From IMG/VR virus record IMGVR_UViG_3300037245_003526, positions 24,297 to 88,296 of that record: 64,000 nucleotides of DNA; one strand, written 5' to 3'. The stretch is from a virus. Positions within the stretch are counted from its first letter, which is position 1; the number at the start of each line of letters is the position of its first letter. The position numbers were made by a program, and so were the translations under genes. Of this stretch, positions 1 to 64,000 are shown one piece after another. The notes under the pieces were generated by a model that was not told where the DNA came from, did not search any database, and saw only the letters and a list, made by a program, of their open reading frames with translations.

Positions 1-28
1 ATTAGTACTTGAACTATTAGTAATAAAA

Positions 29-406
29 TCACTCTTTATTTTCATCTTTACTACCTTTCCAATTTGAAATTTCATCTATTTTACGTTTGGTTACTCCAGC
101 TACTACACCAGAATCTGAACCTCCATCTAAATCAGTTAATACAAAATTATTCTCTCTACAAATATGTGCTAACTGTCTATTTAATCCAAAATCCTCACAT
201 TCACATATGTGATCACCATTCTTAACTAATTCAATTCCTTCACGAACTTTTTTAAGAATTTCATCATCATCTTCTTCATCAAAATTATCATATGGCATAT
301 CTAATTCATCAAAAGACTTTAATTGGAAATCTTCTGGAATGAAAACCACATATGAGGTTGAACTACTATTAGTTATAAAATCCCCTTTAAGTTTCAAAAC
401 TTCCAC
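29..406 (-). CDS. Member 1 of the MKxKGDF(V/I)TNSSSTS N-terminal-motif paralog family (small acidic protein).
   Basis: The ORF-track start at 406 is GTG. A TTG at 395-397 preceded by AAGGAGGTG gives MKLKGDFITNSSSTSYVV, which matches the other five family members. The C-terminus is a divergent acidic region. Confidence 0.6.
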   Translation of the reverse strand: MEVLKLKGDFITNSSSTSYVVFIPEDFQLKSFDELDMPYDNFDEEDDDEILKKVREGIELVKNGDHICECEDFGLNRQLAHICRENNFVLTDLDGGSDSGVVAGVTKRKIDEISNWKGSKDENKE

Positions 407-938
407 CTCCTTTTAAATTTCCCTTACTATCTTTTTTATTTTTTATATCCTCAAGTATATCTCCGAGAACACTATAGTACATCTTTTTGAATATCGATGA
501 AATACTATTAGCTAACCCTTTGAAGAATCTGACTATAAAATCAGTTGCTATTGACCAGAATAAACATATAGGCCAATATGCCATCCAAAAAGCTACCTTT
601 GAAAACATATCATGAAATTGAGGTACAGCATGTTCATATCCATCTCTAAGATATCTTCTCTTGATATCTTTAAGCTTAAGGTAAAACTTTATTATTGAAA
701 AAACTACAGCACCTACAAAGTATATTGATAATCCAATACCAATTGCCTTAGGATTATCCCTTATATAAGGGATAATAGTTGCATCACCAAAACCAACAAG
801 AAGTAAAGCGAATATTATAAGTGCAGCAGTTGATGGATATCCCCTTTCTTCATATACAAAATATCCAAGAAACAAAATCTCAACAGCAACCAATGACCAA
901 AACCAAAATCCTCCAAATATAAAAAATGCATACAACAT
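387..938 (-). CDS. Polytopic membrane protein, function unknown.
   Basis: 183 aa with about five hydrophobic helices. Its 3' end overlaps the start of the family member downstream of it. Confidence 0.45.
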   Translation of the reverse strand: MLYAFFIFGGFWFWSLVAVEILFLGYFVYEERGYPSTAALIIFALLLVGFGDATIIPYIRDNPKAIGIGLSIYFVGAVVFSIIKFYLKLKDIKRRYLRDGYEHAVPQFHDMFSKVAFWMAYWPICLFWSIATDFIVRFFKGLANSISSIFKKMYYSVLGDILEDIKNKKDSKGNLKGGGSFET

Positions 939-941
939 ATC

Positions 942-1961
942 TTACCATCCTTTCTTATCATAGGGACATACAAATCTATCCTTATTTAAAATTTCTCTAA
1001 AGTTTTTAAAAGACTCTCCTTCATCCCATGCCAATTTTATCATAGCTTTATTTGTAGGTACTATGTTTTTTCCATATTGATCTCTGCATCCAAAAGAGCA
1101 AGGCATTAATCTCATATCTGGTGTAACATAGCAACTCATCCTCGCAGCTTCACAACTATCAACATATAATTCTTCACTTTCTGTAAGTTCTCTTACATTA
1201 GCAACTTTATTTACGAGACAACTATCCAACCCAATTTTAAACTTACTTTTGGGTTGTTCAATTAGTCTAGCAAAAGTTTCAAATTGCAAATCGGTTGGAT
1301 GCCAGTCTAAATTCTTTCCCCTACCTTGGGGTTTAAACAGAAGAAATATCACTGCATTCAATCGTTCTACGTCAACTAGACCATCCCATACGTCATTATC
1401 CTCAATGATACTTATCACATCAGAGAATGTATATTTAGAAAATAACTGATGGATATTAGTCTTAACTCCAGCATCCATTAGACGGTTTAATGCTGAATAT
1501 GTGAAGTCTTTTTTGTACATACTTACTGCGACTGCTCCACAATATTTCTTTGATATTTCTATCTGTTCATCTGTAAGACCATTACCGCTAGTAGTATAAT
1601 TTGGAACAACTCCATTTTCTCTAGCGTATCTAAGGATTTGCTCAAAGTATTCATGATGATTAGGATCACCCCTTCCACCAAGAGCTACTTGCATGACATG
1701 ATCCTTTGATGCATGAATAAGTCTTTTAAAATCCAACAGTGACATATTGGGTTCAGAGTCATCTCCCTGATAACAAAACTCACATTTATTTTTACAATGT
1801 CCCATAATGCCTACATCTATCATACTTGGATACTCTAATGAAAATGGATCAGGTTTTCCATCTTTTCCTGAAAGTAATTCCTGGCCGGTTTTAGTGTTAA
1901 ATAGAATAACATAATCTTCATTCTCAACTTTCTTATCATAAGCAAATACAATTTTCTTCAT
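942..1961 (-). CDS. Radical SAM enzyme with a C-terminal Cys-rich, SPASM/twitch-like region.
   Basis: It has a CxxxCxxC cluster (GHCKNKCEFCYQ) and a Gly-rich GGRGDP motif. The C-terminal region carries additional Cys (DSCLVN, DSCEAARMSC, PCSFGC, FVCPY). Confidence 0.7.
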   Translation of the reverse strand: MKKIVFAYDKKVENEDYVILFNTKTGQELLSGKDGKPDPFSLEYPSMIDVGIMGHCKNKCEFCYQGDDSEPNMSLLDFKRLIHASKDHVMQVALGGRGDPNHHEYFEQILRYARENGVVPNYTTSGNGLTDEQIEISKKYCGAVAVSMYKKDFTYSALNRLMDAGVKTNIHQLFSKYTFSDVISIIEDNDVWDGLVDVERLNAVIFLLFKPQGRGKNLDWHPTDLQFETFARLIEQPKSKFKIGLDSCLVNKVANVRELTESEELYVDSCEAARMSCYVTPDMRLMPCSFGCRDQYGKNIVPTNKAMIKLAWDEGESFKNFREILNKDRFVCPYDKKGW

Positions 1962-1976
1962 AAATTATTCCTTTTC

Positions 1977-2744
1977 TTATAAGTATTCTATTGTTATAGA
2001 TTCACAAAATGGTCTTATATAATAATCAAAGTATCTCTCTTTATCAACATCTTCTGTAGTCAAAAGTTTAATCATTGTTTCTGAAATTTCAATATCTCCA
2101 TAAGCTTTTAAGAATATATTGAATTTACCTTTTGCCCCAGGAATACAAAATAACTTAACATTTTCACTATTCAAAATTTCATCCTTAATTTTCTGCATTG
2201 CTTCAAATACTACTACATTCGGTTTACCCTTAACTCCAAAAGCTAACTTCTTTAACATTTTATCCATTTCTGAATATCTATTAGGCACCCCCTTTATTAT
2301 TACATTATTATAATGAGTTGAAATATATCTTTGTCTATCAGATGAGATAACCATTAGATCATAATTCGCTTGCATATCAATAGAAATAAAGTTATCAGTA
2401 GTTTCCTTTAGAGTTCTTTTAACAATAATTCCATCATAAGCTCTTAAAATTAAATCATCTTCTGAAACATTATTTCTTAAAATATATTCCGAAATAGTAG
2501 AATTAGTGATATTCCTCAAAGCTGGGATAAGATTAGGATGCTCTCTCATTAAAAGACCAATTTGAGTATTTCTTTTTAGTTTATCATCTTTGTCAATATT
2601 AGAAAGATCAAATCCAAGATTTTTTAAAAGTCTGTAGTGACAGGAAGAAATATCATATAAGTAAACATCTTTTTGGACTAATTTGCATGTTGGATTTATG
2701 TCCATAATCCTTTTCCCCATTGATGGGTGAGTAATAGTGCTCAC
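1977..2744 (-). CDS. Hypothetical protein.
   Basis: Long ORF in an operon context. No recognisable motif. Confidence 0.4.
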   Translation of the reverse strand: MSTITHPSMGKRIMDINPTCKLVQKDVYLYDISSCHYRLLKNLGFDLSNIDKDDKLKRNTQIGLLMREHPNLIPALRNITNSTISEYILRNNVSEDDLILRAYDGIIVKRTLKETTDNFISIDMQANYDLMVISSDRQRYISTHYNNVIIKGVPNRYSEMDKMLKKLAFGVKGKPNVVVFEAMQKIKDEILNSENVKLFCIPGAKGKFNIFLKAYGDIEISETMIKLLTTEDVDKERYFDYYIRPFCESITIEYL

Positions 2745-2761
2745 CCATCAATATTAACTAT

Positions 2762-3526
2762 CTACCCATAGGTAGTTAGATGCATGAGAGCATTTTCAAT
2801 TTTCATCAAATGTCCAATATCTATTACACCTTCTCTTTTTTCCATGAACCATTTTATAGCTTCATCTTTAGTTGTGATAGATTCAATGGACTTTCTTATT
2901 TGTGCAAACTGAAGTATTAAAAGCTCAGGATCAATTGGTGCTGCTAAATTTGAAAGTATACCTGTTGTATCAGCACTAATTAATTTAACTCCCTTTTCTC
3001 TTTTCTTCATTTTAGTTCTTGCATACGGAATTAAACTTCCTTCAATATTTATACAGAAATATACAATCAAACCTGATTTCACCCCGTAACATTTCAGAAA
3101 TTTTGCATCACTCATATCATTAGTAATTATAAAACAATTGGTATATATTTCCATTGTAGTACCAGGTAAATCAAGAACAGGAAATTGATTTGCATTTTCA
3201 AATACTTTAATATTTCTTTTATCAAAACCTCGCTTATCTTTTCCCCCTTTCGGATCAGAAATAGTGAATATTAAAGTCTCGTCTGGATCAACTCCTTTAA
3301 CATTTAATCTGACATAATTTACATTATCAAAATTTTCGTTATTAGATTTAAACCATTCAGACAATGATGTAATTCCTATCTCTACAGATTCTTCTTGTAC
3401 AGGATCTGGTATAGATTCTGAAGTATCTTCTTGTCTTATTATTCCACCTGGAAGAGCTTCTTCAGAATTTTCATATGATTCAGGTGTCACATCTCCATCC
3501 TGAATCACTTGAGATAAATTATCCAT
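2762..3526 (-). CDS. Hypothetical protein with an acidic N-terminus.
   Basis: 254-aa ORF. No recognisable motif. Confidence 0.4.
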   Translation of the reverse strand: MDNLSQVIQDGDVTPESYENSEEALPGGIIRQEDTSESIPDPVQEESVEIGITSLSEWFKSNNENFDNVNYVRLNVKGVDPDETLIFTISDPKGGKDKRGFDKRNIKVFENANQFPVLDLPGTTMEIYTNCFIITNDMSDAKFLKCYGVKSGLIVYFCINIEGSLIPYARTKMKKREKGVKLISADTTGILSNLAAPIDPELLILQFAQIRKSIESITTKDEAIKWFMEKREGVIDIGHLMKIENALMHLTTYG

Positions 3527-3683
3527 TTAAAAACCTCCTTAATAAACTTGTTTAGCAGGGCAGCACGAAAATCTATTCTTACCTTGATTTATATATACTA
3601 CCCTATATTCATAACCATCCAACATGAAAATTTTTCCCTCCTTAGGTAAAGGTACTTTTTTATCTTCTTTTTTTTCTTCCTTT

Positions 3684-4070
3684 TCAACTTTCACTTCCGG
3701 TGTTTCCATTAATCTCCCTCCGATTCCATTTTTGTTTTACTTCTAAATCTTCTCTCCACTTTGCAGGATCTATATCAGTAAACGCTTCTATAGCTGCTCC
3801 AGATAATGCAAATATTTTTATTAAATATTCATAAGTCTCAACAGGTGAAGTTTTACCAGAACAAGATTCTTTATTGTAATTTAACCATGGAGGAAGTTCT
3901 CCAGAATCCCATTTTTCAACATAACTTTTCTTAGCTTTATCTAATGTAACTTCGATAAATTGTAAAAAACTTGCAATATTTAAATTTTTATCAAATTGAT
4001 AATCTCCAAATACTTTTTGTTGATATTCTCTTTCCTTTAAATATAAATCAAATAAAGTTCCTCTATCCAT
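3684..4070 (-). CDS. Hypothetical protein.
   Basis: 128-aa ORF. Confidence 0.35.
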   Translation of the reverse strand: MDRGTLFDLYLKEREYQQKVFGDYQFDKNLNIASFLQFIEVTLDKAKKSYVEKWDSGELPPWLNYNKESCSGKTSPVETYEYLIKIFALSGAAIEAFTDIDPAKWREDLEVKQKWNRREINGNTGSES

Positions 4071-4084
4071 TTTTAATCTCCTTT

Positions 4085-4336
4085 CTACATTTTAAGAACC
4101 AAACCTACATATCTATTATCAAGGTTTGTAATTGCTTTATTAACTTCTCCGACATTTTGAAAATCAATATAAATACTTTTATCATTATCTAAAGGAACAG
4201 TATAAACTTTATAGAATATAATTCTATTTCTAATTTGTTTATAATGAGATATGTTATTCATATTGATCCTTTGATCACCAACCCTGATAAAATCCTTTTC
4301 TTTATCAGGGTTTTCTTTTTGTACAAAGTTTTCCAT
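4085..4336 (-). CDS. Hypothetical small protein.
   Basis: 83-aa ORF. Confidence 0.3.
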   Translation of the reverse strand: MENFVQKENPDKEKDFIRVGDQRINMNNISHYKQIRNRIIFYKVYTVPLDNDKSIYIDFQNVGEVNKAITNLDNRYVGLVLKM

Positions 4337-4344
4337 AGATTCAC

Positions 4345-5478
4345 CTATTCATTATAAACATAATCCTTTGCCATGATTTCTGATTTATACTTCTCTCTCT
4401 TACGAATTGATACTCCAACTTCTCCTGGACCGGGTTGAAATAATACGAGTCTGTCCCATTTAATCTTCTTACCTTTTTGGACATAATCACTTTCCCATGT
4501 ACAATTTTTCAACCATGTTGGAATCCTCCCTGTATCATGTTTCATAAAAGCAAGCTCGGTAACTCTTGTTGCAAACCTTAGATTAGGAACAATTGTATAA
4601 TTCCATAATCTTCTTTCTTTTGTAAGTCTGACAAGATTCTCTTGACTACTCTCAACTTTAGGATAGGAATCATTATAGTCAGGAACGTCTATATGTACTT
4701 CAAGAGATTTAAACTTTACAGATTTACCATCTGCTTTCATTGATTTACCCCGATCTTTAGGTTTTCCTTCTTCCTCAGTTTCAGGATATTCAATTCCTTC
4801 AGAAATCATTCTTTTCATCTGAGCGAAATTATCTTTCGCTTGTTCAGTCAATCTCTCAATAAGAACCTTTGTTATAAAATAATGATGACCATAAAATGTT
4901 TGCCATCTTGCAGGATGAACAAAATCTTTGAAAACCAGTCTGTTTCCTGTAAATAGTTCATTTTCATTAAGGAAACTATTTTCGCTTCTGGTTGGATCCC
5001 ATTGAATTGTTTTCCACCCTTCGTACCAGTTACCATCTGGAGCAGTTACAGAGAATGATCTTGGTACTCCCCTCACTCCATCTTCTATAACATTATCATC
5101 ATTAATCCTCAGGCCAAATGAAAATACTTCCTTGTTAGAAACAAGACTTAAAATTGGACCATTCCTATTTCCTTCAGATACAACTTTAATACCTTCAGTT
5201 ATAGTTTTTGGTCTCATGCTCTTATAAAAAGGAATATTTACATGAGCATGTCTATAGGCAAGAGTGGATAAGAAACATGCTAAATCCAAATCAGTACCAA
5301 CAAACACTCCATCTCTAAGAGCAGGTGCAGGTTTTCTTTTATAAAGATCATAAACCCACCAGTTAGAAACTTCACTTATAATCAGATCCGGATGGATTCC
5401 CCGGTCTAAAACTTTTTGCATAACACCATGATCAAGTACATTTTTGTGCGTTTTTGCTACAGATTTTTTTTCAGTCAT
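4345..5478 (-). CDS. Hypothetical protein downstream of the RNAP beta/beta-prime pair. It may be RNAP-associated.
   Basis: 377-aa ORF in the same operon direction as RNAP set 1. No motif. Confidence 0.4.
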   Translation of the reverse strand: MTEKKSVAKTHKNVLDHGVMQKVLDRGIHPDLIISEVSNWWVYDLYKRKPAPALRDGVFVGTDLDLACFLSTLAYRHAHVNIPFYKSMRPKTITEGIKVVSEGNRNGPILSLVSNKEVFSFGLRINDDNVIEDGVRGVPRSFSVTAPDGNWYEGWKTIQWDPTRSENSFLNENELFTGNRLVFKDFVHPARWQTFYGHHYFITKVLIERLTEQAKDNFAQMKRMISEGIEYPETEEEGKPKDRGKSMKADGKSVKFKSLEVHIDVPDYNDSYPKVESSQENLVRLTKERRLWNYTIVPNLRFATRVTELAFMKHDTGRIPTWLKNCTWESDYVQKGKKIKWDRLVLFQPGPGEVGVSIRKREKYKSEIMAKDYVYNE

Positions 5479-5496
5479 TTTTCATTTCCCTTTCAT

Positions 5497-6351
5497 TTAA
5501 AAATAGTTATTAGAATTAAAACCACCATTTATACCCTTATACATCATTGCTACAGCTTCACTTGTGTGAATACTTTCTTCATGTACACATTTGACAATCC
5601 AGTCAGTTACTTTATCATTACTATTTAAACCTTGCGCTATTGCTCTAATAGCGTCCTCAACAAACATCGGATTTTTCCATGCATGTTTAGCAATTGTCAT
5701 TTCATCTTCTCTTTTGATAATAGGATATGGAAGAACCTTAACTGCTTTTTCTACTATATCAACAATATCCTCCAACCATAATGGACCTTTTAGATGATGA
5801 GGATGTCCCTCTACAAGAACATTAGCAAATGATCTTTGTGCATGAGGTGCAGCTCCACGACCTTTTCGAGCAAGGTACATTACTAACTCTTTACTACATG
5901 GACAATATGACGCATATTGAACTCTAACTCCTTGAAAGAATTTAAATTCATCTTCATCCAAAAGTTGTCCTTCAAACTTACAATCATAAAATAATGGAAA
6001 CTCATTATCAGATTTTATTGACTGTTTTATAATTGGTAACTTAAAGTCAAATCTCATATAAACATGATCAGTTTCTAAATTATCCCTAAGATCTTTTAAA
6101 ATATTAAGGATTAATGATTGCTTCAATGGTTCATCAAGATACCCACGTAAAGTTCGTATGCATCTTGACATTGAAATACCCTTTATGTTAGATTCTAAAC
6201 TTGCCCTCATAGAAACATTGGCAACCATATTTCTATAGTTGCCGTTTCTAGATTGTAACATAAACGGAACTTCAACATTTTCAACTCCAACCTGTTGAAT
6301 TGGAATTTTTACTTCAGGTTCGCTTTGTTGAATATCCGGTAAATCGCTCAT
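5497..6351 (-). CDS. Hypothetical protein.
   Basis: 284-aa ORF immediately downstream of RNAP beta. Confidence 0.4.
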   Translation of the reverse strand: MSDLPDIQQSEPEVKIPIQQVGVENVEVPFMLQSRNGNYRNMVANVSMRASLESNIKGISMSRCIRTLRGYLDEPLKQSLILNILKDLRDNLETDHVYMRFDFKLPIIKQSIKSDNEFPLFYDCKFEGQLLDEDEFKFFQGVRVQYASYCPCSKELVMYLARKGRGAAPHAQRSFANVLVEGHPHHLKGPLWLEDIVDIVEKAVKVLPYPIIKREDEMTIAKHAWKNPMFVEDAIRAIAQGLNSNDKVTDWIVKCVHEESIHTSEAVAMMYKGINGGFNSNNYF

Positions 6352-6492
6352 ATCACCTCCTTATTTTTTTTCTCTTAAAAAGACTTTTAATTTCATTTCT
6401 AAAATGTTTAGAAATAATTGAAAGTGTAATTAAAAGAATACCAATAAATCCTACTTCATTCTTCATTAATTCAATAAATTCCATTTTATATC

Positions 6493-9400
6493 CTACCTTT
6501 CTACACCTATGGCTTTTAAATAAGCATTTAATAATCTTACAGACTCTGGAATTATAGATTGTTCTTTATCATCTTTCATAAAATCAGAATCTATCTTTGT
6601 CCTTATAAACTCATTTTTCAAATCAATACAATCACTCTTAGTAGTTAGAAACTCAAACAAATTTGCAGAAGCATCATGACCTGTTAAACACGCCATTTCC
6701 ATTTCTCCGCTTCTTTGACCTCCACCATGTTTTCTTCCTGCTAAAGGTTGTAATGTTTTTCTTGCATATGATCCTATTCCTCTAGCTGATAATCTTGTTT
6801 CAGAAATATGAACCATTTTGAAAAAGTACATATAACCTACAGCTATTCTATTCTTAATAATTTCTTTTGCTATAGGTTCGTACACTTCTCTTTTGAATTC
6901 AGTATTTGTATATTCAAGTGCTTTTCTGGTAACATCTAAGTCTACTGATTCAAATGGTGGTTGAATTAAAACAATACTATCAATAAACTTCTCAGTAATT
7001 TCTCCTGGAAGCTGTTGATTAAATTGTTCATAATACCATCCACCATCGGTTCTGTCAATAATTTTGATATAATTAAGTAAGTATAATTTTAACATTTTTT
7101 GTATTTGAGCATCATCTAATCCTTCAACTCTTTTAATTTTTCTATCAAGAATTAATTTCATATATTTTCTTAAATCAGAAAGTGACATAGCTAAATGTAA
7201 TTCATAAAGCTGTCCAATATTCATTCTGCTGATGATACCCAGAGGGTTTATACATATATCAACATGACGACCATCAGGTAATTGTGGCATTTTTTCATGA
7301 GGAACAATTGTTGAAATTACTCCCTTATTTCCATGTCTGTTTCCAACTTTATCACCAACCTGAATAGGTCTGAAAAATATTGCGAATAACTCTACGAAAA
7401 TTCCATTAATTTTTTCATTCTTAATTTTGAATTTTCCTATGTTTGCATGTGTGTCTAATTCATTATCTTTGATAAACTTTATTGCTTCTTTTTTAGGAAG
7501 GTGTTCTGATATTACCCTTCGTAAATCAGTCTCTTTCTCTTGCTGATCTGTAATTTTTTTCTCTACCCATTCTTTATATTCAGGAACATCTTCATTCCAT
7601 TCATTAGCAAATATATTACACTCTGTGATATACAAATTTTTTCTTGCATATAAATTCTTTTCCTGTTTGAAAATATCAAGAAACTCTTGCTGATTAGAAG
7701 GTATAGTTTTTATAATGGCATATGTATCATCCTTTTTAATTCTATCCTCTCTAGTAGGTAGTGGTTTAAAAACATTTTTATCCAAACTTAATAAGAGTTT
7801 ATGAGGTGGAATTGTAAATGACAAATCCATATAATGTACTGATGTAAGTACATTATCATCTCTTAGTCTTTCAGATATTACTATACCATCCTCATAGTTA
7901 TAACCGTACCACTCCATTACAGCAGTAAGTAAATTTTTTCCAATATTAATCTTATTGTCAGTACAATAATTACTCTCTGCTATTATCTGACCTTTACTTA
8001 CTTTGTCACCAAATTTGACATAAATTTTTAAGACATCAAGATTTGAAATATATATCTTTCTATAAGATATATTAAAAATATCTACTTCTTCATTATCATA
8101 AGCAAGAATTAGATATTTTTCATCTAAATAAACTACTTCACCATCCTCCTTTGCAACTTTAACAAACTGTGTTTTATCAGTATATAATCCTTCGCAACCA
8201 GATTGAATCATTGGTACATCAAAATTTTGTAACATGATTGCTTGTCTCATTTGTGATGATGCCATTTGAAGTCTGGTTTGATCATCGTGCTCTAAAAAAG
8301 GAACCATTGAAACTGGAATTGAAATTGGTTGCTTTTCAAGATATTCATTTGTAAAACGTAAATTTTCATCTAACGGAACATTTGGAATTAAGTTTTGTAA
8401 CACTCCACAATTTTCCCTATCAGGAGTATCCACCGGACAAATTCTACCAAACATTGTATCATTAATATCTCGTAAATGCTCAGGTACATTTTGTTTATTA
8501 AAACCTCCAGGACCAACTAAACTCGTTCTACTTAACTTTGTGAGTTCTTCTATTGGATTTATGGAAAAGTCAAATTGAATTATATCTGAAACATTACATT
8601 CTGAAAGAATTTGTGTAGAATTTACATTAAACTTTGGTTGTCTGGCAGTTCTATTAGTAATACAGAAATCGAAGATTATTTTACTTACCTTTGATAATAT
8701 CATATATTCAAAACAACGTATTCTCTTGTTCTGCATGTCTGTATCATCAAAACCTCCAGATTCCATTGTATAGATTAATTCATCAAGAACAGAATCAGTA
8801 TGAAAAAACCTTGAAGTCATAACATCACACTTCATAATAAGGTCTAATGCAAAAACTAAATCTTCACCCTTACCTTTGGCATTATATTTTGAATAATGTC
8901 TTCCTAACTCTTTAATAATATCATCTTGTGAAGTTCTCTTATTTTCATCATAAAAATCTAAAATATCTTTTAAGAAAGCACCATACATTCCATCATTACT
9001 AAAACTATCAGAATTCAAAGAAGATAGTTTAAATTTATTATTCATTTCCTCTACACCAAAATAAGCAAACATTACTAAATGTAAAGGAACCTTTCTTCCT
9101 AAAATACTAATATAAGTATATGGTGAATCTTTTCTATCTTCAAAAACCATTATTTGAGTAACGTTGGTTCTAAGTTTTATACTCTTTCCTCTTGTAACAA
9201 CTGGAATATCAAAAAACTGAAACTGAGGAATTTTTTTCCTGCCATTTATAATTATATAATTATTATCAATAAGTTTTGGAATTTGTATTGATAAATTTAT
9301 TAAAGACGTCCCTTTCTGAAGTCTAATTGATAATGTTTTTTTCAATGTTCTGCTTATATCACCTGTAGAAAATCTTGGTTCCTTAAATTCACATTCCACA

Positions 9401-9552
9401 ACTTCAAAACCAATATCAGCCACAGGTGCTATAATCACTTTAATATCTTCTAATAAAGAACTATATTCATTAGCTCTTATATCAAAAATATTCTTCTCTG
9501 CAAGTTTATAAACTGGATTAGCTATATTCAAAAGTACTCCTCCTTTCAACAA
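6493..9552 (-). CDS. Multisubunit RNA polymerase beta-subunit homolog (set 1).
   Basis: It carries GDKVGNRHGNKGVIS (the beta C-terminal catalytic-region signature) and MASSQMRQA (an NMQRQA-like motif). 1019 aa. Confidence 0.8.
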   Translation of the reverse strand: MLKGGVLLNIANPVYKLAEKNIFDIRANEYSSLLEDIKVIIAPVADIGFEVVECEFKEPRFSTGDISRTLKKTLSIRLQKGTSLINLSIQIPKLIDNNYIIINGRKKIPQFQFFDIPVVTRGKSIKLRTNVTQIMVFEDRKDSPYTYISILGRKVPLHLVMFAYFGVEEMNNKFKLSSLNSDSFSNDGMYGAFLKDILDFYDENKRTSQDDIIKELGRHYSKYNAKGKGEDLVFALDLIMKCDVMTSRFFHTDSVLDELIYTMESGGFDDTDMQNKRIRCFEYMILSKVSKIIFDFCITNRTARQPKFNVNSTQILSECNVSDIIQFDFSINPIEELTKLSRTSLVGPGGFNKQNVPEHLRDINDTMFGRICPVDTPDRENCGVLQNLIPNVPLDENLRFTNEYLEKQPISIPVSMVPFLEHDDQTRLQMASSQMRQAIMLQNFDVPMIQSGCEGLYTDKTQFVKVAKEDGEVVYLDEKYLILAYDNEEVDIFNISYRKIYISNLDVLKIYVKFGDKVSKGQIIAESNYCTDNKINIGKNLLTAVMEWYGYNYEDGIVISERLRDDNVLTSVHYMDLSFTIPPHKLLLSLDKNVFKPLPTREDRIKKDDTYAIIKTIPSNQQEFLDIFKQEKNLYARKNLYITECNIFANEWNEDVPEYKEWVEKKITDQQEKETDLRRVISEHLPKKEAIKFIKDNELDTHANIGKFKIKNEKINGIFVELFAIFFRPIQVGDKVGNRHGNKGVISTIVPHEKMPQLPDGRHVDICINPLGIISRMNIGQLYELHLAMSLSDLRKYMKLILDRKIKRVEGLDDAQIQKMLKLYLLNYIKIIDRTDGGWYYEQFNQQLPGEITEKFIDSIVLIQPPFESVDLDVTRKALEYTNTEFKREVYEPIAKEIIKNRIAVGYMYFFKMVHISETRLSARGIGSYARKTLQPLAGRKHGGGQRSGEMEMACLTGHDASANLFEFLTTKSDCIDLKNEFIRTKIDSDFMKDDKEQSIIPESVRLLNAYLKAIGVER

Positions 9553-9932
9553 TCATGACCCCTTGAGTGTATAAGAAAATTCATCTCACTGTATTCTCTT
9601 GCTATTTTTCTCCTAATATTTTGCTCTATATTTTTTCTAACGCGTTCATAAAAATACTTTTCAGCATCGTATCCAAAAATAATATCACCTTCTTTAGTAA
9701 CCATATGAATTTTAGCAATAAGAATTTTTACATTAATTTTTTGCATAAGTGTTTGTATCAACGTAGCTGAAATATCAGGAGATAGAGCAGCAGAAAAAGA
9801 TATTATTAAAACTTCTGGTTCTAAAGATAATACCGCAATCTCAGAAACTATAGATTGATATATACCATTTTCTATAATCTGTATTTTAGTAGAACAATGT
9901 TCCTTAATTATTTTTTTAATTTTTTCAATCAT
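9546..9932 (-). CDS. Small hypothetical protein between RNAP beta-prime and beta.
   Basis: The ORF-track start at 10112 overlaps beta-prime by 170 nt. An internal Met (MIEKIKK) preceded by AGGGGAGATTTT at about 9932 is a more plausible start. Confidence 0.35.
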   Translation of the reverse strand: MIEKIKKIIKEHCSTKIQIIENGIYQSIVSEIAVLSLEPEVLIISFSAALSPDISATLIQTLMQKINVKILIAKIHMVTKEGDIIFGYDAEKYFYERVRKNIEQNIRRKIAREYSEMNFLIHSRGHDC

Positions 9933-9942
9933 AAAATCTCCC

Positions 9943-12672
9943 CTAAACTCGCTCACCACATAATATTTTATCCATAATCCCTTTATAAAGTCCTGGTTGT
10001 AATATCCCTTTAATAATATGTTTTTTAGGATTTGAGAAAGCAAGACCCATAAGCCAGCTTTCATATGAGGGGACGGTTTGAACGGAATGAAACTGAGGAA
10101 CCAGTTTTTCACGATTTTTAAGAAGACGCCATTTATAAATTCCTACCCACATTAATTGAGAAACTATACACTCAAAGTGAACATGGTTAATAGTACGAGA
10201 AGTATTATAAGTTGTATAAAGATCATCAACTAATTTTGGTATGTCAACATTTTTACCAAACTTATGTAGTAATTTAGATGCCATTGATAAATCACTAACA
10301 ATATCCTGTTGTTTCAACTCATCTACTTCTTCACCTTCTCTTATATTTGCAACTCCACTAGTATGAAATGTTCTTAAAACTAATTGAGTATTACATTCAC
10401 CCATTGATTGAGCAGCAATAATTCCAACAAACTTTGTTTTAAGATCCTCATGTAATTTTCCATAACAAGTATGACATAATTTTTCATTTTTACAATATAT
10501 GGGACTTCTAACATTTATTGTTTTTCCAATAAAGTCCATATAATTATCTTTTGTAATAAGTACTAACTCATCATCTTCAGACATCCATTTATTTATAAGT
10601 TGTTTAGCTTTCTTATCATCACGTATAAATACTTTTAATAAATCCGTTGTACCACAATCTTCAATATCATAACTCAGTAATAAATTTGCTGCTGTAAAAA
10701 TCAATTTTCTTGATAAATAACCAGAAGCTCCAGTATTAAGAGCAACATCAAGAAGACCTTTTCTACTACCATAAGTGGAATTAAAGAAACCTTTTGGGGT
10801 CAAACCACTTATAAAACTATTTTTAATTGGTTCAGGAATTATTTGACCATTAAAATTTGATACAAAACCCCTTGATAAAACTATCTGTTTAGCTTGATCC
10901 CAACTACCTCTAGCTCCAGATTCAATCATATATGAGTATTTAAATCCACTTCTTAAAATATCCATAAGGTCTTTATTCTCAGTTGAGATTTTGAAAACTT
11001 GTTCTCTTATGGACCCAGACGAGTAAATATCATCTCTGACAGTATCAATACCTTCGATATGACAATCATCGAGAGATAGAGTTGGACCGAATAGGGTTGA
11101 GTATTTGAATCCTACGAACTTGATTTTGTCCAACACCTCTGCTGTAGTAGCTAAATTATACTTTCGATTAATATCATTTAATATTCTAATCAATCCTTTT
11201 GAATTAGTAGGTTCAATAATAAGTGGATAATCTTCTGGAAAACATTCATTGAATATTTTAATATCCTCTTGAATAGTTTCCCCTTTATATTCAACTTTTC
11301 TACTTAGTTTTGGAAATTTATTATTAGTAAGTGCATATATACCAAGAACCATATCCTGACTAGGTGTTGTAGTTAAACTGCCATTAGATGGGTTCTTTAA
11401 ATTCTGAGTAATTAACATTTTTTCAATTGCTTCTTGTTTAGTTTCTTCGCTAATAGGAACATATATGGCCATCTGATCTCCATCAAAATCAGCATTAAAT
11501 GGTGGGCAAGATAATGGATGAATTCTAATAACATTATCTAAAGATATTTTAATATAGTATGCTAACATACTAAGTTTATGGAGAGATGGTTGTCTGTTTA
11601 ATATACAAACTTCTCCACTACATATTTCTTCACATAAGGAAAATAAAACTGATGAGTTTGAAGCTATACACTCATCAATAAAATCAATAGATTGATTTAG
11701 CAATTTAAACTGTCCTGTATCTATTAGTTTCTTTGCTACTTCAATCTTAAAGATTTCTAAAAATATAATATAAGGAATTGAACATTGATCAATGTTTAAT
11801 GTTGGATCTGGTACTATGACTGCTCTACCAGAAAAATCTATTCTTTTACCAAGTATGTTTCCCCTGATAAGACCTTCTTTTTTAGAAAGTTTTTCAAGAA
11901 TATAAGCATATAATTCATTTACATCTTTTTGAAGTTGTCTGAAATGATTATAGAATAAGGTATTATCTCTTCTGACATCAATCAGCGATTCTTCAATAAC
12001 TTCTTTCTTTGTAAGAACCTGCATGTAATACTTATTAATCTTATCTGCATATTGTTCACTTCTTAAGGATCCTTTAGTAGCAGGTCTTAAATCAGCAGGT
12101 AATACAATAATACGATCTATTATTAATTCATCAATATTATCATATACAATCTGCCATGGTGAATCTTCCTCCTCGTCAATTGCTTTCTCTGCTAACTTAA
12201 ATACAAGCTCATGTATAGCTTCTAACCCATACCATGCTTCTCGTCCTTCTTCAATTTCATCTGAATTAGTAACTATTAGATCATTATTATCCTCATGTTC
12301 ATCATCCAAAACAAGGACAGATTTTTCATCTCTCATTAGCTTTTTTAAAGCTTCTTTTAATGAGGTACCAGCAAGATCAACTACCAAATCATAAAATACT
12401 GGATTGACCACAGGCACCGGAAGAACTATTTTTGCAAACCTTCTTCTTCGTTCATCACTATTAACAACATCAACACTACATATATTACATGTACCTCCAG
12501 AACCAGATGTTCCATAATATGTACCGCATTGACATGTGTAGTTTTTTAGTGGACCAAATATTTGTTCGCTAAATAGTCCTTCCGGATGAAATTTTTTCTT
12601 ATCCATTACCTTAGTTGTAGTTATTTCAGGAAGGTTTTCTGTAAATTCTGTAAACTTTAGTAGACTCGGCAT
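9943..12672 (-). CDS. Multisubunit RNA polymerase beta-prime-subunit homolog (set 1).
   Basis: It has an N-terminal zinc finger (CQCGTYYG...CNICS), the catalytic NADFDGD, and a trigger-loop region IIAAQSMGECNTQLVLRTFHTSG. 909 aa, ending soon after the trigger loop. Confidence 0.85.
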   Translation of the reverse strand: MPSLLKFTEFTENLPEITTTKVMDKKKFHPEGLFSEQIFGPLKNYTCQCGTYYGTSGSGGTCNICSVDVVNSDERRRRFAKIVLPVPVVNPVFYDLVVDLAGTSLKEALKKLMRDEKSVLVLDDEHEDNNDLIVTNSDEIEEGREAWYGLEAIHELVFKLAEKAIDEEEDSPWQIVYDNIDELIIDRIIVLPADLRPATKGSLRSEQYADKINKYYMQVLTKKEVIEESLIDVRRDNTLFYNHFRQLQKDVNELYAYILEKLSKKEGLIRGNILGKRIDFSGRAVIVPDPTLNIDQCSIPYIIFLEIFKIEVAKKLIDTGQFKLLNQSIDFIDECIASNSSVLFSLCEEICSGEVCILNRQPSLHKLSMLAYYIKISLDNVIRIHPLSCPPFNADFDGDQMAIYVPISEETKQEAIEKMLITQNLKNPSNGSLTTTPSQDMVLGIYALTNNKFPKLSRKVEYKGETIQEDIKIFNECFPEDYPLIIEPTNSKGLIRILNDINRKYNLATTAEVLDKIKFVGFKYSTLFGPTLSLDDCHIEGIDTVRDDIYSSGSIREQVFKISTENKDLMDILRSGFKYSYMIESGARGSWDQAKQIVLSRGFVSNFNGQIIPEPIKNSFISGLTPKGFFNSTYGSRKGLLDVALNTGASGYLSRKLIFTAANLLLSYDIEDCGTTDLLKVFIRDDKKAKQLINKWMSEDDELVLITKDNYMDFIGKTINVRSPIYCKNEKLCHTCYGKLHEDLKTKFVGIIAAQSMGECNTQLVLRTFHTSGVANIREGEEVDELKQQDIVSDLSMASKLLHKFGKNVDIPKLVDDLYTTYNTSRTINHVHFECIVSQLMWVGIYKWRLLKNREKLVPQFHSVQTVPSYESWLMGLAFSNPKKHIIKGILQPGLYKGIMDKILCGERV

Positions 12673-12984
12673 CTATCCCCCTTTATTAAAATTCTTATTC
12701 ATAAACTTTGAAAGTCCTCCGATTAAAAGAAGTAAATGTTTCTTAACCTCTTTAGAAACTACTTCAGGAAGATTTACCAATAGCTCTTCAACAATTTGCT
12801 TAATTTCACTTTTCTCTAGTTCAACTTTTTGTGCTTTGACCTCCTTTTTTATTTGTTCCATCATATTTGGTCTTTTGACAAATACATTCCCTAATTCCCC
12901 TTCTAGTTTTTCTTCTACAATTTCTTTTAAAAGATTTTTTATCAAATCTTTTGTTTCCTCACTTTCCATGTTATCTCCCTTCAT
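12673..12984 (-). CDS. Small K/E-rich helical protein that ends in Gly-Gly.
   Basis: 103 aa with C-terminus ...NFNKGG. It lies immediately downstream of the E1/E2-like cluster. Confidence 0.4.
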   Translation of the reverse strand: MKGDNMESEETKDLIKNLLKEIVEEKLEGELGNVFVKRPNMMEQIKKEVKAQKVELEKSEIKQIVEELLVNLPEVVSKEVKKHLLLLIGGLSKFMNKNFNKGG

Positions 12985-13442
12985 TAAAAATAATTAATTG
13001 GAAGTCTTCCTGCTTCTCCTTCATATCTGATATATTTTTCATCAAAATCCGGCCAAAAATGTGGCGAGTTTAAATTCCAAATCCTTAACATAAACCTTAT
13101 TGCCCATAATTGCTGTTTTAATAATTTCTCTTTCCCACTAATTACCATTCCTTTTAAATCATCTGAAATACAAAAATCCGCCTTTTTACAAAAATATTTA
13201 AAGCTTCCGCTAACTACTTTTCCTTTTGGAATATATGAGTTTGGATGTGCAACATCATATAATGTTATTCCTTCAAATTCATTATCAAATTTATTATTCA
13301 CAAGAATATCATATTTACTTATAATATAATTTTGATGAACCCACTTAATATCATATGTATTTTTTTTCCCTGTATGAAAATCATCAAATCTAATAAGTGC
13401 AGGTTTAATTGTTTCTCTCATTGTTTGTAATATTTCACTCAT
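12984..13442 (-). CDS. Hypothetical protein. It is a weak E2/UBC-like candidate.
   Basis: The ATG at 13440-13442 overlaps the TAA of the upstream E1-like gene as TAATG, a classic coupled-translation arrangement. The track's longer start at 13478 is probably wrong. It has a mid-protein HPN motif followed by a Cys (AHPNSYIPKGKVVSGSFKYFC) at roughly the position seen in UBC folds. Confidence 0.3.
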   Translation of the reverse strand: MSEILQTMRETIKPALIRFDDFHTGKKNTYDIKWVHQNYIISKYDILVNNKFDNEFEGITLYDVAHPNSYIPKGKVVSGSFKYFCKKADFCISDDLKGMVISGKEKLLKQQLWAIRFMLRIWNLNSPHFWPDFDEKYIRYEGEAGRLPINYF

Positions 13443-14329
13443 TATGCACCTCCTGTCTCTGGAATTAATTCTATACATATTCTTTCTTCATTTATTCCTA
13501 TTGTGACTAAATATTCTCTATAAGTAAATACATTATTAGCCATTTCTGATAGAATTCTCATAACATCTTCTGGTGATTGTAATTCATGCTTAGAAATAAT
13601 ATATGAACATAAAGAATCTTCTTTTCTACCAACATAAATAGGTATAGAAGAATCTTTATTTGCTTTTAATATCGCAGGTAAATTTTCAAAATGTCCTGTT
13701 AATTTTTCTTGCCCCTCAAAAGAAATATCATAAATTAAATCCGGTTGATTTTTATATTTTTTAACAGCTATCTGAAATTTATCATCATCATCATCACCCT
13801 TCAAATCTATACTATATTTAATTTCTCTTTCAATAAGTTCCTTAATTTTTCCTGTTCTAACATGTTCATATAACTTAAATGCTGCTCTTCTTATTTCATC
13901 CTTTGAAAAATCACTAGTATAAGTACCCCGTTTTGAAGTACCATATGTTACATATTTATTACAATCAATAACTAACTTATTGAATGAAATATAAAATCTA
14001 ATATCAATATAACCACTCCTATCACAGCTTTCATCTCTACAATCAAAAACCATATCATATGGAATTCTTTTACATGTAGGTTCATCAAATTTTTTATATA
14101 TAGGGTTTACCAATAAATCATCAGTCCTATCTTTTATCATATCACAAAGCGCATATACTTTTTTACGTTTTAAATCTCTAACTCTATAAATAGAGTTTTC
14201 TAAATTTGATTTTTCTACAAAATCATTATCAATAAATGAAAGTTTTTGTAATCCCGGTAAATGAGACATAAACTCAGCGAAGAATCCACCTAACGAACCA
14301 ACACCTATTATTAATACACTTTTAGTCAT
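13442..14329 (-). CDS. ThiF/MoeB/E1-like adenylation-domain protein (E1-like A). Its nucleotide-binding motif is degenerate.
   Basis: VLIIGVGSLGG (GxGxxG), then IDNDFVEKSNLENS where canonical E1s have SNLNRQ, then DMVFDCRDESCDR (DxxDN-like). A GGGAGTG ribosome-binding site precedes it. Confidence 0.6.
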   Translation of the reverse strand: MTKSVLIIGVGSLGGFFAEFMSHLPGLQKLSFIDNDFVEKSNLENSIYRVRDLKRKKVYALCDMIKDRTDDLLVNPIYKKFDEPTCKRIPYDMVFDCRDESCDRSGYIDIRFYISFNKLVIDCNKYVTYGTSKRGTYTSDFSKDEIRRAAFKLYEHVRTGKIKELIEREIKYSIDLKGDDDDDKFQIAVKKYKNQPDLIYDISFEGQEKLTGHFENLPAILKANKDSSIPIYVGRKEDSLCSYIISKHELQSPEDVMRILSEMANNVFTYREYLVTIGINEERICIELIPETGGA

Positions 14330-14411
14330 TCACAATTCACTCCCTTCATATTTTATGATCCCCACTTATAAATAAGCAGGGATCATAAATACTTTTAAAT
14401 TTTAGCAACTA

Positions 14412-14915
14412 TTAACCAACTCTAAATTCATCTATTTCGCGATCGGTTGGGTTTGGTCGATAATAAGATTTCCAAATAAACTGTTTTAAAGCTATTTCCA
14501 TTGGATGTAAATATGGTAAATCATATTGTACATATTTTTTAGAACCATTTGTAATAACCTTAAAATCAATATTCTTGAATTCTCTTAATTTATCTACAAA
14601 ATCACGTTCTTCCTTAATAGTCTTTACTTTTTTTCTTCTTAAATCAAAATAATCATATTCAGTATAATCCTTAATTTTTTTGATTTCCAGGCTTGTGCAT
14701 CGTTTACCTAAAGCATTTCTCGCTCTTTTATATGCTCTTTTTCTTCCTTCTTTCTTATTGAACTGATCATATATAGAGCATATAGAAATACCTCGTGCAA
14801 CTAATAGATTAGATTCTTTTTCTAAAAATAAACACACCGTAACCGAGTTACCAACACATGGAGACTTTTCGTAGTAATAAACATCACGAATATCTGTCAT
14901 GGCTTTGTCAATCAT
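14412..14915 (-). CDS. Hypothetical basic protein inside the Ubl-like operon.
   Basis: 167 aa with a strong GGAAGGAGA ribosome-binding site. No clear motif. It contains Cys and a basic patch. Confidence 0.4.
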   Translation of the reverse strand: MIDKAMTDIRDVYYYEKSPCVGNSVTVCLFLEKESNLLVARGISICSIYDQFNKKEGRKRAYKRARNALGKRCTSLEIKKIKDYTEYDYFDLRRKKVKTIKEERDFVDKLREFKNIDFKVITNGSKKYVQYDLPYLHPMEIALKQFIWKSYYRPNPTDREIDEFRVG

Positions 14916-14977
14916 TTTCTCCTTCCTTTCAGTTGGGGTGAACTGTTATAGTCCACCCCATTTTATAAGTTTAATTT

Positions 14978-15466
14978 CTACAGTCCTACATCAATACCCT
15001 TACGTCCAGATGGTTTCATGAATTCAACATTGTCAGCGTCCTTTAAAATATAAGACGAAGCAACTTCTTTTCCATTAACCAACATCTTTGGAGTAGAAGG
15101 AACATTAAGAACTTCACGAAGAAACTCAGCAACAGCACCAACTTTTTTACCAACAACAGGATATTCACCACTTGAAGCTCCGCAAGAAACCTGTATAGTG
15201 CTTGAGATTCTTCCACTAGAAGAACCTGGTTTCGTCATTACACTCCTTACATTACACTCAACAGCAGTAACTTCACCTGAATTATCAACTTCTCTTGACA
15301 TACTTGCCGTATCGCGTTTTCTTGACTTCTTGGCAGATAACGCTTCAATAATTACTTCTTTCCTCTTTTTAGACATTCCAGGAACATTATGTTTTTTACA
15401 TAAATCTCTCAGATGAGAAACTGTATGTTTTTCCAATGCTTCCACTGTCCATTTAGCTTTACCCAT
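14978..15466 (-). CDS. SAP/Rho-N-like N-terminal domain plus a C-terminal ThiS/MoaD-like beta-grasp. This is the candidate ubiquitin-like protein.
   Basis: The N-terminus TVEALEKHTVSHLRDLCKKHNVPGMSKKRKEVIIEAL fits a SAP bihelical pattern. The C-terminus AVAEFLREVL...KMLVNGKEV...ILKDADNVEFMKPSGRKGIDVGL parallels ThiS/MoaD (TVxELL...VNxxxV...LKDGDEVxxxPPVSGG), but it ends SGRKGIDVGL rather than GG. Confidence 0.45.
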   Translation of the reverse strand: MGKAKWTVEALEKHTVSHLRDLCKKHNVPGMSKKRKEVIIEALSAKKSRKRDTASMSREVDNSGEVTAVECNVRSVMTKPGSSSGRISSTIQVSCGASSGEYPVVGKKVGAVAEFLREVLNVPSTPKMLVNGKEVASSYILKDADNVEFMKPSGRKGIDVGL

Positions 15467-15495
15467 TTTTCTTTTTCCTTTCTTTAAATGTTTTA

Positions 15496-16176
15496 TTAAA
15501 TTACTACTCGTTGTGCGGGTCTTACATTCATCATTTCCATATCAAAGTAAACTTCTGAATTCTTACCCGACCGTACATTACCTACTCCAACTAAGTCATA
15601 AAAATACCAGCACATTATAAGAGCCACAGTTATATTAGCAAATAACACTTGTGGCTCAGATACTGATAGTTCTTCACAACTCATTTGATCCGGAGATCTA
15701 TCTTCCGGGTTGTCTATCTCGGGATGATAGTCAGTAAGAGATGGTGTTATTTTTTTACCATTCTCTCGTATATAAATTTGCACATTTCCGTCAACAAATT
15801 CATTTCCTCCTGAGATTAAAACAACTTTTTCTAATGTAGTACAATAATCAGAAACAATTTTTCTAGTCCTATGATTATCTACACATAAAAATATGACATC
15901 ATCCTCTTCTATAATTCTATTGACATTCCTTGAGGTAACATAGTCTGTACATGTTAAAACTTCTAAATTATCAAATATTGCAATAAGATCTCTTCTCTTA
16001 ATTCTTGCCTTATTACCAAAGTTTGAAAAGGATTGTCTTTCTTTATTCCTTTCCTTGTAACTCTTTCCATCGATCAAAGTAATATTAAATTCACCATCAA
16101 TATAATTAACAAATCTGAAAAGGTTATCGCATAATGCAGAACCAACTCCTCCTAAACCTATAACTTTGATGTTCAT
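15496..16176 (-). CDS. ThiF/MoeB/E1-like adenylating enzyme (E1-like B).
   Basis: VIGLGGVGS (GxGxxG), then LIDGKSYKERNKERQ (a D..E.N..RQ ATP-binding motif), then DDVIFLCVDNHRTRK (DxxDN..R), then VVLISGGNE. Confidence 0.7.
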   Translation of the reverse strand: MNIKVIGLGGVGSALCDNLFRFVNYIDGEFNITLIDGKSYKERNKERQSFSNFGNKARIKRRDLIAIFDNLEVLTCTDYVTSRNVNRIIEEDDVIFLCVDNHRTRKIVSDYCTTLEKVVLISGGNEFVDGNVQIYIRENGKKITPSLTDYHPEIDNPEDRSPDQMSCEELSVSEPQVLFANITVALIMCWYFYDLVGVGNVRSGKNSEVYFDMEMMNVRPAQRVVI

Positions 16177-16191
16177 ATTTACTCCTTTCTA

Positions 16192-17214
16192 CTAAAATAT
16201 ACTAGATTCATCAGGTTCATCAGGTTCTTCTTTAAAACCTAATTTCTCTAATTGGTCTTCATCAAGTTCCTCAAAAATTTCCTGCATAAGAAGCTCTGTT
16301 TTATGCGCTTTATAAGGACACTGTTCACATGGATTCCATTCCTCATTTTTAATTCTGTAACCAGAATCATTTACACTTTCAGGTTTCAGTCTGAATGGAT
16401 TAAAATCATGTACTTTAAGTTTAGTTTCCTCAGGCAAGACTTTTTTAGCTTCTTCTTCATACTTGATTTTATCAACCATCTTTAACCATTTTTTTGGAAA
16501 TTTAATATTTCCGTCTATCACCCCCTTTACTTTATACCCAAGAGATGTCTTAGATGGTCTAACATCCTCTACTTGTTCATATTTTCCCTCCATAAGCGAC
16601 CATTTTTTATAAACTTCTCCAGGAATTTCAAACTCTTCAAGTTTGATTCCATCAATATAATTAGTTGGATCGCAAGTAAATCTTGTTCCATTTGCAACAA
16701 TAGAACAAGAGATTGATATTAAATCATTATTCATATTACCAACTGTAATATGAAGTCCATCAAAATCAACTTCATCTGTATCATCTGTTCCAGAATGAAA
16801 TGCTGACATTCCTGCGTGACTATGTATAGTACCTATCCTTTGATATCCTTTAATCTGTTCATTAAGATAAGCTACAGATCCACTACTAGTTTTCTGTAGA
16901 GGAACCTGAACTTTAAATTTACCAGATTTTTTATTAAAATGTATTACAGTGTTTGCCTCATTACTATTATAATCCTGATATACTTTCTTGAAAAAAGTAA
17001 TAATCTTTCCAAAATCTTCAGCTGAAATTCGTTTGATATTCATTTTTGCTTGAGGTATTATATCATCAGAAAGAAATGAAATCTTATTAATAGGTACTAT
17101 ACTTTCCATGAAACCTACTTTTTTCTTTAAGTAAACTTTATCCTTACAAATAATATATAAAACATCATCTGAAGGCATCTCATTTACACCATCATTTATA
17201 TGTACTTTAAACAT
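16192..17214 (-). CDS. JAB/JAMM (MPN+) family metalloprotease with a C-terminal extension.
   Basis: IHSHAGMSAFHSGTDD matches HxHx7Sx2D, with an upstream Glu. 340 aa, GGGAGGTG ribosome-binding site. Confidence 0.7.
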   Translation of the reverse strand: MFKVHINDGVNEMPSDDVLYIICKDKVYLKKKVGFMESIVPINKISFLSDDIIPQAKMNIKRISAEDFGKIITFFKKVYQDYNSNEANTVIHFNKKSGKFKVQVPLQKTSSGSVAYLNEQIKGYQRIGTIHSHAGMSAFHSGTDDTDEVDFDGLHITVGNMNNDLISISCSIVANGTRFTCDPTNYIDGIKLEEFEIPGEVYKKWSLMEGKYEQVEDVRPSKTSLGYKVKGVIDGNIKFPKKWLKMVDKIKYEEEAKKVLPEETKLKVHDFNPFRLKPESVNDSGYRIKNEEWNPCEQCPYKAHKTELLMQEIFEELDEDQLEKLGFKEEPDEPDESSIF

Positions 17215-27721: not shown

Positions 27722-27937
27722 CTATCCTTCGTAAGTAATTCTTTTTTCTTTATTCCAAAGTTCGTTAGGATAACACATGTTTATCATCCTTTCCGCTTCT
27801 TCAAAAGTATCATAAGAGTACGGTTCAGATTTCTTTCCAGATGGTTTAACTTTATGCCACCCCCTCTCACCATCATTATTGATACTGAAAACTTCCATAT
27901 AAAATTTAATGACCAATACCTCCTTAGTATCCTTCAC
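27722..27937 (-). CDS. Hypothetical small protein.
   Basis: 71-aa ORF. Confidence 0.3.
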   Translation of the reverse strand: MKDTKEVLVIKFYMEVFSINNDGERGWHKVKPSGKKSEPYSYDTFEEAERMINMCYPNELWNKEKRITYEG

Positions 27938-28241
27938 AGTCCACTATTTGTATTCCTTCTGTTTCCTCCAAAAATTCCATCAATACTTCATCCTGTACAC
28001 AAAGATAATGAACCTCTTTACCTTTAGCTTTCATTTCAATTGCTTTTCTATGAAATTTATCAGATAAGAACCAACCTTCTTCCACTGCACCCTTCTCTAT
28101 TTGTTCATCAGTTAACTTTATAATCCTATAAAGTTTAGAAGCATTGAAGTTAGAAATTATATCACCCCCTTCTTTTCTTGAATCTGAAAGTAAAAATGTA
28201 ACAGAGCTACTATTGGTTACAAAATCTCCTCTTAATTTCAT
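27924..28241 (-). CDS. Member of the MKxKGDFVTNSSS family, with the variant motif SSSVTF.
   Basis: It starts MKLRGDFVTNSSSVTFLL. Confidence 0.6.
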   Translation of the reverse strand: MKLRGDFVTNSSSVTFLLSDSRKEGGDIISNFNASKLYRIIKLTDEQIEKGAVEEGWFLSDKFHRKAIEMKAKGKEVHYLCVQDEVLMEFLEETEGIQIVDCEGY

Positions 28242-28249
28242 AACACCAC

Positions 28250-29053
28250 CTATTCACATTTCTTCTGTTTTAAACCACTCCATCCATCAGATACACCAAG
28301 AGGAAATATCCTATCATTTACTGAGACACATAAATTACCATCCCTACATAAAATATTAGTTTCAGCTTTAATATTAGTTTCACATTCCATTGGTACTATA
28401 TCACCCCAATCATCAATGGCACCAATAGCAACTTCAGCTCCATTATAAAGTATATAAGCTTTCTTTTCCCTGCATATTATATCAATCATAGATGAGGAAG
28501 CTGATTTCTGTGCAATAGTATCCAACTTTTTTGCAAGAATATTTATACCCTTTTTGACTTGAGCAATACGTCTCTCAGTAGCATATTCTTTTACAGTTTT
28601 TTTAGCTGTATCAACAACAATCTCTTTTGCTGCATTTTTAGCTACTTTTTCTGAATATGCTTTGAAGTTTGGTATAGCTATAGCAGCCAATATAGCTATA
28701 ATAGAAATTACTATCATCAGCTCTATTAAAGTAAATCCACCTCCCCAACTACCACCTCCCTCACTTGGAGGACTTTCCAACTCACATATCTGTTTTTCAA
28801 ATTTTTCGATGTCTTTCTCACACTTTTTAATCTTTATGGTTACTCTAACTTCTTGTTCCATAGCATCCATTGTAGCTTTAACTTCATTTAATTTTTTAAC
28901 TTTATCTTTTAACTTCTTAACTTTATCCTCAACAGTCTCGGATATAAATTCACCTTGGGTAATTAAATTGACAATTCTTTTACCAACAAATTTCCATAAA
29001 CCCCAAGCAACAAATCCAATGAAAATTAACCCTATTATTCCCTGAGCAAACAT
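28250..29053 (-). CDS. Membrane-anchored coiled-coil protein with an internal type IV prepilin-like motif and a Cys-containing C-terminal domain.
   Basis: N-terminal TM helix, then a K/E-rich coiled coil, then GGGSWGGGFTLIELMIVISIIAILAAIAIPNF. That last stretch is a canonical class III signal with G|FTLIE, about 105 aa in from the start. The C-terminus has multiple Cys, as in pilin D-regions. Confidence 0.5.
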   Translation of the reverse strand: MFAQGIIGLIFIGFVAWGLWKFVGKRIVNLITQGEFISETVEDKVKKLKDKVKKLNEVKATMDAMEQEVRVTIKIKKCEKDIEKFEKQICELESPPSEGGGSWGGGFTLIELMIVISIIAILAAIAIPNFKAYSEKVAKNAAKEIVVDTAKKTVKEYATERRIAQVKKGINILAKKLDTIAQKSASSSMIDIICREKKAYILYNGAEVAIGAIDDWGDIVPMECETNIKAETNILCRDGNLCVSVNDRIFPLGVSDGWSGLKQKKCE

Positions 29054-29142
29054 ATTTTTATCTCCTTTTAATTTTAGAAAATGGGATCCCTAATTAAAGG
29101 GACCCCATTCTTATTAAATATATTTAATACTCTATAATTTAA

Positions 29143-30441
29143 CTATTTTTTTACTGCTCCCTTTGGTATATCCAGATTAAGACCAAGCTGCTTCAAAGCT
29201 ATAAGAGAAAGAACATCCTGCATAGCCAAAGCATCTCCATCTACTCCAGATTTTCCACTACCACCCATCATAACTGTTGGAACAGGTCTTATTGAAAAAG
29301 CATTTGCCCATACTTTCTGTACTCTTTCATAAGTTTTAAGCTTTTGTTCAAGAGCACCATCTGCTCTAAGGACAAGTTTCTTTCTTTCTGATTCACCCTG
29401 ACCCAATAGAATCAGCTCAGCTTTCTTAAATGCAGCAGCTTCCTTATCCAGCTTATTAACTGTCTTTCTTTGCTCACCACCAATTACAGCAACTTGTTTA
29501 TCCCTTTCAGCATTAAGTTCCTGTACCTCTTTATTCTTTTGAGCTTCAACTACAGCACGAACCTTCTTCTGCTCTTCCTCATATTTTGCTTTAGCAACCT
29601 TTGCTTTTCCCTGTGCCTCAATAGTAAGCTTCTCCTGCTCCGCTTTTTTGGCTTCAGTTATAGCAGTTGCAACAGCCATTAAGGATGCCTGTTGAGTAGC
29701 GATCTGTTCTTTAACCTTAGGTGCATATTCAAAAGTTTTAATCTCAAAGTTCTTGAGAGTAATACCTGTCCCCTCTAAAGGATTAGAAAGATATAGAGGT
29801 TGAGAGTTAGGTTTTCCATCTACCGTTTTAATAATTTTGAAAGTTTTATGAACCTTCTCACCAGATATAGGATCGATTACATCTCTTTCCTCATCCATTG
29901 TCTCATATAGACCATTCTCAACCTGGTCTCGTGCCCATGTATTATAATCAATTCTCTTAGAAGCATAAGACTCCTGAGCAGTCATCATATTTGCTGTCAT
30001 CCTCAGAGCATTACGAATAGTTGGAAGAATCATTTTATTTTGTACTTCTTCTGGAGATGCGTAACCATCTTCTGTTATAAGCTCTATAGCATCCTTTGCT
30101 CCAACAGGTAAAAGTACACGAGCAGTTCCTGAGATTTTACATAAGGAACCATCCACAAATCGTACCTCTATTGATTGATCATAACTTCCACCTTCTTCTA
30201 CATCATGTGTAAAGAAGAATGTAAATGCCTTTGGCCAGGTGTCAATGTCACCCCATAATTGAAGCCAAAGTCCTGGTTGCATTTTAGCAGACATTTTTCC
30301 TGTTACGGCTGCCTGCTTTATCTGATATGTACCTTTTCCTACAGTGCTAACAATTTTAGAAGCACATATCAAGGCTATAATAATACATATAACTGATATT
30401 ACTCCAATAACTACACCCCTGTTAATCTCTTGTTTTGCCAT
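29143..30441 (-). CDS. SPFH/band-7 (flotillin/HflK-like) membrane protein.
   Basis: N-terminal TM helix, an SPFH-like core (QPGLWLQLWGDIDTWP...SIEVRFVDG), and an EA-rich coiled coil (KKAEQEKLTIEAQGKAKVAKAKYEEEQKK). Confidence 0.5.
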   Translation of the reverse strand: MAKQEINRGVVIGVISVICIIIALICASKIVSTVGKGTYQIKQAAVTGKMSAKMQPGLWLQLWGDIDTWPKAFTFFFTHDVEEGGSYDQSIEVRFVDGSLCKISGTARVLLPVGAKDAIELITEDGYASPEEVQNKMILPTIRNALRMTANMMTAQESYASKRIDYNTWARDQVENGLYETMDEERDVIDPISGEKVHKTFKIIKTVDGKPNSQPLYLSNPLEGTGITLKNFEIKTFEYAPKVKEQIATQQASLMAVATAITEAKKAEQEKLTIEAQGKAKVAKAKYEEEQKKVRAVVEAQKNKEVQELNAERDKQVAVIGGEQRKTVNKLDKEAAAFKKAELILLGQGESERKKLVLRADGALEQKLKTYERVQKVWANAFSIRPVPTVMMGGSGKSGVDGDALAMQDVLSLIALKQLGLNLDIPKGAVKK

Positions 30442-30533
30442 TTTTCAAAATTCTCCTTACATAAGTTTTTTAATTAAATAACTTCACAATTTCACAATTT
30501 AACATAGTTTTCTACATTCAGTTTTTATTTTTC

Positions 30534-31238
30534 TTAATTACCTCCTTTCCCAGCTTCTGGTTTTAAATATAGATTAATATTAAAAGTACCTTTTTGTCGA
30601 TTTAATGACTTTGTTTCTTTATGTCCATGAATGGTTAGTCTTCCGTCTATTTCCTTATTCCATACCTCTCTTTTTCTAAGTTCTTCAGCAGAATAACAAT
30701 CAGAGGTATTTGCATAATAACCCATAGGATCTCCACCGTTCCAACCATCTCCTCTAGTTTCATTAACTGTTTGATCATATTCAACCATTATTTTTTCACT
30801 ATCAAAATTTTCAAATATTTTTGACATAATTAATTTAAATGTATGATAAGGCATTTCAGTTTTTGGTGAAGTTGTATTTGGTGATAATCCTTCATACTCG
30901 ATTTTTATTTTTGATCCATTTTTTTTAACTCTAACTTTATATGAACCACATGCACCACAATTTTCACAATCTATAACTTTACACATTTCTTTATCTTTCA
31001 GAGTATATCCATCTTCGAACTGGTCAGGATTTCTAATGAAACCTTCAAATTCAAGATTATCATGTTTAATTTTTAGAAATGATGAAAAACCTTTGAATTC
31101 AAGATCATTGCTCATAACTGCAGAAATAAATGATGGAAGATCTATTTCCTCATCTGTAAAAATATTTGTTTTTCCAATTCCTTTTAAAACAAATGATGTC
31201 GAACTACTATTAGTTACAAAATCTCCTTTTATTTTCAT
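30534..31238 (-). CDS. Member of the MKxKGDFVTNSSSTS family, long form.
   Basis: It starts MKIKGDFVTNSSSTSFVL and has the C-terminal GDGWNGGDPMGYY motif shared with 21992-22690. Confidence 0.6.
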   Translation of the reverse strand: MKIKGDFVTNSSSTSFVLKGIGKTNIFTDEEIDLPSFISAVMSNDLEFKGFSSFLKIKHDNLEFEGFIRNPDQFEDGYTLKDKEMCKVIDCENCGACGSYKVRVKKNGSKIKIEYEGLSPNTTSPKTEMPYHTFKLIMSKIFENFDSEKIMVEYDQTVNETRGDGWNGGDPMGYYANTSDCYSAEELRKREVWNKEIDGRLTIHGHKETKSLNRQKGTFNINLYLKPEAGKGGN

Positions 31239-31546
31239 TAACCCCTCCCTTTTTTAATAAGCCATTCAATACCCTCAGAAGCTGCAAAGAATATAAATAT
31301 ACATACTACTGCAATAATAGGTATTCCTACAAACAAACCCAGTATGACTACTACTGGTAACCACATTGGAGAAAGTACCCACCACCATGACCATGCGATT
31401 TTTCCAAGAAGTTTAAGAGTAATGAATATTAATGTAAGAATTTGAGGAAATTTTAAACCATTAACTACATATCTCTGTTTTCCTTCTAATAATTTCATTT
31501 GTTTTTTTAAAGAATCCCCAAAGGATTTTTTTCTCATTTCAACCAT
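31238..31546 (-). CDS. Small membrane protein, holin-like size.
   Basis: 102 aa with two or three TM segments. Its stop overlaps the start of the downstream family member. Confidence 0.4.
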   Translation of the reverse strand: MVEMRKKSFGDSLKKQMKLLEGKQRYVVNGLKFPQILTLIFITLKLLGKIAWSWWWVLSPMWLPVVVILGLFVGIPIIAVVCIFIFFAASEGIEWLIKKGRG

Positions 31547-31547
31547 T

Positions 31548-32957
31548 TTATTCTCCCTTCATAATTTTTAAGAACTGATCTTCATCGACCAGGACTCTTT
31601 TCATATCACTATTTATAAATATAAACTGAATTTTCCATTTCTTTTTATTATAAAATTCAAGTCTTTTATATAAAGTATTTTTAATATTAGGACATCCCAT
31701 ATCTACCATATCAATAATAATAGGAATCTTTTTTCCTTCTTTTAATCTATTTATTCTTCCTGCTAGCTGCTCCATATTACCAACAGGAGATGTAACTACT
31801 AAACAATCTAACCAATTAGCATCTACACCATCACGAATTTTATTTGGAGTCGAAAATACGACATTCTTTTCTAATTCTTTTCTACTCGAACCAGCTACAA
31901 ATCTTCCTTTATTTTCAAGTGGATACCAGTCATATAAAATATCAATTAATTTTTCTACTCTTTCACATATTACTAAAGCTTTTCTTTTTTCATTAGAAAC
32001 TTTCATAACAATAGATTTAACAATGTTCATAAATATTTTAGAATTCTTCATTATATTAAGATATCTTGCTCTTTGAAAGTTTCCATCCCAATGTAAATAT
32101 CTATATCTTCTTGGTTGGTCTATTTGATAATCAAAGCCTATTACAGTAACTCTTGCTGGCATTGTACCTTCAGTGCTCTCAATATTAAAAACTTTACCTA
32201 GATGATATTCAATAATATCTGTATTACCATCATATCTGTATGGTGTAGCACTCAATCCAAATGTTACTCTACATGGCATATGAATTGAGCATTCAGAAAA
32301 TGTTTCAGCTCCAACTGTTGTATGAACTTCATCAGCAATAAATATTCCAAATTTAGCTTTATTTAATTTAATTAAAAATCCAACTCTCTTTCTTTTCAAT
32401 AATGAAATAAATGTTTGATTAGTTCCTATAACTATTGGTTTATCCATTTCTTCATCAAATTTAGCAGAAGATAAAATTCCTATTTGATCAGATTCTAAAT
32501 TTGTGAATTCTACAATTCGATCTCTCCATTGTTTTACTAATGAGTCTCGGTGAACCAGTATAAATGACTTCTTTTTTCTTTCAGCAATTGCATAAATAGA
32601 TATTACTGTTTTACCAGTTCCAGGATTCAATTGAATTATAGCATTATCTTTCGTCAACATAAAATTCATAGTCTTTCTTTGAATATCGTTTCTTGCTATA
32701 ATATTATGCTCTATTTGAATATCTTTGCCTTCATGACTTGTATCAAGTACCTTAAAATCATAATAATTATGAATTGGAAAGAATCTAGGAACATTTAAAT
32801 GTCTTTCTGTTTCTAAAAAATATTTCTGAGTAGTAAAAAGATCAGAATTATATTCCTTTGTTTTTCTTGTTAGATGTGCTCTTATATTACAATAGAAATC
32901 AGTATTATCATATTTATTAGGAATAAGAAGTCCAGATCTTTTAATTATTGATATCAT
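31548..32957 (-). CDS. SF2 DExH-box helicase.
   Basis: Motif I NPGTGKT, motif II DEVH, motif III SAT, motif VI QLAGRINR. Confidence 0.7.
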   Translation of the reverse strand: MISIIKRSGLLIPNKYDNTDFYCNIRAHLTRKTKEYNSDLFTTQKYFLETERHLNVPRFFPIHNYYDFKVLDTSHEGKDIQIEHNIIARNDIQRKTMNFMLTKDNAIIQLNPGTGKTVISIYAIAERKKKSFILVHRDSLVKQWRDRIVEFTNLESDQIGILSSAKFDEEMDKPIVIGTNQTFISLLKRKRVGFLIKLNKAKFGIFIADEVHTTVGAETFSECSIHMPCRVTFGLSATPYRYDGNTDIIEYHLGKVFNIESTEGTMPARVTVIGFDYQIDQPRRYRYLHWDGNFQRARYLNIMKNSKIFMNIVKSIVMKVSNEKRKALVICERVEKLIDILYDWYPLENKGRFVAGSSRKELEKNVVFSTPNKIRDGVDANWLDCLVVTSPVGNMEQLAGRINRLKEGKKIPIIIDMVDMGCPNIKNTLYKRLEFYNKKKWKIQFIFINSDMKRVLVDEDQFLKIMKGE

Positions 32958-32967
32958 TATTTACCTC

Positions 32968-33444
32968 CTAACTTAGAGAATACTGTGCAGCTCCAGAATC
33001 ATTCTCCCAAACTCTTATAAAGCTAACTGTTGGATTATTTTTAAAATTAGCATCTCTTAAATCTTCGCTAAGTTTAAAATATAAATGTTCAGCAAAAACT
33101 TCTGCTGTAGGATCTTGTCCTATAGAACTTATAGTCTGAGTACGATAATCTTGCTTCTTAAAAAATTCTATATTATCCTTATCAACTATATTTAAAATAG
33201 TTGTATGATCAAATACTTTAAGCAAATCATTTACAATTAACTTTAAGTCATGAAAATCAAGAACCATATCATTTTCATTTAATGAATCCGATTTTAATTC
33301 AACTTCAATCTTAAGATTATGTCCATGGATATTCTTACATAACCCTTTGTGTTTACTCAGTCTATGACCAATAGGGATTTTGAATATCTTTCTTAGTCTA
33401 TACATTATTCCTCCTTTATATTTCAGTATATTGTTTAATAACAA
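32968..33444 (-). CDS. queD: QueD/6-pyruvoyl-tetrahydropterin synthase-family protein (6-carboxytetrahydropterin synthase-like).
   Basis: HRL, then the zinc motif CKNIHGH (Cx3HGH), then DFHDLK, DHT.ILN, and QDPTAEVFAEHLY. These sit in the same order as in QueD/PTPS. Confidence 0.75.
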   Translation of the reverse strand: MLLNNILKYKGGIMYRLRKIFKIPIGHRLSKHKGLCKNIHGHNLKIEVELKSDSLNENDMVLDFHDLKLIVNDLLKVFDHTTILNIVDKDNIEFFKKQDYRTQTISSIGQDPTAEVFAEHLYFKLSEDLRDANFKNNPTVSFIRVWENDSGAAQYSLS

Positions 33445-34750
33445 ACTTATTTATATTTTTTAATTTATCTTTAAAATCATCAACTTTATTTTTTATTTCT
33501 GTTGTATCAGTACTAATTGTTAAAAGTTTTTTGATTCTATATTTTTCAGTTAATGTTTTAATCATTTCTACATCGACGCCAGATATTTCGGATATATATT
33601 TATAATTTTTTATAAGTTCTTCTTGAGTAAGAACTTTTCCATATTTAGGTGCGAGAAGTTCAGATAGTGGGCGTCTTATTTTTTCTAAACATTCTAATTC
33701 ATTAATATAGATATTTGCTTTTGAAATCTCTGTATTTAACATATCATTATTAGTTGATCTAAACATTTTAAAAGTTTCAACTAACATTGTATCAATTGGA
33801 GTAACCTGTACATTACCATCAAGATCAACAGTATTTGTCTCAAATGGAACACTTCCTGTAACTGCATCTTTGATATTCTTATCAAGTTCCTTGAATATTT
33901 TAAATCTATTTCTTTGTTTTAATACTGAGAATACTATATTAGTTCCTTTTTCACCATTAGATGAATCAACATAACCAATATCTCCATTTTCTAATTGTTT
34001 TTTAATATTCTTCTTTTTTAATAAAGCTGCATCAAATCCTTTTCCTGGTGGCCAACTTTTAACTGTTATAGTACTTTTTACATTATTTTTTACTGTTTTA
34101 CCAACTACACTAATTTTCGCTTTACCAGTTGTTAAAAGCTGTTCAAGTTCCTCATCTGTTGCAGTTATTTTACAGTTAGAAATAGGTTTAATTATAGGTT
34201 TTGATAATTTTGGATTTAATTTCCAGTATAATCTTTTCCTTAAATCTTCTAATTCATAACAAGGAACCTTCGTACTATATCCAAAACCTATTCCTTGTAA
34301 GTATTCTTTTCCTAAAAGACATAATGGAAACATAGTAGGAAGATAAGAAGGTTCATCATCTAATTCAGATTCAACAAAATCAACATATTTTATATATTTG
34401 AATGCCATATTATTTATAAAACTTGATAATTTACATTCAGTGTATCTTTGTGCTGCTGGGGGTGATGGTATTACACCCAAATTATTACCAAAATTTCCTT
34501 GACCTATAAGAAATCCTTGTTTAACCAATTGAACTATGGTTCCGTATGTATCTCCGTGAGGATGAAACTTTGCTATACATGTTCCATTAACTCTAGCACT
34601 TTTAACCTCTTTATCCCTTGCTATCATATAAGACGTCAATAATATTCTTCTTTCTACTGGTTTAAGTCCGTCTATAGATAATGGTAAAGCTCTAGATTTA
34701 TTTACATATGCACCATAACTTGCATAACATTTTTTTATTAAATTATCCAT
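33416..34750 (-). CDS. Type II topoisomerase DNA breakage-reunion subunit (GyrA/ParC N-terminal, T4 gp52-like).
   Basis: DGLKPVERRIL...SARVNGTCIAKFHPHGDTYGTIVQLVKQGF matches the GyrA/ParC/gp52 signature. Confidence 0.75.
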   Translation of the reverse strand: MDNLIKKCYASYGAYVNKSRALPLSIDGLKPVERRILLTSYMIARDKEVKSARVNGTCIAKFHPHGDTYGTIVQLVKQGFLIGQGNFGNNLGVIPSPPAAQRYTECKLSSFINNMAFKYIKYVDFVESELDDEPSYLPTMFPLCLLGKEYLQGIGFGYSTKVPCYELEDLRKRLYWKLNPKLSKPIIKPISNCKITATDEELEQLLTTGKAKISVVGKTVKNNVKSTITVKSWPPGKGFDAALLKKKNIKKQLENGDIGYVDSSNGEKGTNIVFSVLKQRNRFKIFKELDKNIKDAVTGSVPFETNTVDLDGNVQVTPIDTMLVETFKMFRSTNNDMLNTEISKANIYINELECLEKIRRPLSELLAPKYGKVLTQEELIKNYKYISEISGVDVEMIKTLTEKYRIKKLLTISTDTTEIKNKVDDFKDKLKNINKFVIKQYTEI

Positions 34751-34772
34751 ATATCTCCTTTTTAAAAGTATG

Positions 34773-34887
34773 AGGGTCAGCCAGGATTTGAACCTGGATG
34801 GCTAGCCGGAAGGTTTATTTCTCTGGTTACTATTATCCAGCTCCGTTTGCCTACTAATAGCGTCTTCTCCAATTTCGCCACTGACCC
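34773..34887 (-). tRNA. tRNA-like element, about 115 nt. It has a canonical acceptor stem, a class-II-like D-arm and a T-arm, but the internal anticodon/variable region is too long.
   Basis: GGGTCAG/CTGACCC gives a 7-bp acceptor stem. The D-arm is GCG-AAATTGGAGAAGA-CGC, the same 3-bp D-stem type as tRNA-Leu. The T-arm is CCAGG-TTCAAAT-CCTGG, followed by a discriminator T. About 62 nt lie between the D-arm and T-arm, against the expected 22-37, and no clean 5-bp/7-nt anticodon stem-loop is found. Confidence 0.4.
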
Positions 34888-34909
34888 ACATATCATTTAT
34901 TCACTTTCT

Positions 34910-35101
34910 TCAACCTTTTTCTCTAAGTCTCTCTTGTTCTCTAGCTGCTTTTTTAAGAGCGTGCTTTTCTTCAATCTTCTCTTGTTTAAGTCTTCTCCTT
35001 TCTTTATTTATTACTGATCTACCTTCAGCTTTATAGCGGATGCGTGATTTCTTTTTTTGTCCTCTACCAATTTTTCTTCCTTTTCCTCCAGCGGCTGCCA
35101 T
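34910..35101 (-). CDS. Very basic small protein, possibly nucleic-acid binding.
   Basis: 63 aa, about 45% K/R (GKGRKIGRGQKKKSRIRYK...). Confidence 0.35.
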   Translation of the reverse strand: MAAAGGKGRKIGRGQKKKSRIRYKAEGRSVINKERRRLKQEKIEEKHALKKAAREQERLREKG

Positions 35102-35304
35102 TACACACCTCCCTTTCCTATTAATTTACAATCAACCATTTTTCCTTTTGGTTCAACTAACTCTTTTTTTCGTTTTGAATTACCCCATACACACATTTTA
35201 GTAATGGGTTCAAGATTGTTATCATACTCTGGATGGGAAACACACTTGGTACAAACCTTACATTGATTTGTATATACCTTTGTTCTTCCACTCATATTAC
35301 CCAC
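35101..35304 (-). CDS. Small Cys-rich zinc-ribbon-like protein.
   Basis: CKVCTKC...C..C pattern in 67 aa. Confidence 0.3.
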   Translation of the reverse strand: MGNMSGRTKVYTNQCKVCTKCVSHPEYDNNLEPITKMCVWGNSKRKKELVEPKGKMVDCKLIGKGGV

Positions 35305-37088
35305 TCTCCTTTCAATAGTTTTCTTTTTTCATTTGAGTCAGTAAAAAGTTTTATAATTTTATTTAAATCCTTAGTAAAAGTAACTGGTATTAATCGTCTT
35401 GTATTATCAATTAATACTTTTTTCAATTGATTAGGATTAAGTTCTCCCAATCCTTTTGCCCTTATAAGTTTTCTATTTTCAGATTTAGCTTTACTTACTT
35501 CCTCTTCAGTCCATAATGGTATAAAATTATTTTTTTCATTTATAGCATATAATGGAGTCTGAGCATAGAAGTAATGTCCTGATTTAATAACTTCAGGAAC
35601 TAATACAGCAAGAGCTAATGTTAGAAGACAAAATATATGTAATCCATCTTCATCAGCATCAGTTGCACATATGATTTTTGAATACTTGAGGCTTCTCAAA
35701 TCAAAATTAGGTCCATAACCAGTACCAAGAGACATTATCAATTCTAAAATTTCCTTATTTTTTAATATCTCTTTTTTAGTAGCAGCACTAGGAATCTTTC
35801 CCCTTAAAGGAAGAATTGCATGCTTTCTTGGATCTCTACAATCAACCAAACCACCAGATGCTGATTCACCCTCTGCTATAAAAAGTTCTCCTAACTTAGA
35901 TGTACAATCTCGTAATTTAGTAAACTTAGTTGATGCTCTTCCATTAGTTTTCGGTTTAATTTTTTTAGCATCCATCTTTTGTCTATAATCATGAAATTGT
36001 TGAAGCAATTCATGTAAATGTTCCTTATGCTTCACAAAATATACATCTAATTGTTTTCTCAAACTCTTATTAAAATGCTCAAAATAAGTTTTTCTATTAG
36101 TAAGTTTACTCTTTGTTTGCCCTCCAAATCTTGGTTCTTTTAAACTAAGCATTAAATATGCTCGTAATCCAACTAATGTATCTGTAGGTTGAAAGTTATA
36201 CTCAAGTTTTTTACCTTTTTCAACAAATAAATCTCTTAAAATTTCATAGAGAATATTTATATGAGTTCCGCCATCATCGACAGGTAATAAATTTACTGAA
36301 GATAAAGATTTAGGTGTTACTGATCCAGTCTTTACATATGTTAAAATTACATTAAATTCTTCTGGTGATTTAGAAGTCTTAAAATATGCAACCTTTCCAA
36401 ATTCCTCACTATTTGATATACACGAACTTTTAAAATAATCCATTAGTGATAGTTTCAAAACTTCTTTTTCACCATCAACATTTAAAATAAATGATATATT
36501 TTGTGATAATTCTGCAGAAGCAATTGTGAGACGTCTTTTTATCCTATTAATATCAGGAATTAAAGTCTCAAAATATTTTTTACTTGGTTTGAATTTAATC
36601 ATAGTTGAAAATGGTTTTTTATCTGTAAATGGGGTTATCATATTTCTTTTTAATTTAGAATGTTCAAATTCCCATATACCTCGCTTACCTTCTCTATAGA
36701 CTTCAACAATATAAAAATCACTTAGTGCTGTTAATGTAACAAGACCAACTCCATGAAGTCCAGAGCTTATTTCATATGCTGTTTTACTCCCTCTGAATTT
36801 TGCTCCTGAATGTAACTTGGTTGATATTAATTTGGGAACATTATCAGTTAAGGGAATCCCGCGCCCATTGTCTATAATAGAGAAAACATTATTTTTAGTA
36901 TCAATGTTTACAGCTATTATAGACACATTTCCTGTTTGAGCTTCATCCAATGCATTATCTAATGCTTCTTCAATTAGATGAGTTGGATTCTCAGTACTAC
37001 CTATATACTGATCGGGATTCACCTGAACTGATTCAATATCAGAAAGAGTTTTAATGTCTTTAGCATTATACTCTTTTTCTGTTATCAT
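35292..37088 (-). CDS. Type II topoisomerase ATPase/TOPRIM subunit (GyrB/ParE-like, T4 gp39-like).
   Basis: GHKL motifs EALDNALDE and IIDNGRGIP, then LHGVGL, the TOPRIM motifs EGESASG and ATDADEDG. Confidence 0.8.
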   Translation of the reverse strand: MITEKEYNAKDIKTLSDIESVQVNPDQYIGSTENPTHLIEEALDNALDEAQTGNVSIIAVNIDTKNNVFSIIDNGRGIPLTDNVPKLISTKLHSGAKFRGSKTAYEISSGLHGVGLVTLTALSDFYIVEVYREGKRGIWEFEHSKLKRNMITPFTDKKPFSTMIKFKPSKKYFETLIPDINRIKRRLTIASAELSQNISFILNVDGEKEVLKLSLMDYFKSSCISNSEEFGKVAYFKTSKSPEEFNVILTYVKTGSVTPKSLSSVNLLPVDDGGTHINILYEILRDLFVEKGKKLEYNFQPTDTLVGLRAYLMLSLKEPRFGGQTKSKLTNRKTYFEHFNKSLRKQLDVYFVKHKEHLHELLQQFHDYRQKMDAKKIKPKTNGRASTKFTKLRDCTSKLGELFIAEGESASGGLVDCRDPRKHAILPLRGKIPSAATKKEILKNKEILELIMSLGTGYGPNFDLRSLKYSKIICATDADEDGLHIFCLLTLALAVLVPEVIKSGHYFYAQTPLYAINEKNNFIPLWTEEEVSKAKSENRKLIRAKGLGELNPNQLKKVLIDNTRRLIPVTFTKDLNKIIKLFTDSNEKRKLLKGEWVI

Positions 37089-37510
37089 AATATTCCTTAC
37101 TAAACCATATAAGATCTTGTGCTTTTTTTATAATTACTTTGATTCCATATTTACGAACCAAATAACCAGCAATAAAACATCCAACTCCATAAATAATTAC
37201 AAATTCCATTTTTAAAAACCCCCTTTCTTTTATTTATAAAGAACTTTATTATAAAGTTTCTTACCTTTATCAAAAAGTTTCTTACCTTCTTCAAAAATTA
37301 CAGATAATTTTCCTTCTTTATAAAGATAAAATACTATAATCCCTGAAAGAATTCCTGCAAAATACCCCATAATAAAATCTCCTTTCTTTTTTTTAGTCCA
37401 ATAATTTTACAATAACTTTCATAAGACCAATAATTTTACCAGTTTTAATCAAGTAGAATAATCCAATAATTACTAATATTGTGATTATTGTTGACATAAT
37501 AATCTCCTTT

Positions 37511-37738
37511 CTACCCTCTCGCTCTAATTTTGTTATAATCTCTATGGTAATCGCTATTACATCCTTGTTTAATAGACCATACAGTAAATCTATTTCTTAG
37601 ATATACGAGACCACAATTTTTACATACCATCCACGGTATACCTTTTATCGTGGCTGGTGAATGTTTTTCAAATGTATATTTAACTTCAGTTGAGATATCA
37701 GAAAAATCTACAGTTTTCCAAACACCTCCTTTTCCCAT
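37511..37738 (-). CDS. Small Cys-containing protein.
   Basis: 75 aa with CKNCG...C. Confidence 0.3.
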   Translation of the reverse strand: MGKGGVWKTVDFSDISTEVKYTFEKHSPATIKGIPWMVCKNCGLVYLRNRFTVWSIKQGCNSDYHRDYNKIRARG

Positions 37739-37750
37739 TTCCTTTCCTTT

Positions 37751-39049
37751 CTAGCCATCTATTCTGACTACATATCCAGTTTTATTAACATTATCTGCTG
37801 TACCACCTTTTTGAATAACATAAATGATTTTCTTGGGTAAATATTTTTTTGGCATACCATTTATATTATCAGTATATCCATCTGTAAAACATAATACAAC
37901 ATCAGGATTAAGTTTTTTACATCTCTCAAGAGCAGGTGCTAATACTGTACCTCCTCGTCCTTTTACCTCAAAATCAATATCTTTAACTTTTTTAACTTGA
38001 TATTCTTTCTGAATTACTGTATCTATTTCCATAACTGTTAACTTACAAAATCTATCACCTTCAATAACATTTCTGACACCTGATAAACCTTCTTTAATAT
38101 CATCAGGTGACATACTACCAGATACATCAATTACTACAATAATATCAAAAGTTAAATCTCGAGCACGACCAGGAAATGGACTTATAGCGGGAAGATTACT
38201 ATTTTCACCAATCATAAATGTATAAGTCCTTTTTCTACTTACTTTAGCAAATGCTCTCTTGAATTTACTATATCTTGATGCCTTTACTAATTTTCGAATG
38301 ATCATAAAATATGGAGCTTTTGGTGGTCTAAGAGCTTTATCAATAAGTTCCCTGATATATGCTGGAAGATCACCTCTTCCTCTTTCAAAATTCTTTAAAG
38401 AATCCTTTATAAGATCTTGAATATAATTATCTACTGATCTTGATAAAGCACTAACATCACCAGACTGTTTAGTTATGTTCTTCCATTCAGAATGGTCATC
38501 CATAGATTTACCTACACTTTTTAAACCTTCCGCGCATTCACCTCCCCCATTTTTCTTATTTTTTTCATCTTGTTTTAATAACTCTTTAAAATAGAATTCA
38601 GTCGGTTTATTATCCGGTAACTTATACATCTTTGGATGAAGAACTGGCCAATCCTTTCCATCAATTTTAAGAGTTTTTGGTAAATCTATTAAATGGTTTA
38701 CAGAACAATCAGCAGCTATATTCCAAATAATAGCTTTTCGCATTTTTTGCATATCACTTACTTCATTTGAAAGTATTCGTAATAGTCTTGAAATATGTTT
38801 ATTCAAAACATGCATACCTTCATGTTCAATTATTTGCTTTAAAACACTATCCTCTGTGCCCATTAAAAGTTTAGGGTGAAAAACCAAAGTTATAGTTCCA
38901 TTGATATTTGGTTTAACTCCCATTATAGAAGGGATTGATTCACTTTCTTCCCTTCTAATTCTACTAAAAAGATAACCCCAGTAACTACTCTTCAAAGTCA
39001 TCTTTGCTACCAGATTTTTCAACCTTTCATCAGGAGTTATATTTTTCAT
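37751..39049 (-). CDS. vWA-domain protein with an N-terminal HExxH metallopeptidase-like motif.
   Basis: HEGMHVLNKH (HExxH) and the MIDAS motif DIIVVIDVSGSMSPDD (DxSxS). Confidence 0.6.
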   Translation of the reverse strand: MKNITPDERLKNLVAKMTLKSSYWGYLFSRIRREESESIPSIMGVKPNINGTITLVFHPKLLMGTEDSVLKQIIEHEGMHVLNKHISRLLRILSNEVSDMQKMRKAIIWNIAADCSVNHLIDLPKTLKIDGKDWPVLHPKMYKLPDNKPTEFYFKELLKQDEKNKKNGGGECAEGLKSVGKSMDDHSEWKNITKQSGDVSALSRSVDNYIQDLIKDSLKNFERGRGDLPAYIRELIDKALRPPKAPYFMIIRKLVKASRYSKFKRAFAKVSRKRTYTFMIGENSNLPAISPFPGRARDLTFDIIVVIDVSGSMSPDDIKEGLSGVRNVIEGDRFCKLTVMEIDTVIQKEYQVKKVKDIDFEVKGRGGTVLAPALERCKKLNPDVVLCFTDGYTDNINGMPKKYLPKKIIYVIQKGGTADNVNKTGYVVRIDG

Positions 39050-39054
39050 ACATT

Positions 39055-40266
39055 CTAATCCCCTTTCCCTTGTTTTACCATTACTTCATAAAACAAGGTT
39101 TTATAATCCGGAAATTCCTTATTCATTTGGACATGTAATTCTGCTATATATTTGAATTCAGGACCTGTTCTACTGAAATTATCAATGGCCGTTACAAATA
39201 TAGCTGCTGTATCCAATGGAATATCTATCAAAAACTGTGAAACGTTCTTCTTATTACTCTTTTGGTATTGTGGACGAGAAGTTGACATATATGTTAAGAA
39301 GCTCGTCATAATATTTCCAAGAGATGCATTATCTTTTTCCTTAACAAATTTGAGAATTCTTGGTCGAACCTCTTTATAACTCTCAAAGATTTCTCTTGGA
39401 TTGATATCTTTATTTTCCCTGAGAAATTCCATAAACATTCTTGCCTTACCAGTATTCAATAATCCAGATGCTAAAATTTGAATAGAATCAAAATTATTTT
39501 CTACTTTCCCATTAAGATCATATTTAATAAGTTGATATGATAATTTTTCATAACTTGCTGGATTTGCAAAAACCATCCCTTGCTTTTGTGCCTCAAAATC
39601 ATATAAATAATCAGGATGAGTTTGAATAAACTCAATTATTGTTTGATGAAACTTGTTTTTTATTGCATGATTCAAAAAGTCAGGTACACTTACTTCAGTA
39701 TAAAAATGAAGCTGCCTTCTTAGACCAGCTGCGTCCTCCATAGTATCCATAGTATATTCAGATGTGTCCGGGTTATCTATGGTTACCACATACCAGTGTT
39801 TTGGAAAGTCCATAAGATGAATTTTATATTCATTTTGAACCTGCCATAATAGCTGTTGAAGAGTATGATCTCCTCTGGAAAATTCATCTATTACGAATAA
39901 ACCATGTGAATCTTGATCATCAGGAACAAAATTTGAATAAAGCATTTCAAACTTCTTTCCGTCAACAGGAAAAGGAATTATAAAATCATCTCTTGAAAGA
40001 ACTGGAGCCTTAACCATTATCATATTAAATTTGATATCAAGCTCTTCAGTTAATTCATCCACTATCTGTTGACATATAGCAGTCTTACCAACTCCAGCAG
40101 GACCGATAATATGAAAACATTGTCTTTCTATATCTACCCCTTTTTCCCACGCATTTTCAGTAAGTTTGATATCCTCTTTTATGAGAGTTTTAATTTTAGA
40201 AATACTTAATACTGAAATATTAAGTTGCTCAAAATATTCCAACTGGGTTTCTTCTTTATCCGCCAT
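39055..40266 (-). CDS. MoxR-like AAA+ ATPase, the partner of the vWA protein.
   Basis: Walker A GPAGVGKT and Walker B LFVIDEF. It is adjacent and co-directional with the vWA gene, as in MoxR-VWA pairs. Confidence 0.55.
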   Translation of the reverse strand: MADKEETQLEYFEQLNISVLSISKIKTLIKEDIKLTENAWEKGVDIERQCFHIIGPAGVGKTAICQQIVDELTEELDIKFNMIMVKAPVLSRDDFIIPFPVDGKKFEMLYSNFVPDDQDSHGLFVIDEFSRGDHTLQQLLWQVQNEYKIHLMDFPKHWYVVTIDNPDTSEYTMDTMEDAAGLRRQLHFYTEVSVPDFLNHAIKNKFHQTIIEFIQTHPDYLYDFEAQKQGMVFANPASYEKLSYQLIKYDLNGKVENNFDSIQILASGLLNTGKARMFMEFLRENKDINPREIFESYKEVRPRILKFVKEKDNASLGNIMTSFLTYMSTSRPQYQKSNKKNVSQFLIDIPLDTAAIFVTAIDNFSRTGPEFKYIAELHVQMNKEFPDYKTLFYEVMVKQGKGD

Positions 40267-40267
40267 T

Positions 40268-40585
40268 TCAATCCCCTTTCTTAGTAAATGTATCTTTCAA
40301 TTTTATAAAATAATTAACCAATGTTCCTACTAAAGGTTTTCCATTTGGAATTGTTGCATTTTTAACTTCAACTATTTCGTCAATAAATTGACTATAATCT
40401 GATACTTTCATTTTTCTTGCTTCAAGAGTACTAGTAAAAATATTCATCTTTCTCTCAGATGGTTCAAATAAATTTCTTTTCTTTGTCAAAGATTTGAAAT
40501 ATGGTAAGGCGTCTTGACACATCTGAGTACACATCATTCCAACAATACATTCATCGCAAGGACATTCAGATTTGTCCATAAACAC
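40268..40585 (-). CDS. Cys-rich small protein.
   Basis: CPCDECIVGMMCTQMC in 105 aa. Confidence 0.35.
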   Translation of the reverse strand: MFMDKSECPCDECIVGMMCTQMCQDALPYFKSLTKKRNLFEPSERKMNIFTSTLEARKMKVSDYSQFIDEIVEVKNATIPNGKPLVGTLVNYFIKLKDTFTKKGD

Positions 40586-40597
40586 CTCTCAATCAAC

Positions 40598-40639
40598 ATT
40601 AAAAAATGGACTTGCAACAATATTATTGCAAGTCCATTT
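40598..40639 (-). terminator. Rho-independent terminator-like hairpin for minus-strand transcription.
   Basis: A 14-bp perfect stem (AAATGGACTTGCAA / TTGCAAGTCCATTT) with an 8-nt loop. On the minus strand it is followed by UUUUUUAAUG. It lies about 30 nt downstream of the coiled-coil gene stop. Confidence 0.45.
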
Positions 40640-40667
40640 ATAATATTAATAGTGCTTAATATCTTAC

Positions 40668-41705
40668 TTATTTACTTTTTCCGCTTGTTTCCATCATACT
40701 TTTCATCTTATCAAACATTTCGCTATTCTGAGCACCCTTTACAGTTTCGCCGGCAAGTTCTTTAAGCTCTTTATATGCAGAATCAAGCTTTGTAGTCAGA
40801 GTAGTTTCCTTCTCTTTAGCATCTACTAATAACTGAGTTAAATTTTCCTTATCTGCTGTGAGTTTAGCAATCACAGTTTCTTTTTCAAGCTGATAAAATT
40901 TCTTCTCAGTTTCAAATTGCTTGGTTGCTATTCCTGCTGCCTTACCAACTGCTGCCTTTTCTGCTGACTTTACAGTTTCAGGAATTAAATCAATTATTGT
41001 CTGTTGTTCTTGAGCATCTTTCTTTTCTTTATTGAAGTCAGCCATTTCCTCGGAAAACAATTTCTGAGTAGCTTCAAGTTCATCATACAACTTCGCGACA
41101 GCTTCTTTATGAGCTCTTATCTTAATTTCAAGCTCATCAGAAAGTTCATTTGTTTTCTGAAGTCTTTTTCGTTCAAATTCATAATCTAACTCAGAAACTT
41201 TCTTTCGATTTTCAACTGTTGCTTCTTTTTGAGTTTCCATTAAATCTTTTCTTACCTCAGAAATTCTTACCTCGAATTGCTTAATTTCCTCATTTTTGGA
41301 AATACGTAATTCTTCTTTCTGTAATTCATGTGCATCAAGTAAAGCAGCAAGGGAAAATGCACTCTTTTCAATACCAAATAACTCCTTTAATTCATCTTCC
41401 TTCAGTTTTATAGCCTCAACTAAAGTAGTGTATTTGGTATGAGCTTCCTCGGTACTTGTTTTGAATGTTTCAAGATGTAACATAAGACCATCTACTGATA
41501 CAACTCCATTACCATCCACGCTGTCCAGAACTTCCCTTTTCTTTTCACTCTGTTTAATTGCATCGGCATTCATAAGGACCTGACCTTTCTCTGACAATTT
41601 TTCTGTAGCTTCTTTATAAGCTGCCCAAATTTTATCTTTTGTACTCTTGTAAGAAACATTACCTGTACTTTTCTCTGTCATTTTTCGATCTCCTTTATTA
41701 TTCAT
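40668..41705 (-). CDS. Long coiled-coil protein (scaffold-like or structural). The real start is probably at 41681.
   Basis: K/E-rich heptad-like sequence throughout. The second Met (MTEKST) is preceded by AAAGGAGA with an 8-nt spacer. The first Met has no ribosome-binding site. Confidence 0.4.
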   Translation of the reverse strand: MNNKGDRKMTEKSTGNVSYKSTKDKIWAAYKEATEKLSEKGQVLMNADAIKQSEKKREVLDSVDGNGVVSVDGLMLHLETFKTSTEEAHTKYTTLVEAIKLKEDELKELFGIEKSAFSLAALLDAHELQKEELRISKNEEIKQFEVRISEVRKDLMETQKEATVENRKKVSELDYEFERKRLQKTNELSDELEIKIRAHKEAVAKLYDELEATQKLFSEEMADFNKEKKDAQEQQTIIDLIPETVKSAEKAAVGKAAGIATKQFETEKKFYQLEKETVIAKLTADKENLTQLLVDAKEKETTLTTKLDSAYKELKELAGETVKGAQNSEMFDKMKSMMETSGKSK

Positions 41706-41763
41706 TGTTTCGTTAGTTAAGGGGTAGAACCATTTCTACCCCTTTTTAAAAAATCAGTTTTTT

Positions 41764-42681
41764 CTAGAACTGAATATTTTCAAAGTCAAAATTAGTATCA
41801 ACTACTTGCTGAGTTTTTGCTGATTCACTTGTTTCGCTTGCTGCTTCCTTCTCAACAGAAGGTTTTGTATCAGGAATCTTATTTTCATCTGGTACAGATG
41901 CTTGAGAATAACCTGTTGCAACTTCCTTTGACCAATCAATTTTTTCACCGAATTTTTCCTGAGTTTCTTTTGCAATTCGTAAAACATCCATTACGACTTT
42001 TTTCGGTAATTTTCCTTGTGCTTCAAATGTGAAAACATCTTTCTCCCCATGTGCTGATTGAGCTTTACCCATTCCTACATGAGTAATAAATCTTTTGTTA
42101 TTAACAGTTGCTTTTTCAAAAGATTTGGATTTTTCAGTTACTGGTTCAAAAATTGGATCTAAATCCATATGAAACATATCACTAAGATATTGTGAAACAT
42201 TATTGTACTTTGTTCCTTTTCCCCTTAAAAATATAAAAATAGGTTTATCATCTTTAAGAACAGGGTTACCGGATTCATCACAATAGATTCCTCCAATAAT
42301 AATTTGCTCTCTACAATCTTTACAAAAATCACTTGCTGCTCTTTCCCCTGAATTGGTTCCGCATTGACGATCATTGTATCCAAACCATGGTGGTTGTGGA
42401 GTCTTTTTAAAACTGAAGCAATCAGTTTTCTGTCTTCCAGCAACTGTTACTGATTTCATCAGTATTTTCTTTACATGTGTTACAATGATATTAACACTAT
42501 CAAGATTATATTCAACACCACGAACTTGAAGTTTTCCAGCAAGTTCCTCTAAATCAGCATGATTCTTTCTTGTTTTACCAGCAATATAAATGCTATGAAA
42601 AAACTCATCTTCTGGTGCAACTGGTTGTTGATCTACATATCCTGTTTCTCCCAATCCTGCATAATCTTCATAACTAGTCAT
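41764..42681 (-). CDS. Hypothetical protein with a Cys cluster and an acidic C-terminal tail.
   Basis: CGTNSGERAASDFCKDC, and a C-terminus ...VVDTNFDFENIQF that resembles SSB-like acidic tails. This is speculative. Confidence 0.35.
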   Translation of the reverse strand: MTSYEDYAGLGETGYVDQQPVAPEDEFFHSIYIAGKTRKNHADLEELAGKLQVRGVEYNLDSVNIIVTHVKKILMKSVTVAGRQKTDCFSFKKTPQPPWFGYNDRQCGTNSGERAASDFCKDCREQIIIGGIYCDESGNPVLKDDKPIFIFLRGKGTKYNNVSQYLSDMFHMDLDPIFEPVTEKSKSFEKATVNNKRFITHVGMGKAQSAHGEKDVFTFEAQGKLPKKVVMDVLRIAKETQEKFGEKIDWSKEVATGYSQASVPDENKIPDTKPSVEKEAASETSESAKTQQVVDTNFDFENIQF

Positions 42682-42694
42682 CTAAGACCTCCTT

Positions 42695-43291
42695 TTACTT
42701 ATTTGTTATTAAACACCAATTACTATTATTTCTATCATCTGGAATAGTAACTATACTAAATTCATTATTAAACCAGCATTTCATATTTCGATCCATTAAC
42801 TCGCTTGATAATATTTTTCTGACATTCTTATATTTAGGAAGTTCAGTAACAGAAGGATCTTCAATAGTTATAGGAATTACCTTTCTAACTTTTTCTTCTG
42901 AAATATCACCCATTATTAATTTAGTATGCGGACAATATACAATTACTAATCTATTTCCAACCATTCTGAAAATTTCATTTTTATAAAAGTATGTATTTGT
43001 ATCAAGATCAAATACTACAGAATCCGTACTAAGAACACGTTTAATTGAAGTATGTTGTCTACAAAGAATATTTAAATTCTTTTTTGATATACAAATTTCA
43101 CAATCACTGGGATCGGCTTTATAATTTATACCGTTTGTTTCAAAATCTTCGTCAGCTGCTCTCTTAAAATAATACATAATTTTACGTTTATTCAACATAA
43201 ACTTTATGATAGCTATCGGAAAGACCTTATTATCTAATTTCTCAACAAACTTTTCAGTCGATACAATATTTGTTAACTTCATTTTAAACAT
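42695..43291 (-). CDS. Hypothetical protein.
   Basis: 198-aa ORF. Confidence 0.35.
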   Translation of the reverse strand: MFKMKLTNIVSTEKFVEKLDNKVFPIAIIKFMLNKRKIMYYFKRAADEDFETNGINYKADPSDCEICISKKNLNILCRQHTSIKRVLSTDSVVFDLDTNTYFYKNEIFRMVGNRLVIVYCPHTKLIMGDISEEKVRKVIPITIEDPSVTELPKYKNVRKILSSELMDRNMKCWFNNEFSIVTIPDDRNNSNWCLITNK

Positions 43292-43350
43292 ATCCTCCTT
43301 TAAAAATAAATCTAAACGAAAAACGACAAAAAGGGAAACCTCGTACCTAT

Positions 43351-43428
43351 CCGACTTAGGTCTGTTGGATATGTACTAGTTTCTCAATATATGAGATAAC
43401 TAGCACATATCCAACAGACCTAAGTCGG
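43351..43428. repeat. 78-bp near-perfect palindrome (long inverted repeat).
   Basis: CCGACTTAGGTCTGTTGGATATGTACTAGTT-TCTCA-ATATA-TGAGA-TAACTAGCACATATCCAACAGACCTAAGTCGG. There is about 1 mismatch in roughly 36 bp of arms, and the inner part is itself palindromic. Confidence 0.7.
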
Positions 43429-43736
43429 TTAAAATAATGTGGAGGTAATCTATCGTAAGAAAAAGATATGGATAAAGGAATCAAATTGTCCTTTATGGGT
43501 ATCTTTTTATTAAATAATTAAACTTTTATACCATACTTTTTGATTTTGTCTTTGATTATAGATGGTAACTCAATTTGTAACGTTTTTGCTAATTCGACTT
43601 TTTGCTGAAGTGTGGCTCGTCTTATTGCAGCCAGCAGTTGTCGATTTAGCTTTTGAATCGCAATTTTTATAGCACTTTTCTCTGACATTTCACTCACATT
43701 CCCTTAACGAATCCAGCTTGATTATCATCAGTGCAT

Positions 43737-44000
43737 TTATTTGTCTATATCCCCCCCTTCCGTCATAAGTCCTAAGATTTCTTTAGCAAGATTTTGAACA
43801 CCCTTACCAAACATTTTAAAACGTCCCTTTGCCAATTTCCAACAAAAATTAATCATAGAAATTGGGTTAGAAAATATAGTATCAATATGATTATGAAGTA
43901 ACTTAGTTAAGTCTTCATCAAGCTCTTCAAGCTCTTCAAGCTCATTCTGATCTATTTTTTCTTCCTTAATATCCTGATTTAATTTGTTTCCCATAAACAA
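43737..44000 (-). CDS. Hypothetical small protein.
   Basis: 87-aa ORF preceded by a 170-bp AT-rich intergenic region that contains a TATATATATATAG tract. Confidence 0.3.
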   Translation of the reverse strand: MFMGNKLNQDIKEEKIDQNELEELEELDEDLTKLLHNHIDTIFSNPISMINFCWKLAKGRFKMFGKGVQNLAKEILGLMTEGGDIDK

Positions 44001-44170
44001 TTCTCCTTAGTTCAACGGTATGTACTTTATCCTATTTTTTATGTAATTGGAAAAAATACATTATATATGTTTCCTTCTTCTTGATTTAATATTTGTGTCT
44101 ATGTGTTTTTTGTGTGAAACTCTTTCTCTTGTATATTTATATATATAGTTTATTGAGTTTATATAATATT

Positions 44171-44467
44171 TTATTCTGCTATTACTAATACTGGTTGAGC
44201 GGGATTATCAAGGTCATAAACTAAATTATGATCCTGAAATTTCCTATCTGCTACTGACATTCTATTTTTCATACCAGATGACATATACTGATTTTCATAA
44301 AAAAATGAACAACCATTTTTAAAATCAAATGATATTCCATCTGGAGTTTCAACTACTTCTTTTACAAATGCTCTATCAATAACAATGTTTAATTCAATAC
44401 TCTTTTTCTTGATTGTTAATGTTTTATTAGATAATTTTACTTTTGCTTCTTTATTCGCTTTTATCAT
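44171..44467 (-). CDS. Hypothetical small protein.
   Basis: 98-aa ORF. Confidence 0.3.
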   Translation of the reverse strand: MIKANKEAKVKLSNKTLTIKKKSIELNIVIDRAFVKEVVETPDGISFDFKNGCSFFYENQYMSSGMKNRMSVADRKFQDHNLVYDLDNPAQPVLVIAE

Positions 44468-45053
44468 AATTAACTCCTTCTATCATTCTTAATACAATTA
44501 ACATTCTAAATTTTTCAGTGATTTCATAGAACCATTTAATGATCCCGTCTTTATAATATGTTCTCAAGAAAAAAGTAATTAACTCATTTAAATCCCTGGA
44601 TTCTATCTGATCTTCAATTTCAGAGATAACTTTCATAGAATTATTTTCACAATATTTAACTACATCTAGACCCCGTAATTCTACTTTTAAGAACTTCCAA
44701 ACATCACTTAAAAAACTAATACAATCATAATTAATGAACTCTAAAAACTCATATAGATCATTCATAATAAGTTGATTATTAAATTCTGGTCTTGGAGTGA
44801 ATTCAAACTCATATAGTTCATCAATTTTTTCTAAAATTTTAATACAAGCAGCTTTTTGATTAGGAATGGGTAATCCTTTTACTATCCATATATTATTTGA
44901 ATAAATTTCCTTGAATTCTGGGGTTCCTATACTATCAACAAGCTCCAAAATATCATATTGGTTTGATGCTTCTTCTTGATTACCTACTAAATCCTCATCA
45001 TCCATTTCTAAAGGACTTATAGAAGAACCCATCAAAATTTTTAAATTATTCAT
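44451..45053 (-). CDS. Hypothetical protein.
   Basis: 200-aa ORF directly downstream of RNAP beta set 2. Confidence 0.35.
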   Translation of the reverse strand: MNNLKILMGSSISPLEMDDEDLVGNQEEASNQYDILELVDSIGTPEFKEIYSNNIWIVKGLPIPNQKAACIKILEKIDELYEFEFTPRPEFNNQLIMNDLYEFLEFINYDCISFLSDVWKFLKVELRGLDVVKYCENNSMKVISEIEDQIESRDLNELITFFLRTYYKDGIIKWFYEITEKFRMLIVLRMIEGVNYDKSE

Positions 45054-45054
45054 T

Positions 45055-48000
45055 TTATCTCCAAATCATTAAACTTATAAAGTATGAATTTAATAAATCT
45101 CTTACCGGTGCATGTTTAGGAGGTCTATACTTAGCACCACCTGTTTGAATAATATCAGATAATATTTCATTCTTTGTTACATGATCATCAGATAAAGGAC
45201 CAAAAAATTCTTCTAGTAAAGAAGGACAATTATAAGAAATAAATGAATACGTATCTAATTCACCCATTCTTTGACCACCGTCTTTTCTTTTGCCGGCAGT
45301 AGGTTGAAATGTCTTGGATGTAATAGGTCCAGTACTTCTAACATGAAGTTTTTCAGATCCTATATGTTCAAGTTTAAGCATATACAAATATCCAACTGCT
45401 ACTGGATATTTTGTTGTTGTATTATACTCTGGAAGTCTTAATTTATATCCAGGTTTTAATTTAAGTGCTTTTAAAGTAGCTAAAATTTCTTTATAAGATG
45501 GAGCTTTAAAAGGAGGAATTAATAATGTCATACTCCCGCTAGCTTTTACTTGACTAATAAATTTAGTAAACATAGCAGCAGACATACCTCTAAATTTAGA
45601 TATAAGACCCTTACTAAATTCTTTATTTTTAGTAGTATCAAGTTTAGGTAAGACTTGATTCAATAATGCCACTACTTTTGGTTTATTATTTAATTTTATT
45701 ATTTGTCTTCCTAACTCATGCGAAATTAAACCTGTATATGTTTCATAAAACTGACCAACATTCATTCTTCCTATAATACCTACAGGATTTAAAATAATAT
45801 CTATTCGATCTCCAGTTGGGGAAATAGGCATATTTTCATCTTTTTCAATTAATGAAATAATACCCTTTGCTCCATGTCTATTAGTTAACTTATCACCAAC
45901 CATAACTGGTAGCTCTTGTTCTACTTTAAATCTTATAACAACACCTTTTACATTTTCACCCCTATTAGTAAATTTTTCTTTAGGTTTTAGTTTATATCTT
46001 TTTCTGGTTCTATCAACAAGTGGTTTCAATTCTGGAAATATACTTTCTCTTAAATTAGAAAACACTTCAATATCAACAATTTTCCCACCTGGTGATTTTT
46101 TAATATAGTGTCCTGCTATGATATCAACACCTTCTTCTTCCTCGTCATAACCTATTAATTGCTCGATTTCACCCACTGTTTTTCGTATTAACACTTCACC
46201 TTTTTCAGTTTCAGCACCTAACTCAACCATTTTTATAATTCTATCACCTTTATCAATTTGTACTTCTTCAACTATTCCATGAAGTGATGTAAGGAGTTCT
46301 TTCTTAACAACTGATTCTGAAATAACAATACCATCCTCAAAATTATGACCCTTATAAGGCATAAATGCTACACATAAAGTTCTACCTAAAGCTATAGATC
46401 CAGAAGTAATACATGAACCCTCAGCAATAATTTGTTTATTTTTAACAACCTGACCAACTTTAACTACCGGTTTGAAAACACTTAAAGTATTTTTTCCAGC
46501 TCCTGATCTAAGATGAACTGGTACTATATCAATCTTATTAGTCTTCCCACCTGTGCAAGTAACACTAATAAAATCCTCAGTAATATTTTTTATTTTTCCA
46601 TTACATGGTGATCTTTTAATAAATGCATCAGATAAGACACTAGTTAATATTGATTCATATCCTGTTTGAATAGATGGTGTTTCTGGATTCTTTAGTGGTA
46701 CAGACTGTCTTTGCTGATTACATCCAAACATAACTCTGTTACCATCATTATTTTCTACAAAAGGAATTTGAGCTGCAGTAGTTGAAAGTAAACCAGAATC
46801 TTCTCCTTCCTTAATACCTTTTGGAGTTATTAAACCTCTTGCTGATGTAATATATGCATCAACAGTAAGCTGCTGAACTATTCCTACATTTTCACCTTCT
46901 GGTGTATCTAATGTATCAATATTTCCATACATAGATGTATGGACATTTCTTCCTTCCATTTGAATTGCCGTCTTATCAGGTATTCCTCCAATTGATTTAC
47001 CTACTGGAGATATTCTTGTTTTGGTAGCCATTTCTTCAACTGGATTTGCATATTCCATATCAACAACAATTTCTGAATTTATAAATTCGCTTAATACTTT
47101 TGTTGGAGATAATTCAAAAGTTGCTTTCTTGTTTCCGGATAATACTTGCTCTTTATATTCTGTATATGAAGCTAATATTTGTTTTTGTGCTAGATGTACT
47201 AAAATCTCAGAGTTTCTTATTCTTTGATTTGAGACATCATTTCTTTTTTGTGTAAATCCTTCAACTGCTTTAGACGCCATGTATTTCATTATTAAATCAA
47301 GATTACTTGGTAATTGTTGATTTATAAGAACTTGTTTAGCAACCGGATCAACAATATTTTCTAAGTTTGATTGGATTAAAAATGTAGAATTTATTCTTCC
47401 GCTCATTTTTATTATAAGATCATTAAAATATTCTTTTGTACCAAATTCTTTATCTATTTTAAATGAAGAAATATTAGCATGTATAAAAGATTGACATAAT
47501 TCTTCTTGAAGTTTAGTTTCAGCTCCATTGAAAACTATATATTTATTCGGTTCAATCAAAGATCTAAATTTTTCCTCTTTTGGACGTTCCTCTTCAAACT
47601 TATGGGTTAGATTATATAATTTTAATGTTTCTTTAAAACCAAAACTAAAAGCAAGTAGTATCATTAATGGAAGTTTATAAGAACCAATATAAGCTTCTAA
47701 GTATTCTTCTCTTATAGTTCTCTTACTCCATATATGAAATGTAGAATAACTACTTTCAAATTTTGAGTCAAATTGTTTAGGAAATGAAATAGGATTAAGA
47801 ACTATTTGATTAATTAAACATTTCTTTCTACCATTAACAAGAAATGTTCCATCTTCTGATATCTTAGGTACATCTATTCGAACTACATGTTTTTTATTAT
47901 ACATACCTGTTAATGTTACTTCGACAGTATTTATATCTGATCTACTTAGTTCACCCATATTAGTTGGTTTTTCAATTATTTTAATACTCTTATAAGTTAG

Positions 48001-49143
48001 TGGAACCTCTTTAGTTTTTAGAACCTTAAATGAGTTTGCCATATCCTTTTTAAGATTAGTTTCAAAATCAATTTTTCTCTTCTCAAATAAATGTTCAGGA
48101 GACTTATTATCAACCATTTTTGGAGCATTAGATAATTGTATTACTACATCTCCTGAAGTTGTTTCAGTCTTTTGAGGTTTTAGTAGTTCATCAGCATATT
48201 GTCTATCAACTACTTTTAATGAAAGTAATTTCTTAGCTTTAGGAATAGATTTAGCAGTTCTAGATGCCTTTTCAATATCACCTGAAGTCCTGTATAATAT
48301 TGAAGCAGTTGCAATTTCTCTAGCATCATTGTCATCAACTAAATCATAAGTAACCTTATCCATTTCTTTTTTATTTTTTGTAAAAAAGTCATAGATAGCA
48401 GCAAAAATTTTAGACCTATTAGAAGGACTAACGTCTCCATCAATTCTTCTCATTATAGAGGATGTAGCAAGACTAATTTTCTTATGTTCTTCTTCTTCTG
48501 TATCTATAAGTTTTATATTCTTTAAAAATTGTTTAACCCTTGTAAATTTGAAGTCTTTGTCTTTTATAAGCAGTCTATAATTAGATGAAGATTCATTTAT
48601 AATATTCATAATCAAATGATCATAATTAATTTCTTCCTTCTTTAAATCAAGTAATAAAGGAAATATCTTTCTATCAATTAGACTCTTTGTTTCTTTAGTA
48701 GCATCAACTGAATATAAAAGAACTTTCTGATAATTTGGAGGGAAACTACTTAGAACTTTTAAAAGCATATTTTTAATTAAGAAACCTGCTCTTTGTCTAT
48801 AATTAGTAACCTTGTATGATATGTCTATTGTATTTAAAAAACCGGAAAGGTCATATACTAAATTTTGTCCCTTTGGTACTTTCTGGTTAGAACTTAAAGC
48901 AAGTAAACTATGACTTTTATATAAATTCTTTATATCAGGAGTTAAATAAGAAATTGGAATCTTTGTACGCGGAACTATTACATACCTAACATCTATTCGT
49001 TTCAAATTCAACTTTTCGTAATCATCTATAAAAGATGAATTTTCACTAAAATAGATTAATAAAAAAGGTTCTTTTCTATTTTGAGGAAAACGAATTCCAT
49101 CTACTAGATGTGTATATTGTCTTATTGATTTGAATTGAATCAT
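45055..49143 (-). CDS. Multisubunit RNA polymerase beta-subunit homolog (set 2).
   Basis: GDKLTNRHGAKGIIS, and CNQQRQS-like and other beta-region motifs. 1362 aa. Confidence 0.85.
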   Translation of the reverse strand: MIQFKSIRQYTHLVDGIRFPQNRKEPFLLIYFSENSSFIDDYEKLNLKRIDVRYVIVPRTKIPISYLTPDIKNLYKSHSLLALSSNQKVPKGQNLVYDLSGFLNTIDISYKVTNYRQRAGFLIKNMLLKVLSSFPPNYQKVLLYSVDATKETKSLIDRKIFPLLLDLKKEEINYDHLIMNIINESSSNYRLLIKDKDFKFTRVKQFLKNIKLIDTEEEEHKKISLATSSIMRRIDGDVSPSNRSKIFAAIYDFFTKNKKEMDKVTYDLVDDNDAREIATASILYRTSGDIEKASRTAKSIPKAKKLLSLKVVDRQYADELLKPQKTETTSGDVVIQLSNAPKMVDNKSPEHLFEKRKIDFETNLKKDMANSFKVLKTKEVPLTYKSIKIIEKPTNMGELSRSDINTVEVTLTGMYNKKHVVRIDVPKISEDGTFLVNGRKKCLINQIVLNPISFPKQFDSKFESSYSTFHIWSKRTIREEYLEAYIGSYKLPLMILLAFSFGFKETLKLYNLTHKFEEERPKEEKFRSLIEPNKYIVFNGAETKLQEELCQSFIHANISSFKIDKEFGTKEYFNDLIIKMSGRINSTFLIQSNLENIVDPVAKQVLINQQLPSNLDLIMKYMASKAVEGFTQKRNDVSNQRIRNSEILVHLAQKQILASYTEYKEQVLSGNKKATFELSPTKVLSEFINSEIVVDMEYANPVEEMATKTRISPVGKSIGGIPDKTAIQMEGRNVHTSMYGNIDTLDTPEGENVGIVQQLTVDAYITSARGLITPKGIKEGEDSGLLSTTAAQIPFVENNDGNRVMFGCNQQRQSVPLKNPETPSIQTGYESILTSVLSDAFIKRSPCNGKIKNITEDFISVTCTGGKTNKIDIVPVHLRSGAGKNTLSVFKPVVKVGQVVKNKQIIAEGSCITSGSIALGRTLCVAFMPYKGHNFEDGIVISESVVKKELLTSLHGIVEEVQIDKGDRIIKMVELGAETEKGEVLIRKTVGEIEQLIGYDEEEEGVDIIAGHYIKKSPGGKIVDIEVFSNLRESIFPELKPLVDRTRKRYKLKPKEKFTNRGENVKGVVIRFKVEQELPVMVGDKLTNRHGAKGIISLIEKDENMPISPTGDRIDIILNPVGIIGRMNVGQFYETYTGLISHELGRQIIKLNNKPKVVALLNQVLPKLDTTKNKEFSKGLISKFRGMSAAMFTKFISQVKASGSMTLLIPPFKAPSYKEILATLKALKLKPGYKLRLPEYNTTTKYPVAVGYLYMLKLEHIGSEKLHVRSTGPITSKTFQPTAGKRKDGGQRMGELDTYSFISYNCPSLLEEFFGPLSDDHVTKNEILSDIIQTGGAKYRPPKHAPVRDLLNSYFISLMIWR

Positions 49144-49149
49144 ATTCTA

Positions 49150-49899
49150 TTACCTGTTCCTATATGTAGAGCTTCCAAGTCTTGTTGATCTTCTTTCACC
49201 TTCTTTAAGTGTTCCTGTCATAACTCGTTCTATTATTGAAGTTTCTACTCGTTCTTCAGAAATTAAACCAGTCTTAATAGCATCATTAATATTCTCAAAT
49301 GCTAGACCGTTTATAAATCCTTCTGAGAATATTACCTTCTTTAAATTAACCAAAACAGGATCCCATTTTCTAGCAAGTCTAGCAGGTTGTTGTAAATTAT
49401 TCTTGTCCCTTAAAACCTGACTACAAACAACCTCTAAATGAACAGCATCCATATCAGAGTTTTTAGCATATACAGCTAATATTTTTCTAAATAAATGTGA
49501 TGCATCCTTTAATAGTTCTCTACCACCTATAAGTCTTTCAACATAAGCTATCTGTCCCTTTATCTCCGCTGCCTCAGTCGAAACTTCAAGTATAGTTGAG
49601 TTAGCTTCATATTGTAATTTTATATATTCCCTTCCTATTTTTTCAAGTTCATATACCTTTAACTCAACAGAATAATCCAATGTAATATCAATAATCTTAT
49701 CACTAAATTCTGCTTTTGATATTAAAGATTTAACCCATATCTTACCATTCTCAATTCGCATATTCTCTTTATCATATTGTGTCATGTCCAATGTAATCGT
49801 ACATGGCTTAATAGCAACTAAAACATTCTCTTCCTGCTTTAAATATTCCTTTATTTTTTTTGCCATTATAATTATACCCTTTTTGGATGAGTCTTCCAT
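49150..49899 (-). CDS. Hypothetical protein between RNAP beta and beta-prime of set 2.
   Basis: 249-aa ORF. Confidence 0.4.
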   Translation of the reverse strand: MEDSSKKGIIIMAKKIKEYLKQEENVLVAIKPCTITLDMTQYDKENMRIENGKIWVKSLISKAEFSDKIIDITLDYSVELKVYELEKIGREYIKLQYEANSTILEVSTEAAEIKGQIAYVERLIGGRELLKDASHLFRKILAVYAKNSDMDAVHLEVVCSQVLRDKNNLQQPARLARKWDPVLVNLKKVIFSEGFINGLAFENINDAIKTGLISEERVETSIIERVMTGTLKEGERRSTRLGSSTYRNR

Positions 49900-50174
49900 A
49901 ACTTTCTATTTTCTTCTTTTCTTCTTTTCTCTTCTTTTTTACGAGCTTCTATCTTTTTTATTTTATCTACGTTTTCTGATTTTTTAAGATTAAGTTCCTT
50001 TTTTTGTTTTTTATTTTTTGCTTTTACTTTTGCTATTTTATATAATGTAGAAGTACCTATTCCTGCAGCAATTATTGCAGATAGCGAAATACCATGTTTT
50101 TTTGCTAATCTCTTAATTTTATCTAATTTCTCACCCTCTGTTTGAATACAACTTAAGTAATTTTCAAGTATCAT
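49872..50174 (-). CDS. Small basic K/E/R-rich protein.
   Basis: 100 aa (KKEEKRRKEENRK). Confidence 0.3.
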   Translation of the reverse strand: MILENYLSCIQTEGEKLDKIKRLAKKHGISLSAIIAAGIGTSTLYKIAKVKAKNKKQKKELNLKKSENVDKIKKIEARKKEEKRRKEENRKLWKTHPKRV

Positions 50175-50176
50175 TT

Positions 50177-52522
50177 TTATACCTCCAATCCTGATAAAGG
50201 ATCGTTATTTATAATATCATTTAACATTTCTCTTTTAATTAATGTGACTGCTCCACCAGTATGGAAGCTACGCATAATTAATTGAGTCCCCCTCTCTCCA
50301 ATTATTTGAGAAGCTAATATTCCAATAAAAGGAGTTCGGTGTCTATTTAATAATTTTCCATAACATGTATGACAAATTTTAGCTGACTTACAAAATACTG
50401 GACTTCTTAAATTAACTATATCTCCAACTTTAACTTTTGATGCTTCAATAGTCATTAATTTTCCATTTTTAATAACATATCTACCAGATAATCTACTTAA
50501 TAAATCTGCAGTAAGTTTAAGATCTAAAGTACGTTTAGTACCACAATCTTTAAGATTTCTATTAATCTCAACTGTATTTAATAAGTAAGCCAATTTTCTC
50601 GACATATATCCTGTATCAGCAGTATTAATAACACGGTCAATAGTTCCTTTACGAGCTCCTTGAGATGCATTGAAATATTCTACATTAGTAAGACCATCTG
50701 CAAATGAACCTGAAATAGGATCAAGAATATTTCCATCAGAGTCTCCAATAATTCCCTTAGCTACAAGAATTTGCATTGGTTGACCCCAACCCTTTGTTGA
50801 TCCAGATTCAACTAAATCACCAAATCCTGTATCTTTTAATTCTTTTTCTACTATTTTTTGAGCTTCAGCAAGTAATTTTTCTGCTTCTTCAGGAGTAGCA
50901 GTTTTTAATTTATCTTTTATTACATATATTTTTTTAGGGAGTTCAAAAGTATCTAAAGTCAAGCTTGGAGCTCCTATAGTTACCCATTTAAATCCTTCCT
51001 CTTTTAATCTATCAATAACCTTCATTGTTACTTCTTGACCTAGTTTATTAAAAATCTTTTCTATCAATTCGCTAACAACTTTTTTAGTAGCTATCTCATT
51101 TACAAATGGTATAACCTTAGGTAAACAACTATTGAATATTGCTCTTCCTGCTGTAGAAGTAACTCCTCTATATCTTACAGGTCTATAAATTTCACCTGTA
51201 TATTTTTGTAGTTCTTCAGTAGTTACCGCAATTGATGGTTTAGAAACTTTTTTATTTTTTGTTAAAATATAAAACCCACCCCACATTTCCTTCTTAAAAT
51301 CAAAAGCAAATTTTCTAGATGAAGTTCCGCTGGTAAGTCTCATCATTTTTTCTCTTGCTTCTGTTTGTGCTTCATCAGTAAGAGGGTGAAATACAGCAAC
51401 TGTGTCACCGTCAAAGTCAGCATTATGAGCCTCGACTTGGACAGTTGACATTAATATAGTATTACCTCTATGTAAAACAGGATTATAACCTAAATAACTT
51501 TGTGTTTGTAAAACAGGATCTCGTTTTAGAACTATTACTCTACCCTTCATTGCAACTTCAGTAGCTTCATAAAATAACTCATATAAAGTCACTGGTATTT
51601 TATCACCTTCTTTAATAGATTTAATAATTTTTTTAACACTATCAACTGATAATTCAAGACCTGTATATTTTTCTACCTCTTCTGCTAGTATATTTTTATC
51701 CACTTTTCCTGAATATAATAATCTATGCATAAGAAATGGTTCGAATAAACCAACTGCCATTCGTAATGGAATACCTGCTTCATTAGTCTTCATTTCTGGA
51801 CCTGGACTAATAACTGCTCTTCCACTAAAGTCTACACGTTTACCAAGCATAAGCTTTCTTACAATACCAGACTTTTTACTTATTTTAGATCTAATAAAAT
51901 TATCATGTTCTAAAATAGCATTTTGTAATGCATAATTTAAAAGATCATAAAGCGGACCAGAACCACTAGAACGAACTTGAGATGCTCTTCTCATAACTGT
52001 AAGATAAACATCATTCAACGGATCTATCATCCAATTACCATCGTCTTGTCGTAATGCTGGTCTTAAGTCAGGAGGAATGACTGGTAACTTATCTAAAAAA
52101 ATTGTATCTCTTTTATTCTCTTTTTTTAGAAAATCTATAAGCTTATCTCTCGTTTCTGTTTCCCCGCGAAATTTAATCTTTGGAAACATTTTTATAAACT
52201 CTTTAATTCCAGTTACTCCACCTCTATCTACCATCACAAGTTTTTTCTCTTCATCTAAAATAAACGATCTTTCAGTTGATAAAAATTTTTCTATTTTCTT
52301 ATCGAGTTGAAGTATTATTCTATAAGCGGCAGGATGAATTATTTTAGCATTTAATTCAATATATGAAAAGATCAATCTTCTTTCTTTAGAACCTTCTGGA
52401 CCGAAAATTCTTTCACTAAAAAGACCATTCTCATGAAATCCTCCTGATCTATCAGTGGATAACATAGATGTAACCGGATTAAGATTCCTAATAAAACCTT
52501 TCAAAGAAATAAGTTTTAGCAT
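50177..52522 (-). CDS. Multisubunit RNA polymerase beta-prime-subunit homolog (set 2).
   Basis: The catalytic NADFDGD, and a trigger-loop region CHTCYGKLLNRHRTPFIGILASQIIGERGTQLIMRSFHTGGA. 781 aa. Confidence 0.85.
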   Translation of the reverse strand: MLKLISLKGFIRNLNPVTSMLSTDRSGGFHENGLFSERIFGPEGSKERRLIFSYIELNAKIIHPAAYRIILQLDKKIEKFLSTERSFILDEEKKLVMVDRGGVTGIKEFIKMFPKIKFRGETETRDKLIDFLKKENKRDTIFLDKLPVIPPDLRPALRQDDGNWMIDPLNDVYLTVMRRASQVRSSGSGPLYDLLNYALQNAILEHDNFIRSKISKKSGIVRKLMLGKRVDFSGRAVISPGPEMKTNEAGIPLRMAVGLFEPFLMHRLLYSGKVDKNILAEEVEKYTGLELSVDSVKKIIKSIKEGDKIPVTLYELFYEATEVAMKGRVIVLKRDPVLQTQSYLGYNPVLHRGNTILMSTVQVEAHNADFDGDTVAVFHPLTDEAQTEAREKMMRLTSGTSSRKFAFDFKKEMWGGFYILTKNKKVSKPSIAVTTEELQKYTGEIYRPVRYRGVTSTAGRAIFNSCLPKVIPFVNEIATKKVVSELIEKIFNKLGQEVTMKVIDRLKEEGFKWVTIGAPSLTLDTFELPKKIYVIKDKLKTATPEEAEKLLAEAQKIVEKELKDTGFGDLVESGSTKGWGQPMQILVAKGIIGDSDGNILDPISGSFADGLTNVEYFNASQGARKGTIDRVINTADTGYMSRKLAYLLNTVEINRNLKDCGTKRTLDLKLTADLLSRLSGRYVIKNGKLMTIEASKVKVGDIVNLRSPVFCKSAKICHTCYGKLLNRHRTPFIGILASQIIGERGTQLIMRSFHTGGAVTLIKREMLNDIINNDPLSGLEV

Positions 52523-52525
52523 TTA

Positions 52526-52945
52526 TTATTTTTTCCCTAATTCATTTCTAAGTCTTGTAGTAGATAATCTTTTCAAATATGCTTGTCTATTACTCTTCGG
52601 TAGTGGTTTAGAATATTTAGCATTCATTTTACTTAATTTATTAATTATTACTTGAAGTTGGTCTGGTGGAACTTCTGGTTTACCTGCTAATTTTTTAGCA
52701 AGTTTCATAGAAAATTGTATCATTTCAGGACTTCTCATACCTGCTCTTGAACATATAGGAAATAAAACACTACCTGATTTTTTTCTTATTGTTAAATAAC
52801 ATTTGTTATTTTTGATAGAGTCCTTGGCCATATAATCAGCTGTAAGAAATTTAAGATCATCATGATGAGACATAGGGGAAATTAAATTAGTAGCTTGTCT
52901 AAGAAGCTCTTCCAATACTTGAAAACTCTTTTGTAACTTTTCCAT
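52526..52945 (-). CDS. Hypothetical protein.
   Basis: 139-aa ORF immediately downstream of beta-prime set 2. Confidence 0.35.
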   Translation of the reverse strand: MEKLQKSFQVLEELLRQATNLISPMSHHDDLKFLTADYMAKDSIKNNKCYLTIRKKSGSVLFPICSRAGMRSPEMIQFSMKLAKKLAGKPEVPPDQLQVIINKLSKMNAKYSKPLPKSNRQAYLKRLSTTRLRNELGKK

Positions 52946-53063
52946 TTTTAAACTCCCATTATAAGTTTATATTTTGTTCTAAAAAAAATCACTTTTTACT
53001 AGCGCTATATTTTTTATATCTTTATTTTGAAAGTATAACTTATTAATGAATATATATGGAGTT

Positions 53064-53579
53064 TTACTTTATAACATATTTTCTAACCATTGATTCTACA
53101 ACAGCAGCATCAACAAAATTACCTGGACATGTAAGTTCTTCATCACTTGAAACTTCACTATGAAATTTAATCTTGCTAGGAGATAAAGTAAACATCTTTA
53201 AAAATGGATTCAGAACTCTATATGCAAGAACTTCATAACATCTTTTTTCTGGAATTTTAAAATCATAGTTACCCATTAAAGCTACATGGATTGCATTGTT
53301 GTTTATATCAGAAGAGATGTCATCCCAATCACATAAATAGACTGATGGACGGCAAATTATTGGTTGGTAATCTTCTTTAATTTTATCTATTACATAGTGA
53401 TAATTTATATCACCTTGTTTCTTTTCTAAAACTCCCTTAGTTAAACCAGGCATCTGAAATTTAGAATTATCAATTCTTGATTCAGGGTTGTCATATATTT
53501 CAGAGGTATGATGGAGGATAATCCATCTCACTTTTCCTCGTCTTACTTTGAACATACTTGGTTTAAATGGTATTTTCAT
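53064..53579 (-). CDS. N-acetylmuramoyl-L-alanine amidase of the Amidase_2/PGRP family, T7-lysozyme-like (cell-wall hydrolase).
   Basis: WIILHHTSE, NYHYVI, NAIHVALMGN, and KFHSEV...CPGN parallel the T7 lysozyme zinc ligands His/His/Cys and its core motifs. Confidence 0.65.
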   Translation of the reverse strand: MKIPFKPSMFKVRRGKVRWIILHHTSEIYDNPESRIDNSKFQMPGLTKGVLEKKQGDINYHYVIDKIKEDYQPIICRPSVYLCDWDDISSDINNNAIHVALMGNYDFKIPEKRCYEVLAYRVLNPFLKMFTLSPSKIKFHSEVSSDEELTCPGNFVDAAVVESMVRKYVIK

Positions 53580-53588
53580 AATTAATCC

Positions 53589-54407
53589 TTATGTAAAGAA
53601 ACTTTTAATTTCATCAGGTACTCTAGATGGAGCAGCAACTAAACTTTTAAGAGCAGCAGTTCCAGTAGCAATAGATGCAGTTGCAGAATTTAAAGCAGTA
53701 TCGCCAGTATCTAATAAATCTGCTTGTGCATCAATTATAATATCTTTTTGTGCTTGAGAAATTCCAGAATCATTCATCAATCTGTCATCTTGTAAAAATC
53801 CATCATCATCAACATACATTTCATCTAATAAATAATCAACATATTGAATCTTATTAGTTAGATCTGCTCCAGTACATATAGCATCCATACAATCGAATAA
53901 TTCATCAATAGATGAAAGAAAATCAGGTACCTTTAATTCCTCAAGTAGTCTATTAACAGCATTAATAGCAGTAGCTATTGGTAATTCAACTAATGATGTT
54001 AATAATTGTAACTGATCTTCTAAAGCACTAATTGAAGCATTTAATGTGTTATTTAATAGTTCAAATGCTATATTATTTGCACTTTGTGCATTTATTGTAT
54101 CTTCTAAAAGACCACATGCTTCCATCATAGTAAGCCATTCATCATCACCCTCAACAACAGGTATAGTTCCTAAAACTGCATCAAAAATATCATTTAAACC
54201 ATCCTCAATATCACCAATAGCTGAAGCAGCTTCTCCTACTATGTCATCTAATAGATCTCGTATAGCATCAACTGGAGCATCAATTGCATCTGCAGTCATT
54301 TCTAAAACTTCTATTGCTGCATCTAATTGTTTTTCAAAACTAGCGCATACAGATCCTTGTGGTCCAGATGATAATTCTGGCATATCAATTACTGGTGGTA
54401 TAGCCAT
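53589..54407 (-). CDS. Acidic Ala/Asp/Leu-rich helical protein.
   Basis: 272 aa with a low-complexity acidic composition. Its GC looks higher than its neighbours. Confidence 0.35.
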   Translation of the reverse strand: MAIPPVIDMPELSSGPQGSVCASFEKQLDAAIEVLEMTADAIDAPVDAIRDLLDDIVGEAASAIGDIEDGLNDIFDAVLGTIPVVEGDDEWLTMMEACGLLEDTINAQSANNIAFELLNNTLNASISALEDQLQLLTSLVELPIATAINAVNRLLEELKVPDFLSSIDELFDCMDAICTGADLTNKIQYVDYLLDEMYVDDDGFLQDDRLMNDSGISQAQKDIIIDAQADLLDTGDTALNSATASIATGTAALKSLVAAPSRVPDEIKSFFT

Positions 54408-54412
54408 TTTAT

Positions 54413-55336
54413 TTACCTTTCTCCACTAGGTTTATCGGGTGTTACTCCAGATGCTAGAGCAGCAAAACCTCCGCTATTTTCTGAGACAACAGATCCATCT
54501 ATAGTAACTGGTCCAGCCGATTGAATAGCAGTATTTTTTATAGATTTTAGATTCATAGATCCATTTGCTTGATCATTAATATTAGCTCCTGCTTTTCTTT
54601 GAATACCTGTAGCAGCTTCTTGAAGAATTTGAGAAGCTTTTATTTTCAAATCTCCAGTAGCTTCAATATGAATATTTTTTGCTTTTATTTTTAAATCTCC
54701 AGCCATTTCAATATTAAGAGTTTTATTCTTAATATCAAAATTGATATAATCACCAAAACGAGACTTTATTAAAATTTTCTCATTAGCATAAGCTCCATCA
54801 GTTCCTGGTCTTTCATCTAATAAAATTGTATTCTGATTATTAGTTATTGTATAAACTGAATCTGTATCTCCGCTTGGTGGTTCTTTTATCATATGTTTTT
54901 TTCCAGTTATTTCAACTCTAGCATCATCAGGATCATCTGAAATAACTATGCATCTTCCATCATGTGATTTAAATATTACCCATTTATCTTCATGATCATT
55001 TCCGAGTTGACATTCAGGTAACACTTTTGCATTTTCAAGATCACAAGCAGCAAAATAATATGGTTTATTAATATTTCCAGCTTCAAAAAATACCCAAACC
55101 CAACTTCCATTTTTTGGAATATAACATGTACCCATAAACTGATGTTCAGGGTCATCATTTTCATTTCTTCCACCAATAGGATTATTGGCAGGTCTAGCAA
55201 GAAGTCCAGCATTTTCTTCAGTAACTTCAGGCATTATTTGAGGAATCCAAACTACTACTCTTCCGAAAAATTCAGTATCCTTATTTCCTATAACCTTCGC
55301 TCTATAAAATCCTAGTAGTCTATCTCCGACATCCAT
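54413..55336 (-). CDS. Baseplate central spike / cell-puncturing protein (gp5 or VgrG-like OB-fold plus beta-helix).
   Basis: N-terminal FYRAKVIGNKDTEFFGRVVVWIP fits the gp5/VgrG OB-fold pattern. The C-terminus has repeats GDLKIKAKNIHIEATGDLKIKASQI typical of spike beta-helices. Confidence 0.5.
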   Translation of the reverse strand: MDVGDRLLGFYRAKVIGNKDTEFFGRVVVWIPQIMPEVTEENAGLLARPANNPIGGRNENDDPEHQFMGTCYIPKNGSWVWVFFEAGNINKPYYFAACDLENAKVLPECQLGNDHEDKWVIFKSHDGRCIVISDDPDDARVEITGKKHMIKEPPSGDTDSVYTITNNQNTILLDERPGTDGAYANEKILIKSRFGDYINFDIKNKTLNIEMAGDLKIKAKNIHIEATGDLKIKASQILQEAATGIQRKAGANINDQANGSMNLKSIKNTAIQSAGPVTIDGSVVSENSGGFAALASGVTPDKPSGER

Positions 55337-55346
55337 AAATTCACTC

Positions 55347-56240
55347 CTACCTAAAGATTATTTTTGATATCTCCATAATTTTGGCAAATTCTCCTTCATT
55401 ATTTCTATAGTATGCTGCTGAAGCTACTGCTGGGGTTACCCCAGGAACATTACTTGCTGTCATAACAGAAATAAATCTTGAACAATCTTCTAAAACAGGT
55501 AAAAAACCAACCCCTAAAAATCTATATATTTTTGAAGCAAAATTATATTTACCTATTCCTGGGAGTACTTTAAAATCTGATAATGCTCTAATGAACTCAT
55601 TGATATTAGAAAAATCATATTTCTTAAGTTCATTAAGTTCATCCACATAACTATATCCAGATGCCATTGTAGATAATCTAAATGATTCTTCTCCTTTAAT
55701 TCCAAAAAATGATGTTAGTATATAACAACTAATAAAAAATTTAAACTTTGGAATTTGAGTAGAATATATTCCAAGTAGTCCATACTCTTTTCCAAATATT
55801 TTAACAAATGTTGATAATATATATGAAACTATTACTTGAGCAAATCTATCAGGAACAGTAGCTTTTTTAGTAACCAATTTTTTAAAGCAAACACCATAAA
55901 CTAAACTAGCATATAAATCTCTTGGACTTGGATTTGTTGGAGATATATCTCTTACACCAAATGAACTTAGATTTATAATAATACTTTTAGTTGGTTTATT
56001 ATATGACACTGGTAAAGAATAACCAGCTAAATATACAATATTAAATTCTTCTTTTTTACTTTTTAAAAGAGAATAAACTGATTTTTTAGTAAAATGATCA
56101 ATTCGTGATTCCATAAGATCCATAACTGATCGAACTTTTTCCGGACCATTTTTAATTGAATTAGCTCTAATAACACCAGGTGTTAAACTTAGAACATTTG
56201 AAATGTCTTTTAATAAAACAAATTTATCTTTTATAATCAT
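55347..56240 (-). CDS. Hypothetical protein in a probable structural cluster.
   Basis: 297-aa ORF. Confidence 0.35.
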   Translation of the reverse strand: MIIKDKFVLLKDISNVLSLTPGVIRANSIKNGPEKVRSVMDLMESRIDHFTKKSVYSLLKSKKEEFNIVYLAGYSLPVSYNKPTKSIIINLSSFGVRDISPTNPSPRDLYASLVYGVCFKKLVTKKATVPDRFAQVIVSYILSTFVKIFGKEYGLLGIYSTQIPKFKFFISCYILTSFFGIKGEESFRLSTMASGYSYVDELNELKKYDFSNINEFIRALSDFKVLPGIGKYNFASKIYRFLGVGFLPVLEDCSRFISVMTASNVPGVTPAVASAAYYRNNEGEFAKIMEISKIIFR

Positions 56241-56241
56241 T

Positions 56242-56622
56242 TTACCAATCTATTTCCTCTGAGGCAGTTTTTGAAAATTTATCCTCTGTAACCTTTATTA
56301 TAGCTGAGAATTTTGGAATAATAACTTCATTTAAACTAAATTCTTCAATTGACATAACTCCATTTACATACATAAGAAGAGGTGCTAAAACTACTGTGTT
56401 ATACTCATCCCAACTTAAATAATCCGGTCTCATTATATACTTAGATTCAAAGTCTCTTTTTTCGGAATGTCTTAATAAATAGAAAAGATTTTTTTCAAGA
56501 GCCCATAAACTTGGCGAGGTGAATGTAAAATACCCATTAGTAGTTTTATAGCGGTCACCCATAAAATCTATATCTATAGGTAGGTCTTTATTTCTCTTAC
56601 TTATTTGATCTATTGTATCCAT
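56242..56622 (-). CDS. Hypothetical protein.
   Basis: 126-aa ORF. Confidence 0.3.
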   Translation of the reverse strand: MDTIDQISKRNKDLPIDIDFMGDRYKTTNGYFTFTSPSLWALEKNLFYLLRHSEKRDFESKYIMRPDYLSWDEYNTVVLAPLLMYVNGVMSIEEFSLNEVIIPKFSAIIKVTEDKFSKTASEEIDW

Positions 56623-57226
56623 TTACACTCCCAGGATAATTATCTCTTGACCATGAACAATTACCTTCATTAACTGAAAGTCTCTGATTAATAGTATCAA
56701 GATCATCATCGTCCATATGAGAAGAGTAATCATTTACAAATTGTGTATAATTTCCTTTAATCAATTCTATAGGTATTGATAAAAAACCATTATGAAATTT
56801 TTCATGTATTGATTTTATAAGAGTTATATACCCAACCCTATTTTGAAAATGTATTTCAATAGCTTCTCTTGCAATATCAAAAGAGCAAAATTCTTCTTCT
56901 TTTTCTATTTTTTCATTTATAATAGATTTAACAAGTACAAATAATGATGGAAGATGATGATGTACTTCTATAGTACATTGATCCATTCTCTCTTCAGTAA
57001 TCATACATGTATTTATACCCAATATATCTATAATATAATTTTTCCAATGTCTATATTCAACACTATTTCTTACATTTCTTTCACATGCTTTTATAAATTT
57101 AATATACTCTGATTCATTTTCAAAATTTCTCACTCTCAATGGAAGACGAAATGGATATTGATCACTATATAATTCTAGTCCCTCAATATTAGATTTTACT
57201 TCAGTATCATCTTTATCTTTTTCCAT
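56597..57226 (-). CDS. Hypothetical protein.
   Basis: 209-aa ORF. Confidence 0.35.
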   Translation of the reverse strand: MEKDKDDTEVKSNIEGLELYSDQYPFRLPLRVRNFENESEYIKFIKACERNVRNSVEYRHWKNYIIDILGINTCMITEERMDQCTIEVHHHLPSLFVLVKSIINEKIEKEEEFCSFDIAREAIEIHFQNRVGYITLIKSIHEKFHNGFLSIPIELIKGNYTQFVNDYSSHMDDDDLDTINQRLSVNEGNCSWSRDNYPGSVNGYNRSNK

Positions 57227-57235
57227 ATTTTACTC

Positions 57236-59029
57236 CTAATATGCAGCTTGAGTTATACTGTCGCCACCTTTTTTATTAGTTGATATTGATGATACTATTG
57301 ATGAAGCCATCCAAGCAACAGAAATTAGAAATACTATAAAAATTAAAGTATGTATACCACCAAAGAAAGAATCAAAAATAGCTGAAAGATTAATAGCTAT
57401 ACCGTATCCAGCAGTTCCTATACCAGCAATTAATACAGTTGCAAAAATAAGAGCAATAATTAATTCCTTATCCCAATCATTATCTCCTTGTTTAATTGAT
57501 TTAGGAATATTACTTCTAGTTTTTATTACAATTCTCTTTAGAAGATCAGAAGCTTTTTTCTTATCTTTACATTGTATAGCAATTAAAGATGCAACACCGT
57601 CCGCTACTTTATCAGGAACGCCAGGTAGTGAATTTTTAAGAACTTTAATTGAAAATCTATGTATATTATTAAAGTTTTTTATTTTTTTTGCAGAATATCT
57701 TTTAATACCATCCATTGAAACTTGTGGTATGTTTGTTGATTTTATAAGTTTCTGAAATCTAATAAAATCTTTTGATTCAACAGCACCTTTCAAATTAGTA
57801 ATAAATCTTTTTGCTGAAGTGCTTGAAGGAAAATATTTTTTAGCTTTTTCATATGCATCGCCAATAATACCTTCTTCTAAAAATTCTTCCTCTAAAACTT
57901 CTTCCTTAATAAATTTGTTTGGATAATATTTTCTTAATTTTTCTAATGCAAGATCGTCTTTTAGTAACATTTTATTTACTCTCCCTCTTACTCTAAATAA
58001 AGGTCCAGAAGATCTCTTTATATCTTCTATATCTTTAAAAGCTGTTCCCATCTCCTTACTAATAGATGAATATAAATATGAATGATTAGTTATCGAACAC
58101 ATTCCCCTAAACTCTTTCATACAAAATATAGTTCGTGCATTTACATCATCATTAATTATAAATGAACTCCAACCTAAAGAATATAATCTTTTTACAGAAC
58201 CAGCGTCTAATAAAAAATCTTTTTTAAGATCAACATTATTAAGCATTACAAATAAATCTTTTTTGTAATCAGTTAATCCTAAAACAATATCTTTCTTCCA
58301 ATTACCTGATAGAGTTCCTTTATAAAGCTCAGAACCAACAAAACCAGTCCATCCTAACGCAGGCGCAACAGTTACCTTCCATATTCTATTAGCTATCCCA
58401 TACATAAATCTTAAAATTTTTCTAGATTGTATATGAATATTTGCTGCAAAACTAGATCTATTTTTATCATTCATCATCAATTGAATAAGCGATGTATCAT
58501 TTTGAATAACAAATGGTACTACCTTAACTCCAAGTATTTGTGTACCAGTATCCTCAACAGAAATTTGAATATAAGTTGGTTCAACAGTAAGTGTATCACC
58601 TTGAGTTTTTCCAACCTTAATTGTTTCTTGTCTTGGAGGTATAGCTTTTATTGGTGTCGAAGCTGGTGGAACTGTAATGCTAATTGGTCTTTCCCCAGAT
58701 GGTCTCATAGTAGTAGGAGTTTTTTTCTTTTCTTTAGAATCTCCGAATTTCAGATTGAATTGATCTTCCTTATCCTTATCTGCTTCAATAACTACATTTT
58801 CTAATCTAAACATTCCTGCTGCTTTAGTTGAGATTATTTTGATTGCCTTACCACTTTTTCCTATTAAACCACCTTTACCTTTAGCTTTCTTTGCGAGATT
58901 TTTATTTACGGAATCGAATAATGAATCTTGTCTATAAACTAATATATATTTCTCCAGAGCTTTACAAACACCAGGTAGTACATCTGGACTAATTGTTTTT
59001 GAAACAATTAAAGGGTATATAACTATCAT
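57236..59029 (-). CDS. Large protein with C-terminal transmembrane helices, possibly a virion or injection-associated protein.
   Basis: 597 aa. Its last 70 aa form two hydrophobic helices. Confidence 0.4.
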   Translation of the reverse strand: MIVIYPLIVSKTISPDVLPGVCKALEKYILVYRQDSLFDSVNKNLAKKAKGKGGLIGKSGKAIKIISTKAAGMFRLENVVIEADKDKEDQFNLKFGDSKEKKKTPTTMRPSGERPISITVPPASTPIKAIPPRQETIKVGKTQGDTLTVEPTYIQISVEDTGTQILGVKVVPFVIQNDTSLIQLMMNDKNRSSFAANIHIQSRKILRFMYGIANRIWKVTVAPALGWTGFVGSELYKGTLSGNWKKDIVLGLTDYKKDLFVMLNNVDLKKDFLLDAGSVKRLYSLGWSSFIINDDVNARTIFCMKEFRGMCSITNHSYLYSSISKEMGTAFKDIEDIKRSSGPLFRVRGRVNKMLLKDDLALEKLRKYYPNKFIKEEVLEEEFLEEGIIGDAYEKAKKYFPSSTSAKRFITNLKGAVESKDFIRFQKLIKSTNIPQVSMDGIKRYSAKKIKNFNNIHRFSIKVLKNSLPGVPDKVADGVASLIAIQCKDKKKASDLLKRIVIKTRSNIPKSIKQGDNDWDKELIIALIFATVLIAGIGTAGYGIAINLSAIFDSFFGGIHTLIFIVFLISVAWMASSIVSSISTNKKGGDSITQAAY

Positions 59030-59045
59030 AATTTATCTCCAAAGC

Positions 59046-59945
59046 CTATAATAAAAATACTGGGCTAACATCCTTAGGTTTAGAGCTTTTCTCTATTTTT
59101 TGTGTAATATTATTACCATCTTCTTTACAATACTTTTTGTAGAGACACCATTTACATTGCTCTTTATCTGCTCCTATTGGATCAGGAACAACTTTATCAA
59201 CAAGACAAGTTTTAATAACTCTAGCTCTTTTTAAAAATTTCAATCCCAATTCATGATTAACAGGAACATCAAAAGGAATAATTCGTTTTAGATTTCTTAT
59301 AATGTAAACGATAGTAATTGTATCAATTTTATAATTATACTCAGTATTAAGAATATAACTATAAATAACACCTTGATGGTAATGAATATCAAGGTATGTA
59401 TTTTTAAATTTGTCAATATCTATAGATTTATATTCGATTAAAAAATTATCTCTTAAGTCATCAATTCTACCTTTAACTTTAAATTTTTCACTAATAATAC
59501 TTTTTTCAGATTCATTATTTGACAAATCTTGAATTATATTATGTATTTCAGTTCCAATTTTATTAATCAAATATAAATATGAAAACGAATAGAGCTTATT
59601 AAGATCTATTTCATATTTCATTCTATCATAATAAACTTTTCGCGAACATGAAATTAGCTCTGTTACTGAAATAAAAGGACGCTCATAACTTTGCCGTCTT
59701 TTATGTTCATCAATAAGTTTTGACCTCATTAAAGCTTCAAACTTATGAACATCAAACCCTTTTGATGATTTAATATATCTTTCAAACTTAACATCAGAAT
59801 GAATATCTTTTAAGGATACTATGGAATTATCGGTTGATTCTTTAGAAACTTCTCCAATAGGAATTGGTTTAGATTCCTTTTGAAGAAGTTTCTCTTTTTT
59901 TAAGTACGTTAATAAGTCTTCATATTTATTATTCAGTGAGCTCAT
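59046..59945 (-). CDS. Cas4-like PD-(D/E)xK nuclease with a 4-Cys (Fe-S) cluster.
   Basis: N-terminal ELISCSRKVYY, then GRIDDL and IEYKS (D...ExK), and C-terminal CKWCLYKKYC. This is the same arrangement as Cas4/AddB. Confidence 0.6.
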   Translation of the reverse strand: MSSLNNKYEDLLTYLKKEKLLQKESKPIPIGEVSKESTDNSIVSLKDIHSDVKFERYIKSSKGFDVHKFEALMRSKLIDEHKRRQSYERPFISVTELISCSRKVYYDRMKYEIDLNKLYSFSYLYLINKIGTEIHNIIQDLSNNESEKSIISEKFKVKGRIDDLRDNFLIEYKSIDIDKFKNTYLDIHYHQGVIYSYILNTEYNYKIDTITIVYIIRNLKRIIPFDVPVNHELGLKFLKRARVIKTCLVDKVVPDPIGADKEQCKWCLYKKYCKEDGNNITQKIEKSSKPKDVSPVFLL

Positions 59946-60492
59946 TAGCCTCCTGAATAAATAGTGCGCTTTCTACAAGACTATCGCGAAGAACTTTATA
60001 AGCATCTTCTACAAGTTCACCTTCCCAATCATTTAAAACTTCTGGAGTATCAGTTTCTGTCAGAGCTCTTCCCATTAGAAGGTTATCTATAGCTAATCCG
60101 AATGCTTTTTGCTGAATTTTTTCTTTAACGATATCTTCGATTATTAAGTTTTCATCTTCTTCAATTGCAATTTGAAGTTCAGCTTTTATATCCTTTTTTC
60201 CTTGCTCAGTTTTAACTAGTTCTTCTGCATTTTCTCTAGCAACTTTAGCATTTTCTTTGCTTGTATGTCTAAGATCTTCAGTACTTACTTCCATATCTAC
60301 TGCTTCAGGTTTATGTCCTATTAAACCATACATCTCAATCATTAGAGACATTAAAGCACCTTTAACTCCAATATATTCTTCAATCAAACCTGGGCAGCAA
60401 CCACTCATTTCTGCAACTGGTTTTCCAAAAAATACGTAGTCAAGTGAATAAAAGTTTTCAAGAACCCTTATTTTACTTTCTTTTTGTAACAT
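59929..60492 (-). CDS. Hypothetical acidic protein.
   Basis: 187-aa ORF. Confidence 0.35.
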   Translation of the reverse strand: MLQKESKIRVLENFYSLDYVFFGKPVAEMSGCCPGLIEEYIGVKGALMSLMIEMYGLIGHKPEAVDMEVSTEDLRHTSKENAKVARENAEELVKTEQGKKDIKAELQIAIEEDENLIIEDIVKEKIQQKAFGLAIDNLLMGRALTETDTPEVLNDWEGELVEDAYKVLRDSLVESALFIQEANELTE

Positions 60493-60506
60493 GATAAAAT
60501 TCCCCC

Positions 60507-60803
60507 TTATTCTAGGTCTAAGAAACTTGCCGTTTCATCCTCAATTATTTCTAGTGAAACTCTTCTTGTATCACTAGGAAAATGTGTGTTCTTTATAGCA
60601 AGAGTTATAGTTTTTAAACTATCAATAGTTCTACCTTTCTTCCCTATAATCTTGCCAAGATCACTTTTTAAACTCTTTATTTGAATTATTACATTTTTAG
60701 TCGAAACTGTCGCTATTATTTTTATTTCATCTGGGTTGTCAACAAGAAGTTTAACAGTTTTAGTGACATACTCCTCCAAAACTTCCGACATTTTTTTCTG
60801 CAT
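60507..60803 (-). CDS. KH-domain-like small RNA-binding protein.
   Basis: LGKIIGKKGRTIDSLK fits the KH motif IGxxGxxI. Confidence 0.4.
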   Translation of the reverse strand: MQKKMSEVLEEYVTKTVKLLVDNPDEIKIIATVSTKNVIIQIKSLKSDLGKIIGKKGRTIDSLKTITLAIKNTHFPSDTRRVSLEIIEDETASFLDLE

Positions 60804-60888
60804 AACTCTTCCTCCTTCAATAGTAAACCAAGTAACATAATTCCATTTGTAATTTGTTCTATAAATTTACTATTGAAGGAAGTTACTA

Positions 60889-62118
60889 CTATTCAATTAT
60901 AGGGTTCAGTCTATCAACTATCTCATTCTTAATTACTTCATCTACAGCATCATCAAATGTTTTCTTAAATTTAGGATCGCTTTTATAAAGATTTTCTGCT
61001 TCCTTTGCTCTAAACTTTCTCTGCTCTGGATCATTAACAATATGTAACCATCCTCCGGGAGCTTTTATTCTTTTCTGTTCTCTTAAAAATAAAAATGAAG
61101 TCCAGAAGTCTGAAAAACCTGTAACAAATGATCCTACCAAATTGATCTCTTGATTCGGTGGAAATAATTTACACTTTATAGTTTTACATTTTATAATAAC
61201 ACCTTCAAATCCATATAATTCAGGATCCATATTTCCACCAGGTCTCATTTCAAGCATAGTAAAAGCATTATATTTTAATGATTGACCACCAGGTACTGTT
61301 TTACCAGCAGTTAAAAATTTCAAATCTTTTGGAGGAGTATATGTAGTCAATTTTAACTCATCCCTAAGTTGATTTATTGCTACCCATGCAATCGAATATT
61401 GGGCACATTTTGCGAGATATTTTGGAACTAACATTGATAATAATCTTGCCTTGAATCCAATAACCTTATTTACATCCTCTGCTTCTCTTTCCTTTTCAGA
61501 TAAAGTATTAGCTATTGAATCCCATACCATTATAGAAGGTACCTTTTGCATTTCTTTCAATTCTTTGAAGATACATGTAGTTTCTAAATGTTTAAAAATC
61601 TTTTCAATAGTACAATCACTATATGGTTTAATTTTTGGATATCTAACACCTAAATTTGATAACCGTACTGAGGTTGTAGCTTCCTCCGAGTCAAGATAAG
61701 ATGCTAAAAAGTTTTTAAATTTTAACTGACCTGATCCTATTGTCTGGATAGCAAGCATTGACTTTCCACTTCCTGGTGTTCCTACGATTTGACTCATAGC
61801 ACCTACTGGAAAACCTCCACCAATATAAGCATTTAATATTTTTATTGGAGTTGGTACAACTATTTTAGTTCCAGAATCAGGAAGTAACTTTGCCTTTACT
61901 TTTAGAAACTTACCAAATTCACTATATAAGTCATCAATTACTGCCTCTGGTTTTAAAGGTTCTACCTCATCTGAATCTGTTTCAACCTTTATAGACTTCA
62001 TTGTGTCATTCAAATCTTCGGCTGTAACATCTGCAGGACCTTCTTGTTCATCCATTTCTTTTTGTAATTTCTTTTCTACATCATCTAATTCATATTCATC
62101 TTTTTTGTCAGTATTCAT
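60889..62118 (-). CDS. RecA/UvsX-family recombinase.
   Basis: [31 protein letters not shown] parallels the RecA motif [32 protein letters not shown] parallels the RecA INQ(I/L)R loop. Confidence 0.7.
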   Translation of the reverse strand: [409 protein letters not shown]

Positions 62119-62625
62119 TTATACTCCTTTTGCATTTAGATTTTCTTCTAGTGATTCGGATATTGTTTCATCTTCAGATTTTGGAATATTTAATTCTCTC
62201 TTATCAATAATACTAATAGGAGTTTTTTTCTTTGTTGTTTTCTTTTTCTTGGTTATTTTATCTTCTACTTTTATTTTCTTTCTATGAAGATGTTCAACTT
62301 TCTTTGCTAAATCTCTAACGTTAAATAAACTATCTAAATCATCCTCTCCAGCAACCTTAACCTTGCGGCGAATATCTATTTCATCTTTCATAGTTTTAAT
62401 TAATTCTTTTCTAACGTCTAAGAGTACATTAAGAAGTGATACAGCAGTCTTAATTTTTTCTTCAAAAAATCTCTGATATCTAGCATCTAATTTAGTAGGA
62501 AATAATTTATTAATATCAGCCTTAAGATCTTCAACATCTTTAATCATTTCTTTTAGAGCATCTCTTTGATTTTGAAAATCTCCTAATAATTCATCAATTA
62601 CTTCATGGTTAGATTTTCCGTCCAT
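62119..62625 (-). CDS. Hypothetical coiled-coil protein.
   Basis: 168 aa, K/E rich. Confidence 0.3.
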   Translation of the reverse strand: MDGKSNHEVIDELLGDFQNQRDALKEMIKDVEDLKADINKLFPTKLDARYQRFFEEKIKTAVSLLNVLLDVRKELIKTMKDEIDIRRKVKVAGEDDLDSLFNVRDLAKKVEHLHRKKIKVEDKITKKKKTTKKKTPISIIDKRELNIPKSEDETISESLEENLNAKGV

Positions 62626-62835
62626 TTAACTCTCCATTATTACTTTCATTTTTCCAGTTTGATCAAGGTTACTTCGTATATGACCAGACTCAATAATATT
62701 TCCACCAGCATCAACAAATTCGCATGTGAATATATTTTCTCTGTCTGTACTTGCTCCGAGGCATGATCCATCCTTATTATATTTACATTTTATTGCGTGT
62801 GGACATCCTTCTTTTTCTTTTAGAACTATAGTCAT
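62626..62835 (-). CDS. Small Cys-rich protein in frame with, and 4 codons downstream of, the RNR ORF stop.
   Basis: CPHAIKC...C...C. It has its own strong ribosome-binding site, AGGAGAAATAAA-ATG. Confidence 0.3.
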   Translation of the reverse strand: MTIVLKEKEGCPHAIKCKYNKDGSCLGASTDRENIFTCEFVDAGGNIIESGHIRSNLDQTGKMKVIMES

Positions 62836-62847
62836 TTTATTTCTCCT

Positions 62848-63891
62848 TTATATTTCACATGATCCAGTTGCACATTGTACATCTTCCATTTTAAATGAAT
62901 TATCAACTTTCTTATTTAAATTCAAATGTTGTTTAACTTTATCTTCAGACATTACTGTTAGAGGTTGACCTTCTCTACAACCATCTCTATATACAGTTAC
63001 ACCTTTTAAATCCTTTACGGATTCAAGAAGAAGAGAATCTAAATCATTAATTGTTGTATCATGAGGAAGATTAATGGTTTTTGAAACTGCTGCATCCACA
63101 TGTTTTTGAACTGTTTGTTGCATTTCAAAATGATCCTTTGGTTGAATATCAAAAGAATCTACAAACCACTCTGGAATTTCCTCTCCTGATTTTAATAATT
63201 CCATATATCTTGGATGAATATATTCTCTTTTAGATACCCTATCTTTTCTTTCATAAGCTTTAGAAAATAGAGGTTCAATTCCACTTGTATAATCTGTCAA
63301 TAAACTTATAGTTCCTGTTGGAGCAAAACTTAAACAAGTAACATTTCGTATTCCTTTTTCCTTAATATCCATTCGCATAGATAAAGGAAGTTTTCTTACA
63401 AATGATGCTTTACTATAAGGTACAGGTTCAAATTTAGTAAATGCTCCCTTTTCAACAGCAAGTTCAATTGAAGCTTGATAAGCGCATTCTTTAACAAATT
63501 TAACCAATCTATCAACCTCAGCTAAAGCTTTTTCTGACCCATATCTTAAACCTTTAGAAAATAAATATTCAGCAAGACCAAGAACTCCTAATCCAATTCT
63601 TCTTGAGTTATGAGCTTTAATATCATTTTCTTTAAGTACATATTTATTCATTTCTATTACATTATCAAGAAATCTTATAGCTAATTTAATAGTATTTTCT
63701 AATTTTATCCAATTAGTATTAACATTGGTTATAAAACTAGGTAGTACTAATGAACCTAAACAACATATATCATGAGGTGATAAAACAGCTTCTCCACAAG
63801 GATTTGTAGATACTACTGGATCATAATAATAAGAATTATTTTTAAATAAATTTGAAAAGTTTAATAGACCTGGTTCAGCATGATTTAACAT
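62848..63891 (-). CDS. nrdJ: C-terminal portion of a class II (adenosylcobalamin-type) ribonucleotide reductase.
   Basis: AEPGLL...NPCGEAVLSPHDICCLGS is the class II active-site Cys motif NPCGE. TVYRDGCREGQ matches TVYRDGSR. The ORF is only 347 aa, and an in-frame stop at 63975-63977 lies upstream of its Met. Confidence 0.55.
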   Translation of the reverse strand: MLNHAEPGLLNFSNLFKNNSYYYDPVVSTNPCGEAVLSPHDICCLGSLVLPSFITNVNTNWIKLENTIKLAIRFLDNVIEMNKYVLKENDIKAHNSRRIGLGVLGLAEYLFSKGLRYGSEKALAEVDRLVKFVKECAYQASIELAVEKGAFTKFEPVPYSKASFVRKLPLSMRMDIKEKGIRNVTCLSFAPTGTISLLTDYTSGIEPLFSKAYERKDRVSKREYIHPRYMELLKSGEEIPEWFVDSFDIQPKDHFEMQQTVQKHVDAAVSKTINLPHDTTINDLDSLLLESVKDLKGVTVYRDGCREGQPLTVMSEDKVKQHLNLNKKVDNSFKMEDVQCATGSCEI

Positions 63892-64000
63892 ATTTTTAAC
63901 AATTTTATTCCATATAAATCTTGCCTTTTCTTTTCCATAAGTTCTTTGCTTAAATTTAAATTCCCAGTCTTTATCTAATTCAACTGCTTCTAAAAATTGA

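Follow-up and report, generated by a model that had tools for sequence, protein, structure and literature searches.

The phage lineage represented by the DNA analysed here probably runs its own ubiquitin-style protein tagging, since one of its genes encodes a predicted fusion of a SAP domain and a ubiquitin-like (Ubl) domain and lies amid genes for predicted activating, carrier and trimming enzymes. The fusion protein, called SAP-Ubl in the following, is probably the modifier of a phage-encoded ubiquitination-like conjugation cascade; this reading draws on the predicted architecture of the protein, an invariant glycine followed by variable C-terminal caps, invariant catalytic residues in the neighbouring enzymes and a conserved gene order. 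What appears to be new is that phages of one lineage bring along a probable prokaryotic-type system of Ubl conjugation whose modifier bears a putative nucleic-acid-binding domain. The window, that is, the whole stretch analysed, comprises 64,000 nucleotides (positions 24,297 to 88,296 of IMG/VR record IMGVR_UViG_3300037245_003526), and the following genes of the module are found in it:

12984–13442, minus strand: small E2-like protein of UBC-like type (152 aa when read from the ATG at 13442), whose start shares one base with the stop codon of the second ThiF gene
13442–14329, minus strand: second ThiF-like protein, 295 aa (Pfam ThiF, E=2.8e-12), with a Rossmann adenylation-type N-terminus and the RQ motif lost
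14412–14915, minus strand: 167-aa protein, optional module member between SAP-Ubl and the second ThiF, with a homologue in 30 of 85 loci
14978–15466, minus strand: SAP-Ubl gene, the central feature, 162 aa (ORF, 259 homologues and 291 clusters at 50% identity with E<=1e-10)
15496–16176, minus strand: ThiF-family E1, 226 aa (Pfam ThiF, E=1.6e-17; NCBIfam PRTRC_ThiF, E=2.2e-10), predicted active, candidate catalytic Cys167
16192–17214, minus strand: JAB/JAMM metalloprotease, 340 aa (Pfam Prok-JAB, E=3e-4; NCBIfam PRTRC_A, E=1.9e-9)
17207–19792, minus strand: 861-aa protein, made of an N-terminal Prok-E2_D/PRTRC_B-type domain (residues ~60–260, nt ~19013–19615) and a ~600-aa extension

The SAP-Ubl gene and its module

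The SAP-Ubl ORF is a real, conserved gene. Clustered public proteins (90% clustering) contain 259 homologues, 150–220 aa long and located on contigs of up to 302 kb, and an exhaustive HMM search of 1.84 billion representatives returned the 291 clusters at E<=1e-10; tblastn against 50,697 deposited phage genomes gave zero matches. In the translated ORF the protein C-terminus reads ...EFMKPSGRKGIDVGL, and ...NVEFMKPSGRKGIDVGL is the end of the 162-residue product of the minus-strand ORF 14978–15466.

Gene order was compared across at least 85 related loci, five of them metagenomic and 80 from IMG/VR. It runs from a protein of ~121 aa through the ~861-aa protein, the JAB protease, the ThiF of ~226 aa, SAP-Ubl, (the 167-aa protein), the ThiF of ~295 aa, the small protein with an HPN...Cys signature and (a protein of ~70–100 aa) to the beta' and then the beta subunit of an RNA polymerase, and is nearly invariant across the 85 loci, with neighbouring genes abutting or overlapping. 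The small HPN...Cys protein gene is present in 81 of the 85. The 167-aa gene is an optional insertion in this otherwise fixed module, and profile searches with its product returned no significant family match. Scans of 12500–20400 with promoter and terminator consensus sequences gave nothing above shuffled controls.

Domain anatomy of SAP-Ubl

The protein can be divided into four segments:

15320–15448, minus strand: SAP/Rho_N-like helix-extended-helix domain, residues ~7–49
15260–15319, minus strand: variable linker, predicted disordered, residues ~50–69 (pLDDT <50 at 49–61; its length differs across the family alignment)
14996–15259, minus strand: ThiS/MoaD-like beta-grasp (Ubl) domain, residues ~70–157, ending at the invariant Lys156-Gly157
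14981–14995, minus strand: C-terminal cap IDVGL, residues 158–162, predicted to be removed (pLDDT <50 at 159–162; the tails of 221 relatives are absent, single or unconserved)

At the N-terminus, residues 11–45 match Rho_N (E=0.0015) and the protein also matches SAP (E=0.16), both below the curated cut-offs, and an AF2 model built from a 36-sequence alignment (mean pLDDT 72.8) places three helices there (8–12, 16–25 and 36–49), ahead of a disordered linker at 49–61. Fold and sequence pattern are thus both those of a SAP/Rho_N helix-extended-helix domain, as the earlier note on this DNA had proposed for the N-terminal region, and the assignment has strong support; DNA or RNA binding by this domain we infer from its predicted fold only.

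Support for a beta-grasp in the C-terminal half is moderate. The domain scores above no curated Pfam or NCBIfam family threshold: residues 124–152 match ThiS at E=0.084 (13.9 bits vs a cut-off of 22.5) and NCBIfam moaD_arch is matched at E=0.0083 (16.6 bits vs 49.5). When the members of the family were scanned singly, the sub-threshold matches were to TGS (24 of 27), ThiS (19 of 27) and Ub-Mut7C (12 of 27), all of them beta-grasp families. A MoaD-like VNG...gD.vef..P motif lies near the C-terminus, and the C-terminus of E. coli MoaD aligns with the last 24 columns of the family alignment (hhalign, P=0.0016). Searched against PDB sequences, the beta-grasp profile matched no beta-grasp protein; its best match, the FHA domain of Dun1 (E=0.036), was judged spurious, resting on a shared 'NG..v...Y.Lk.GD' string. 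Structure prediction, which the earlier note had suggested as a check, gave the beta-beta-alpha-beta-beta arrangement of the fold, with strands at 71–77 and 85–94, a helix at 109–120 and strands at 127–130 and 146–156. That note had assigned the ThiS/MoaD likeness to the C-terminal 60 residues; the fold holds, but its extent is better given as residues ~70–157, with a core at ~86–157 that is delimited by stand-alone Ubl relatives of 68–73 aa corresponding to these window residues. Taken together, sequence matches and model lead us to accept the predicted SAP plus beta-grasp architecture.

A conserved glycine and a putative removable cap

Four positions near the C-terminus (Pro152, Gly154, Lys156 and Gly157) never vary in the family alignment; the residues beyond them are not conserved. 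The family ending is G-x-K-G, that is, Lys-Gly, and the absence of a Gly-Gly end remarked on before is thus a property of the whole family; in the window protein (...KPSGRKG-IDVGL) the ending is non-canonical only over the last five residues. Among the 221 relatives with a recognized terminal motif, the protein stops at the conserved Gly in 120 and continues for one extra residue in 78, while the other 23 carry an unrelated, unconserved tail of 2–75 residues. The closest relatives of the window protein end in RKG, RKGI, RKGLK or RKGIGAGI. The single extra residue is Cys in 70 of the 78 cases, a bias beyond simple capping that may have a role in recognition by the JAMM protease or in terminal chemistry.

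Polyubiquitin genes consist of head-to-tail repeats capped by an extra residue. Seven relatives of SAP-Ubl are likewise head-to-tail poly-Ubl genes of 2–4 units, with every unit ending in G-x-K-G and the last one capped by C, MLIE or VVRIG; those in proteins P0215, P0262, P0271, P0286 and P0295 and in locus L096 (2690–3523) resemble polyubiquitin genes. A conserved C-terminal Gly followed by a variable tail of removable type is also what characterizes Bil-like Ubls: in Type II Bil the conserved Gly of the Ubl is followed by up to nine unconserved residues, and cleavage by the JAB peptidase BilC right after this Gly was shown experimentally (PMC10557695). The ending pattern of SAP-Ubl is, as judged from these comparisons, that of ubiquitin-type precursors. 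Because the Gly is conserved, the tails are absent, single or unconserved and poly-Ubl genes occur, Gly157 is likely the mature C-terminus (...Arg-Lys-Gly157) and IDVGL a removable cap. Of the two possibilities that the earlier note had raised for this end, trimming by the JAB protease to expose a Gly hence gains strong comparative support from the invariant Gly157, the 120/78/23 split and the seven poly-Ubl genes, whereas conjugation through an atypical end, the terminal Leu, is unlikely given the same pattern.

Predicted activating and trimming enzymes

The JAB protease had been singled out earlier as a neighbour of the Ubl gene; it carries the full E...HSHx7SxxD JAMM motif, with E86, H131, H133, S141 and D144 invariant in 63 of 63 sequences, but the context is wider, a full set of E1, E2-like and JAB genes. 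Directly upstream of SAP-Ubl lies an E1 with both the adenylation residues and a Cys: the GxGGxG loop, D36, R47-Q48, K56, D100-N101 and C167 are invariant in all 52 sequences compared, and C167 is presumably the catalytic residue. The closest phage ThiF genes to this E1 are those of Bacillus jumbo phages, at ~27% identity, and the annotations around the one match examined revealed no obviously similar module.

The second ThiF-like protein, of 295 aa, gives profile matches to MoeB, ThiF and Cap2 over its first ~110 residues and retains the nucleotide-binding Gly loop and D96-C97 without the RQ motif. By analogy with BilD, which combines an inactive with an active adenylation domain, and with NAE1-UBA3, this protein could, speculatively, be the inactive half of an E1 heterodimer. 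Its C-terminus is almost always ...ELIPETG[A/G]A (in the window copy ...ELIPETGGA, codons near 13445–13460), and in the E-T-G-[A/G]-A end the G is kept in 58 and the final A in 59 of 61 relatives. Conservation of this degree at the very end of the protein suggests insertion into an active site, where the tail would be a second conjugatable one or a pseudo-substrate, or else membership of a ubiquitin-fold domain. A comparison of the C-terminal region with the SAP-Ubl profile (hhalign) found no similarity, so that a second copy of SAP-Ubl on this protein is unsupported; a different beta-grasp or ubiquitin-fold domain is possible.

Two E2-like proteins

In the small UBC-like protein, His66-Pro67-Asn68 and Cys91 are invariant in 47 of 47 sequences, and when its profile was searched against the PDB, E2 enzymes were the only natural sequences matched, aligned at the active site. 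The second candidate carrier is the 861-aa protein, in whose family 21 of 27 members match Pfam Prok-E2_D over the N-terminal ~250 residues (best E=3.6e-6), with N181, C189 and G191 invariant (C189 in 27/27). Alignment of the two families (hhalign) places Cys189 opposite Cys91 and is not significant (P=0.21), and the 861-aa profile matched nothing among PDB sequences. Short homologues of the 861-aa protein, encountered in other lineages, match Prok-E2_D (24.9 bits vs a cut-off of 25) and PRTRC_B (E=4e-4). Searches of Pfam and of PDB sequences detected no homologue of the ~600-residue extension, which might serve to recognize substrates or might itself be the target. Residues ~300–861 contain many invariant positions, F596, D600, R663, G675, D702, S713-N714 and W719 among them, along with repeated 'GD(K)V'-type motifs.

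The proposed cascade and its alternatives

In the proposed cascade, the JAMM protease (16192–17214) would cut off the cap IDVGL and expose Gly157, which the 226-aa E1 (15496–16176) would adenylate before forming a thioester on Cys167, possibly in a heterodimer whose other member is the degenerate ThiF-like protein of 295 aa. The Ubl would then be handed to an E2-like Cys, that is, Cys91 of the small HPN...Cys protein and/or Cys189 in the Prok-E2_D-type domain of the 861-aa protein, and be ligated to lysines of target proteins, a ligation that the JAMM protease may also reverse. As the SAP/Rho_N-like domain is N-terminal to the beta-grasp, it would be retained on the conjugate and modification would add nucleic-acid affinity; targets would gain a nucleic-acid-binding module and could be tethered to DNA or RNA. 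Counted against this reading are the Lys-Gly end in place of Gly-Gly, the window copy of the 861-aa protein, which has no Prok-E2_D match at E<=1, and the 295-aa protein with its conserved ...ETGAA end, for which the cascade offers no explanation. The pairing of a ThiS/MoaD-type protein with an E1 and a JAMM peptidase, furthermore, is found in sulfur-transfer pathways too.

The main mechanistic rival is a sulfur carrier of the ThiS/MoaD/TtuB/Urm1 kind, a role that is weakened by the evidence and that we consider improbable: the E1 would adenylate Gly157, which would then be thiocarboxylated, the SAP domain would deliver sulfur to DNA or RNA for a thio-modification specific to the phage, and the role of the JAMM protease would be limited to unmasking the C-terminus, as in the QbsD/QbsE and Mec+/CysO systems. 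The closest sequence signals of SAP-Ubl are of the ThiS/MoaD type and the E1 is a small MoeB/ThiF-like protein, but the terminus is K-G and not G-G; the frequent single Cys after the Gly recalls the CysO-cysteine adduct known from the CysO sulfur-carrier system, whereas the poly-Ubl precursors of the relatives are typical of conjugated modifiers. In terms of gene content, a radical SAM gene and the GTP cyclohydrolase gene folE2 in the same conserved region place nucleic-acid modification chemistry nearby, but rhodanese, cysteine desulfurase and PP-loop thiolase were not found among the conserved module genes, and two E2-like proteins with an invariant Cys are fixed in the module while sulfur-carrier pathways operate without an E2 (PMC10557695). 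The module thus departs from the composition of such a pathway, which has sulfur donor or acceptor enzymes and no E2.

It is also improbable that the module mainly counters host defence, by stripping host Ubl marks of the Bil or CBASS Cap2/Cap3 type, for instance, or by supplying a decoy Ubl that titrates host enzymes, and forms no conjugates of its own. The E1, E2 and JAB parts have homologues in the Bil and CBASS systems of hosts, and the PADLOC E1-E2 (Cap2) models match both ThiF-like proteins (E down to 1.9e-10), but PADLOC matched neither the Ubl nor the JAB nor any E2-like protein, the 861-aa one included, and the sole match of its BilA–D models was BilD to the E1 (E=0.037). The system looks complete, with activation and transfer residues all invariant, which a decoy or a simple deconjugase does not need, and in every related locus it is a fixed core module beside transcription genes rather than a variable accessory island. 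Less probable still is a non-covalent DNA/RNA-binding factor whose beta-grasp only docks partners while E1 and JAB act elsewhere, for instance on the ...ETG[A/G]A end of the 295-aa protein: this extreme C-terminus is strikingly conserved and numerous beta-grasp domains serve for interaction only (Iyer et al. 2006, PMC1779556), but the invariant terminal Gly, the variable tails and the poly-Ubl relatives are hard to explain without processing and use of the carboxylate, and reduced systems in other lineages retain the Ubl and lack the 295-aa protein. The anti-defence and the non-covalent role, possible in themselves, are harder than the conjugation cascade to reconcile with an unvarying Gly and a full set of unvarying catalytic residues.

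Relation to known Ubl systems

On the best reading, the proposed phage cascade is distantly related to both the PRTRC and the Bil systems. With Type II BilABCD it shares the co-encoded Ubl, E1 and JAB/JAMM protease, next to which it has candidate UBC-like E2 proteins, as well as the conserved Gly and short unconserved tail, removed by the JAB in Bil (PMC10557695) and predicted to be so here. Bil, however, is an antiphage system of hosts, and the window module belongs to the core genes of a jumbo-phage lineage; Bil has a single-polypeptide E1 with an inactive and an active adenylation domain and a CYS insertion, whereas the phage module has two small separate ThiF-like proteins and, unlike Bil, two E2-like proteins. 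Bil and Bub Ubls bear varied N-terminal domains, and a survey of bacterial Ubls lists N/G-rich tails, coiled coils and DUF1508 at this position and no SAP domain (PMC11601603). The chemistry of Bub systems involves oxyesters (PMC11601596).

The PRTRC cassette (TIGR03734–03742), catalogued as a mobile-element system (PMC3318190), resembles the module in its JAB, whose only match in NCBIfam is PRTRC_A (37.3 bits vs a cut-off of 101.8), and in its E1, which matches PRTRC_ThiF over the full length (40.3 bits vs 144.75); both scores are far below the cut-offs, and the window proteins have no PRTRC_B or PRTRC_C match. Further likenesses to PRTRC/Prok-E2_D systems are the match of the 861-aa family to Prok-E2_D, that of its short relatives to PRTRC_B and the association with mobile DNA. 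Unlike in PRTRC, the Ubl of the module matches neither PRTRC_C nor Prok_Ub, and no ParB-like protein was found among the module genes scanned, a putative nucleic-acid-binding domain being instead fused to the Ubl; the module also exceeds the PRTRC set by two proteins, the second ThiF-like one and the small HPN-Cys one, and by the 600 aa that extend its E2_D-like protein.

The ThiS/MoaD carriers with their MoeB/ThiF E1s, some of which JAMM peptidases unmask, likewise combine a small beta-grasp protein with a small adenylating partner and a JAMM neighbour (PMC1779556); SAP-Ubl differs from them by its K-G end, the E2-like proteins, the N-terminal SAP domain, the absence of sulfur-transfer enzymes and its sub-threshold scores. 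Tail assembly protein I (TAPI) of lambda and T1 is, with TAPK, a phage example of a ThiS/MoaD-like Ubl with a conserved C-terminal Gly and an adjoining JAB peptidase (PMC1779556), but these proteins lie in a tail-assembly cluster without E1 or E2, while SAP-Ubl is accompanied, next to transcription genes, by what is predicted to be a full set of activating and transfer enzymes; tail protein I and SAP-Ubl showed no similarity in sequence, there being no match to a PHROG tail family.

In eukaryotes, SDE2 has a Ubl and a SAP domain in one protein, with the Ubl at the N-terminus and cleaved off, so that the SAP domain is not carried with a conjugated Ubl. The combination of SAP and Ubl recalls SDE2, and the capped repeats of the two- to four-unit poly-Ubl relatives recall polyubiquitin, with no homology implied.

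A reduced core of the module occurs in species-representative genomes and consists of a stand-alone 70-aa Ubl, a ~225–260-aa (or longer) homologue of the N-terminal part of the 861-aa protein, a JAB and an E1 like the 226-aa one. This four-gene version is present in contigs of CPR metagenome-assembled genomes (MAGs; loci L089–L091) and of Chloroflexota MAGs (L092–L095); one CPR copy, on a Falkowbacteria contig, lies beside the housekeeping genes for DNA polymerase I and phosphoglycerate mutase, and one Chloroflexota copy, on a 533-kb contig, beside TraG-like, coupling-protein and relaxase genes. The four-repeat poly-Ubl gene of locus L096 belongs to the same four-gene core, with Prok-E2_D-like, JAB and E1 genes. 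Given these reduced cores, the phage module can be seen as an enlarged form of a more widespread Ubl, Prok-E2_D, JAB and E1 system, which mostly resides on mobile DNA. It goes beyond the core by fusing SAP to the Ubl, by the long extension that its E2_D-like protein bears and by two further proteins, the second ThiF-like and the small UBC-like one.

Novelty and implications

A literature search for phage-encoded Ubl/E1/E2 systems yielded only lambda TAPI/TAPK (PMC1779556), ThiF homologues of Asgard viruses and the host Bil, Bub and CBASS systems; no description was found in it of a full Ubl cascade in a prokaryotic virus or of a nucleic-acid-binding conjugatable Ubl, and a comparative review of jumbo phages does not mention the module. 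Prokaryotic Ubl conjugation has so far been a matter of host defence (Bil, CBASS) or has had no established role (Bub, PRTRC). If the cascade is real, phages too employ protein tagging, much as ubiquitin is exploited by viruses of eukaryotes, and the SAP-bearing modifier suggests a new use of the tag, in which targets would be recruited to DNA or RNA rather than marked for degradation. In its fullest form, which we put forward tentatively and with less confidence than the cascade itself, the proposal is that a large uncultivated jumbo-phage lineage has a complete, self-contained ubiquitination-like system: an E1 split into an active 226-aa and a degenerate 295-aa protein, comparable to the eukaryotic heterodimeric E1s, two E2-like proteins, a JAMM protease and a DNA/RNA-binding modifier through which proteins of the phage or the host would become tethered to nucleic acid, perhaps in connection with the adjacent phage RNA polymerase. 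The SAP-Ubl family would also open a way to the function of the PRTRC/Prok-E2_D systems, so far uncharacterised, that mobile elements carry, and the parts are compact enough to be used in vitro (a 70-aa Ubl, a 226-aa E1 and a ~110-aa E2-like protein).

Genomic surroundings

The module is directly followed by the RNA polymerase beta'/beta genes (6493–12672), and a further polymerase pair lies elsewhere in the window:

45055–49143 and 50177–52522, minus strand: second RNA polymerase beta/beta'-like pair, 1362 and 781 aa, with matches to jumbo-phage RNA polymerase PHROGs

The second pair implies that the phage has two multisubunit polymerase sets, of which only that at 6493–12672 adjoins the Ubl module. 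The window also codes for topoisomerase II, a UvsX-like recombinase, SbcC and folE2; these genes, the jumbo-type RNA polymerase pair and the 244.5-kb contig point to an uncultivated jumbo phage as the source. Synteny among the related loci extends past the module on both sides, in a region that may also harbour a pathway of nucleic-acid modification: upstream (19785–21978, minus strand) to the ~121-aa protein, a WYL_2 protein (20346–20669) and the radical SAM protein (20947–21978), and downstream, past the polymerase genes, to the folE2 GTP cyclohydrolase (5497–6351, minus strand).

Follow-up and report, generated by a model that had tools for sequence, protein, structure and literature searches.

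The window analysed here, a stretch of 64,000 nucleotides, comes from a phiKZ-like jumbo phage with two multisubunit RNA polymerase gene sets, a GC content of 30% and genes that all lie on one strand, and it is part of a phage contig of 244 kb. Its minus strand carries an ORF that encodes a protein of 267 aa (28250..29053, stop included), the DNA of which is found unchanged in two more independent assemblies (L003 and L004), three assemblies in all. Among 5.8 billion clusters, the only close homologues were the protein itself, P0002 (80%) and P0003 (66%), and searches of GenBank phages at both the DNA and the protein level returned no match. The gene is flanked by DNA-metabolism genes, and immediately upstream of it lies its partner gene, which encodes an SPFH/Band-7 membrane protein of 432 aa (29143..30441, minus strand; PF01145, 26.1 vs a cut-off of 23.6; phrog_11908, 3e-58). 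A scan of 185,579 species genomes for this SPFH protein found nothing, and hence no prophage copy. The interval between the two genes holds a terminator-like hairpin on the minus strand (GGGGTCCC / GGGATCCC followed by ATTTTCT, 29076..29106), the pairing of which is kept in the homologous locus L002 with different bases. A role as an anti-phage defence protein was considered and rejected, as PADLOC models matched neither the 267-aa protein, nor the SPFH protein, nor the related stand-alone pilin P0122 (see below).

The N-terminal part of the protein is built as a membrane-anchored coil. Residues 1-20 form a transmembrane (TM) helix, MFAQGIIGLIFIGFVAWGLW (28994..29053, minus strand), with Kyte-Doolittle windows above 1.9 and a predicted N-out orientation. 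It is followed by the basic flank KFVGKR and a K/E-rich coiled coil (residues 21-95; 28769..28993, minus strand), predicted to be cytoplasmic and recognised by its heptads and by homology: over residues ~29-91 (28-residue windows), the a/d positions are 62-88% hydrophobic, vs 15-30% for the other positions. An AF2 model of the full protein made with three sequences placed a helix over residues 41-93 with low confidence (pLDDT 39). The hydropathy and heptad patterns agree with the first-pass annotation, which had described an N-terminal TM helix and a coiled coil of roughly 70 aa in place of a short leader. A flexible linker, PSEGGGSWGGG (residues 96-106; 28736..28768, minus strand), ends at G106 (position -1). 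Its W-G-G-G is invariant in the three genes of the window clade, and the indels that distinguish the linkers are whole codons.

The linker, SPPSEGGGSWGGG, directly precedes the hydrophobic helix of a class III signal, FTLIELMIVISIIAILAAIAIPNF (residues 107-130, with F+1, E+5 and P+22; 28664..28735, minus strand). Such a signal (IPR012902) consists of a leader with Gly or Ala at its end and a run of 20-25 residues behind it, mostly hydrophobic and in many cases with Glu at +5 (PMC10191384). Indeed, the protein contains GGGFTLIELMIVISIIAILAAIAIP, with G106, F107 and E111 (+5), and the stretch after the predicted prepilin-peptidase cut site G106|F107 (between 28736 and 28735, minus strand) is hydrophobic up to P128/F130. 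The motif occurs once only in the six frames of the window, and its identity is upheld by PF07963 N_methyl (26.9 bits vs a gathering score of 21.2) and TIGR02532 IV_pilin_GFxxxE (29.6 vs a cut-off of 16.3), in agreement with the earlier report of a class III signal with Glu at +5 some 105 residues inside the ORF. The signal departs from the class in its position, since it is not N-terminal behind a hydrophilic leader, the 106-aa leader having a TM helix of its own; the orthologue P0122 (MSKKG|F) does have the short N-terminal leader. A profile of the family collected 36,510 proteins at E<=0.001, almost all of them through the class III segment. By sequence, the nearest solved relatives are major type IVa pilins, led by Geobacter PilA (1e-16) and followed by those of P. 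aeruginosa and Neisseria, with GspG much weaker. None of the NCBIfam equivalogs reached its cut-off (PpdD-type, 40.4 vs 138; PilA Myxo, 39.9 vs 400; ComGC, 34.9 vs 75; GspG, 30.8 vs 88.85), and these matches cover helix alpha1N alone.

Beyond this helix, residues 131-186 (28496..28663, minus strand) comprise its continuation and a variable spacer, modelled by AF2 as a helix with pLDDT <50; the spacer differs in length across the family and in P0003 holds a 30-aa tandem duplication. The head consists of two beta repeats. The first (residues 187-225; 28379..28495, minus strand; family alignment, AF2 pLDDT 82-88) is bounded by C194 and C224 and follows the pattern C..KaYIl..G....iG..DDWGDi....C, and the second (residues 226-267, with C236, C242 and C266; 28253..28378, minus strand) is its tandem duplicate. 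Correspondingly, local alignment of the two repeats (35-40 residues each; C194/C224 and C236/C266) scored 51, vs 19 +/- 3.9 for shuffles, a score that none of 2000 shuffles reached. The earlier description of a Cys-containing C-terminal domain after the motif thus holds for five cysteines (C194, C224, C236, C242 and C266), two of which, C194 and C224, occur without exception in the 10 members of the family, together with G-1, F1, T2, L3, E5, P22 and a Gly and a Trp of the head. The repeat is duplicated also in P0122 and single in P0126, P0130, P0132, P0133, P0202 and P0121. Pilins typically have a lollipop fold, in which a long alpha1 helix carries a beta-sheet head, in most cases with a disulfide towards the C-terminus. 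AF2 modelling with the 10 sequences gave an alpha1 helix and a beta head with a mean pLDDT of 71, with ~86 for alpha1N, 82-88 for the two beta meanders and <50 for the connection between helix and head. Compared with a structure library, the head showed no significant fold match, and a search of IMG/VR with the head as a single sequence found no relative.

Fused and separate arrangements

One of the explanations offered at first pass was that a pilin gene had been fused, and the related phage locus L005 supports it. There, the genes run in the order gyrB, topoisomerase IV, QueD-like, helicase, a 101-aa ORF, SPFH, P0123, a 66-aa Cys-rich ORF and P0122, and continue downstream of P0122 through a zinc-ribbon ORF and on to SbcD, a neighbourhood syntenic with the window. 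P0122 is a stand-alone pilin of 146 aa that begins MSKKG|FTLIEL and carries the duplicated Cys repeat of the window head, and P0123 is a stand-alone leader module of 102 aa. As both lie separately in the same neighbourhood, the single gene of the window corresponds to two genes in L005, and, since this related phage encodes the two halves apart, the arrangement in the window reflects a real gene fusion. By synteny and homology, then, the gene is an in-frame fusion of an SPFH-partner protein and a phage mini-pilin. Fused genes of this kind are known in four cases and two lineages, namely the window clade and L006, the 304-kb contig that encodes the more distant fused homologue P0121.

The leader half also has a life of its own. 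Exhaustive searching by HMMER with the profile of the family identified P0123 and a second stand-alone leader module, P0141 (96 aa), both of which are matched over their full length by residues 1-95 of the fusion, which additionally match phrog_1009 (4e-6). With the SPFH protein as the anchor, 21 IMG/VR loci and five metagenome loci were taken in, and in about 20 of them the SPFH gene is directly followed by a gene for a protein of 89-130 aa with an N-terminal helix and a coiled coil, with no pilin within 3.5-4 kb; a TM-coil gene comes after the SPFH gene in nearly all related loci. These SPFH-partner proteins start at the hydrophobic helix (often MFAQ...) and continue with a basic flank and a K/E coil; the fusion of the window has the same features, and its gene lies directly downstream of the SPFH gene. 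A leader-module profile retrieved 22 more stand-alone proteins, all of 90-130 aa, and no further fusions, a search of doubtful completeness as it also missed P0001-P0003. Its stand-alone occurrence after SPFH genes in about 20 loci and in these 22 additional proteins shows the leader to be a gene in its own right. In terms of sequence and gene order, it is a conserved phage protein and the partner of a phage SPFH/Band-7 protein, and we infer a physical association of the two from their conserved adjacency only. An NfeD-type identity for this partner was rejected, there being no NfeD match in Pfam at E<=0.1.

The pilin half likewise occurs elsewhere as an ordinary prepilin. The family-profile HMMER search recovered the one-repeat mini-pilins P0126, P0130, P0132, P0133 and P0202, and mini-pilins outside the fusions have leaders of 4-6 residues; P0126 lies on another phage-like contig that bears topoisomerase IV and QueD-like genes. 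Judged by this distribution, the pilin is an add-on to the module: two lineages, the window clade and L006, have it fused, and a single one, L005, has it as a gene of its own. In a neighbor-joining tree of the SPFH proteins, drawn with no support measure, the two fused lineages group together and the split L005 falls just outside. Within the window clade, comparison with L002 reveals nearly identical leaders and diverged pilins, and comparison with L001 the opposite pattern, which implies that recombination treats the junction as a module boundary.

Translation as one chain

If translation began just upstream of the cut site, the protein would be an ordinary prepilin, and the long ORF would be an annotation artefact, caused by an in-frame stretch that happens to be open upstream, or the merger of two genes through a sequencing error. 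Some features lend themselves to this view: the window has a TTG at L92, 14 codons before G106, which is the sole nearby start candidate; pilin genes of high-GC contigs often show long open stretches upstream; and databases contain merged tandem pilins (P0004-P0007). The latter, long proteins with an internal N_methyl motif, were rejected as analogues of the fusion because they have the look of tandem pilin genes from high-GC genomes that were joined by read-through or a frameshift. However, TTG-92 has no Shine-Dalgarno (SD) sequence and reads TTA in the two homologues, those of L001 and L002. Of the in-frame starts between M1 and G106 only M65 is conserved, and it lacks an SD sequence as well; the fused gene of L006 contains no in-frame ATG, GTG or TTG at all between M1 and its own site, G97|F98. 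Moreover, the residues that precede G106 are acidic or Gly-rich, with no Met or basic leader, unlike those of the IMG/VR pilins examined, in which nearly all instances with long open upstream stretches show an evident short leader of Met and basic residues. That three assemblies carry identical DNA speaks against this view as well.

The proper start is marked by the sequence AAGGAG (29062..29067, minus strand), 8 nt upstream of the ATG of M1, which is conserved in L001 and L002 and has an equivalent, AAGGAGG, upstream of the fused gene of L006. In P0002 and P0003 the frame runs unbroken across the junction, with linker indels that are multiples of 3 nt. Additionally, the part upstream of the cut site has homologues of its own and a dN/dS of ~0.45, indicative of purifying selection, and the pilin helix alpha1N has a dN/dS of 0.04-0.09 (dS vs L002 is saturated); by these substitution ratios, both halves of the fusion are under purifying selection. 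Given the SD sequence at M1, the unconserved TTG-92, the startless gene of L006, the whole-codon indels and the purifying selection, it is very unlikely that the gene is a pseudogene, a product of sequencing error or translated from an internal start. The reading as an ordinary prepilin is thus largely refuted, with very little probability left to it, and the check for a start close to the G|F site, set at first pass as the means of overturning a long-leader protein, did not overturn it. The strongly favored interpretation is therefore that the gene is a real fusion, translated into a single chain that starts at M1.

Membrane topology and fate of the pilin half

In 20 homologues of the leader, no Lys or Arg precedes the first TM helix and 54 fall within the 12 residues after it, which by the positive-inside rule predicts an N-out/C-in orientation. 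From this distribution of charges, the last ~85 residues of the leader, with the coil and the Gly linker, are predicted to face the cytoplasm, while the pilin helix would run N-in/C-out and the Cys-rich head would lie in the periplasm. This predicted topology is that of any prepilin and provides the orientation that a prepilin peptidase needs. Type IV pilins are cleaved and N-methylated by an A24 prepilin peptidase and assembled by a type IV filament machine. Prepilin peptidases act on the cytoplasmic face of the membrane and cut directly behind the last residue of the leader, a Gly or Ala (PMC10191384), and the fusion, with its predicted cytoplasmic linker, is thus topologically legal. In line with this, the topology and the conserved G-1, F+1 and E+5 fit cleavage by a host prepilin peptidase; the window itself encodes no peptidase-like multi-TM ORF, no GxGDxK motif and no other type IV pilus gene. 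The second membrane anchor might hinder the access of the peptidase, and the reviews consulted describe no prepilin with a membrane-anchored leader of ~100 residues.

A plausible course of events can be drawn from these predictions. The first TM helix would insert N-out, leaving the coil and the Gly linker facing the cytoplasm, and the pilin helix would then cross the membrane N-in/C-out, so that the Cys-rich head reaches the periplasm. A host prepilin peptidase of the PilD/GspO/ComC type would cut between G106 and F107, giving the same products as the split arrangement, i.e., the SPFH-partner protein, 106 aa long, and a mature pilin with Phe as its first residue. The latter, with 161 residues that comprise a type IVa-like alpha1 helix and disulfide-bounded beta repeats, would join the machinery for type IV filaments of the host and change or obstruct its pilus. 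The phage would probably benefit during infection, either because a receptor is masked or through superinfection exclusion. By being fused, the two halves would be made 1:1 and would share a location with the SPFH membrane domain. Pilus use has been reported for many jumbo phages. As for precedents, on which this proposed role is modelled, the prophage pilin P-FimU becomes part of the pilus and blocks phages that bind at its tip, and virulent phages also carry PilA-like genes (PMC12952977). Cleavage at G106|F107 and entry into the host type IV machinery stand at about even odds.

Instead of being cut, the protein might remain a two-pass, tethered pilin, which would either display its head in the periplasm within an SPFH-associated complex or act as a dominant-negative plug, with alpha1 docking into the host pilus or type II secretion system (T2SS) assembly platform and unable to leave the membrane. 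Such a protein would make sense of an architecture kept in two phage lineages with internal starts absent, and of a leader that is itself a membrane protein and the usual partner of an SPFH protein. In P0121, a Lys at +8 of the hydrophobic helix may point to an easing of pilin constraints in this lineage and suggests that the helix need not pack in a filament core. Pseudomonas phages, furthermore, have truncated PilA stubs that were proposed to be assembly inhibitors (PMC12952977). On the other hand, each of the four fused genes retains G-1 even though their linkers differ widely (GGGSWGGG|F and NNEKG|F); with only two fused lineages, it might be conserved only as part of the flexible linker. 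Moreover, E+5 and P+22, both of which matter to assembly and not to anchoring, are invariant. The split form, an orthologue, is a cleavable prepilin of the canonical kind, so that a processed pilin is either the ancestral or the derived state of the module. On balance, permanent tethering is somewhat improbable, less so than a third view in which the protein is part of a lysis system. The TM helix and coil would then make up an Rz-like i-spanin (N-in, with a periplasmic coil) and the pilin helix a second membrane-active segment. Residues 7-91 do match phrog_739 'Rz-like spanin' (7e-5) and phrog_937 'hemolysin' (3e-5) weakly, and the SPFH gene of crAss001 lies two genes from a peptidoglycan hydrolase. 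Yet any K/E coiled coil would give PHROG matches of this sort, and the charges predict the reverse orientation, N-out with a cytoplasmic coil; the N-in alternative would leave the disulfide-type, Cys-rich head cytoplasmic and the pilin inverted relative to the homologous short-leader prepilins. Nor is there a lipobox ORF, embedded or adjacent on the same strand, between 27901 and 29160, and the neighbouring genes belong to DNA metabolism and include neither an endolysin nor a holin. A lysis function is accordingly a very remote prospect.

The fusion could also be a working device and no accident of evolution, namely a pilin tethered by its leader in an SPFH-organised domain that is either released on demand by the host peptidase or kept there so that alpha1 engages the pilus/T2SS platform or PilD and jams or sequesters it. 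This proposal has a low probability.

Known systems and significance

The first-pass annotation had held phage-encoded pilin-like proteins to be rare, which proved overstated: at least 119 IMG/VR contigs contain the exact coding motif GFTLIELMIV, although some of them may be host DNA at prophage edges, and functional phage pilins have been published (PMC12952977). Among 120 IMG/VR instances of this motif, none has a membrane-anchored long leader; one has a hydrophilic leader of 41 residues, and L057 is perhaps another. What is rare is therefore the architecture and not phage pilins as such, and a search of the literature found no paper that describes a fusion of a TM-coil protein and a pilin.

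Several known systems share single elements with the window. The published phage pilins, i.e., P-FimU of F10-like Pseudomonas prophages and the PilA-like proteins of Xylella prophages and of virulent phages (Sztanko et al., Cell Rep 2026, PMC12952977), have in common with it a class III pilin gene. The likeness extends to the expected processing and use by the host, to an altered pilus receptor as the likely benefit and to the occurrence in non-temperate phages. However, they are short-leader prepilins that resemble FimU or PilA, whereas the pilin of the window lies behind a 106-aa membrane-anchored coil and has a head, with Cys-bounded DDWGD repeats, that matches no host pilin or solved fold. 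Modular type IV pilins such as PilB of Streptococcus sanguinis also combine a second functional module with a pilin in one polypeptide (PMC8179133). In the known cases, the extra module is C-terminal and borne on the filament, whereas in the window it is N-terminal to the cut site and would stay in the membrane. The leaders of long-leader prepilins are commonly ~15-30 residues long. In these prepilins, which include type IVb pilins and the major pilins of S. sanguinis, the leader exceeds the usual 5-10 residues and ends in Gly, as in the window, but it is hydrophilic, whereas the leader of the window has 106 residues with a TM helix and a coil and is homologous to a free-standing protein (PMC10191384).

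Comparable systems exist for the leader half as well. In SPFH/NfeD pairs (QmcA-YbbJ of E. coli, PDB 8z5g; HflK/C), an SPFH gene adjoins that of a small membrane partner, as it does in the window, and by analogy this adjacency suggests a membrane-microdomain or cage complex. Unlike NfeD, the partner encoded in the window has a single TM helix and a coil, with neither an OB-fold nor a Pfam match. The i-spanins of the Rz type share an N-terminal TM helix followed by a charged coil, together with the weak PHROG match; they differ in that the predicted orientation in the window is the opposite, with no o-spanin partner and no lysis-gene context.

The architecture thus differs from that of known pilins, of which the modular ones are extended C-terminally and the long-leader ones have hydrophilic leaders of a few tens of residues. 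Since known extra modules are C-terminal, known long leaders are hydrophilic and the IMG/VR pilins have no membrane-anchored leader, it is new among pilins. Phage pilins were only recently shown to act in competition between phages, through a replaced component of the host pilus, and the present locus adds a mini-pilin family in uncultured phiKZ-like jumbo phages. The pair of fused and split forms ties these mini-pilins to an uncharacterised phage module of an SPFH protein and a coiled-coil protein, for which it is the first functional lead. The fusion is also a natural substrate on which to study how far prepilin peptidases tolerate N-terminal cargo, a second anchor included, and thereby bears on substrate recognition. 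If the tethered form is the active one, it would represent a new route by which a phage puts type IV pili or type II secretion out of action. Should the working device prove true, it would be a phage-built, SPFH-scaffolded trap for the type IV filament machinery of the host and the first natural prepilin with a transmembrane leader.

Module junction and the gap upstream of the fusion gene

P0003 (L002 1175-2074), a homologue of the fusion protein in a fused locus of the window clade, has a leader that is identical to that of the window protein across 88 aa, whereas the pilin part has diverged. This comparison indicates that the module junction served as a site of recombination. P0003 additionally carries a 30-residue tandem duplication (RIAQSKKSIAVLSARLNKIIQETSPSFESE / RIAQAKKGIGELSASLNKIIQETSPSFETE) within the helical spacer that follows the pilin helix. 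The Gly-rich linker is encoded by a stretch containing two copies of the Shine-Dalgarno-like GGAGGT (window 28736-28759, minus strand), found at the same place in the other two window-clade loci, L001 and L002, and thus in three of three genes of this clade; no start codon lies at a usable distance after these copies in the window, L001 or L002.

A terminator-like hairpin (GGGGTCCC-TTTAATTA-GGGATCCC, followed by ATTTTCT; window 29076-29106, minus strand) stands in the gap that separates SPFH from the fusion gene. In L002 the bases of this hairpin are changed and its pairing is kept, and hairpins differing from that of the window occupy the equivalent position in the split locus L005 and in the distant fused locus L006. 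Because such a structure lies between the two genes, with pairing kept in L002, the pilin-fusion gene may be transcribed separately from SPFH.

Neighbors of the SPFH gene and its distant homologues

Shortly downstream of the SPFH/TM-coil pair, many related phages carry a recurrent family of small proteins beginning MK[IL]KxDF[IV]TNSSS. Two paralogues sharing this N-terminal start are encoded on the minus strand of the window (27924-28241 and 27087-27497), and further members are found in L005 (11370-11783) and in three other loci (L011 5508-5954, L012 5511-5903 and L014 5630-6343). The family had zero matches in Pfam, PHROG, NCBIfam and PADLOC. In the split locus L005, a 66-aa Cys-rich ORF (10306-10506) separates the TM-coil gene from the prepilin gene; its start codon and the stop codon of the preceding gene overlap (ATGA), and the window has no equivalent of this ORF.

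The phage SPFH protein has distant homologues in T5-like Vibrio phages (pVp-1, L032), in crAss001 (gp91-gp89, L034) and in a 462-kb uncultured phage (LR756500.1, L033). Each of these three adjoins small membrane proteins, and in crAss001 a peptidoglycan hydrolase gene is located two genes away; a pilin was found near none of the three.

Other genes of the window

Large, split genes for multisubunit RNA polymerase beta/beta' are encoded on the minus strand in two distinct sets (6493-12672 and 45055-52522), an arrangement that is the hallmark of phiKZ-like jumbo phages. Near replication genes, a QueD-like gene (window 32968-33444), a radical SAM gene (window 20947-21978) and, in L006, a GTP cyclohydrolase I type gene (10865-11731) suggest a DNA-modification pathway of the 7-deazaguanine or queuosine type. 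Two further predicted membrane proteins are encoded on the minus strand: one of 102 aa with two TM segments (phrog_1374; 31238-31546), whose gene lies three genes upstream of SPFH, and one of 183 aa with three TM segments (387-938).

Mini-pilins in other viruses

Very small pilins with a short leader are encoded by four other IMG/VR contigs (L046, L051, L079 and L149), and in these pilins a single Cys-bounded hairpin closes the mature part (e.g., ...CVNGILFKISPQG...C). Another IMG/VR pilin (L114) has a 41-residue hydrophilic leader and a mature part of only 37 residues. Phage mini-pilins may occur more widely than in the family of the fusion gene.

What the first reader, a model, noticed from the sequence alone, without database searches (positions are those of the whole stretch)
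32968..33444. QueD homolog suggests 7-deazaguanine (queuosine-pathway) chemistry, possibly DNA modification
The protein has the clear Cx3HGH zinc motif and ordered QueD/PTPS motifs. Phages that carry queD usually also carry folE, queE, queC and a DpdA-like transglycosylase and insert 7-deazaguanine derivatives into their DNA to evade restriction. The two radical SAM genes in this window look like SPASM types rather than QueE, so the rest of the pathway, if present, must lie elsewhere.
Basis: established knowledge. Interest (0 to 1): 0.5.

Follow-up and report, generated by a model that had tools for sequence, protein, structure and literature searches.

The report
Orphan QueD–FolE2 pair in jumbo phage

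Summary
A 145-aa PTPS/QueD-family protein is encoded on the minus strand at 32968..33405; the true start is the ATG at 33405, not the TTG at 33444. It carries CxxxHGH and every catalytic residue, all invariant in 41 relatives.

Both genes are conserved core genes of a large uncultivated jumbo-phage clade with two multisubunit RNA polymerases. QueD lies between topoisomerase II and a helicase. FolE2 follows an RNA polymerase beta gene, 22-27 kb away.

No QueE, QueC, FolE or DpdA was found in:
- the window;
- 14.5 kb of flanks in the closest relative;
- about 2.3 Mb of neighbourhoods in about 130 loci from related contigs.

The same models found these genes next to 23 of 27 other phage QueD genes. 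Both radical SAM proteins are SPASM/twitch types, not QueE. Some clade members carry a Qng1-like queuine-salvage gene next to RNR.

Best reading: a two-step GTP-to-CPH4 feeder for 7-deazaguanine bases. The sink is unresolved: phage DNA about 0.45, host Q-tRNA about 0.3. About two thirds of the 244.5-kb genome was not retrievable.

The parts
32968..33405 (-). QueD-type 6-carboxy-5,6,7,8-tetrahydropterin (CPH4) synthase gene, 145 aa plus stop. Zn ligands H14, H27, H29; catalytic C23; D66-H67; E102; E134.
   Evidence: Pfam PTPS 2.4e-28. Invariant residues in 41 homologs. AlphaFold2 pLDDT 96.4 and Foldseek matches to QueD2 and E. coli QueD. Public gene call of 145 aa.
33410..33416 (-). Shine-Dalgarno sequence AAGGAGG, 4 nt upstream of the ATG at 33405.
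   Evidence: Read directly from the sequence. It supports the ATG start over the TTG at 33444.
5497..6351 (-). FolE2 (GTP cyclohydrolase IB), 284 aa. It makes 7,8-dihydroneopterin triphosphate, the substrate of QueD.
   Evidence: Pfam PF02649 2e-66. NCBIfam NF010200 equivalog at 230.3 bits, above the cutoff of 215. It lies on the same contigs as clade QueD, 22-25 kb away in 9 of 10 IMG/VR contigs.
33416..34750 (-). Context: topoisomerase II A-type subunit directly upstream of QueD (10-nt gap).
   Evidence: Pfam DNA_topoisoIV 7.9e-46. A homolog is present in 31 of 35 related QueD loci (gene order shown).
31548..32957 (-). Context: ResIII/DEAD helicase directly downstream of QueD (10-nt gap; a 4-nt overlap in relatives).
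   Evidence: Pfam ResIII 7.5e-21. A homolog is present in 33 of 35 related QueD loci. Overlapping gene coordinates are seen.
20947..21978 (-). Examined and excluded as QueE: radical SAM protein 2, with three invariant C-terminal cysteines. It is conserved next to SbcCD in the clade.
   Evidence: NCBIfam best hits are PapB, viperin, NirJ and MoaA. The 25-sequence profile against PDB hits MoaA best and lists no QueE. hhalign to QueE covers only about 99 core columns.
942..1961 (-). Examined and excluded as QueE: radical SAM protein 1 (SPASM-like). It is an accessory gene, found in 6 of 82 FolE2 loci.

Best explanation
The gene encodes a catalytically intact QueD-type CPH4 synthase. It is a conserved core gene of a large clade of uncultivated ~250-kb jumbo phages. 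It sits in the replication module between topoisomerase II and a helicase and is expressed with them. It works with a phage-encoded FolE2 27 kb away. FolE2 converts GTP to dihydroneopterin triphosphate, and QueD converts that to CPH4, the committed precursor of all 7-deazaguanines. The phage therefore carries a two-step feeder rather than the usual clustered pathway. The next steps (QueE, QueC) and the base-inserting transglycosylase must come from the unseen two thirds of the genome or from the host. My pick for the sink is 7-deazaguanine modification of phage DNA. Shown here: the enzyme family, the intact active site, the presence of FolE2, their co-occurrence and synteny, and the absence of partner genes nearby. 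Inferred: the catalytic activity, the coupling of the two enzymes, everything after CPH4, and the sink. Sub-confidences: QueD-type enzyme 0.85; feeder with FolE2 0.7; DNA as sink about 0.45.
For: Family and active site: Pfam PTPS 2.4e-28. CxxxHGH is the PTPS-I/QueD signature (PMC5041015). H14, C23, H27, G28, H29, D66-H67, E102 and E134 are invariant in 41 homologs. The fold matches QueD2 and E. coli QueD. FolE2. Co-occurrence on 10 IMG/VR contigs, plus matching contig lengths. Conserved synteny. A link to 7-deazaguanine handling elsewhere in the clade: a Qng1/Q_salvage gene sits directly upstream of RNR in 9 clade loci, and three of the IMG/VR contigs involved also carry clade QueD (Qng1 function from PMC9881137). 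For DNA as the sink: of the phages once listed as having pathway genes but no DpdA, those later examined (Campylobacter CP220, Halovirus HVTV-1, Cellulophaga phiST) turned out to have modified DNA, and a divergent TGT/DpdA homolog in phiST was detectable only by HHpred (PMC6884629 and PMC10516641). QueD also lies in the replication module.
Against: No QueE, QueC, FolE, QueF or DpdA was found in the window by Pfam on about 60 proteins, by PHROGs on 20, or by local HMMs on all ORFs. No SGGxDS PP-loop motif and no CxCxxC motif in any ORF above 105 aa were found. None was found in the closest relative's flanks. None was found in about 2.3 Mb around QueD, FolE2 and RNR in related contigs, while the positive control scored 23 of 27. 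QueD scores below NCBI's QueD equivalog cutoff, 81.1 against 89.25 bits. The G-containing palindromes CATG, TGCA and GATC are under-represented at z -3.3 to -5.4. That is weakly at odds with general protection of guanines.
Confidence: 0.5

Rival explanations
1. Q-tRNA booster. The phage supplies only the first, metal-sensitive and committed steps (FolE2, QueD). In some relatives it also supplies a Qng1-like queuine-salvage enzyme. This raises the host's pool of queuosine precursors. Host QueE, QueC, QueF and Tgt then load more Q onto tRNA-Asn, -Asp, -His and -Tyr, which helps translate a genome dominated by NAU codons.
For: Only two upstream genes are found despite wide sampling. The known role of Qng1 is queuine salvage for tRNA, and Qng1-like genes lie next to RNR in 9 clade loci. 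NAU makes up 88-92% of NAY codons, and NAY makes up 17% of all codons. Hutinet et al. proposed exactly this for 48 phages with pathway genes but no DpdA. FolE2 is the metal-flexible paralog (PMC9894224).
Against: No phage has been shown experimentally to do this. No Tgt, QueA or QueG was seen, and the window holds no tRNA genes. QueD's conserved place is in the DNA replication module, not with translation genes. AT-rich codon usage is common in phages that lack queD.
Confidence: 0.28
2. Non-canonical pathway. The clade uses FolE2 and QueD but replaces QueE, QueC and DpdA with unrelated proteins. A candidate is the MoaA/viperin-like twitch/SPASM radical SAM enzyme conserved near QueD, or other unknown core proteins. 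The product would be a new deazapurine- or pterin-derived compound or DNA modification.
For: Radical SAM 2 is conserved in 31 of 35 QueD loci. In the gene tables shown it lies about 7 kb downstream of QueD. Its best solved relatives act on nucleoside triphosphates: MoaA, which uses GTP, and viperin-like enzymes. A 377-aa unknown next to FolE2 recurs 2.5 kb from a Qng1-like gene in an unrelated contig. Canonical partners are absent everywhere sampled.
Against: The co-location is equally explained by both genes being core genes of one replication module. No chemistry links a SPASM/twitch enzyme to CPH4. The unknown proteins gave no profile or structure match.
Confidence: 0.12
3. Pterin or folate enzyme. 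FolE2 plus a PTPS-family enzyme make a pterin, either 6-pyruvoyl-tetrahydropterin or 6-hydroxymethyl-dihydropterin for folate. No deazapurine is involved.
For: FolE2's product is shared with folate synthesis. PTPS-family enzymes are promiscuous and often mis-annotated (PMC5041015). QueD falls below the NCBI equivalog cutoff.
Against: The motif is CxxxHGH (PTPS-I). The residue after the Cys is K, Q, F or R in the sequences displayed, and Glu is not seen there, so the PTPS-III signature ExxHGH is not met. The PTPS-II spacing Cx5HGH is not met either. No sepiapterin reductase, FolK, FolP or FolB hit appeared in the window.
Confidence: 0.07

Closest known systems
Bacterial QueD (PTPS-I; E. coli YgcM, PDB 4NTK)
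   Same: T-fold. CxxxHGH motif, three-His zinc site, Cys/Asp/His catalytic set and pterin-binding Glu residues.
   Different: Only 18-20% identity in the structural alignment. The phage protein is about 25 residues longer, with an insertion between the DH and PTAE motifs. It scores below the TIGR03367 equivalog cutoff. An invariant His19 lies four residues before the catalytic Cys.
A. baumannii QueD2 (PDB 7V0F), the low-zinc paralog
   Same: Best sequence match among solved structures (8e-12, about 30% identity). Similar longer architecture. Like QueD2, it is paired in the same genome with FolE2, the metal-flexible cyclohydrolase.
   Different: QueD2 is defined by Cx4HGH and an invariant Cys18. 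The phage protein has Cx3HGH and no such Cys.
Clustered phage 7-deazaguanine systems (phages 9g, CAjan, Dp-1: FolE-QueD-QueE-QueC-DpdA)
   Same: A phage-encoded QueD with a GTP cyclohydrolase, placed next to replication genes.
   Different: Here the cyclohydrolase is FolE2, not FolE. The two genes are 22-27 kb apart. QueE, QueC and DpdA are not nearby in any of about 130 loci from related contigs, whereas 23 of 27 other phage QueD loci have them within 10 kb.
Phages with preQ0-pathway genes but no DpdA (Hutinet 2019 group 4) and jumbo phages with 'only a subset' of the system (Iyer 2021)
   Same: A partial pathway without a recognisable transglycosylase.
   Different: The group is described as carrying preQ0/G+ pathway proteins without DpdA. 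This clade shows only the first two steps, uses FolE2, and has both genes fixed in core modules.
DpdL (QueD paralog, proposed CDG decarboxylase of Cellulophaga phage phiST)
   Same: A PTPS-fold protein in a phage.
   Different: DpdL has LxxxHRHxF and lacks the catalytic Cys. This protein keeps CxxxHGH.

Membership tests
PTPS/QueD superfamily (Pfam PF01242, T-fold) | Profile match above the curated threshold | tested here: met
   99 bits against a gathering score of 22.4, E=2.4e-28, covering 2-119 of 121 profile positions.
PTPS/QueD superfamily (Pfam PF01242, T-fold) | T-fold structure | tested here: met
   AlphaFold2 pLDDT 96.4. The top 36 Foldseek hits, all at E<=1e-5, are QueD, QueD2 or PTPS chains, plus the uncharacterized WS1659.
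PTPS/QueD superfamily (Pfam PF01242, T-fold) | Three-histidine metal site | tested here: met
   H14, H27 and H29 are invariant in 41 homologs.
QueD / PTPS-I (CPH4 synthase, EC 4.1.2.50) | CxxxHGH signature with the catalytic Cys | tested here: met
   C23-K-N-I-H-G-H, invariant in the clade. The signature is defined in PMC5041015.
QueD / PTPS-I (CPH4 synthase, EC 4.1.2.50) | NCBIfam TIGR03367 equivalog score | tested here: not met
   81.1 bits against a cutoff of 89.25. This is a near miss.
QueD / PTPS-I (CPH4 synthase, EC 4.1.2.50) | Genomic association with a GTP cyclohydrolase I | tested here: met
   FolE2 lies in the same window and on 10 shared IMG/VR contigs.
QueD / PTPS-I (CPH4 synthase, EC 4.1.2.50) | Genomic association with QueE and QueC | tested here: not met
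   None in the window or within 10 kb in 33 clade loci. The nearest cellular homologs (Akkermansia, 33-40% identity) are also mostly unclustered.
QueD / PTPS-I (CPH4 synthase, EC 4.1.2.50) | Conversion of H2NTP to CPH4 | not testable with these tools
   This needs an enzyme assay or delta-queD complementation.
QueD2 (low-zinc paralog) | Cx4HGH motif and invariant Cys18 | tested here: not met
   The spacing is Cx3HGH, and no Cys is present at the Cys18 position; an invariant His19 lies next to it.
PTPS-III (folate) and PTPS-II (biopterin) | ExxHGH (III) or Cx5HGH (II) | tested here: not met
   The residue after the Cys is K, Q, F or R in the sequences displayed; Glu is not seen there. The spacing is x3.
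DpdL (CDG decarboxylase) | LxxxHRHxF, with no catalytic Cys | tested here: not met
   The Cys and HGH are retained.
Phage 7-deazaguanine DNA-modification system | DpdA-type DNA transglycosylase | tested here: inconclusive
   Not found in the window, in 14.5 kb of relatives' flanks, or in about 2.3 Mb of clade neighbourhoods. About two thirds of the genome was unseen, and a divergent phage TGT/DpdA homolog was reported to be detectable only by HHpred.
Phage 7-deazaguanine DNA-modification system | QueE and QueC encoded by the phage | tested here: inconclusive
   Not found in the same sequence set. No PP-loop motif is present. Both radical SAM proteins are non-QueE.
Phage 7-deazaguanine DNA-modification system | Tight clustering of the pathway genes | tested here: not met
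   QueD and FolE2 are 27 kb apart here and 22-25 kb apart in relatives. 0 of 33 clade loci have partner genes within 10 kb, against 23 of 27 other phage loci.
Phage 7-deazaguanine DNA-modification system | 7-deazaguanine deoxynucleosides in virion DNA | not testable with these tools
   This needs LC-MS/MS on DNA of a cultured or enriched phage.
FolE2 (GTP cyclohydrolase IB) | Curated equivalog score and a full-length match | tested here: met
   NF010200 at 230.3 bits, above 215, covering 1-268 of 270. The MptA and GCH-IV models score far below their cutoffs.

The most novel reading that the evidence does not exclude
This clade of uncultivated jumbo phages (FolE2 relatives on 172 IMG/VR contigs) carries FolE2 and QueD, plus a Qng1-like glycosylase in some members, but truly lacks QueE, QueC and DpdA. 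It would then run an undescribed route from CPH4 or H2NTP. That route might use the conserved MoaA/viperin-like twitch radical SAM enzyme or unknown core proteins. The product would be a new nucleobase or DNA modification, or the phage would deliberately reprogram host Q-tRNA.
Probability: 0.12. Interest if true: 0.8.

Novelty: new variant of a known kind. Interest (0 to 1): 0.45.

Why it matters
Phage 7-deazaguanine systems are known as compact clusters built around FolE and DpdA. Here a widespread, uncultured jumbo-phage lineage keeps only the first two steps. It uses FolE2, which has no credible match in the deposited phage collection: the three hits in INPHARED include two Staphylococcus records that look bacterial and one unannotated fecal contig. 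Both genes are fixed in core replication and transcription modules. If the remaining genes exist elsewhere, the clade is a new, dispersed architecture for DNA hypermodification in giant phages. If they do not, it is the best candidate so far for the long-proposed but never demonstrated idea that phages boost host queuosine-tRNA. Complete clade genomes already exist in public assemblies, so either way the question becomes testable.

Tried and rejected
1. Retrieving the parent contig (JGI, 244,552 bp).
- Exact 50-mers from the window end were absent from viral contigs and metagenome contigs.
- Exact-protein look-ups for end genes failed.
- A DNA search hit returns only about 1.8 kb.
- Whole-genome screening was therefore impossible.

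2. The weak Dp-1 QueF hit to 44451..45053 (E=0.0027) was rejected. It is an acidic, low-complexity protein with no Pfam support.

3. Radical SAM 2 as a divergent QueE was rejected.
- It shares only about 99 core columns with QueE.
- It lacks the region upstream of the Fe-S motif that the Dp-1 QueE has.
- Its best families are SPASM/twitch.

4. Small radical SAM ORFs in relatives were rejected as QueE.
- L151 carries a 243-aa ORF next to a sugar epimerase.
- L159 carries a 174-aa ORF next to a 637-aa protein in the position where relatives have RNR. I infer an NrdG/NrdD pair.

5. The Xanthomonas jumbo phage PhiXhv-15 'QueD-like' gene was dropped as an analogue. Its motif is CRLVHGY, which puts it in a different subfamily.

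6. The conserved unknowns downstream of FolE2 (128, 254, 255 and 377 aa) were tested as hidden QueC, QueE or DpdA.
- hhalign probabilities were at most 0.8%.
- Profiles of the 128-, 255- and 377-aa families found nothing in PDB sequences; the 254-aa family was not searched there.
- The single-sequence model was useless, with pLDDT 30.5.

7. A single-protein RecA scan of IMG/VR found nothing.

8. The short QueC-like ORF in L178 lacks the C-terminal Cys cluster. Its relatives are not on any clade contig.

9. Rfam found no preQ1 riboswitch or any other family in the window.

Full report
**The observation**

The window carries an ORF at 32968..33444 on the minus strand. It matches Pfam PTPS (PF01242) at E=2.4e-28, 99 bits against a gathering score of 22.4. 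It also matches the PHROG 'QueD-like 6-pyruvoyl-tetrahydropterin synthase' at 9.9e-27.

The listed TTG start is probably wrong.
- An ATG at 33405 is preceded by AAGGAGG at 33410-33416.
- All 40 aligned homologs start at the equivalent 'MY'.
- Public gene calls give 145 aa.

The gene is therefore 32968..33405 (-).

Across 41 homologs of 40-80% identity these residues are invariant: H14, H19, C23, H27, G28, H29, D50-F51, D66-H67, P99-T100, E102 and E134. That is the full metal-binding and catalytic set of the family, kept under purifying selection.

An AlphaFold2 model built on that alignment has pLDDT 96.4. Its best solved neighbours are WS1659, A. baumannii QueD2 and E. coli QueD, ahead of eukaryotic PTPS. 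By sequence the best solved relative is QueD2 (7V0F, 8e-12).

**Which subfamily**

The published signatures are CxxxHGH for PTPS-I/QueD, Cx5HGH for PTPS-II and ExxHGH for PTPS-III (PMC5041015).
- This protein and its clade have Cx3HGH.
- The residue after the Cys is K, Q, F or R in the displayed sequences, and Glu is not seen there. It is therefore QueD-type, not a folate or biopterin enzyme.
- It is not QueD2 in the strict sense, which requires Cx4HGH plus Cys18 (PMC9894224).
- It is not the decarboxylase DpdL, which has LxxxHRHxF (PMC10516641).
- It falls just short of NCBI's QueD equivalog cutoff, 81.1 against 89.25 bits.

All genes in the window lie on the minus strand, G+C is 28-32%, and there are no tRNA genes. 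I scanned about 60 window proteins against Pfam.

The scan found a FolE2 GTP cyclohydrolase IB at 5497..6351 (2e-66). It passes the NCBIfam FolE2 equivalog cutoff at 230.3 against 215 bits. FolE2 makes dihydroneopterin triphosphate, the substrate of QueD. The phage therefore encodes steps 1 and 2 of the preQ0 pathway.

FolE2 has no credible match in the deposited phage collection. A tblastn against 50,697 INPHARED records gave three hits. Two are Staphylococcus 'phage' records, one of which also carries bacterial rpoB, and the third is an unannotated fecal-sample contig.

**What kind of genome this is**

The window encodes:
- two sets of multisubunit RNA polymerase beta and beta-prime genes;
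- topoisomerase II;
- SbcCD;
- a RecA-like protein;
- RNR;
- a ThiF-ThiF-JAB cassette;
- virion proteins.

Nothing in INPHARED is close. The nearest real phages are the AR9/PBS1/phiR1-37 group, at about 25% identity in RNA polymerase beta.

The exact QueD and RNR proteins sit on a 244,552-bp JGI contig. I could not retrieve that contig.

**A conserved, unclustered arrangement**

QueD homologs of 38-80% identity occur on many long metagenomic contigs and on 27 IMG/VR contigs.

Around QueD the gene order is topo II B, topo II A, QueD, ResIII helicase, SbcD, SbcC, radical SAM 2, WYL_2, then an ~860-aa protein. Of 35 related loci, homologs of the helicase occur in 33, topo II A in 31 and radical SAM 2 in 31. 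QueD and the helicase are 10 nt apart here and overlap by 4 nt in relatives.

FolE2 relatives occur on 172 IMG/VR contigs. There the order is ThiF, ThiF, RNA polymerase beta-prime, RNA polymerase beta, FolE2, a variable stretch, then 128-, 254- and 255-aa unknowns.

Ten IMG/VR contigs carry both genes. They are 22-25 kb apart in nine of them, and 27 kb apart in the window.

A 255,557-bp contig filed under a 'Candidatus Thorarchaeota' MAG is a phage of this clade.

**Search for the rest of the pathway**

Pfam on about 60 window proteins, PHROGs on 20, and phmmer with the annotated Dp-1 proteins found no QueE, QueC, FolE, QueF or TGT/DpdA. No ORF has the QueC PP-loop motif SGGxDS. The TGT-type CxCxxC motif occurs only in a 105-aa ORF.

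The more distant QueD loci from IMG/VR (26-36% identity) gave a positive control.
- 23 of 27 carry QueC, QueE, FolE or DpdA within 10 kb.
- 0 of 33 clade loci do.

HMMs built from those canonical genes were run on several further sets.
- The window: nothing.
- 1.39 Mb around FolE2 in 80 contigs: nothing.
- The closest relative (NCBI assembly GCA_024449895.1; RNR 85% and FolE2 80% identical): nothing. Its contigs extend the window by 10 kb on the right and 4.5 kb on the left.
- Loci around RNR: nothing.

Profile-profile comparison of conserved unknowns with the pathway families gave probabilities of at most 0.8%.

The caveats are real.
- My models derive from DpdA genes in canonical clusters.
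- A divergent phage TGT/DpdA homolog has needed HHpred to be seen.
- About two thirds of the genome is unseen.

**The radical SAM proteins**

Both match SPASM/twitch families (PapB, NirJ, MoaA, viperin, PqqE). Neither matches any QueE model.

A 25-sequence profile of radical SAM 2 hits MoaA best among solved structures, and no QueE appears up to E=1. Similarity to QueE is limited to about 99 core columns.

**A second link to 7-deazaguanines in the clade**

In nine clade loci (seven IMG/VR contigs plus one JGI and one ENA contig), a PF10343 Q_salvage (Qng1/DUF2419) gene sits directly upstream of RNR.
- The two sequences I read end in ...TITTDY, a C-terminal Tyr like that of Qng1, whose C-terminal tail reaches into the active site.
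- Qng1 releases queuine from queuosine 5'-monophosphate (PMC9881137).
- Three of the seven IMG/VR contigs also carry clade QueD, and a fourth carries FolE2.
- The closest relative of this window lacks it at that position, where the order is LigD_N then RNR. It may therefore be absent here.

This gene strengthens the case that the lineage handles free 7-deazaguanine bases. It fits a tRNA sink as well as a DNA sink.

**Weighing the sinks**

For DNA:
- Of the phages once listed as having pathway genes but no DpdA, those later examined (Campylobacter CP220, Halovirus HVTV-1, Cellulophaga phiST) proved to have modified DNA.
- QueD sits in the replication module.

For tRNA:
- Only the committed, metal-sensitive steps are encoded.
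- A queuine-salvage gene is present in relatives.
- NAU codons make up 88-92% of NAY codons, and NAY codons are 17% of all codons.
- Hutinet et al. proposed this role for such phages.

Weakly against general guanine protection: CATG, TGCA and GATC are under-represented at z -3.3 to -5.4.

If QueE, QueC and DpdA were scattered at random through the genome, missing all three in the third I examined would happen roughly 30% of the time. I therefore put their presence elsewhere at about one half. My estimates are DNA about 0.45, Q-tRNA about 0.28, an undescribed route about 0.12 and a pterin role about 0.07.

**Novelty**

Partial deazaguanine systems in jumbo phages have been noted (PMC7824862), and phages with pathway genes but no DpdA are a known group.

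Three things are new here:
- the use of FolE2;
- the fixed, dispersed placement of just the first two steps in core modules;
- the size of the uncultured clade that shares the arrangement.

The nearest cellular QueD homologs among species-representative genomes are only 33-40% identical, mostly from Akkermansia and other Verrucomicrobiota. I rate this a new variant of a known kind, of moderate interest.

Noticed in passing
It is the upstream partner of QueD. It has no credible match in deposited phage genomes but occurs on 172 IMG/VR contigs.
   Followed up: yes
L161 9130-9984; L162 9110-9982; L163-L168 and L172 around 10001-10870: A Qng1/DUF2419 'Q_salvage' gene (the two sequences read end in ...TITTDY) sits directly upstream of RNR in nine clade loci. 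Several of these contigs also carry clade QueD or FolE2. It is absent at that position in the closest relative (L152).
   Followed up: partly
window 6493-9552, 9943-12672, 45055-49143, 50177-52522 (all -): Two sets of multisubunit RNA polymerase beta-like and beta-prime-like genes. The beta and beta-prime genes are long single ORFs (781-1362 aa). The nearest deposited phages are the AR9/PBS1/phiR1-37 group, at about 25% identity.
   Followed up: partly
window 13442-17214 (-): Two ThiF-family E1-like genes plus a JAB / PRTRC-protein-A-like gene form a cassette. It is conserved upstream of the RNA polymerase genes across the clade.
   Followed up: no
window 20947-21978 (-) and neighbours 20346-20946: A twitch/SPASM radical SAM enzyme with invariant C311, C314 and C318. 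It is conserved next to SbcCD and a WYL_2 protein in 31 of 35 loci. Its best solved relatives are MoaA and viperin-like enzymes, and its substrate is unknown.
   Followed up: partly
window 1977-4070 (-): Three unknown proteins (128, 254 and 255 aa) are conserved downstream of FolE2 in 78-80 of 82 loci. None has a Pfam or PHROG match of note, and the two families searched (128 and 255 aa) have none in PDB sequences. The 255-aa family has invariant D31, C35-H36-Y37, Y103-D104-G105 and K151-G152. By eye this is reminiscent of polymerase palm motifs, but I did not test that.
   Followed up: partly
window 4345-5478 (-); L178 6352-7470 (-): A highly conserved 377-aa unknown lies next to FolE2 in 16 of 82 loci. 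It has a 45%-identical homolog 2.5 kb from a Qng1-like gene and 10 kb from a truncated QueC-like gene in an otherwise unrelated viral contig. Its structure could not be predicted.
   Followed up: partly
window 29-406, 21992-22690, 30534-31238 (-): Three paralogous ORFs share the N-terminus M(K/E)xKGDF(V/I)TNSSSTS(F/Y). Two of them also share a C-terminal GGWxGGDPMG motif. Their function is unknown.
   Followed up: no
L160 (NCBI JBHLRM010000001.1, 255,557 bp); also P0024 and P0261: A contig labelled 'Candidatus Thorarchaeota archaeon' has the clade's JAB - ThiF - RNA polymerase - FolE2 synteny. It is therefore a jumbo-phage genome binned into an archaeal MAG. Other clade proteins carry Pacearchaeota and Heimdallarchaeota MAG labels. 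This could be mis-binning or a hint about the host.
   Followed up: partly
window 62848-64000 (-): The RNR gene is cut by the window end. The full protein is 575 aa (P0241), and relatives are annotated as adenosylcobalamin-dependent class II RNR. Relatives carry rubrerythrin and desulfoferrodoxin-like genes nearby, which suggests anaerobic hosts.
   Followed up: partly
whole window: The 4-mer palindromes CTAG (z -5.8), CATG (-5.4), TGCA (-4.8) and GATC (-3.3) are under-represented relative to a maximal-order Markov expectation.
   Followed up: no
window 28250-30441 (-): A protein with a type IV pilin-like N-terminal methylation motif (N_methyl, residues 106-127) lies next to an SPFH/Band 7 protein. 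Both sit inside the replication-module region.
   Followed up: no

Follow-up and report, generated by a model that had tools for sequence, protein, structure and literature searches.

A phage RNA gene with a tRNA-Leu-type frame and a long hairpin in the place of the variable arm

Introduction

Stable tRNA-like RNAs encoded by phages have long been known, and rnaC and rnaD (species 1 and 2) of phage T4, with lengths of 119-139 nt, are the classic examples. The T4 record assigns no function to either. The 139-nt rnaC has a genuine T-arm (CCGGG-UUCGAAU-CCCGG), and its interior, which is not that of a tRNA, is closed by a helix that resembles an acceptor stem. A related arrangement is found in laboratory constructs, the engineered tRNA scaffolds, in which the anticodon arm has been exchanged for a foreign structured RNA that the tRNA-processing enzymes mature and stabilise. 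tmRNA, the product of ssrA, likewise has an acceptor/T-arm module without an anticodon, together with a long helix at the place of the variable arm and a short reading frame with its stop codons in a loop. YrlA RNAs begin and end in the stem that binds Ro, and their tRNA-like part is a closed one. These partners of Ro/Rsr proteins are non-coding RNAs of ~100-120 nt, which mimic the acceptor, D and T arms of tRNA and some of which are phage-encoded (PMC4201824, PMC7824862).

The element reported here is a 115-nt RNA gene on the minus strand (34887→34773) of a jumbo phage window, i.e. the whole 64-kb stretch of DNA that was analysed. Together with its relatives L082, L244 and L325, it forms a family of four. 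With bacterial class II tRNA-Leu it has in common the 7-bp acceptor, the 3-bp D-stem, a D-loop of the UGGCGRAAUUGG type, a canonical T-arm, U8, A14, A15, G18G19 and U48 at their positions, and an extra arm whose end lies 2 nt short of the T-stem. Three of the four members also have A73, whereas the window copy has U73. Unlike tRNA-Leu, the element has no anticodon stem-loop, its extra arm is of 52 nt (three helices, an 11-nt bulge and a 10-nt loop) instead of the usual 13-21 nt, and the D-loops of the window copy, L082 and L244 have 1-2 additional nucleotides.

The likeness to T4 rnaC lies in the T-arm and closing helix around an interior that is not that of a tRNA, and rnaC and rnaD are similarly phage-encoded and similar in size. 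However, there is no sequence similarity to either, and the T4 genes are located in a tRNA cluster and not in a protein operon; rnaC moreover has no Leu-type D-arm and is not scored by the Rfam tRNA model. The T4 RNAs were therefore rejected as homologues and serve as an analogy only. YrlA RNAs also present tRNA-like acceptor, D and T arms in a non-decoding RNA, but the termini of the element lie in its acceptor stem, which is a permuted layout by comparison; it has no Rfam match of this kind, and no Ro/TROVE gene was found among 46 window proteins. The design principle of the engineered scaffolds may, by analogy, apply to the element, which is natural and whose cargo would occupy the variable-arm position.

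Results and discussion

Location and frame of the element

An earlier note, made from the letters of the window, had described the segment as tRNA-like, with a perfect 7-bp acceptor, a class-II-type D-arm close to that of tRNA-Leu, a T-arm, and about 62 nt between the D- and T-arms. That note gave no strand (it is the minus strand) and no conservation of the interior. In the numbering used below, position 1 of the element is window position 34887 and position 115 is window position 34773. The features of the element are as follows.

34773-34887, minus strand: whole tRNA-shaped RNA gene; the Rfam RF00005 match has identical ends, and the gene is kept in L082, L244 and L325
34881-34887, minus strand: 5' strand of the acceptor stem, GGGUCAG (positions 1-7), 7/7 pairs with positions 108-114
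34860-34878, minus strand: D-arm of class II (tRNA-Leu) type (positions 10-28), stem GCG/CGC, loop AAAUUGGAGAAGA
34852-34859, minus strand: 8-nt linker UAUUAGUA (positions 29-36) in the place of the anticodon arm, the same in the four sequences except A30G in L325
34800-34851, minus strand: long irregular hairpin (positions 37-88, 52 nt), helices paired in 4/4 sequences
34816-34822, minus strand: hypervariable segment within the bulge of the hairpin (positions 66-72), different in L082, L244 and L325
34781-34797, minus strand: T-arm CCAGG-UUCAAAU-CCUGG (positions 91-107), T-loop canonical
34773-34780, minus strand: 3' strand of the acceptor stem, CUGACCC (positions 108-114), and discriminator U115; CCA is not encoded

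The outer frame is thus of the class II tRNA-Leu type, with the U8/A14, A15/U48 and G18G19/T-loop contacts of the elbow. The acceptor pairs GGGUCAG/CUGACCC are complete and the T-arm is intact, in agreement with the earlier note. Segment 8-28 reads UG-GCG-AAAUUGGAGAAGA-CGC, in which the D-arm is preceded by UG and the D-loop contains A14, A15 and G18G19. The assignment of this arm to the tRNA-Leu type was borne out by the D-loop motif UGGCGRAAUUGG, which also occurs in bona fide tRNA-Leu genes of the fetched loci (e.g. L090, L094 and L162). The 7-bp acceptor, the D-arm with G18G19 and the T-arm with a UUCRANY loop are those of a canonical tRNA, and in a generic search for the closed frame (T-arm and 7-bp acceptor), the element was the sole match in the 64 kb on both strands. 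The gap between the D- and T-arms is exactly 62 nt (positions 29-90).

When the whole window was searched, ARAGORN in default mode found no tRNA, and Rfam with gathering settings and default filters gave no match. With permissive filters on a 451-nt stretch, Infernal matched the Rfam tRNA model (RF00005) to exactly 34773-34887 on the minus strand (E=1.6e-4) at 30.5 bits, a score above the gathering score of 29 that was reached only under these filters. All three arms were aligned, and the interior was taken as insertions of 21 nt and 31 nt. Elsewhere in the whole window, the permissive Rfam search gave just three chance-level matches. No canonical tRNA with other boundaries was therefore found at this place, as the default ARAGORN run was empty and the ends of the RF00005 match are those of the earlier note. 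The minimum free energy of the element is -34.5 kcal/mol (z=-2.19 as compared with shuffles).

Relatives and conservation

L082 comes from a sister phage; the carriers of L244 and L325 are unrelated phages of the lambdoid type. The acceptor stems in the L244 and L325 lineages, GGCAGAG/CUCUGCC and GAGGCGG/CCGCCUC, have no mismatches; since the stems differ yet are fully paired, the helix has been maintained through compensatory changes. In the T-stem, C91-G107 is replaced by G-C in both L244 and L325, and the D-stem GCG/CGC is invariant in all four sequences. Within the T-arm, L082 differs from the window copy only at T-loop positions 57 and 59, and its change of C108 to U retains a G7.U66 pair. 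CCA is encoded in L244.

Despite three different, fully paired acceptor stems, the interior is almost identical across the window copy, L244 and L325. The same interior in three acceptor-stem lineages indicates more than chance, and this evidence is regarded as decisive. Between the window and L082, neutral divergence is ~14% at four-fold sites (43/308), yet no difference falls within positions 1-66 of the element (P about 5e-5), and the four interior changes are clustered at 67, 68, 71 and 72. As judged by these alignments, conservation within the element is highest in the interior, and the comparison argues strongly for a real gene under purifying selection.

The family amounts to two deep lineages, and hence each compensatory change may be a single event. 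An nhmmer profile of the interior, run on all fetched loci, identified no members past the four. Neither the locus nor the L244 element had a BLAST match among cultured phages or plasmids. Exact-pattern scans of IMG/VR yielded 0 matches for the 3' half and one chance match only for the D-arm. Given that L244 was binned to a gammaproteobacterium and that its phage is of the lambdoid type, the hosts appear to be bacterial.

Structure of the interior

The anticodon arm is reduced to the 8-nt linker, and the 52-nt hairpin stands in the place of the variable arm. This hairpin includes helices H1' (37-39/86-88), H2 (43-47/77-81) and H3 (48-51/62-65), a 10-nt apical loop (52-61, AUAAUAGUAA) and an A-rich 11-nt bulge (66-76). 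It ends 2 nt before the T-stem, which is the spacing of a class II variable arm. H1', H2 and H3 are 100% paired in the four sequences, as compared with 28-48% in slid controls, and the same three helices were predicted independently by RNAalifold. Double-sided changes convert G38-C87 to A-U in H1' and U49-A64 to C-G in H3. Both helices listed in the earlier note, CGGAG/TTCCG and CTGG/CCAG, hence exist; they correspond to H2, which is unchanged in all four sequences, and to H3, which has the compensatory change. The support from the shuffle control for covariation is modest, the observed score being reached by 15/500 shuffles.

The earlier note had also stated that no standard anticodon stem-loop can be drawn, and a strict parse (5-bp stem, 7-nt loop, U33 and purine 37) indeed found no anticodon arm in the window copy or L082. 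The sole candidate anticodon stem, 30-34/83-87, is mismatched in every sequence (A30.C87 in the window copy and L082, A33.G84 in L244 and L325), nor do its pairs covary among the four. The stem implied by the Infernal alignment, 29-33/53-57, fits the four sequences, though via A-to-G wobble changes only, and was rejected as an anticodon stem, a 7-bp complementary run in 62 nt being about the chance expectation. For these two reasons, 29-33/53-57 was kept solely as a pseudoknot candidate, in which the linker might pair with positions 53-57 of the loop. As there is no 7-nt anticodon loop and a 10-nt apical loop tips the 12-bp arm, the element would be unable to read codons, and decoding is almost certainly excluded.

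Genomic context

Two genes in the same direction flank the element in the window.

34910-35101, minus strand: upstream ORF for a basic protein of 63 aa, with its stop codon 22 nt before the element
33416-34750, minus strand: downstream topoisomerase II A-subunit gene (Pfam DNA_topoisoIV, E=8e-46)

The topoisomerase A gene has a GGAG ribosome-binding site (RBS) at 34755-34758 and an ATG at 34750, 22 nt past the element. The layout is alike in L244 and L325, where the element also lies between co-directional ORFs and the next RBS and start codon follow within ~16-22 nt. The downstream genes of the three contexts (topoisomerase A, a 60-aa ORF and a 116-aa ORF) are unrelated.

An initial single-protein scan of IMG/VR with topoisomerase A gave no relatives. 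The 79 syntenic loci, which were fetched by topoisomerase A protein alignment, have no tRNA-like element, the site being empty. In L006 and similar relatives, the homologous basic ORF ends 10 nt before the start of the topoisomerase A gene, with no RNA gene between. The element was thus inserted between these two genes in the window lineage only.

A promoter/terminator scan at the element gave no signal above chance, a result of limited relevance because the phage has its own RNA polymerases. Among 46 window proteins, Pfam identified no SmpB, Ro/TROVE, RNA ligase, CCA-adding enzyme or aminoacyl-tRNA synthetase, and no RNA-related proteins common to the three genomic contexts were found.

Leucine identity

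The leucine identity elements present in the window copy are A14, A15, G18, G19, U90 (position 48) and the T-loop UUCAAAU. Of the features by which leucyl-tRNA synthetase (LeuRS) selects its substrates, A15-U48, G18G19 and the D/T-loop tertiary pairs are therefore found in the window copy. The discriminator A73 is found in L082, L244 and L325, but not in the window copy, which has U. Variants of E. coli tRNA-Leu from which both the anticodon arm and the variable arm are missing are still leucylated, on condition that A73 is present and the D/T-loop contacts are preserved (PMC9976931, a review). By the E. coli rules, the window copy would be a poor substrate for LeuRS owing to U73, and thus charging would not be a function common to all copies.

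Function of the element

The somewhat favoured reading of these data is a gene for a small, tRNA-shaped RNA that is functional but does not decode and that would act via its conserved arm. The element would be co-transcribed with its operon neighbours, RNase P would cleave the 5' end, and RNase Z or exonucleases would trim the 3' end. The CCA would be added by the host CCA-adding enzyme, except in L244, in which it is encoded. The tRNA-like L-shape would give stability. The frame may thus serve processing and stabilisation as a handle that is part of the RNA itself, and in the A73 relatives it probably also permits charging by LeuRS. The conserved arm would be the working part and would bind a conserved partner in trans. 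Of the three options listed in the earlier note, a tRNA-like RNA used for another purpose is thus favoured, whereas the intron form of a tRNA with an inserted element is unsupported, as the intron call is at chance level and the stem is mismatched (see below).

It is unlikely, though the best placed of the alternatives, that the element is a cis-acting processing signal. Cleavage by RNase P and RNase Z would then separate the cistrons and set the 5' end of the downstream mRNA, its stability or its translation, with the excised RNA as a by-product. The position of the element between co-directional ORFs in three contexts, ~16-22 nt from the next RBS/start, and the lack of a promoter or terminator of its own are consistent with such a role, and the CGGAG/UUCCG helix might be taken to resemble an RBS-sequestering pairing. 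However, an acceptor and a T-arm suffice for processing, yet these are the parts that vary freely, and the 62-nt interior, including the predicted loops, is the most conserved. Moreover, the downstream genes are unrelated among the carriers, and the same topoisomerase gene is expressed in relatives that do not have the element.

A mini trans-translation RNA, with a putative A/T-N-G-A-G tag through which unrelated phages would rescue or hijack stalled ribosomes without a degradation mark, is considered improbable. Its weaker form would be an aminoacylated leucine carrier without an anticodon, by which a process outside the ribosome is supplied or blocked. Very improbable is the version of a mini tmRNA in which a chargeable domain and a five-codon message rescue stalled ribosomes or compete with the host tmRNA, the tag being non-degrading. 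The frame on which these proposals draw, UAG-UAG / GCA-AAC-GGA-GCU-GGA / UAA-UAG-UAA, is present (message RCA-AAC-GGA-GCY-GGA in the family). In L244 and L325, the first stop codon is changed from UAA to UAG and is still a stop, and the change of GCU to GCC is synonymous. The stop codons lie in the apical hairpin loop, as in E. coli ssrA, the message of which starts with GCA-AAC and ends with UAA-UAA in a loop. The long arm occupies the variable-arm position, and in published TLD-SmpB structures helix 2 of tmRNA is reportedly oriented like an arm at that position.

The frame was, however, noticed post hoc, and a run of three in-frame stop codons arises in 2.6% of dinucleotide shuffles and 3.9% of equal-sized segments of this strand, as well as in only 1/107 interiors of the wider class of RNAs described below. 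Local alignment of the interior with E. coli ssrA is at chance, shuffles scoring at least as high in 14-88% of trials. The two 'silent' changes are explained equally by base-pair compensation, and the would-be resume codon falls within 37-39/86-88 and is variable in its first base (GCA to ACA). The element is about one third the size of tmRNA and has no G3.U70, the 3-70 pair being G-C in the window copy, L082 and L325 and C-G in L244; a full D-stem is present in all members and the tmRNA pseudoknots in none. ARAGORN in tmRNA mode and Rfam gave no match, and no smpB was found in the window.

An intron-bearing tRNA-Gly(UCC) has very little probability. Removal of a 41-nt intron (positions 35-75) would leave a 74-nt decoding tRNA with the stem AUUAG/CUAGC and the loop CUUCCGG. 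ARAGORN with intron detection gives exactly this tRNA and this intron. Furthermore, pre-tRNA introns of archaea and eukaryotes pair with the anticodon loop, and the putative intron would do so through CGGAG/UUCCG. The same mode, however, called a tRNA in 167/500 (33%) shuffled interiors of the element, and in the wider class it called 77% of the real and 74% of the interior-shuffled sequences. The call is therefore uninformative and at chance level. The anticodon stem that the intron requires is mismatched in all four sequences without covariation and conflicts with the covarying 37-39/86-88 pairing. The putative splice sites fall in the 8-nt linker and the 11-nt bulge, with H1', H2 (5 bp) and an internal loop between the two, and two 3-nt bulges flanking a 4-bp helix are absent. 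After splicing, the variable loop would be of 3 nt and the D-arm of the Leu type, and the C2-G71 pair typical of bacterial tRNA-Gly would be absent. In addition, the first 31 nt of the putative intron are identical in L082 despite the 14% neutral divergence. The apparently bacterial hosts also speak against splicing, as the tRNA splicing endonuclease is not known from bacteria. Members of the wider class adjoin tmRNA genes, which are a bacterial feature.

A decaying tRNA-Leu pseudogene or attachment-site remnant without function is scarcely credible: the default tRNA detectors reject the element, and the window copy has U73 in place of the A73 of tRNA-Leu, but purifying selection is strong against the 14% neutral background, compensatory changes keep the helices in three lineages, unrelated phages have kept the interior, the frame has both its halves, and there is no integrase beside the window copy. 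A tRNA with a group I intron was rejected, as a self-splicing intron of > about 200 nt with a group I core would be needed in place of the 62-nt interior and no Intron_gpI match was obtained in the same Rfam scan that detected Intron_gpI in locus L115.

Significance and a wider class of RNAs

The non-decoding, tRNA-shaped RNA favoured above is a tractable case, with a structure defined by covariation, a conserved business end that is separate from a replaceable frame, and a presence in unrelated phages. If RNAs of this kind, the wider class below included, are charged by LeuRS, as the retained identity elements suggest, they would represent a novel type of aminoacylated RNA that does not decode; if uncharged, they would be tRNA scaffolds that occur in nature and by which structured RNA modules are delivered. 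Both possibilities are relevant to the conflict between phage and host over the translation machinery.

The element belongs to a wider class of oversized phage RNAs with a tRNA-Leu frame, of which at least 120 were found in each of three collections. These RNAs are missed by default tRNA finders, and annotation is affected because a tRNA called in them by an intron mode has no meaning. Literature searches found no description of the four-member family or of the wider class, and the BLAST matches of one wider-class element, from L156, to cultured phages were confined to short pieces of tRNA arms. Often there are many copies per phage, which have the same frame and unrelated interiors. An extra arm that ends 2 nt before the T-stem is present in 41% of the members, as compared with 11% of shuffles, and A73 is found in 79-83% of the class.

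A closed tRNA frame with an oversized interior

The element at 34773-34887 on the minus strand is the only closed tRNA frame recovered from the 64-kb window by a generic frame search. Numbered 1-115 from 34887 down, it is read from the window as 5'-GGGUCAG UG GCG-AAAUUGGAGAAGA-CGC UAUUAGUA GGCAAACGGAGCUGGAUAAUAGUAACCAGAGAAAUAAACCUUCCGGCUAGCC AU CCAGG-UUCAAAU-CCUGG CUGACCC U-3'. The acceptor stem GGGUCAG/CUGACCC is paired at 7/7 positions, the D-arm is of the class II tRNA type (3-bp stem and long loop) and includes the UGGCGRAAUUGG motif of bona fide tRNA-Leu genes in other loci, and the T-arm is canonical. An earlier note, made from the sequence alone, had described a perfect 7-bp acceptor, a tRNA-Leu-like D-arm, a perfect T-arm and a gap of about 62 nt between the two arms. 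Its statements on the sequence were all correct, the gap being exactly 62 nt (positions 29-90), and only the strand had been left unstated.

No Rfam family covers the element, and a search of the window at gathering thresholds gave no match. In the Infernal search that the note had proposed, RF00005 (tRNA) was found under permissive filters to span exactly 34773-34887 on the minus strand (30.5 bits, E=1.6e-4, gathering score 29), with the interior treated as insertions of 21 nt and 31 nt.

Genomic setting

The window has a GC content of ~30%, carries all of its genes on the minus strand and derives from a jumbo phage. The relevant features are:

34887-34773, minus: tRNA-shaped element, 115 nt, numbered 1-115
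34910-35101, minus: small basic ORF, 63 aa, Lys/Arg-rich; stop codon 22 nt before the element
33416-34750, minus: topoisomerase A-subunit gene; ATG 22 nt after the element
32968-33444, minus: QueD-like 6-pyruvoyl-tetrahydropterin synthase
5497-6351, minus: GTP cyclohydrolase FolE2
942-1961 and 20947-21978, minus: two radical-SAM proteins
6493-9552, 9943-12672, 45055-49143 and 50177-52522, minus: multisubunit RNA polymerase, beta-like and beta'-like, two separate sets

Two RNA polymerase gene sets are also found in jumbo phages whose transcription does not depend on the host. The window also encodes a split type II topoisomerase, a ribonucleotide reductase and a RecA-like protein, and its topoisomerase protein was found also on a 0.2-1 Mb contig. 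The FolE2, QueD-like and two radical-SAM genes suggest a 7-deazaguanine (preQ0-type) nucleobase modification pathway, the QueD gene lying immediately downstream of topoisomerase A. Two ThiF-family (E1-like adenylyltransferase) genes are located close together at 13442-14329 and 15496-16176 (minus).

A GGAG ribosome-binding site lies between the element and the topoisomerase A ATG. Since no promoter-like or terminator-like signal above chance was found at the element, its RNA is presumably excised from a polycistronic transcript. The 63-aa basic ORF had no Pfam match; a very basic ORF of this kind lies directly upstream of topoisomerase A across the phage group (e.g. in syntenic loci L006, at 2320-2490, and L009).

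Relatives and selection

On large viral contigs, homologues of the topoisomerase A subunit number in the hundreds, at 40-57% identity. None of 79 syntenic loci includes a tRNA-like element at the equivalent position, and in L006 and like relatives 10 nt separate the end of the homologous basic ORF from the start codon of the topoisomerase gene. The element is thus an insertion specific to this lineage, placed between the basic ORF and topoisomerase A. It is present in one close relative, the sister phage locus L082, with a topoisomerase 91% identical to that of the window.

At four-fold degenerate sites of three flanking genes, the window and L082 differ at 43 of 308 positions (~14%), yet the element shows no difference over positions 1-66 (P about 5e-5). 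Of the eight differences within the element, four form a cluster (67, 68, 71 and 72) and two fall at the variable T-loop positions 57 and 59; a seventh turns G7-C66 into G7.U66, and the last is the discriminator, U in the window and A in L082. This pattern is one of purifying selection on the interior sequence, including the predicted loops; it rules out a pseudogene and speaks against an intron lacking function.

Relatives were also sought by the RNA itself, using a pattern with a Leu-type D-loop and a T-loop set farther apart than a normal tRNA allows. At least 120 matches were obtained in each of three collections (metagenomes, species-representative genomes and IMG/VR). Among the oversized-pattern matches listed, L244, a 6.2-kb contig of a gammaproteobacterial MAG bin with a temperate-phage-like context (SSB and tyrosine integrase), includes the interior of the window element. 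An IMG/VR scan with that interior identified a second carrier, L325, a 54-kb contig with the element in an early region that includes a YqaJ-type exonuclease. Relative to the window copy, these interiors have only a handful of substitutions and no indels, and the acceptor stems, GGCAGAG/CUCUGCC and GAGGCGG/CCGCCUC as against GGGUCAG/CUGACCC, are all different yet perfectly paired. The interior is thus the conserved core, and the acceptor needs pairing only. A 3' CCA is encoded in L244. Searches of the fetched loci (nhmmer profile of the interior), of IMG/VR (two interior patterns) and of cultured phages and plasmids added no further family members.

The element is a conserved RNA gene that combines a tRNA-Leu-type frame with a long arm conserved in sequence; it was inserted in an operon and occurs in unrelated phages. 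U55 is near-universal in the T-loop; the L325 element (minus, about 12893-13007) has the T-loop UACAAAU, with A for U55, and a 6-bp T-stem, reflecting either a relaxed elbow contact in that copy or an assembly variant.

Structure of the interior

Every helix compatible with all four sequences was listed without a prior model, and a formal pair count agrees with the outcome. Both alternative helices proposed in the earlier note were recovered: CGGAG/UUCCG is H2 (43-47/77-81), invariant in the four sequences, and CTGG/CCAG is H3 (48-51/62-65), in which U49-A64 is replaced by C49-G64. A further helix, H1' (37-39/86-88), shows a change of G38-C87 to A38-U87. All 60 cells of the pair count are paired, as compared with 28-48% after a 1-3 column shift of the 3' partners, and RNAalifold independently predicts the same nested arm. 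The four sequences represent two deep lineages, and any one compensatory change may therefore have arisen only once; the shuffle control is modest, the observed score being reached by 15 of 500 shuffles. The comparison supports a tRNA frame followed by an 8-nt linker, one long arm, 2 nt and the T-arm:

29-36: linker, 8 nt
37-88: long arm with a 3x4 internal loop, an 11-nt A-rich bulge and a 10-nt apical loop AUARUAGUAA
66-72: freely varying segment inside the A-rich bulge, the only such segment of the arm
89-90: 2-nt spacer between arm and T-arm

An Infernal stem, 29-33/53-57, is paired in 4/4 sequences, only via two A-to-G changes that give a wobble regardless; it would form a candidate pseudoknot between the linker and the apical loop.

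A wider class of tRNA-frame RNAs

Oversized elements with the same type of frame were obtained from metagenome contigs (L084-L203), genome contigs (L205-L324) and at least 120 IMG/VR loci (L327 onward). Most of the matches listed are properly closed frames of 101-131 nt with a tRNA-Leu-type D-arm. Default ARAGORN finds a tRNA in 2 of the 107 elements listed, both being ordinary tRNA-Leu genes inside duplicated sequence. At least 11 copies of one frame occur on L107 (JACCDY010195119.1) and at least five on L095. These paralogues represent a constant-frame, variable-cargo arrangement, with an identical AGUCAGG/CCUGACU acceptor, D-arm and T-arm around unrelated interiors (74-160 nt over the contigs, about 30-100 nt among the paralogues of a single contig), some capped by a UUCG tetraloop in place of the anticodon loop. 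The neighbourhood of same-frame copies includes tRNA arrays, tmRNA genes and a GOLLD RNA. Examples are:

L107, 917-1025, 1839-1951, 2955-3042, 4027-4122, 4331-4485 and 5903-6019: paralogues
L122, 3124-3531, minus: GOLLD RNA (319 bits) near an AGUCAGG-frame element, 170-kb contig
L122, 2581-2971, plus: tmRNA near the same element
L115, 1802-2010, minus: group I intron inside a 15-tRNA array

A tRNA-Leu(UAG)-like subgroup (L086:7244-7349, L150, L107:917-1025, L256 and L285) has an anticodon-type stem that covaries on direct reading of the sequences, and its anticodon loop carries an inserted hairpin of ~20-22 nt. The tip of this hairpin, UGUC, pairs with GACA in the variable-arm loop, a contact with two compensatory changes that looks like an intramolecular kissing or pseudoknot interaction. 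A 102-nt element on L133 (minus), with an AGUCAGG-type frame (acceptor AGUCGGG), has a canonical anticodon arm with the loop AUCUAGA (anticodon CUA) and a 9-bp variable arm, and is a possible amber suppressor tRNA of a phage that recodes a stop codon.

The window element is thus one family in a large phage population of structured, probably non-decoding tRNA-frame RNAs, a population for which no description was found in the literature.

Class II likeness and possible function

The arm of the element ends exactly 2 nt before the T-stem, as does a hairpin in 41% of 100 oversized Leu-frame elements among the matches listed versus 11% with shuffled interiors. Since a class II variable arm occupies this position, the element is best described as a tRNA-Leu frame with the anticodon arm shrunk to a linker and the variable arm grown to 52 nt. 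As modelled, it could not decode because the 7-nt anticodon loop is absent and the loop lies at the end of a 12-bp arm, in line with the note's remark that no standard anticodon stem-loop can be drawn.

The frame keeps the E. coli LeuRS requirements (A14, A15-U48, G18G19 and T-loop contacts), and a tRNA-Leu lacking both anticodon and variable arms is still leucylated if A73 and the D/T-loop contacts are intact (PMC9976931). A73 is found in L082, L244, L325 and 79-83% of the wider class among the matches listed, which makes leucylation plausible for the family; the window copy has U73, so leucine charging is not claimed for it.

The RNA would be co-transcribed with the neighbouring genes, cut at its 5' end by RNase P and trimmed at its 3' end by RNase Z or exonucleases, with CCA added wherever it is unencoded. 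The L-shaped fold would stabilise it, the conserved arm would act in trans on a partner that the hosts of these very different phages share, and A73 copies may be leucylated. The chief alternative, that the element serves the downstream gene purely in cis, as a processing signal, fails to explain why the interior, instead of the RNase P recognition surface, is conserved, or why the downstream genes are unrelated.

A tmRNA-like element with a short message ending in stops is very improbable. One interior frame reads UAG-UAG, then GCA-AAC-GGA-GCU-GGA, then UAA-UAG-UAA, with the stops in the apical loop, and the E. coli ssrA message likewise starts GCA-AAC and has UAA-UAA at its end, within a hairpin loop. 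L244 and L325 both have ACA as the first codon, GCC in place of GCU, and UAG instead of UAA as the first stop. However, three in-frame stops in a row are also seen in 2.6% of dinucleotide-shuffled sequences and, on the minus strand, in 3.9% of windows of equal size, and the four interiors align to ssrA no better than shuffles, 14-88% of which score as well or better. Furthermore, no family member has G3.U70, all have a D-stem, the tmRNA pseudoknots are absent, the supposed resume codon lies inside H1', and smpB was not found among 46 window proteins scanned against Pfam.

Default ARAGORN detected no tRNA or tmRNA anywhere in the window, and its intron mode, also proposed in the note, called a tRNA-Gly(UCC) whose 41-nt intron would separate the 5' anticodon-stem strand from the loop. 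Such calls were made in 167 of 500 shuffled-interior copies of the element and, for 107 wider-class elements among the matches listed, in 77% with real versus 74% with dinucleotide-shuffled interiors. The call is uninformative, since with acceptor, D-arm and T-arm in place ARAGORN fits almost any interior. Its anticodon stem (30-34/83-87), which competes with H1' for G86 and C87, has one mismatched pair, A.C for the window and L082 and A.G for L244 and L325, and shows no covariation among the four sequences. With the call at chance level and this stem mismatched in every copy, the intron-bearing tRNA was rejected. Thus, of the three options offered in the note, a tRNA-like RNA used for another purpose is supported, and the intron form of an inserted element is not.

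Comparison with known RNAs

Neither the family nor the wider class was found described in the literature. The element is a real, conserved and structurally defined tRNA-like small RNA gene; it lacks what defines a decoding tRNA, an intron-containing tRNA, a tmRNA or YrlA. It resembles a natural version of a 'tRNA scaffold'. Like the T4 stable RNAs rnaC and rnaD, it is a phage tRNA-like RNA without an assigned function, and like YrlA it mimics the tRNA elbow. As in tmRNA, there is no anticodon, and the tmRNA helix of published TLD-SmpB structures presumably shares the variable-arm position with the arm of the element.

Follow-up and report, generated by a model that had tools for sequence, protein, structure and literature searches.

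An RNA polymerase operon of an uncultured jumbo phage with beta-prime in pieces and an exchangeable cassette in the break

The virion RNA polymerase (RNAP) of phiKZ-like phages (phiKZ gp178/gp149/gp180/gp80; SPN3US gp240, gp42, gp244, gp241, gp218) is one of two multisubunit polymerases that these phages encode and is made of five polypeptides, among them a free-standing beta-prime C subunit of about 240 aa, identified experimentally in SPN3US as gp244 (PMC5694885). In Aeromonas phage Aeh1, the gene of an essential enzyme, nrdA, is split by the mobE homing endonuclease into what have been called “genes in pieces” (PMC3045599). The internal proteins of phage T4 (IPI, IPII, IPIII, Alt) are small, very basic, hypervariable proteins, described as diverse apart from a conserved capsid-targeting leader, and their leaders are propeptides of 10 to 20 residues that the prohead protease cuts at sites such as ITE and LTE (PMC5694885, PMC3012670). 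Split beta-prime genes are also known from the nonvirion polymerase (nvRNAP) of Bacillus phage AR9 and from cyanobacteria, where the rpoC1/rpoC2 split falls after the catalytic double-psi beta-barrel and not at SI3, the lineage-specific insertion in the trigger loop of E. coli and cyanobacterial beta-prime (PMC7598289).

The locus described here lies in a 64,000-nucleotide stretch of DNA (the window) from an uncultured AT-rich jumbo phage (244.5-kb contig) and encodes, as one operon, a bacterial-type multisubunit RNAP of three polypeptides. As a whole, it is probably best explained as a virion-type RNAP operon in which beta-prime is a “gene in pieces” and the break is a hypervariable cassette slot. 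Four tightly packed ORFs, all on the minus strand, encode beta-prime N (781 aa), a cassette protein (100 aa), beta-prime C (238 aa), and beta (1362 aa) in that order (Table 1). The original prediction had described the same four ORFs, and the ORF list bears out its picture of two ORFs interposed between large polymerase ORFs; it was also right to call this the second beta/beta-prime pair, since a first pair is present elsewhere in the window, as in the phiKZ-like phages with their two polymerases. Compared with the five phiKZ-like polypeptides, however, beta-prime N and M are fused here (781 aa), as are beta N and C (1362 aa), and the sequences are much closer to bacterial beta-prime, which beta-prime here matches at E 1e-61 in a PDB search.

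Table 1. Positions in the window of the polymerase ORFs and of features within them.
Feature	Positions	Strand	Source
781-aa beta-prime ORF (beta-prime N)	50177..52522	-	ORF list
Catalytic NADFDGD motif, residues 367-373 of beta-prime N	51404..51424		
First trigger-loop half GERGTQLIMRSFHTGG of beta-prime N	50252..50299	-	
24-residue C-terminal tail AVTLIKREMLNDIINNDPLSGLEV of beta-prime N	50180..50251	-	
100-aa ORF	49872..50174	-	ORF list
Leader MILENYLSCIQTE of 100-aa ORF	50136..50174	-	
Gly/Ala-rich, moderately hydrophobic segment of 100-aa ORF	50034..50090	-	
Lys/Arg-rich helical tail of 100-aa ORF	49875..50033	-	
249-aa ORF	49150..49899	-	ORF list
Beta-prime C fragment, 238 aa	49150..49866 (reading frame open to 49899)	-	
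Second trigger-loop half YVERLIGGRE of beta-prime C	49516..49545	-	
Conserved C-terminal motif GLAFENINDAIKTGL of beta-prime C	49264..49308	-	
Basic tail RRSTRLGSSTYRNR of beta-prime C	49153..49194	-	
Beta ORF, 1362 aa	45055..49143	-	ORF list
Bacterial-type motif GTFLVNGRKKCLINQ of beta	47806..47850		
First pair, beta-prime	9943..12672		
First pair, beta	6493..9552		

The 781-aa protein matches Pfam Rpb1 domains 1, 2, 3, and 5 (E down to 6.5e-25), holds the catalytic motif and the bridge-helix region, and is colinear with residues 1-781 of intact 1004-aa homologs; E. coli beta-prime 714-947 aligns to its residues 559-765. The 249-aa ORF, which had been taken for an unknown protein and a candidate accessory subunit, is instead core beta-prime: its product is the C-terminal ~230 residues, comprising the second trigger-loop half and the conserved C-terminal region. 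This identity follows from colinearity with the C-terminus of intact beta-prime (50% identical), from a full-length match to phrog_2926, the family that includes SPN3US gp244 (E 1.2e-94 for gp244; E 3.2e-7 for the 249-aa ORF, covering profile positions 11-238 from its residue 14), and from fold similarity to AR9. An AF2 model of a junction-spanning homolog found AR9 nvRNAP chain F (PDB 7S00; 7s00_F) as its best structural match by Foldseek (prob 0.99, E 5.6e-5); poor prediction of one half of the model keeps the global TM-score low. The same model weakly matched the fold of a Synechococcus (cyanobacterial) SI3-tail (prob 0.77). The AR9 chain is likewise part of a split phage beta-prime, but it shares 14% sequence identity, is split at another position, and belongs to another, nonvirion, class of enzyme. 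The real start of this ORF is probably Met12 (49866), giving 238 aa, because all homologs begin there (MAK.../MKI...); this start abolishes the overlap with the 100-aa ORF. An alignment of the 781-aa protein followed by the 238-aa protein covers the whole intact 998-1008-aa beta-prime of related metagenomic phages. As a core piece, beta-prime C would co-purify with the polymerase, and the pull-down suggested with the original prediction would therefore not separate a core fragment from an accessory subunit.

The break in the beta-prime coding sequence falls inside the trigger loop: on one side is the first trigger-loop helix (FHTGG) and, on the other, a beta-rich insertion domain (roughly residues 1-105 of beta-prime C) situated where E. 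coli has SI3. In E. coli numbering, the break is close to beta-prime residue 947, which is the SI3 site; the separate phiKZ-like beta-prime C subunit (SPN3US gp244) begins at this point too, in contrast to the cyanobacterial rpoC1/rpoC2 split. Compared with E. coli and cyanobacterial SI3, the insertion in this phage consists of one domain, about 110 residues long; compared with the phiKZ-like enzymes, beta-prime is still unsplit in close relatives. The junction reads ...NNDPIADLD|MSTLKKY... in intact beta-prime and ...NNDPLSGLEV* / MAKKIKEY... in the window, with no residue lost or added relative to intact homologs. A search of the whole window against Rfam at gathering thresholds gave zero matches, as did one of 49000-50600 with hits accepted up to E = 5, and no intein signature was found at the break, a combination implying that the two halves would have to assemble unjoined, as in the phiKZ-like and AR9 polymerases. 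Two ORFs colinear with intact homologs and a predicted assembly without splicing recall Aeh1 nrdA. Unlike that gene, the window's break holds only a small basic ORF, with no endonuclease or remnant in the gap, and there are no new junction tails, the one extra basic tail lying at the far C-terminus of beta-prime C.

Beta is unsplit and carries Pfam RNA_pol_Rpb2_6 (E 2.7e-51) and Rpb2_3. An N-terminal extension of ~300-400 aa precedes the bacterial-type motif; the phiKZ-like beta also has a long one. The extension is shared by 13 relatives, and the PDB holds no match to it. We consider it fairly likely that this set is of the virion-packaged type, an assignment that rests on relative profile scores. 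The best profiles are phiKZ/SPN3US virion-RNAP families, namely PHROG 2986 (SPN3US gp240) and 2962 (phiKZ gp80) for the 781-aa protein and phrog_3148 (SPN3US gp241, virion RNAP beta-N; 181 bits) for beta; phrog_3233 matches beta residues 1170-1339. All three members of the family of 75-79-aa basic ORFs that fill the slot in L042, L021, and L022 hit a PHROG whose annotation is virion structural protein (best E 1.9e-5). The genes just upstream resemble baseplate hub/lysozyme and amidase and so look tail- or lysis-related, as do the neighbors of phiKZ-like virion RNAP genes, which adjoin virion, tail, or lysis genes. To the contrary, the nonvirion family phrog_3015 also matches this set, at 119 bits, and hhalign, run directly with the beta-prime C profile on single phiKZ or SPN3US sequences, gave no match.

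This phage family has two insertion hot spots, the gap between beta-prime N and C and the junction of beta-prime C with beta, where the number of ORFs ranges from 0 to at least 7. An intact beta-prime with beta directly after it, and no 100-aa ORF, is found in about 14 distinct relatives; in 2 others (L045, L047), beta-prime is split with an empty gap, the clean splits reading TAA-ATG, and in another (L020) the gap holds only a Cys-rich ORF. The closest relative, L042, is 94% identical in nucleotide sequence up to the beta-prime N stop and 93% identical from the beta-prime C start, and between the same two gene boundaries an unrelated 229-nt, 75-aa basic ORF replaces the 100-aa ORF, with an additional 846-nt HNH gene after beta-prime C. 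L041 retains only the leader of the 100-aa ORF, within a 166-aa ORF. In the remaining relatives, the gap is filled by 1 to at least 7 ORFs, HNH homing endonucleases among them. On these comparisons, the 100-aa ORF is an exchangeable cassette in the beta-prime break and not a conserved polymerase subunit, although its product may have a looser, dispensable association with the polymerase.

Many slot ORFs, including the 100-aa ORF, open with a leader of ~12 residues, M-I/L-x-x-Y-L-x-x-I/L-Q/N-E. In the slot, 12 ORFs carry it, and they represent at least 8 unrelated families (SET domain and M48 peptidase among them); of about 311 ORFs elsewhere, 0 do. Since the regex was built from the very ORFs counted, the sole independent part of this comparison is the absence of the leader outside the slot. 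Codons 1-13 of the 100-aa ORF and of the L041 166-aa ORF differ by 5 synonymous changes and 1 nonsynonymous change, and homology ends exactly after codon 13. Despite differing in DNA and following unrelated upstream sequences, the leaders encode a peptide that is conserved in at least 8 protein families, which points to selection on the peptide itself; a conserved leader would act as a functional peptide tag.

We take the cassette leader to be similar to the capsid-targeting leader of T4 itself. As with the T4 internal proteins, unrelated proteins share a short N-terminal leader that in most cassettes ends in (L/I)-x-E, and the 100-aa protein is, as originally predicted, highly basic (pI 10.2, net charge +19). 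By this analogy, the likeliest role that we can tentatively suggest for it is that of a small, very basic, leader-tagged protein co-made with the virion polymerase, packaged in the head, and ejected with the polymerase. There are also differences from T4: the window leader ends in I-Q-T-E, in contrast to the (L/I)-x-E spacing of most other cassettes and of T4 cleavage sites; the available sequence yielded neither a prohead protease nor a capsid gene; the cassettes sit inside a polymerase gene and not at a separate locus; the leader also resembles beta-prime C; and packaging and cleavage of cassette proteins are putative.

If the 100-aa ORF were instead selfish or neutral cargo unlinked to polymerase or virion, whether debris or a passenger left behind by mobile homing endonucleases or a small membrane-active gene, then the leader might persist merely because each insertion copies it anew from beta-prime C, to serve as a recombination arm or translation-initiation region. 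The hypervariable slot with its frequent endonucleases would suit this reading, as would homology between window and L041 that stops where a cassette boundary would, and related slot proteins weakly match spanin and holin families (E 5e-4 to 0.1). Those matches are compositional, however, the hydrophobic segment (maximum hydropathy 1.35; Kyte-Doolittle, 19-residue) is under the usual transmembrane threshold, and a leader peptide conserved despite differing DNA argues against a mere recombination arm, so that we regard this combined reading as rather unlikely.

A less probable possibility is that the leader mimics the N-terminus of beta-prime C and that the C-terminal tail helix of beta-prime N, close to the trigger loop/secondary channel, serves as a docking site for cassette proteins, in which case these would be optional polymerase-bound modulators or passengers riding the polymerase into the capsid. 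The leader, under purifying selection, contains ENYLSCIQTE, which resembles the beta-prime C start (KEYLKQEE) and the corresponding internal segment of intact beta-prime (KKYIVQE, VKYLEQQE); in the AF2 model of the junction-spanning homolog, the tail helix (127-134) and leader-equivalent helix (140-146) are consecutive in one domain predicted with confidence; and the SPN3US virion polymerase is assembled prior to packaging (PMC5694885). Docking in place of beta-prime C would nevertheless yield an inactive enzyme, the likeness spans only about 5 residues, and leader-bearing cassettes also occur downstream of beta-prime C.

Jumbo-phage polymerases do employ phage-specific extra subunits (PMC8287921), and the original prediction made the 100-aa and 249-aa proteins candidates for set-specific accessory or promoter-specificity subunits; phiKZ gp68 and AR9 gp226 would be the comparable cases. 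The 100-aa gene is embedded in the polymerase operon behind a strong ribosome-binding site (GGAGG 7 nt upstream of its ATG), and its product, all-helical in the AF2 prediction, could bind nucleic acid. The 249-aa protein being a core fragment, however, and the 100-aa ORF being missing, replaced, or multiplied where the polymerase is 50-94% identical, a required or set-specific subunit is very improbable; the 100-aa protein found only itself in a 5.8-billion-protein database, had no Pfam or PHROG match above noise, and showed no supported homology beyond the leader with other small hydrophobic-plus-basic slot proteins (hhalign prob 7.7%). In a further reading, the interruption would be taken out at the RNA or protein level, by a group I/II intron, an intein, or programmed bypassing, to give a full-length beta-prime, with the 100-aa ORF intron- or intein-encoded. 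Precedents are the inteins and split-intein-like break that relatives carry at other points of this gene and the polymerase-gene introns reported in AR9-type phages, with intron mobility proposed as an origin of splits (PMC7598289). This reading is scarcely credible, however: even at E = 5, Rfam yields no intron, each half has its own stop or start codon, the insert is taken up by an ORF that brings its own ribosome-binding site, comparison with intact homologs shows neither intein blocks nor extra residues, and clean TAA-ATG splits leave nothing to splice.

Under the cassette-slot explanation, co-infecting relatives would swap cassettes by recombination or homing, each cassette being bounded on one side by the beta-prime N stop codon and on the other by the beta-prime C start codon or the point where the 13-codon leader ends. 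As in Aeh1, free-standing endonuclease genes lie in the break of several relatives, but the split could equally be explained by a point mutation that created a stop before a pre-existing Met codon, with cassettes arriving later. HNH genes or nuclease-related ORFs with a Cys-rich module are found in or beside the slot in L018, L021, L022, L006, L040, L042, and L046, and free-standing copies of the endonucleases' Cys-rich N-terminal module also occur in the hot spots.

The 249-aa ORF of the second polymerase operon is the missing C-terminal end of beta-prime. The four ORFs of this operon do lie where the original prediction placed them, all on the minus strand in the ORF list, and they are correctly called a second beta/beta-prime pair, the first set lying elsewhere in the window. 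What does not hold is the proposal that the 249-aa ORF encodes an accessory subunit, because it is a core beta-prime fragment by its colinearity with intact homologues, its match to phrog_2926 and its fold match to the AR9 polymerase. The window is ~30% G+C, and its minus strand bears nearly all of the long ORFs.

Coordinates of the features discussed, in the window and in related metagenomic phage loci (L numbers)
Feature	Location	Strand	Description
Second-set beta	45055..49143	minus	1362 aa; Pfam Rpb2_6, E 2.7e-51
Beta N-terminal ~430 residues	47850..49143	minus	conserved in 13 relatives, 62% mean column identity
Beta-prime C ORF	49150..49899	minus	249 aa
Beta-prime C gene from Met12	49150..49866	minus	238 aa
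Basic tail of beta-prime C	49153..49194	minus	~14 residues
100-aa ORF	49872..50174	minus	between the beta-prime pieces
Beta-prime N	50177..52522	minus	781 aa; Pfam Rpb1 domains 1, 2, 3, 5 (E 6.5e-25, 2.1e-20)
ORFs just upstream of beta-prime N	53064..53579, 54413..55336	minus	weak likeness to Amidase_2 cell-wall hydrolase and baseplate hub/tail lysozyme
First-set beta-prime	9943..12672		909 aa, complete
First-set intervening ORF	9546..9935	minus	~129 aa
First-set beta	6493..9552		1019 aa
Five paralogous ORFs	31238..30534, 28241..27924, 27497..27087, 23035..22700, 22690..21992	minus	105-234 aa
SET-domain protein	L021:1658-1999, L022:3815-4153		~113 aa; Pfam 29.8 bits vs cutoff 22.4
M48-family peptidase	L001:7691-8473		260 aa; E 3e-24
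SNase-like ORF	L001:8461-8820, L004:14462-14818, L006:8787-9140, L014:5967-6326, L018:3570-3926, L020:6733-7080		~118 aa; Pfam SNase, E 5.6e-9
Beta-prime with trigger-loop insertion	L029:395-4543, L019:1009-4497		~380-aa in-frame insertion
Beta-prime broken at catalytic motif	L031:2965-6672		117 nt between ORFs

The 781-aa protein, which finds beta-prime in the PDB by sequence search (E 1e-61), corresponds by its Pfam domains to the N-terminal three quarters of that subunit and carries the NADFDGD catalytic motif at residues 367-373. Its Rpb1_5 match breaks off at profile position 100 of 267, and its C-terminus falls just past GERGTQLIMRSFHTGG, which makes up the first trigger-loop half. Among relatives gathered from IMG/VR, JGI metagenomes and an exact-protein look-up, ~14 distinct ones have a single beta-prime of 998-1008 aa with beta directly after it. 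The 781-aa protein is 51-57% identical to residues 1-781 of these intact proteins, and the 249-aa ORF, read from Met12, is ~50% identical to residues ~782-1004. No residues are lost or added at the junction and the alignment has no gap there, the intact form reading ...NNDPIADLD-MSTLKKYIVQEGG... and the window ...NNDPLSGLEV(stop), then MAKKIKEYLKQEEN.... Because all homologues begin at the position of Met12, we take the beta-prime C gene to be the 238-aa form, which does not overlap the 100-aa ORF. It contains both the second trigger-loop half (YVERLIGGRE) and the conserved C-terminal region GLAFEN...TGL.

The phrog_2926 match of beta-prime C (E 3.2e-7) runs from residues 14-226 over profile positions 11-238 of 241. 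The same family takes in the C-terminus of the intact L002 beta-prime (E 6e-7) and SPN3US gp244 (E 1.2e-94), the latter identified by genetics and proteomics as the virion-polymerase subunit that supplies the C-terminal part of beta-prime in SPN3US (PMC5694885). When beta-prime C profiles were aligned by hhalign with the single sequences of phiKZ gp74, gp79 and gp80 and SPN3US gp244, the probabilities were at most 0.4%, so the link to gp244 comes solely through the PHROG profile. P0065, a junction-spanning homologue of 366 aa, was modelled with AlphaFold, and the model places a beta-rich domain (pLDDT 85-96) between the trigger-loop halves; its best match in the PDB is 7s00_F, the beta-prime chain in the non-virion polymerase of AR9 (prob 0.99), and it matches a cyanobacterial SI3 domain more weakly. 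In the 781-aa protein, residues 559-765 align with E. coli beta-prime 714-947, and the break therefore sits at the trigger-loop position of SI3, the E. coli trigger-loop insertion. A PDB sequence search with the beta-prime C profile alone returned no match. Neither the region by megablast nor the 249-aa protein by tblastn gave a hit among GenBank phages, where only the 781-aa protein finds polymerase genes, at a distance (~25% identity).

Splicing does not account for the break. An intron is spoken against by Rfam, which gives no match in the window at gathering thresholds and none within 49000-50600 with the cutoff relaxed to E = 5, and an intein by the lack of intein blocks or extra residues, beta-prime N being closed by its own stop codon and beta-prime C opened by its own start codon. 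The two pieces must assemble unjoined, in the manner of the split subunits in the polymerases of AR9 and phiKZ-like phages (PMC8287921; PMC7598289). In the window's clade, beta-prime C also has an extra basic C-terminal tail, RRSTRLGSSTYRNR, which is not in intact beta-prime and adjoins a second insertion hot spot. Two further homologues, P0058 and P0060, are on NCBI contigs binned as Heimdallarchaeaceae and Thermoplasmata; because the polymerase is of bacterial type and has a GGAGG ribosome-binding site, these contigs are probably phage DNA mis-binned from sediment metagenomes.

Profile scores make it reasonably probable that the second set is of the virion-packaged type. The PHROG families with a reference protein in the table below were identified by scanning those proteins. 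Every virion-type family gives the second set the higher score, and the strongest annotated matches of the first set are 3015, 2987 and 3295. The separation is clear for beta-prime and less so for beta, because the second-set beta outscores the first on the non-virion family 3295.

PHROG family scores of the two polymerase sets
PHROG	Reference protein	Second set (bits)	First set (bits)
2986	SPN3US gp240, virion beta-prime N	160.6	88
2962	phiKZ gp80, virion beta-prime middle	92.7	74.9
2926	SPN3US gp244, virion beta-prime C	31.1	not seen
3148	SPN3US gp241, virion beta N	181.3	73.3
3015	phiKZ gp74, non-virion	119.5	130.7
2987		86.5	122.5
3295	phiKZ gp71, non-virion	142.9	119.2

In line with that type, the second-set beta has an N-terminal extension of ~300-400 aa ahead of the bacterial GTFxVNG...INQ motif, comparable to that of SPN3US gp241; the extension has no Pfam or PDB match. 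While the phiKZ-like virion enzyme comes in five pieces, the second set comes in three, and its one break falls where the phiKZ-like enzyme separates the middle from the C-terminal piece of beta-prime. The two ORFs just upstream of beta-prime N, with their weak likeness to a hydrolase and a lysozyme, also point to the virion type and suggest that the polymerase operon borders a virion or tail module. Between the intact beta-prime and beta of the first set there is also an intervening ORF (MIEKIKKIIKEH...), in which we found neither a PHROG match nor the leader motif described below. Scans for sigma-70 promoters and terminators did no better than on shuffled sequence, and such scans are irrelevant for a phage with its own polymerases.

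The break is a hypervariable slot. Its contents range from nothing to at least six or seven ORFs among the relatives, and in L042, the closest of them, nucleotide identity to the window is 94.1% up to the stop codon of beta-prime N and 93.2% starting one base ahead of the beta-prime C start codon, with an unrelated 229-nt segment in the gap that encodes a 75-aa basic protein. Missing from the window, too, is an HNH gene of 846 nt that separates beta-prime C from beta in L042. In L041, similarity to the window enters the small ORF for only 38 nt and then ends.

Contents of the gap between the beta-prime N and beta-prime C genes
Gap content	Where found
Intact gene, no gap	~14 relatives
Empty (TAA then ATG directly or after 2 nt)	L045, L047
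One ~90-110-aa Cys-rich ORF only	L020
One small basic ORF	window, L001, L041, L042
Single unclassified 114-aa ORF	L033
Two to four ORFs	L004, L006, L014, L018, L019
At least six or seven ORFs	L021, L022
681-aa nuclease-like protein, DUF7487 + REase-like	L046

Since polymerases that are otherwise the same have empty or quite different gaps, the enzyme works without the occupant or with others. Conserved co-occurrence of the 100-aa ORF with the polymerase genes was not found in these loci: the ORF is absent from the ~14 intact relatives and from L045 and L047, is replaced in L042 and is represented by its leader only in L041. Its proposed role as a set-specific subunit is accordingly left unsupported; judged by gene content, the 100-aa ORF is a dispensable, exchangeable cassette and not a conserved subunit. 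All three members of the 75-79-aa basic slot family that replaces it in L042 match a "virion structural protein" PHROG, and tblastn found no match to this family among GenBank phages. In most split relatives an ORF resembling staphylococcal nuclease, absent from the window, overlaps the start of beta, and L006 has two ~450-aa paralogues in the gap between beta-prime C and beta.

The 100-aa ORF looks like a real gene, with GGAGG 7 nt ahead of its ATG and, over the first 13 codons, a peptide that is conserved in L041 although the DNA has five synonymous changes. A search of 5.8 billion proteins returned only the protein itself, Pfam and PHROG gave noise only, and the JGI label "predicted transcriptional regulator" is unbacked by any family search. 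After the leader comes a Gly/Ala-rich segment whose maximum hydropathy, 1.35 over 19 residues, is below the usual membrane threshold, and a 53-residue Lys/Arg-rich tail; the protein has a pI of 10.2, a net charge of +19 and three helices in the AlphaFold prediction. Other slot proteins have the same layout, with a ...YYLYKK motif past the hydrophobic segment. When a profile of the small slot proteins was aligned with the 100-aa protein by hhalign, the hydrophobic segment alone was matched (P = 0.0045, prob 7.7%), which leaves homology beyond the leader unsupported. Related slot proteins have weak matches to spanins and holins (E 5e-4 or weaker) that look compositional.

What the occupants do have in common is a leader of ~12 residues. 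The pattern M-(I/L)-x-x-Y-L-x-x-(I/L)-(Q/N)-(E/D), in the window MILENYLSCIQTE, begins 12 slot ORFs from at least 8 unrelated families, including a SET-domain protein and an M48-family peptidase, and is found in none of the ~311 other ORFs of the window and loci. Because the pattern was derived from these same 12 ORFs, that empty background is the one independent piece of evidence for it. Leader DNA and upstream regions differ among cassettes, and between the window and L041 there are 5 synonymous and 1 nonsynonymous changes in codons 1-13, against 1 synonymous and 6 nonsynonymous in codons 14-21. The peptide is therefore constrained, and the cassette-specific part starts directly after it.

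If the leader is a capsid-targeting or propeptide tag, then the slot cassettes would be comparable to the internal proteins of T4, which likewise put a short leader on otherwise unrelated proteins of a hypervariable locus. The T4 tags are leaders of 10-20 residues, cut at sites such as ITE or LTE, and are common to otherwise diverse, basic, hypervariable proteins that are injected (PMC5694885; PMC3012670). A tag of this kind is one of two readings that fit the leaders. The prohead-protease site in T4 is (L/I)-x-E; most cassette leaders end in LNE, LQE, LIE or INE, while that of the window shows ILE (residues 2-4) and IQTE (10-13). The "virion structural protein" match of the 75-79-aa slot family would speak indirectly for packaging in the head; no prohead-protease gene was identified in the sequence covered. 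The leader also fits a docking peptide that would imitate beta-prime C and bind the tail helix of beta-prime N. It resembles both KEYLKQEE, at the start of beta-prime C, and the equivalent segment of intact beta-prime (KKYIVQE, VKYLEQQE), and in the P0065 model the tail helix is the neighbouring element within the predicted insertion domain.

Polymerase gene fission is in progress in this family, at the site where the split has become fixed in the virion polymerases of phiKZ-like phages. When 1.84 billion representative proteins were searched by profile, the beta-prime C module turned up as a free-standing protein of ~220-240 aa in ~19 clusters, within an intact protein of ~1000 aa in ~15 and at intermediate length in many others, so states of beta-prime fission are common and varied. 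In a rough neighbour-joining tree without support values, split genomes fall at ~four positions among intact ones, and the split alleles have a common tail, ...LEK*. Either fission has been repeated, or one split allele has spread by recombination.

Mobile elements are plentiful around these genes. HNH endonuclease genes lie in the gap in L018 (340 aa) and L021 (316 aa), between beta-prime C and beta in L006, L021, L022, L040 and L042, and after beta in L041, and free-standing Cys-rich ORFs of ~90 aa in L004, L006, L014, L018, L019 and L020 are copies of the endonuclease N-terminal module. L029 and L019 have an insertion within the trigger-loop motif (GERGTQLIMK|CSDGLVHY...|TFHTGG) that looks like an intein, at a site other than the window's break. 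In L031, where the polymerase operon is flanked by HNH genes, the break in beta-prime lies at the catalytic motif (NADFDGD|SCQVDIIYY... / ...GVYIQD|TMAIYHP) and resembles the split-intein "fractured gene" type. A parallel is nrdA of phage Aeh1, cut by mobE (PMC3045599), where, as in the window, two ORFs are colinear with an intact homologue and there is neither intron nor intein. The Aeh1 break, however, holds an endonuclease, whereas no endonuclease gene is found in the window's gap, which has the 100-aa ORF alone, though the gaps of L018, L021 and L046 do hold one. The position at which beta-prime C would later start is already a Met codon in intact alleles, and a simple stop mutation may therefore have come first, which would have created an intergenic site to be colonised later.

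Why jumbo-phage RNA polymerases come in pieces is disputed, the pieces being seen either as remnants of a pre-cellular multi-piece enzyme (PMC7824862) or as secondary in origin, perhaps through mobile introns (PMC7598289). In this family both polymerase types are largely unsplit, and what separates close relatives is only the state of beta-prime, intact in some and cut in others. With whole and cut relatives, a phiKZ-like cut site, and endonucleases and inteins in the same gene, a secondary origin becomes directly testable.

The break is a slot for leader-tagged genes, and a joint reading, which we offer as tentative and on balance doubtful, would make it a landing pad for an exchangeable arsenal of small basic proteins, SET-domain methyltransferase, M48 peptidase and others. 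The tag would bring these into the capsid, alone or riding the virion polymerase, for injection with the DNA, and the intact/split polymorphism would mean that jumbo-phage polymerases were fragmented secondarily, not primordially. If true, the system would be a counterpart of T4 capsid targeting not described before, and one physically coupled to an injected polymerase. A leader on unrelated cassettes may be a new protein-delivery tag, of interest for phage biology and engineering. For annotation, "hypothetical proteins" of ~230 aa beside truncated rpoC-like genes should be read as beta-prime C fragments.

Another common N-terminus occurs elsewhere in the window, where five paralogous ORFs begin with MK(I/L/Y)(K/R)GDF(V/I)TNSSSTS(F/Y) and form a multi-copy family scattered among replication and recombination genes.
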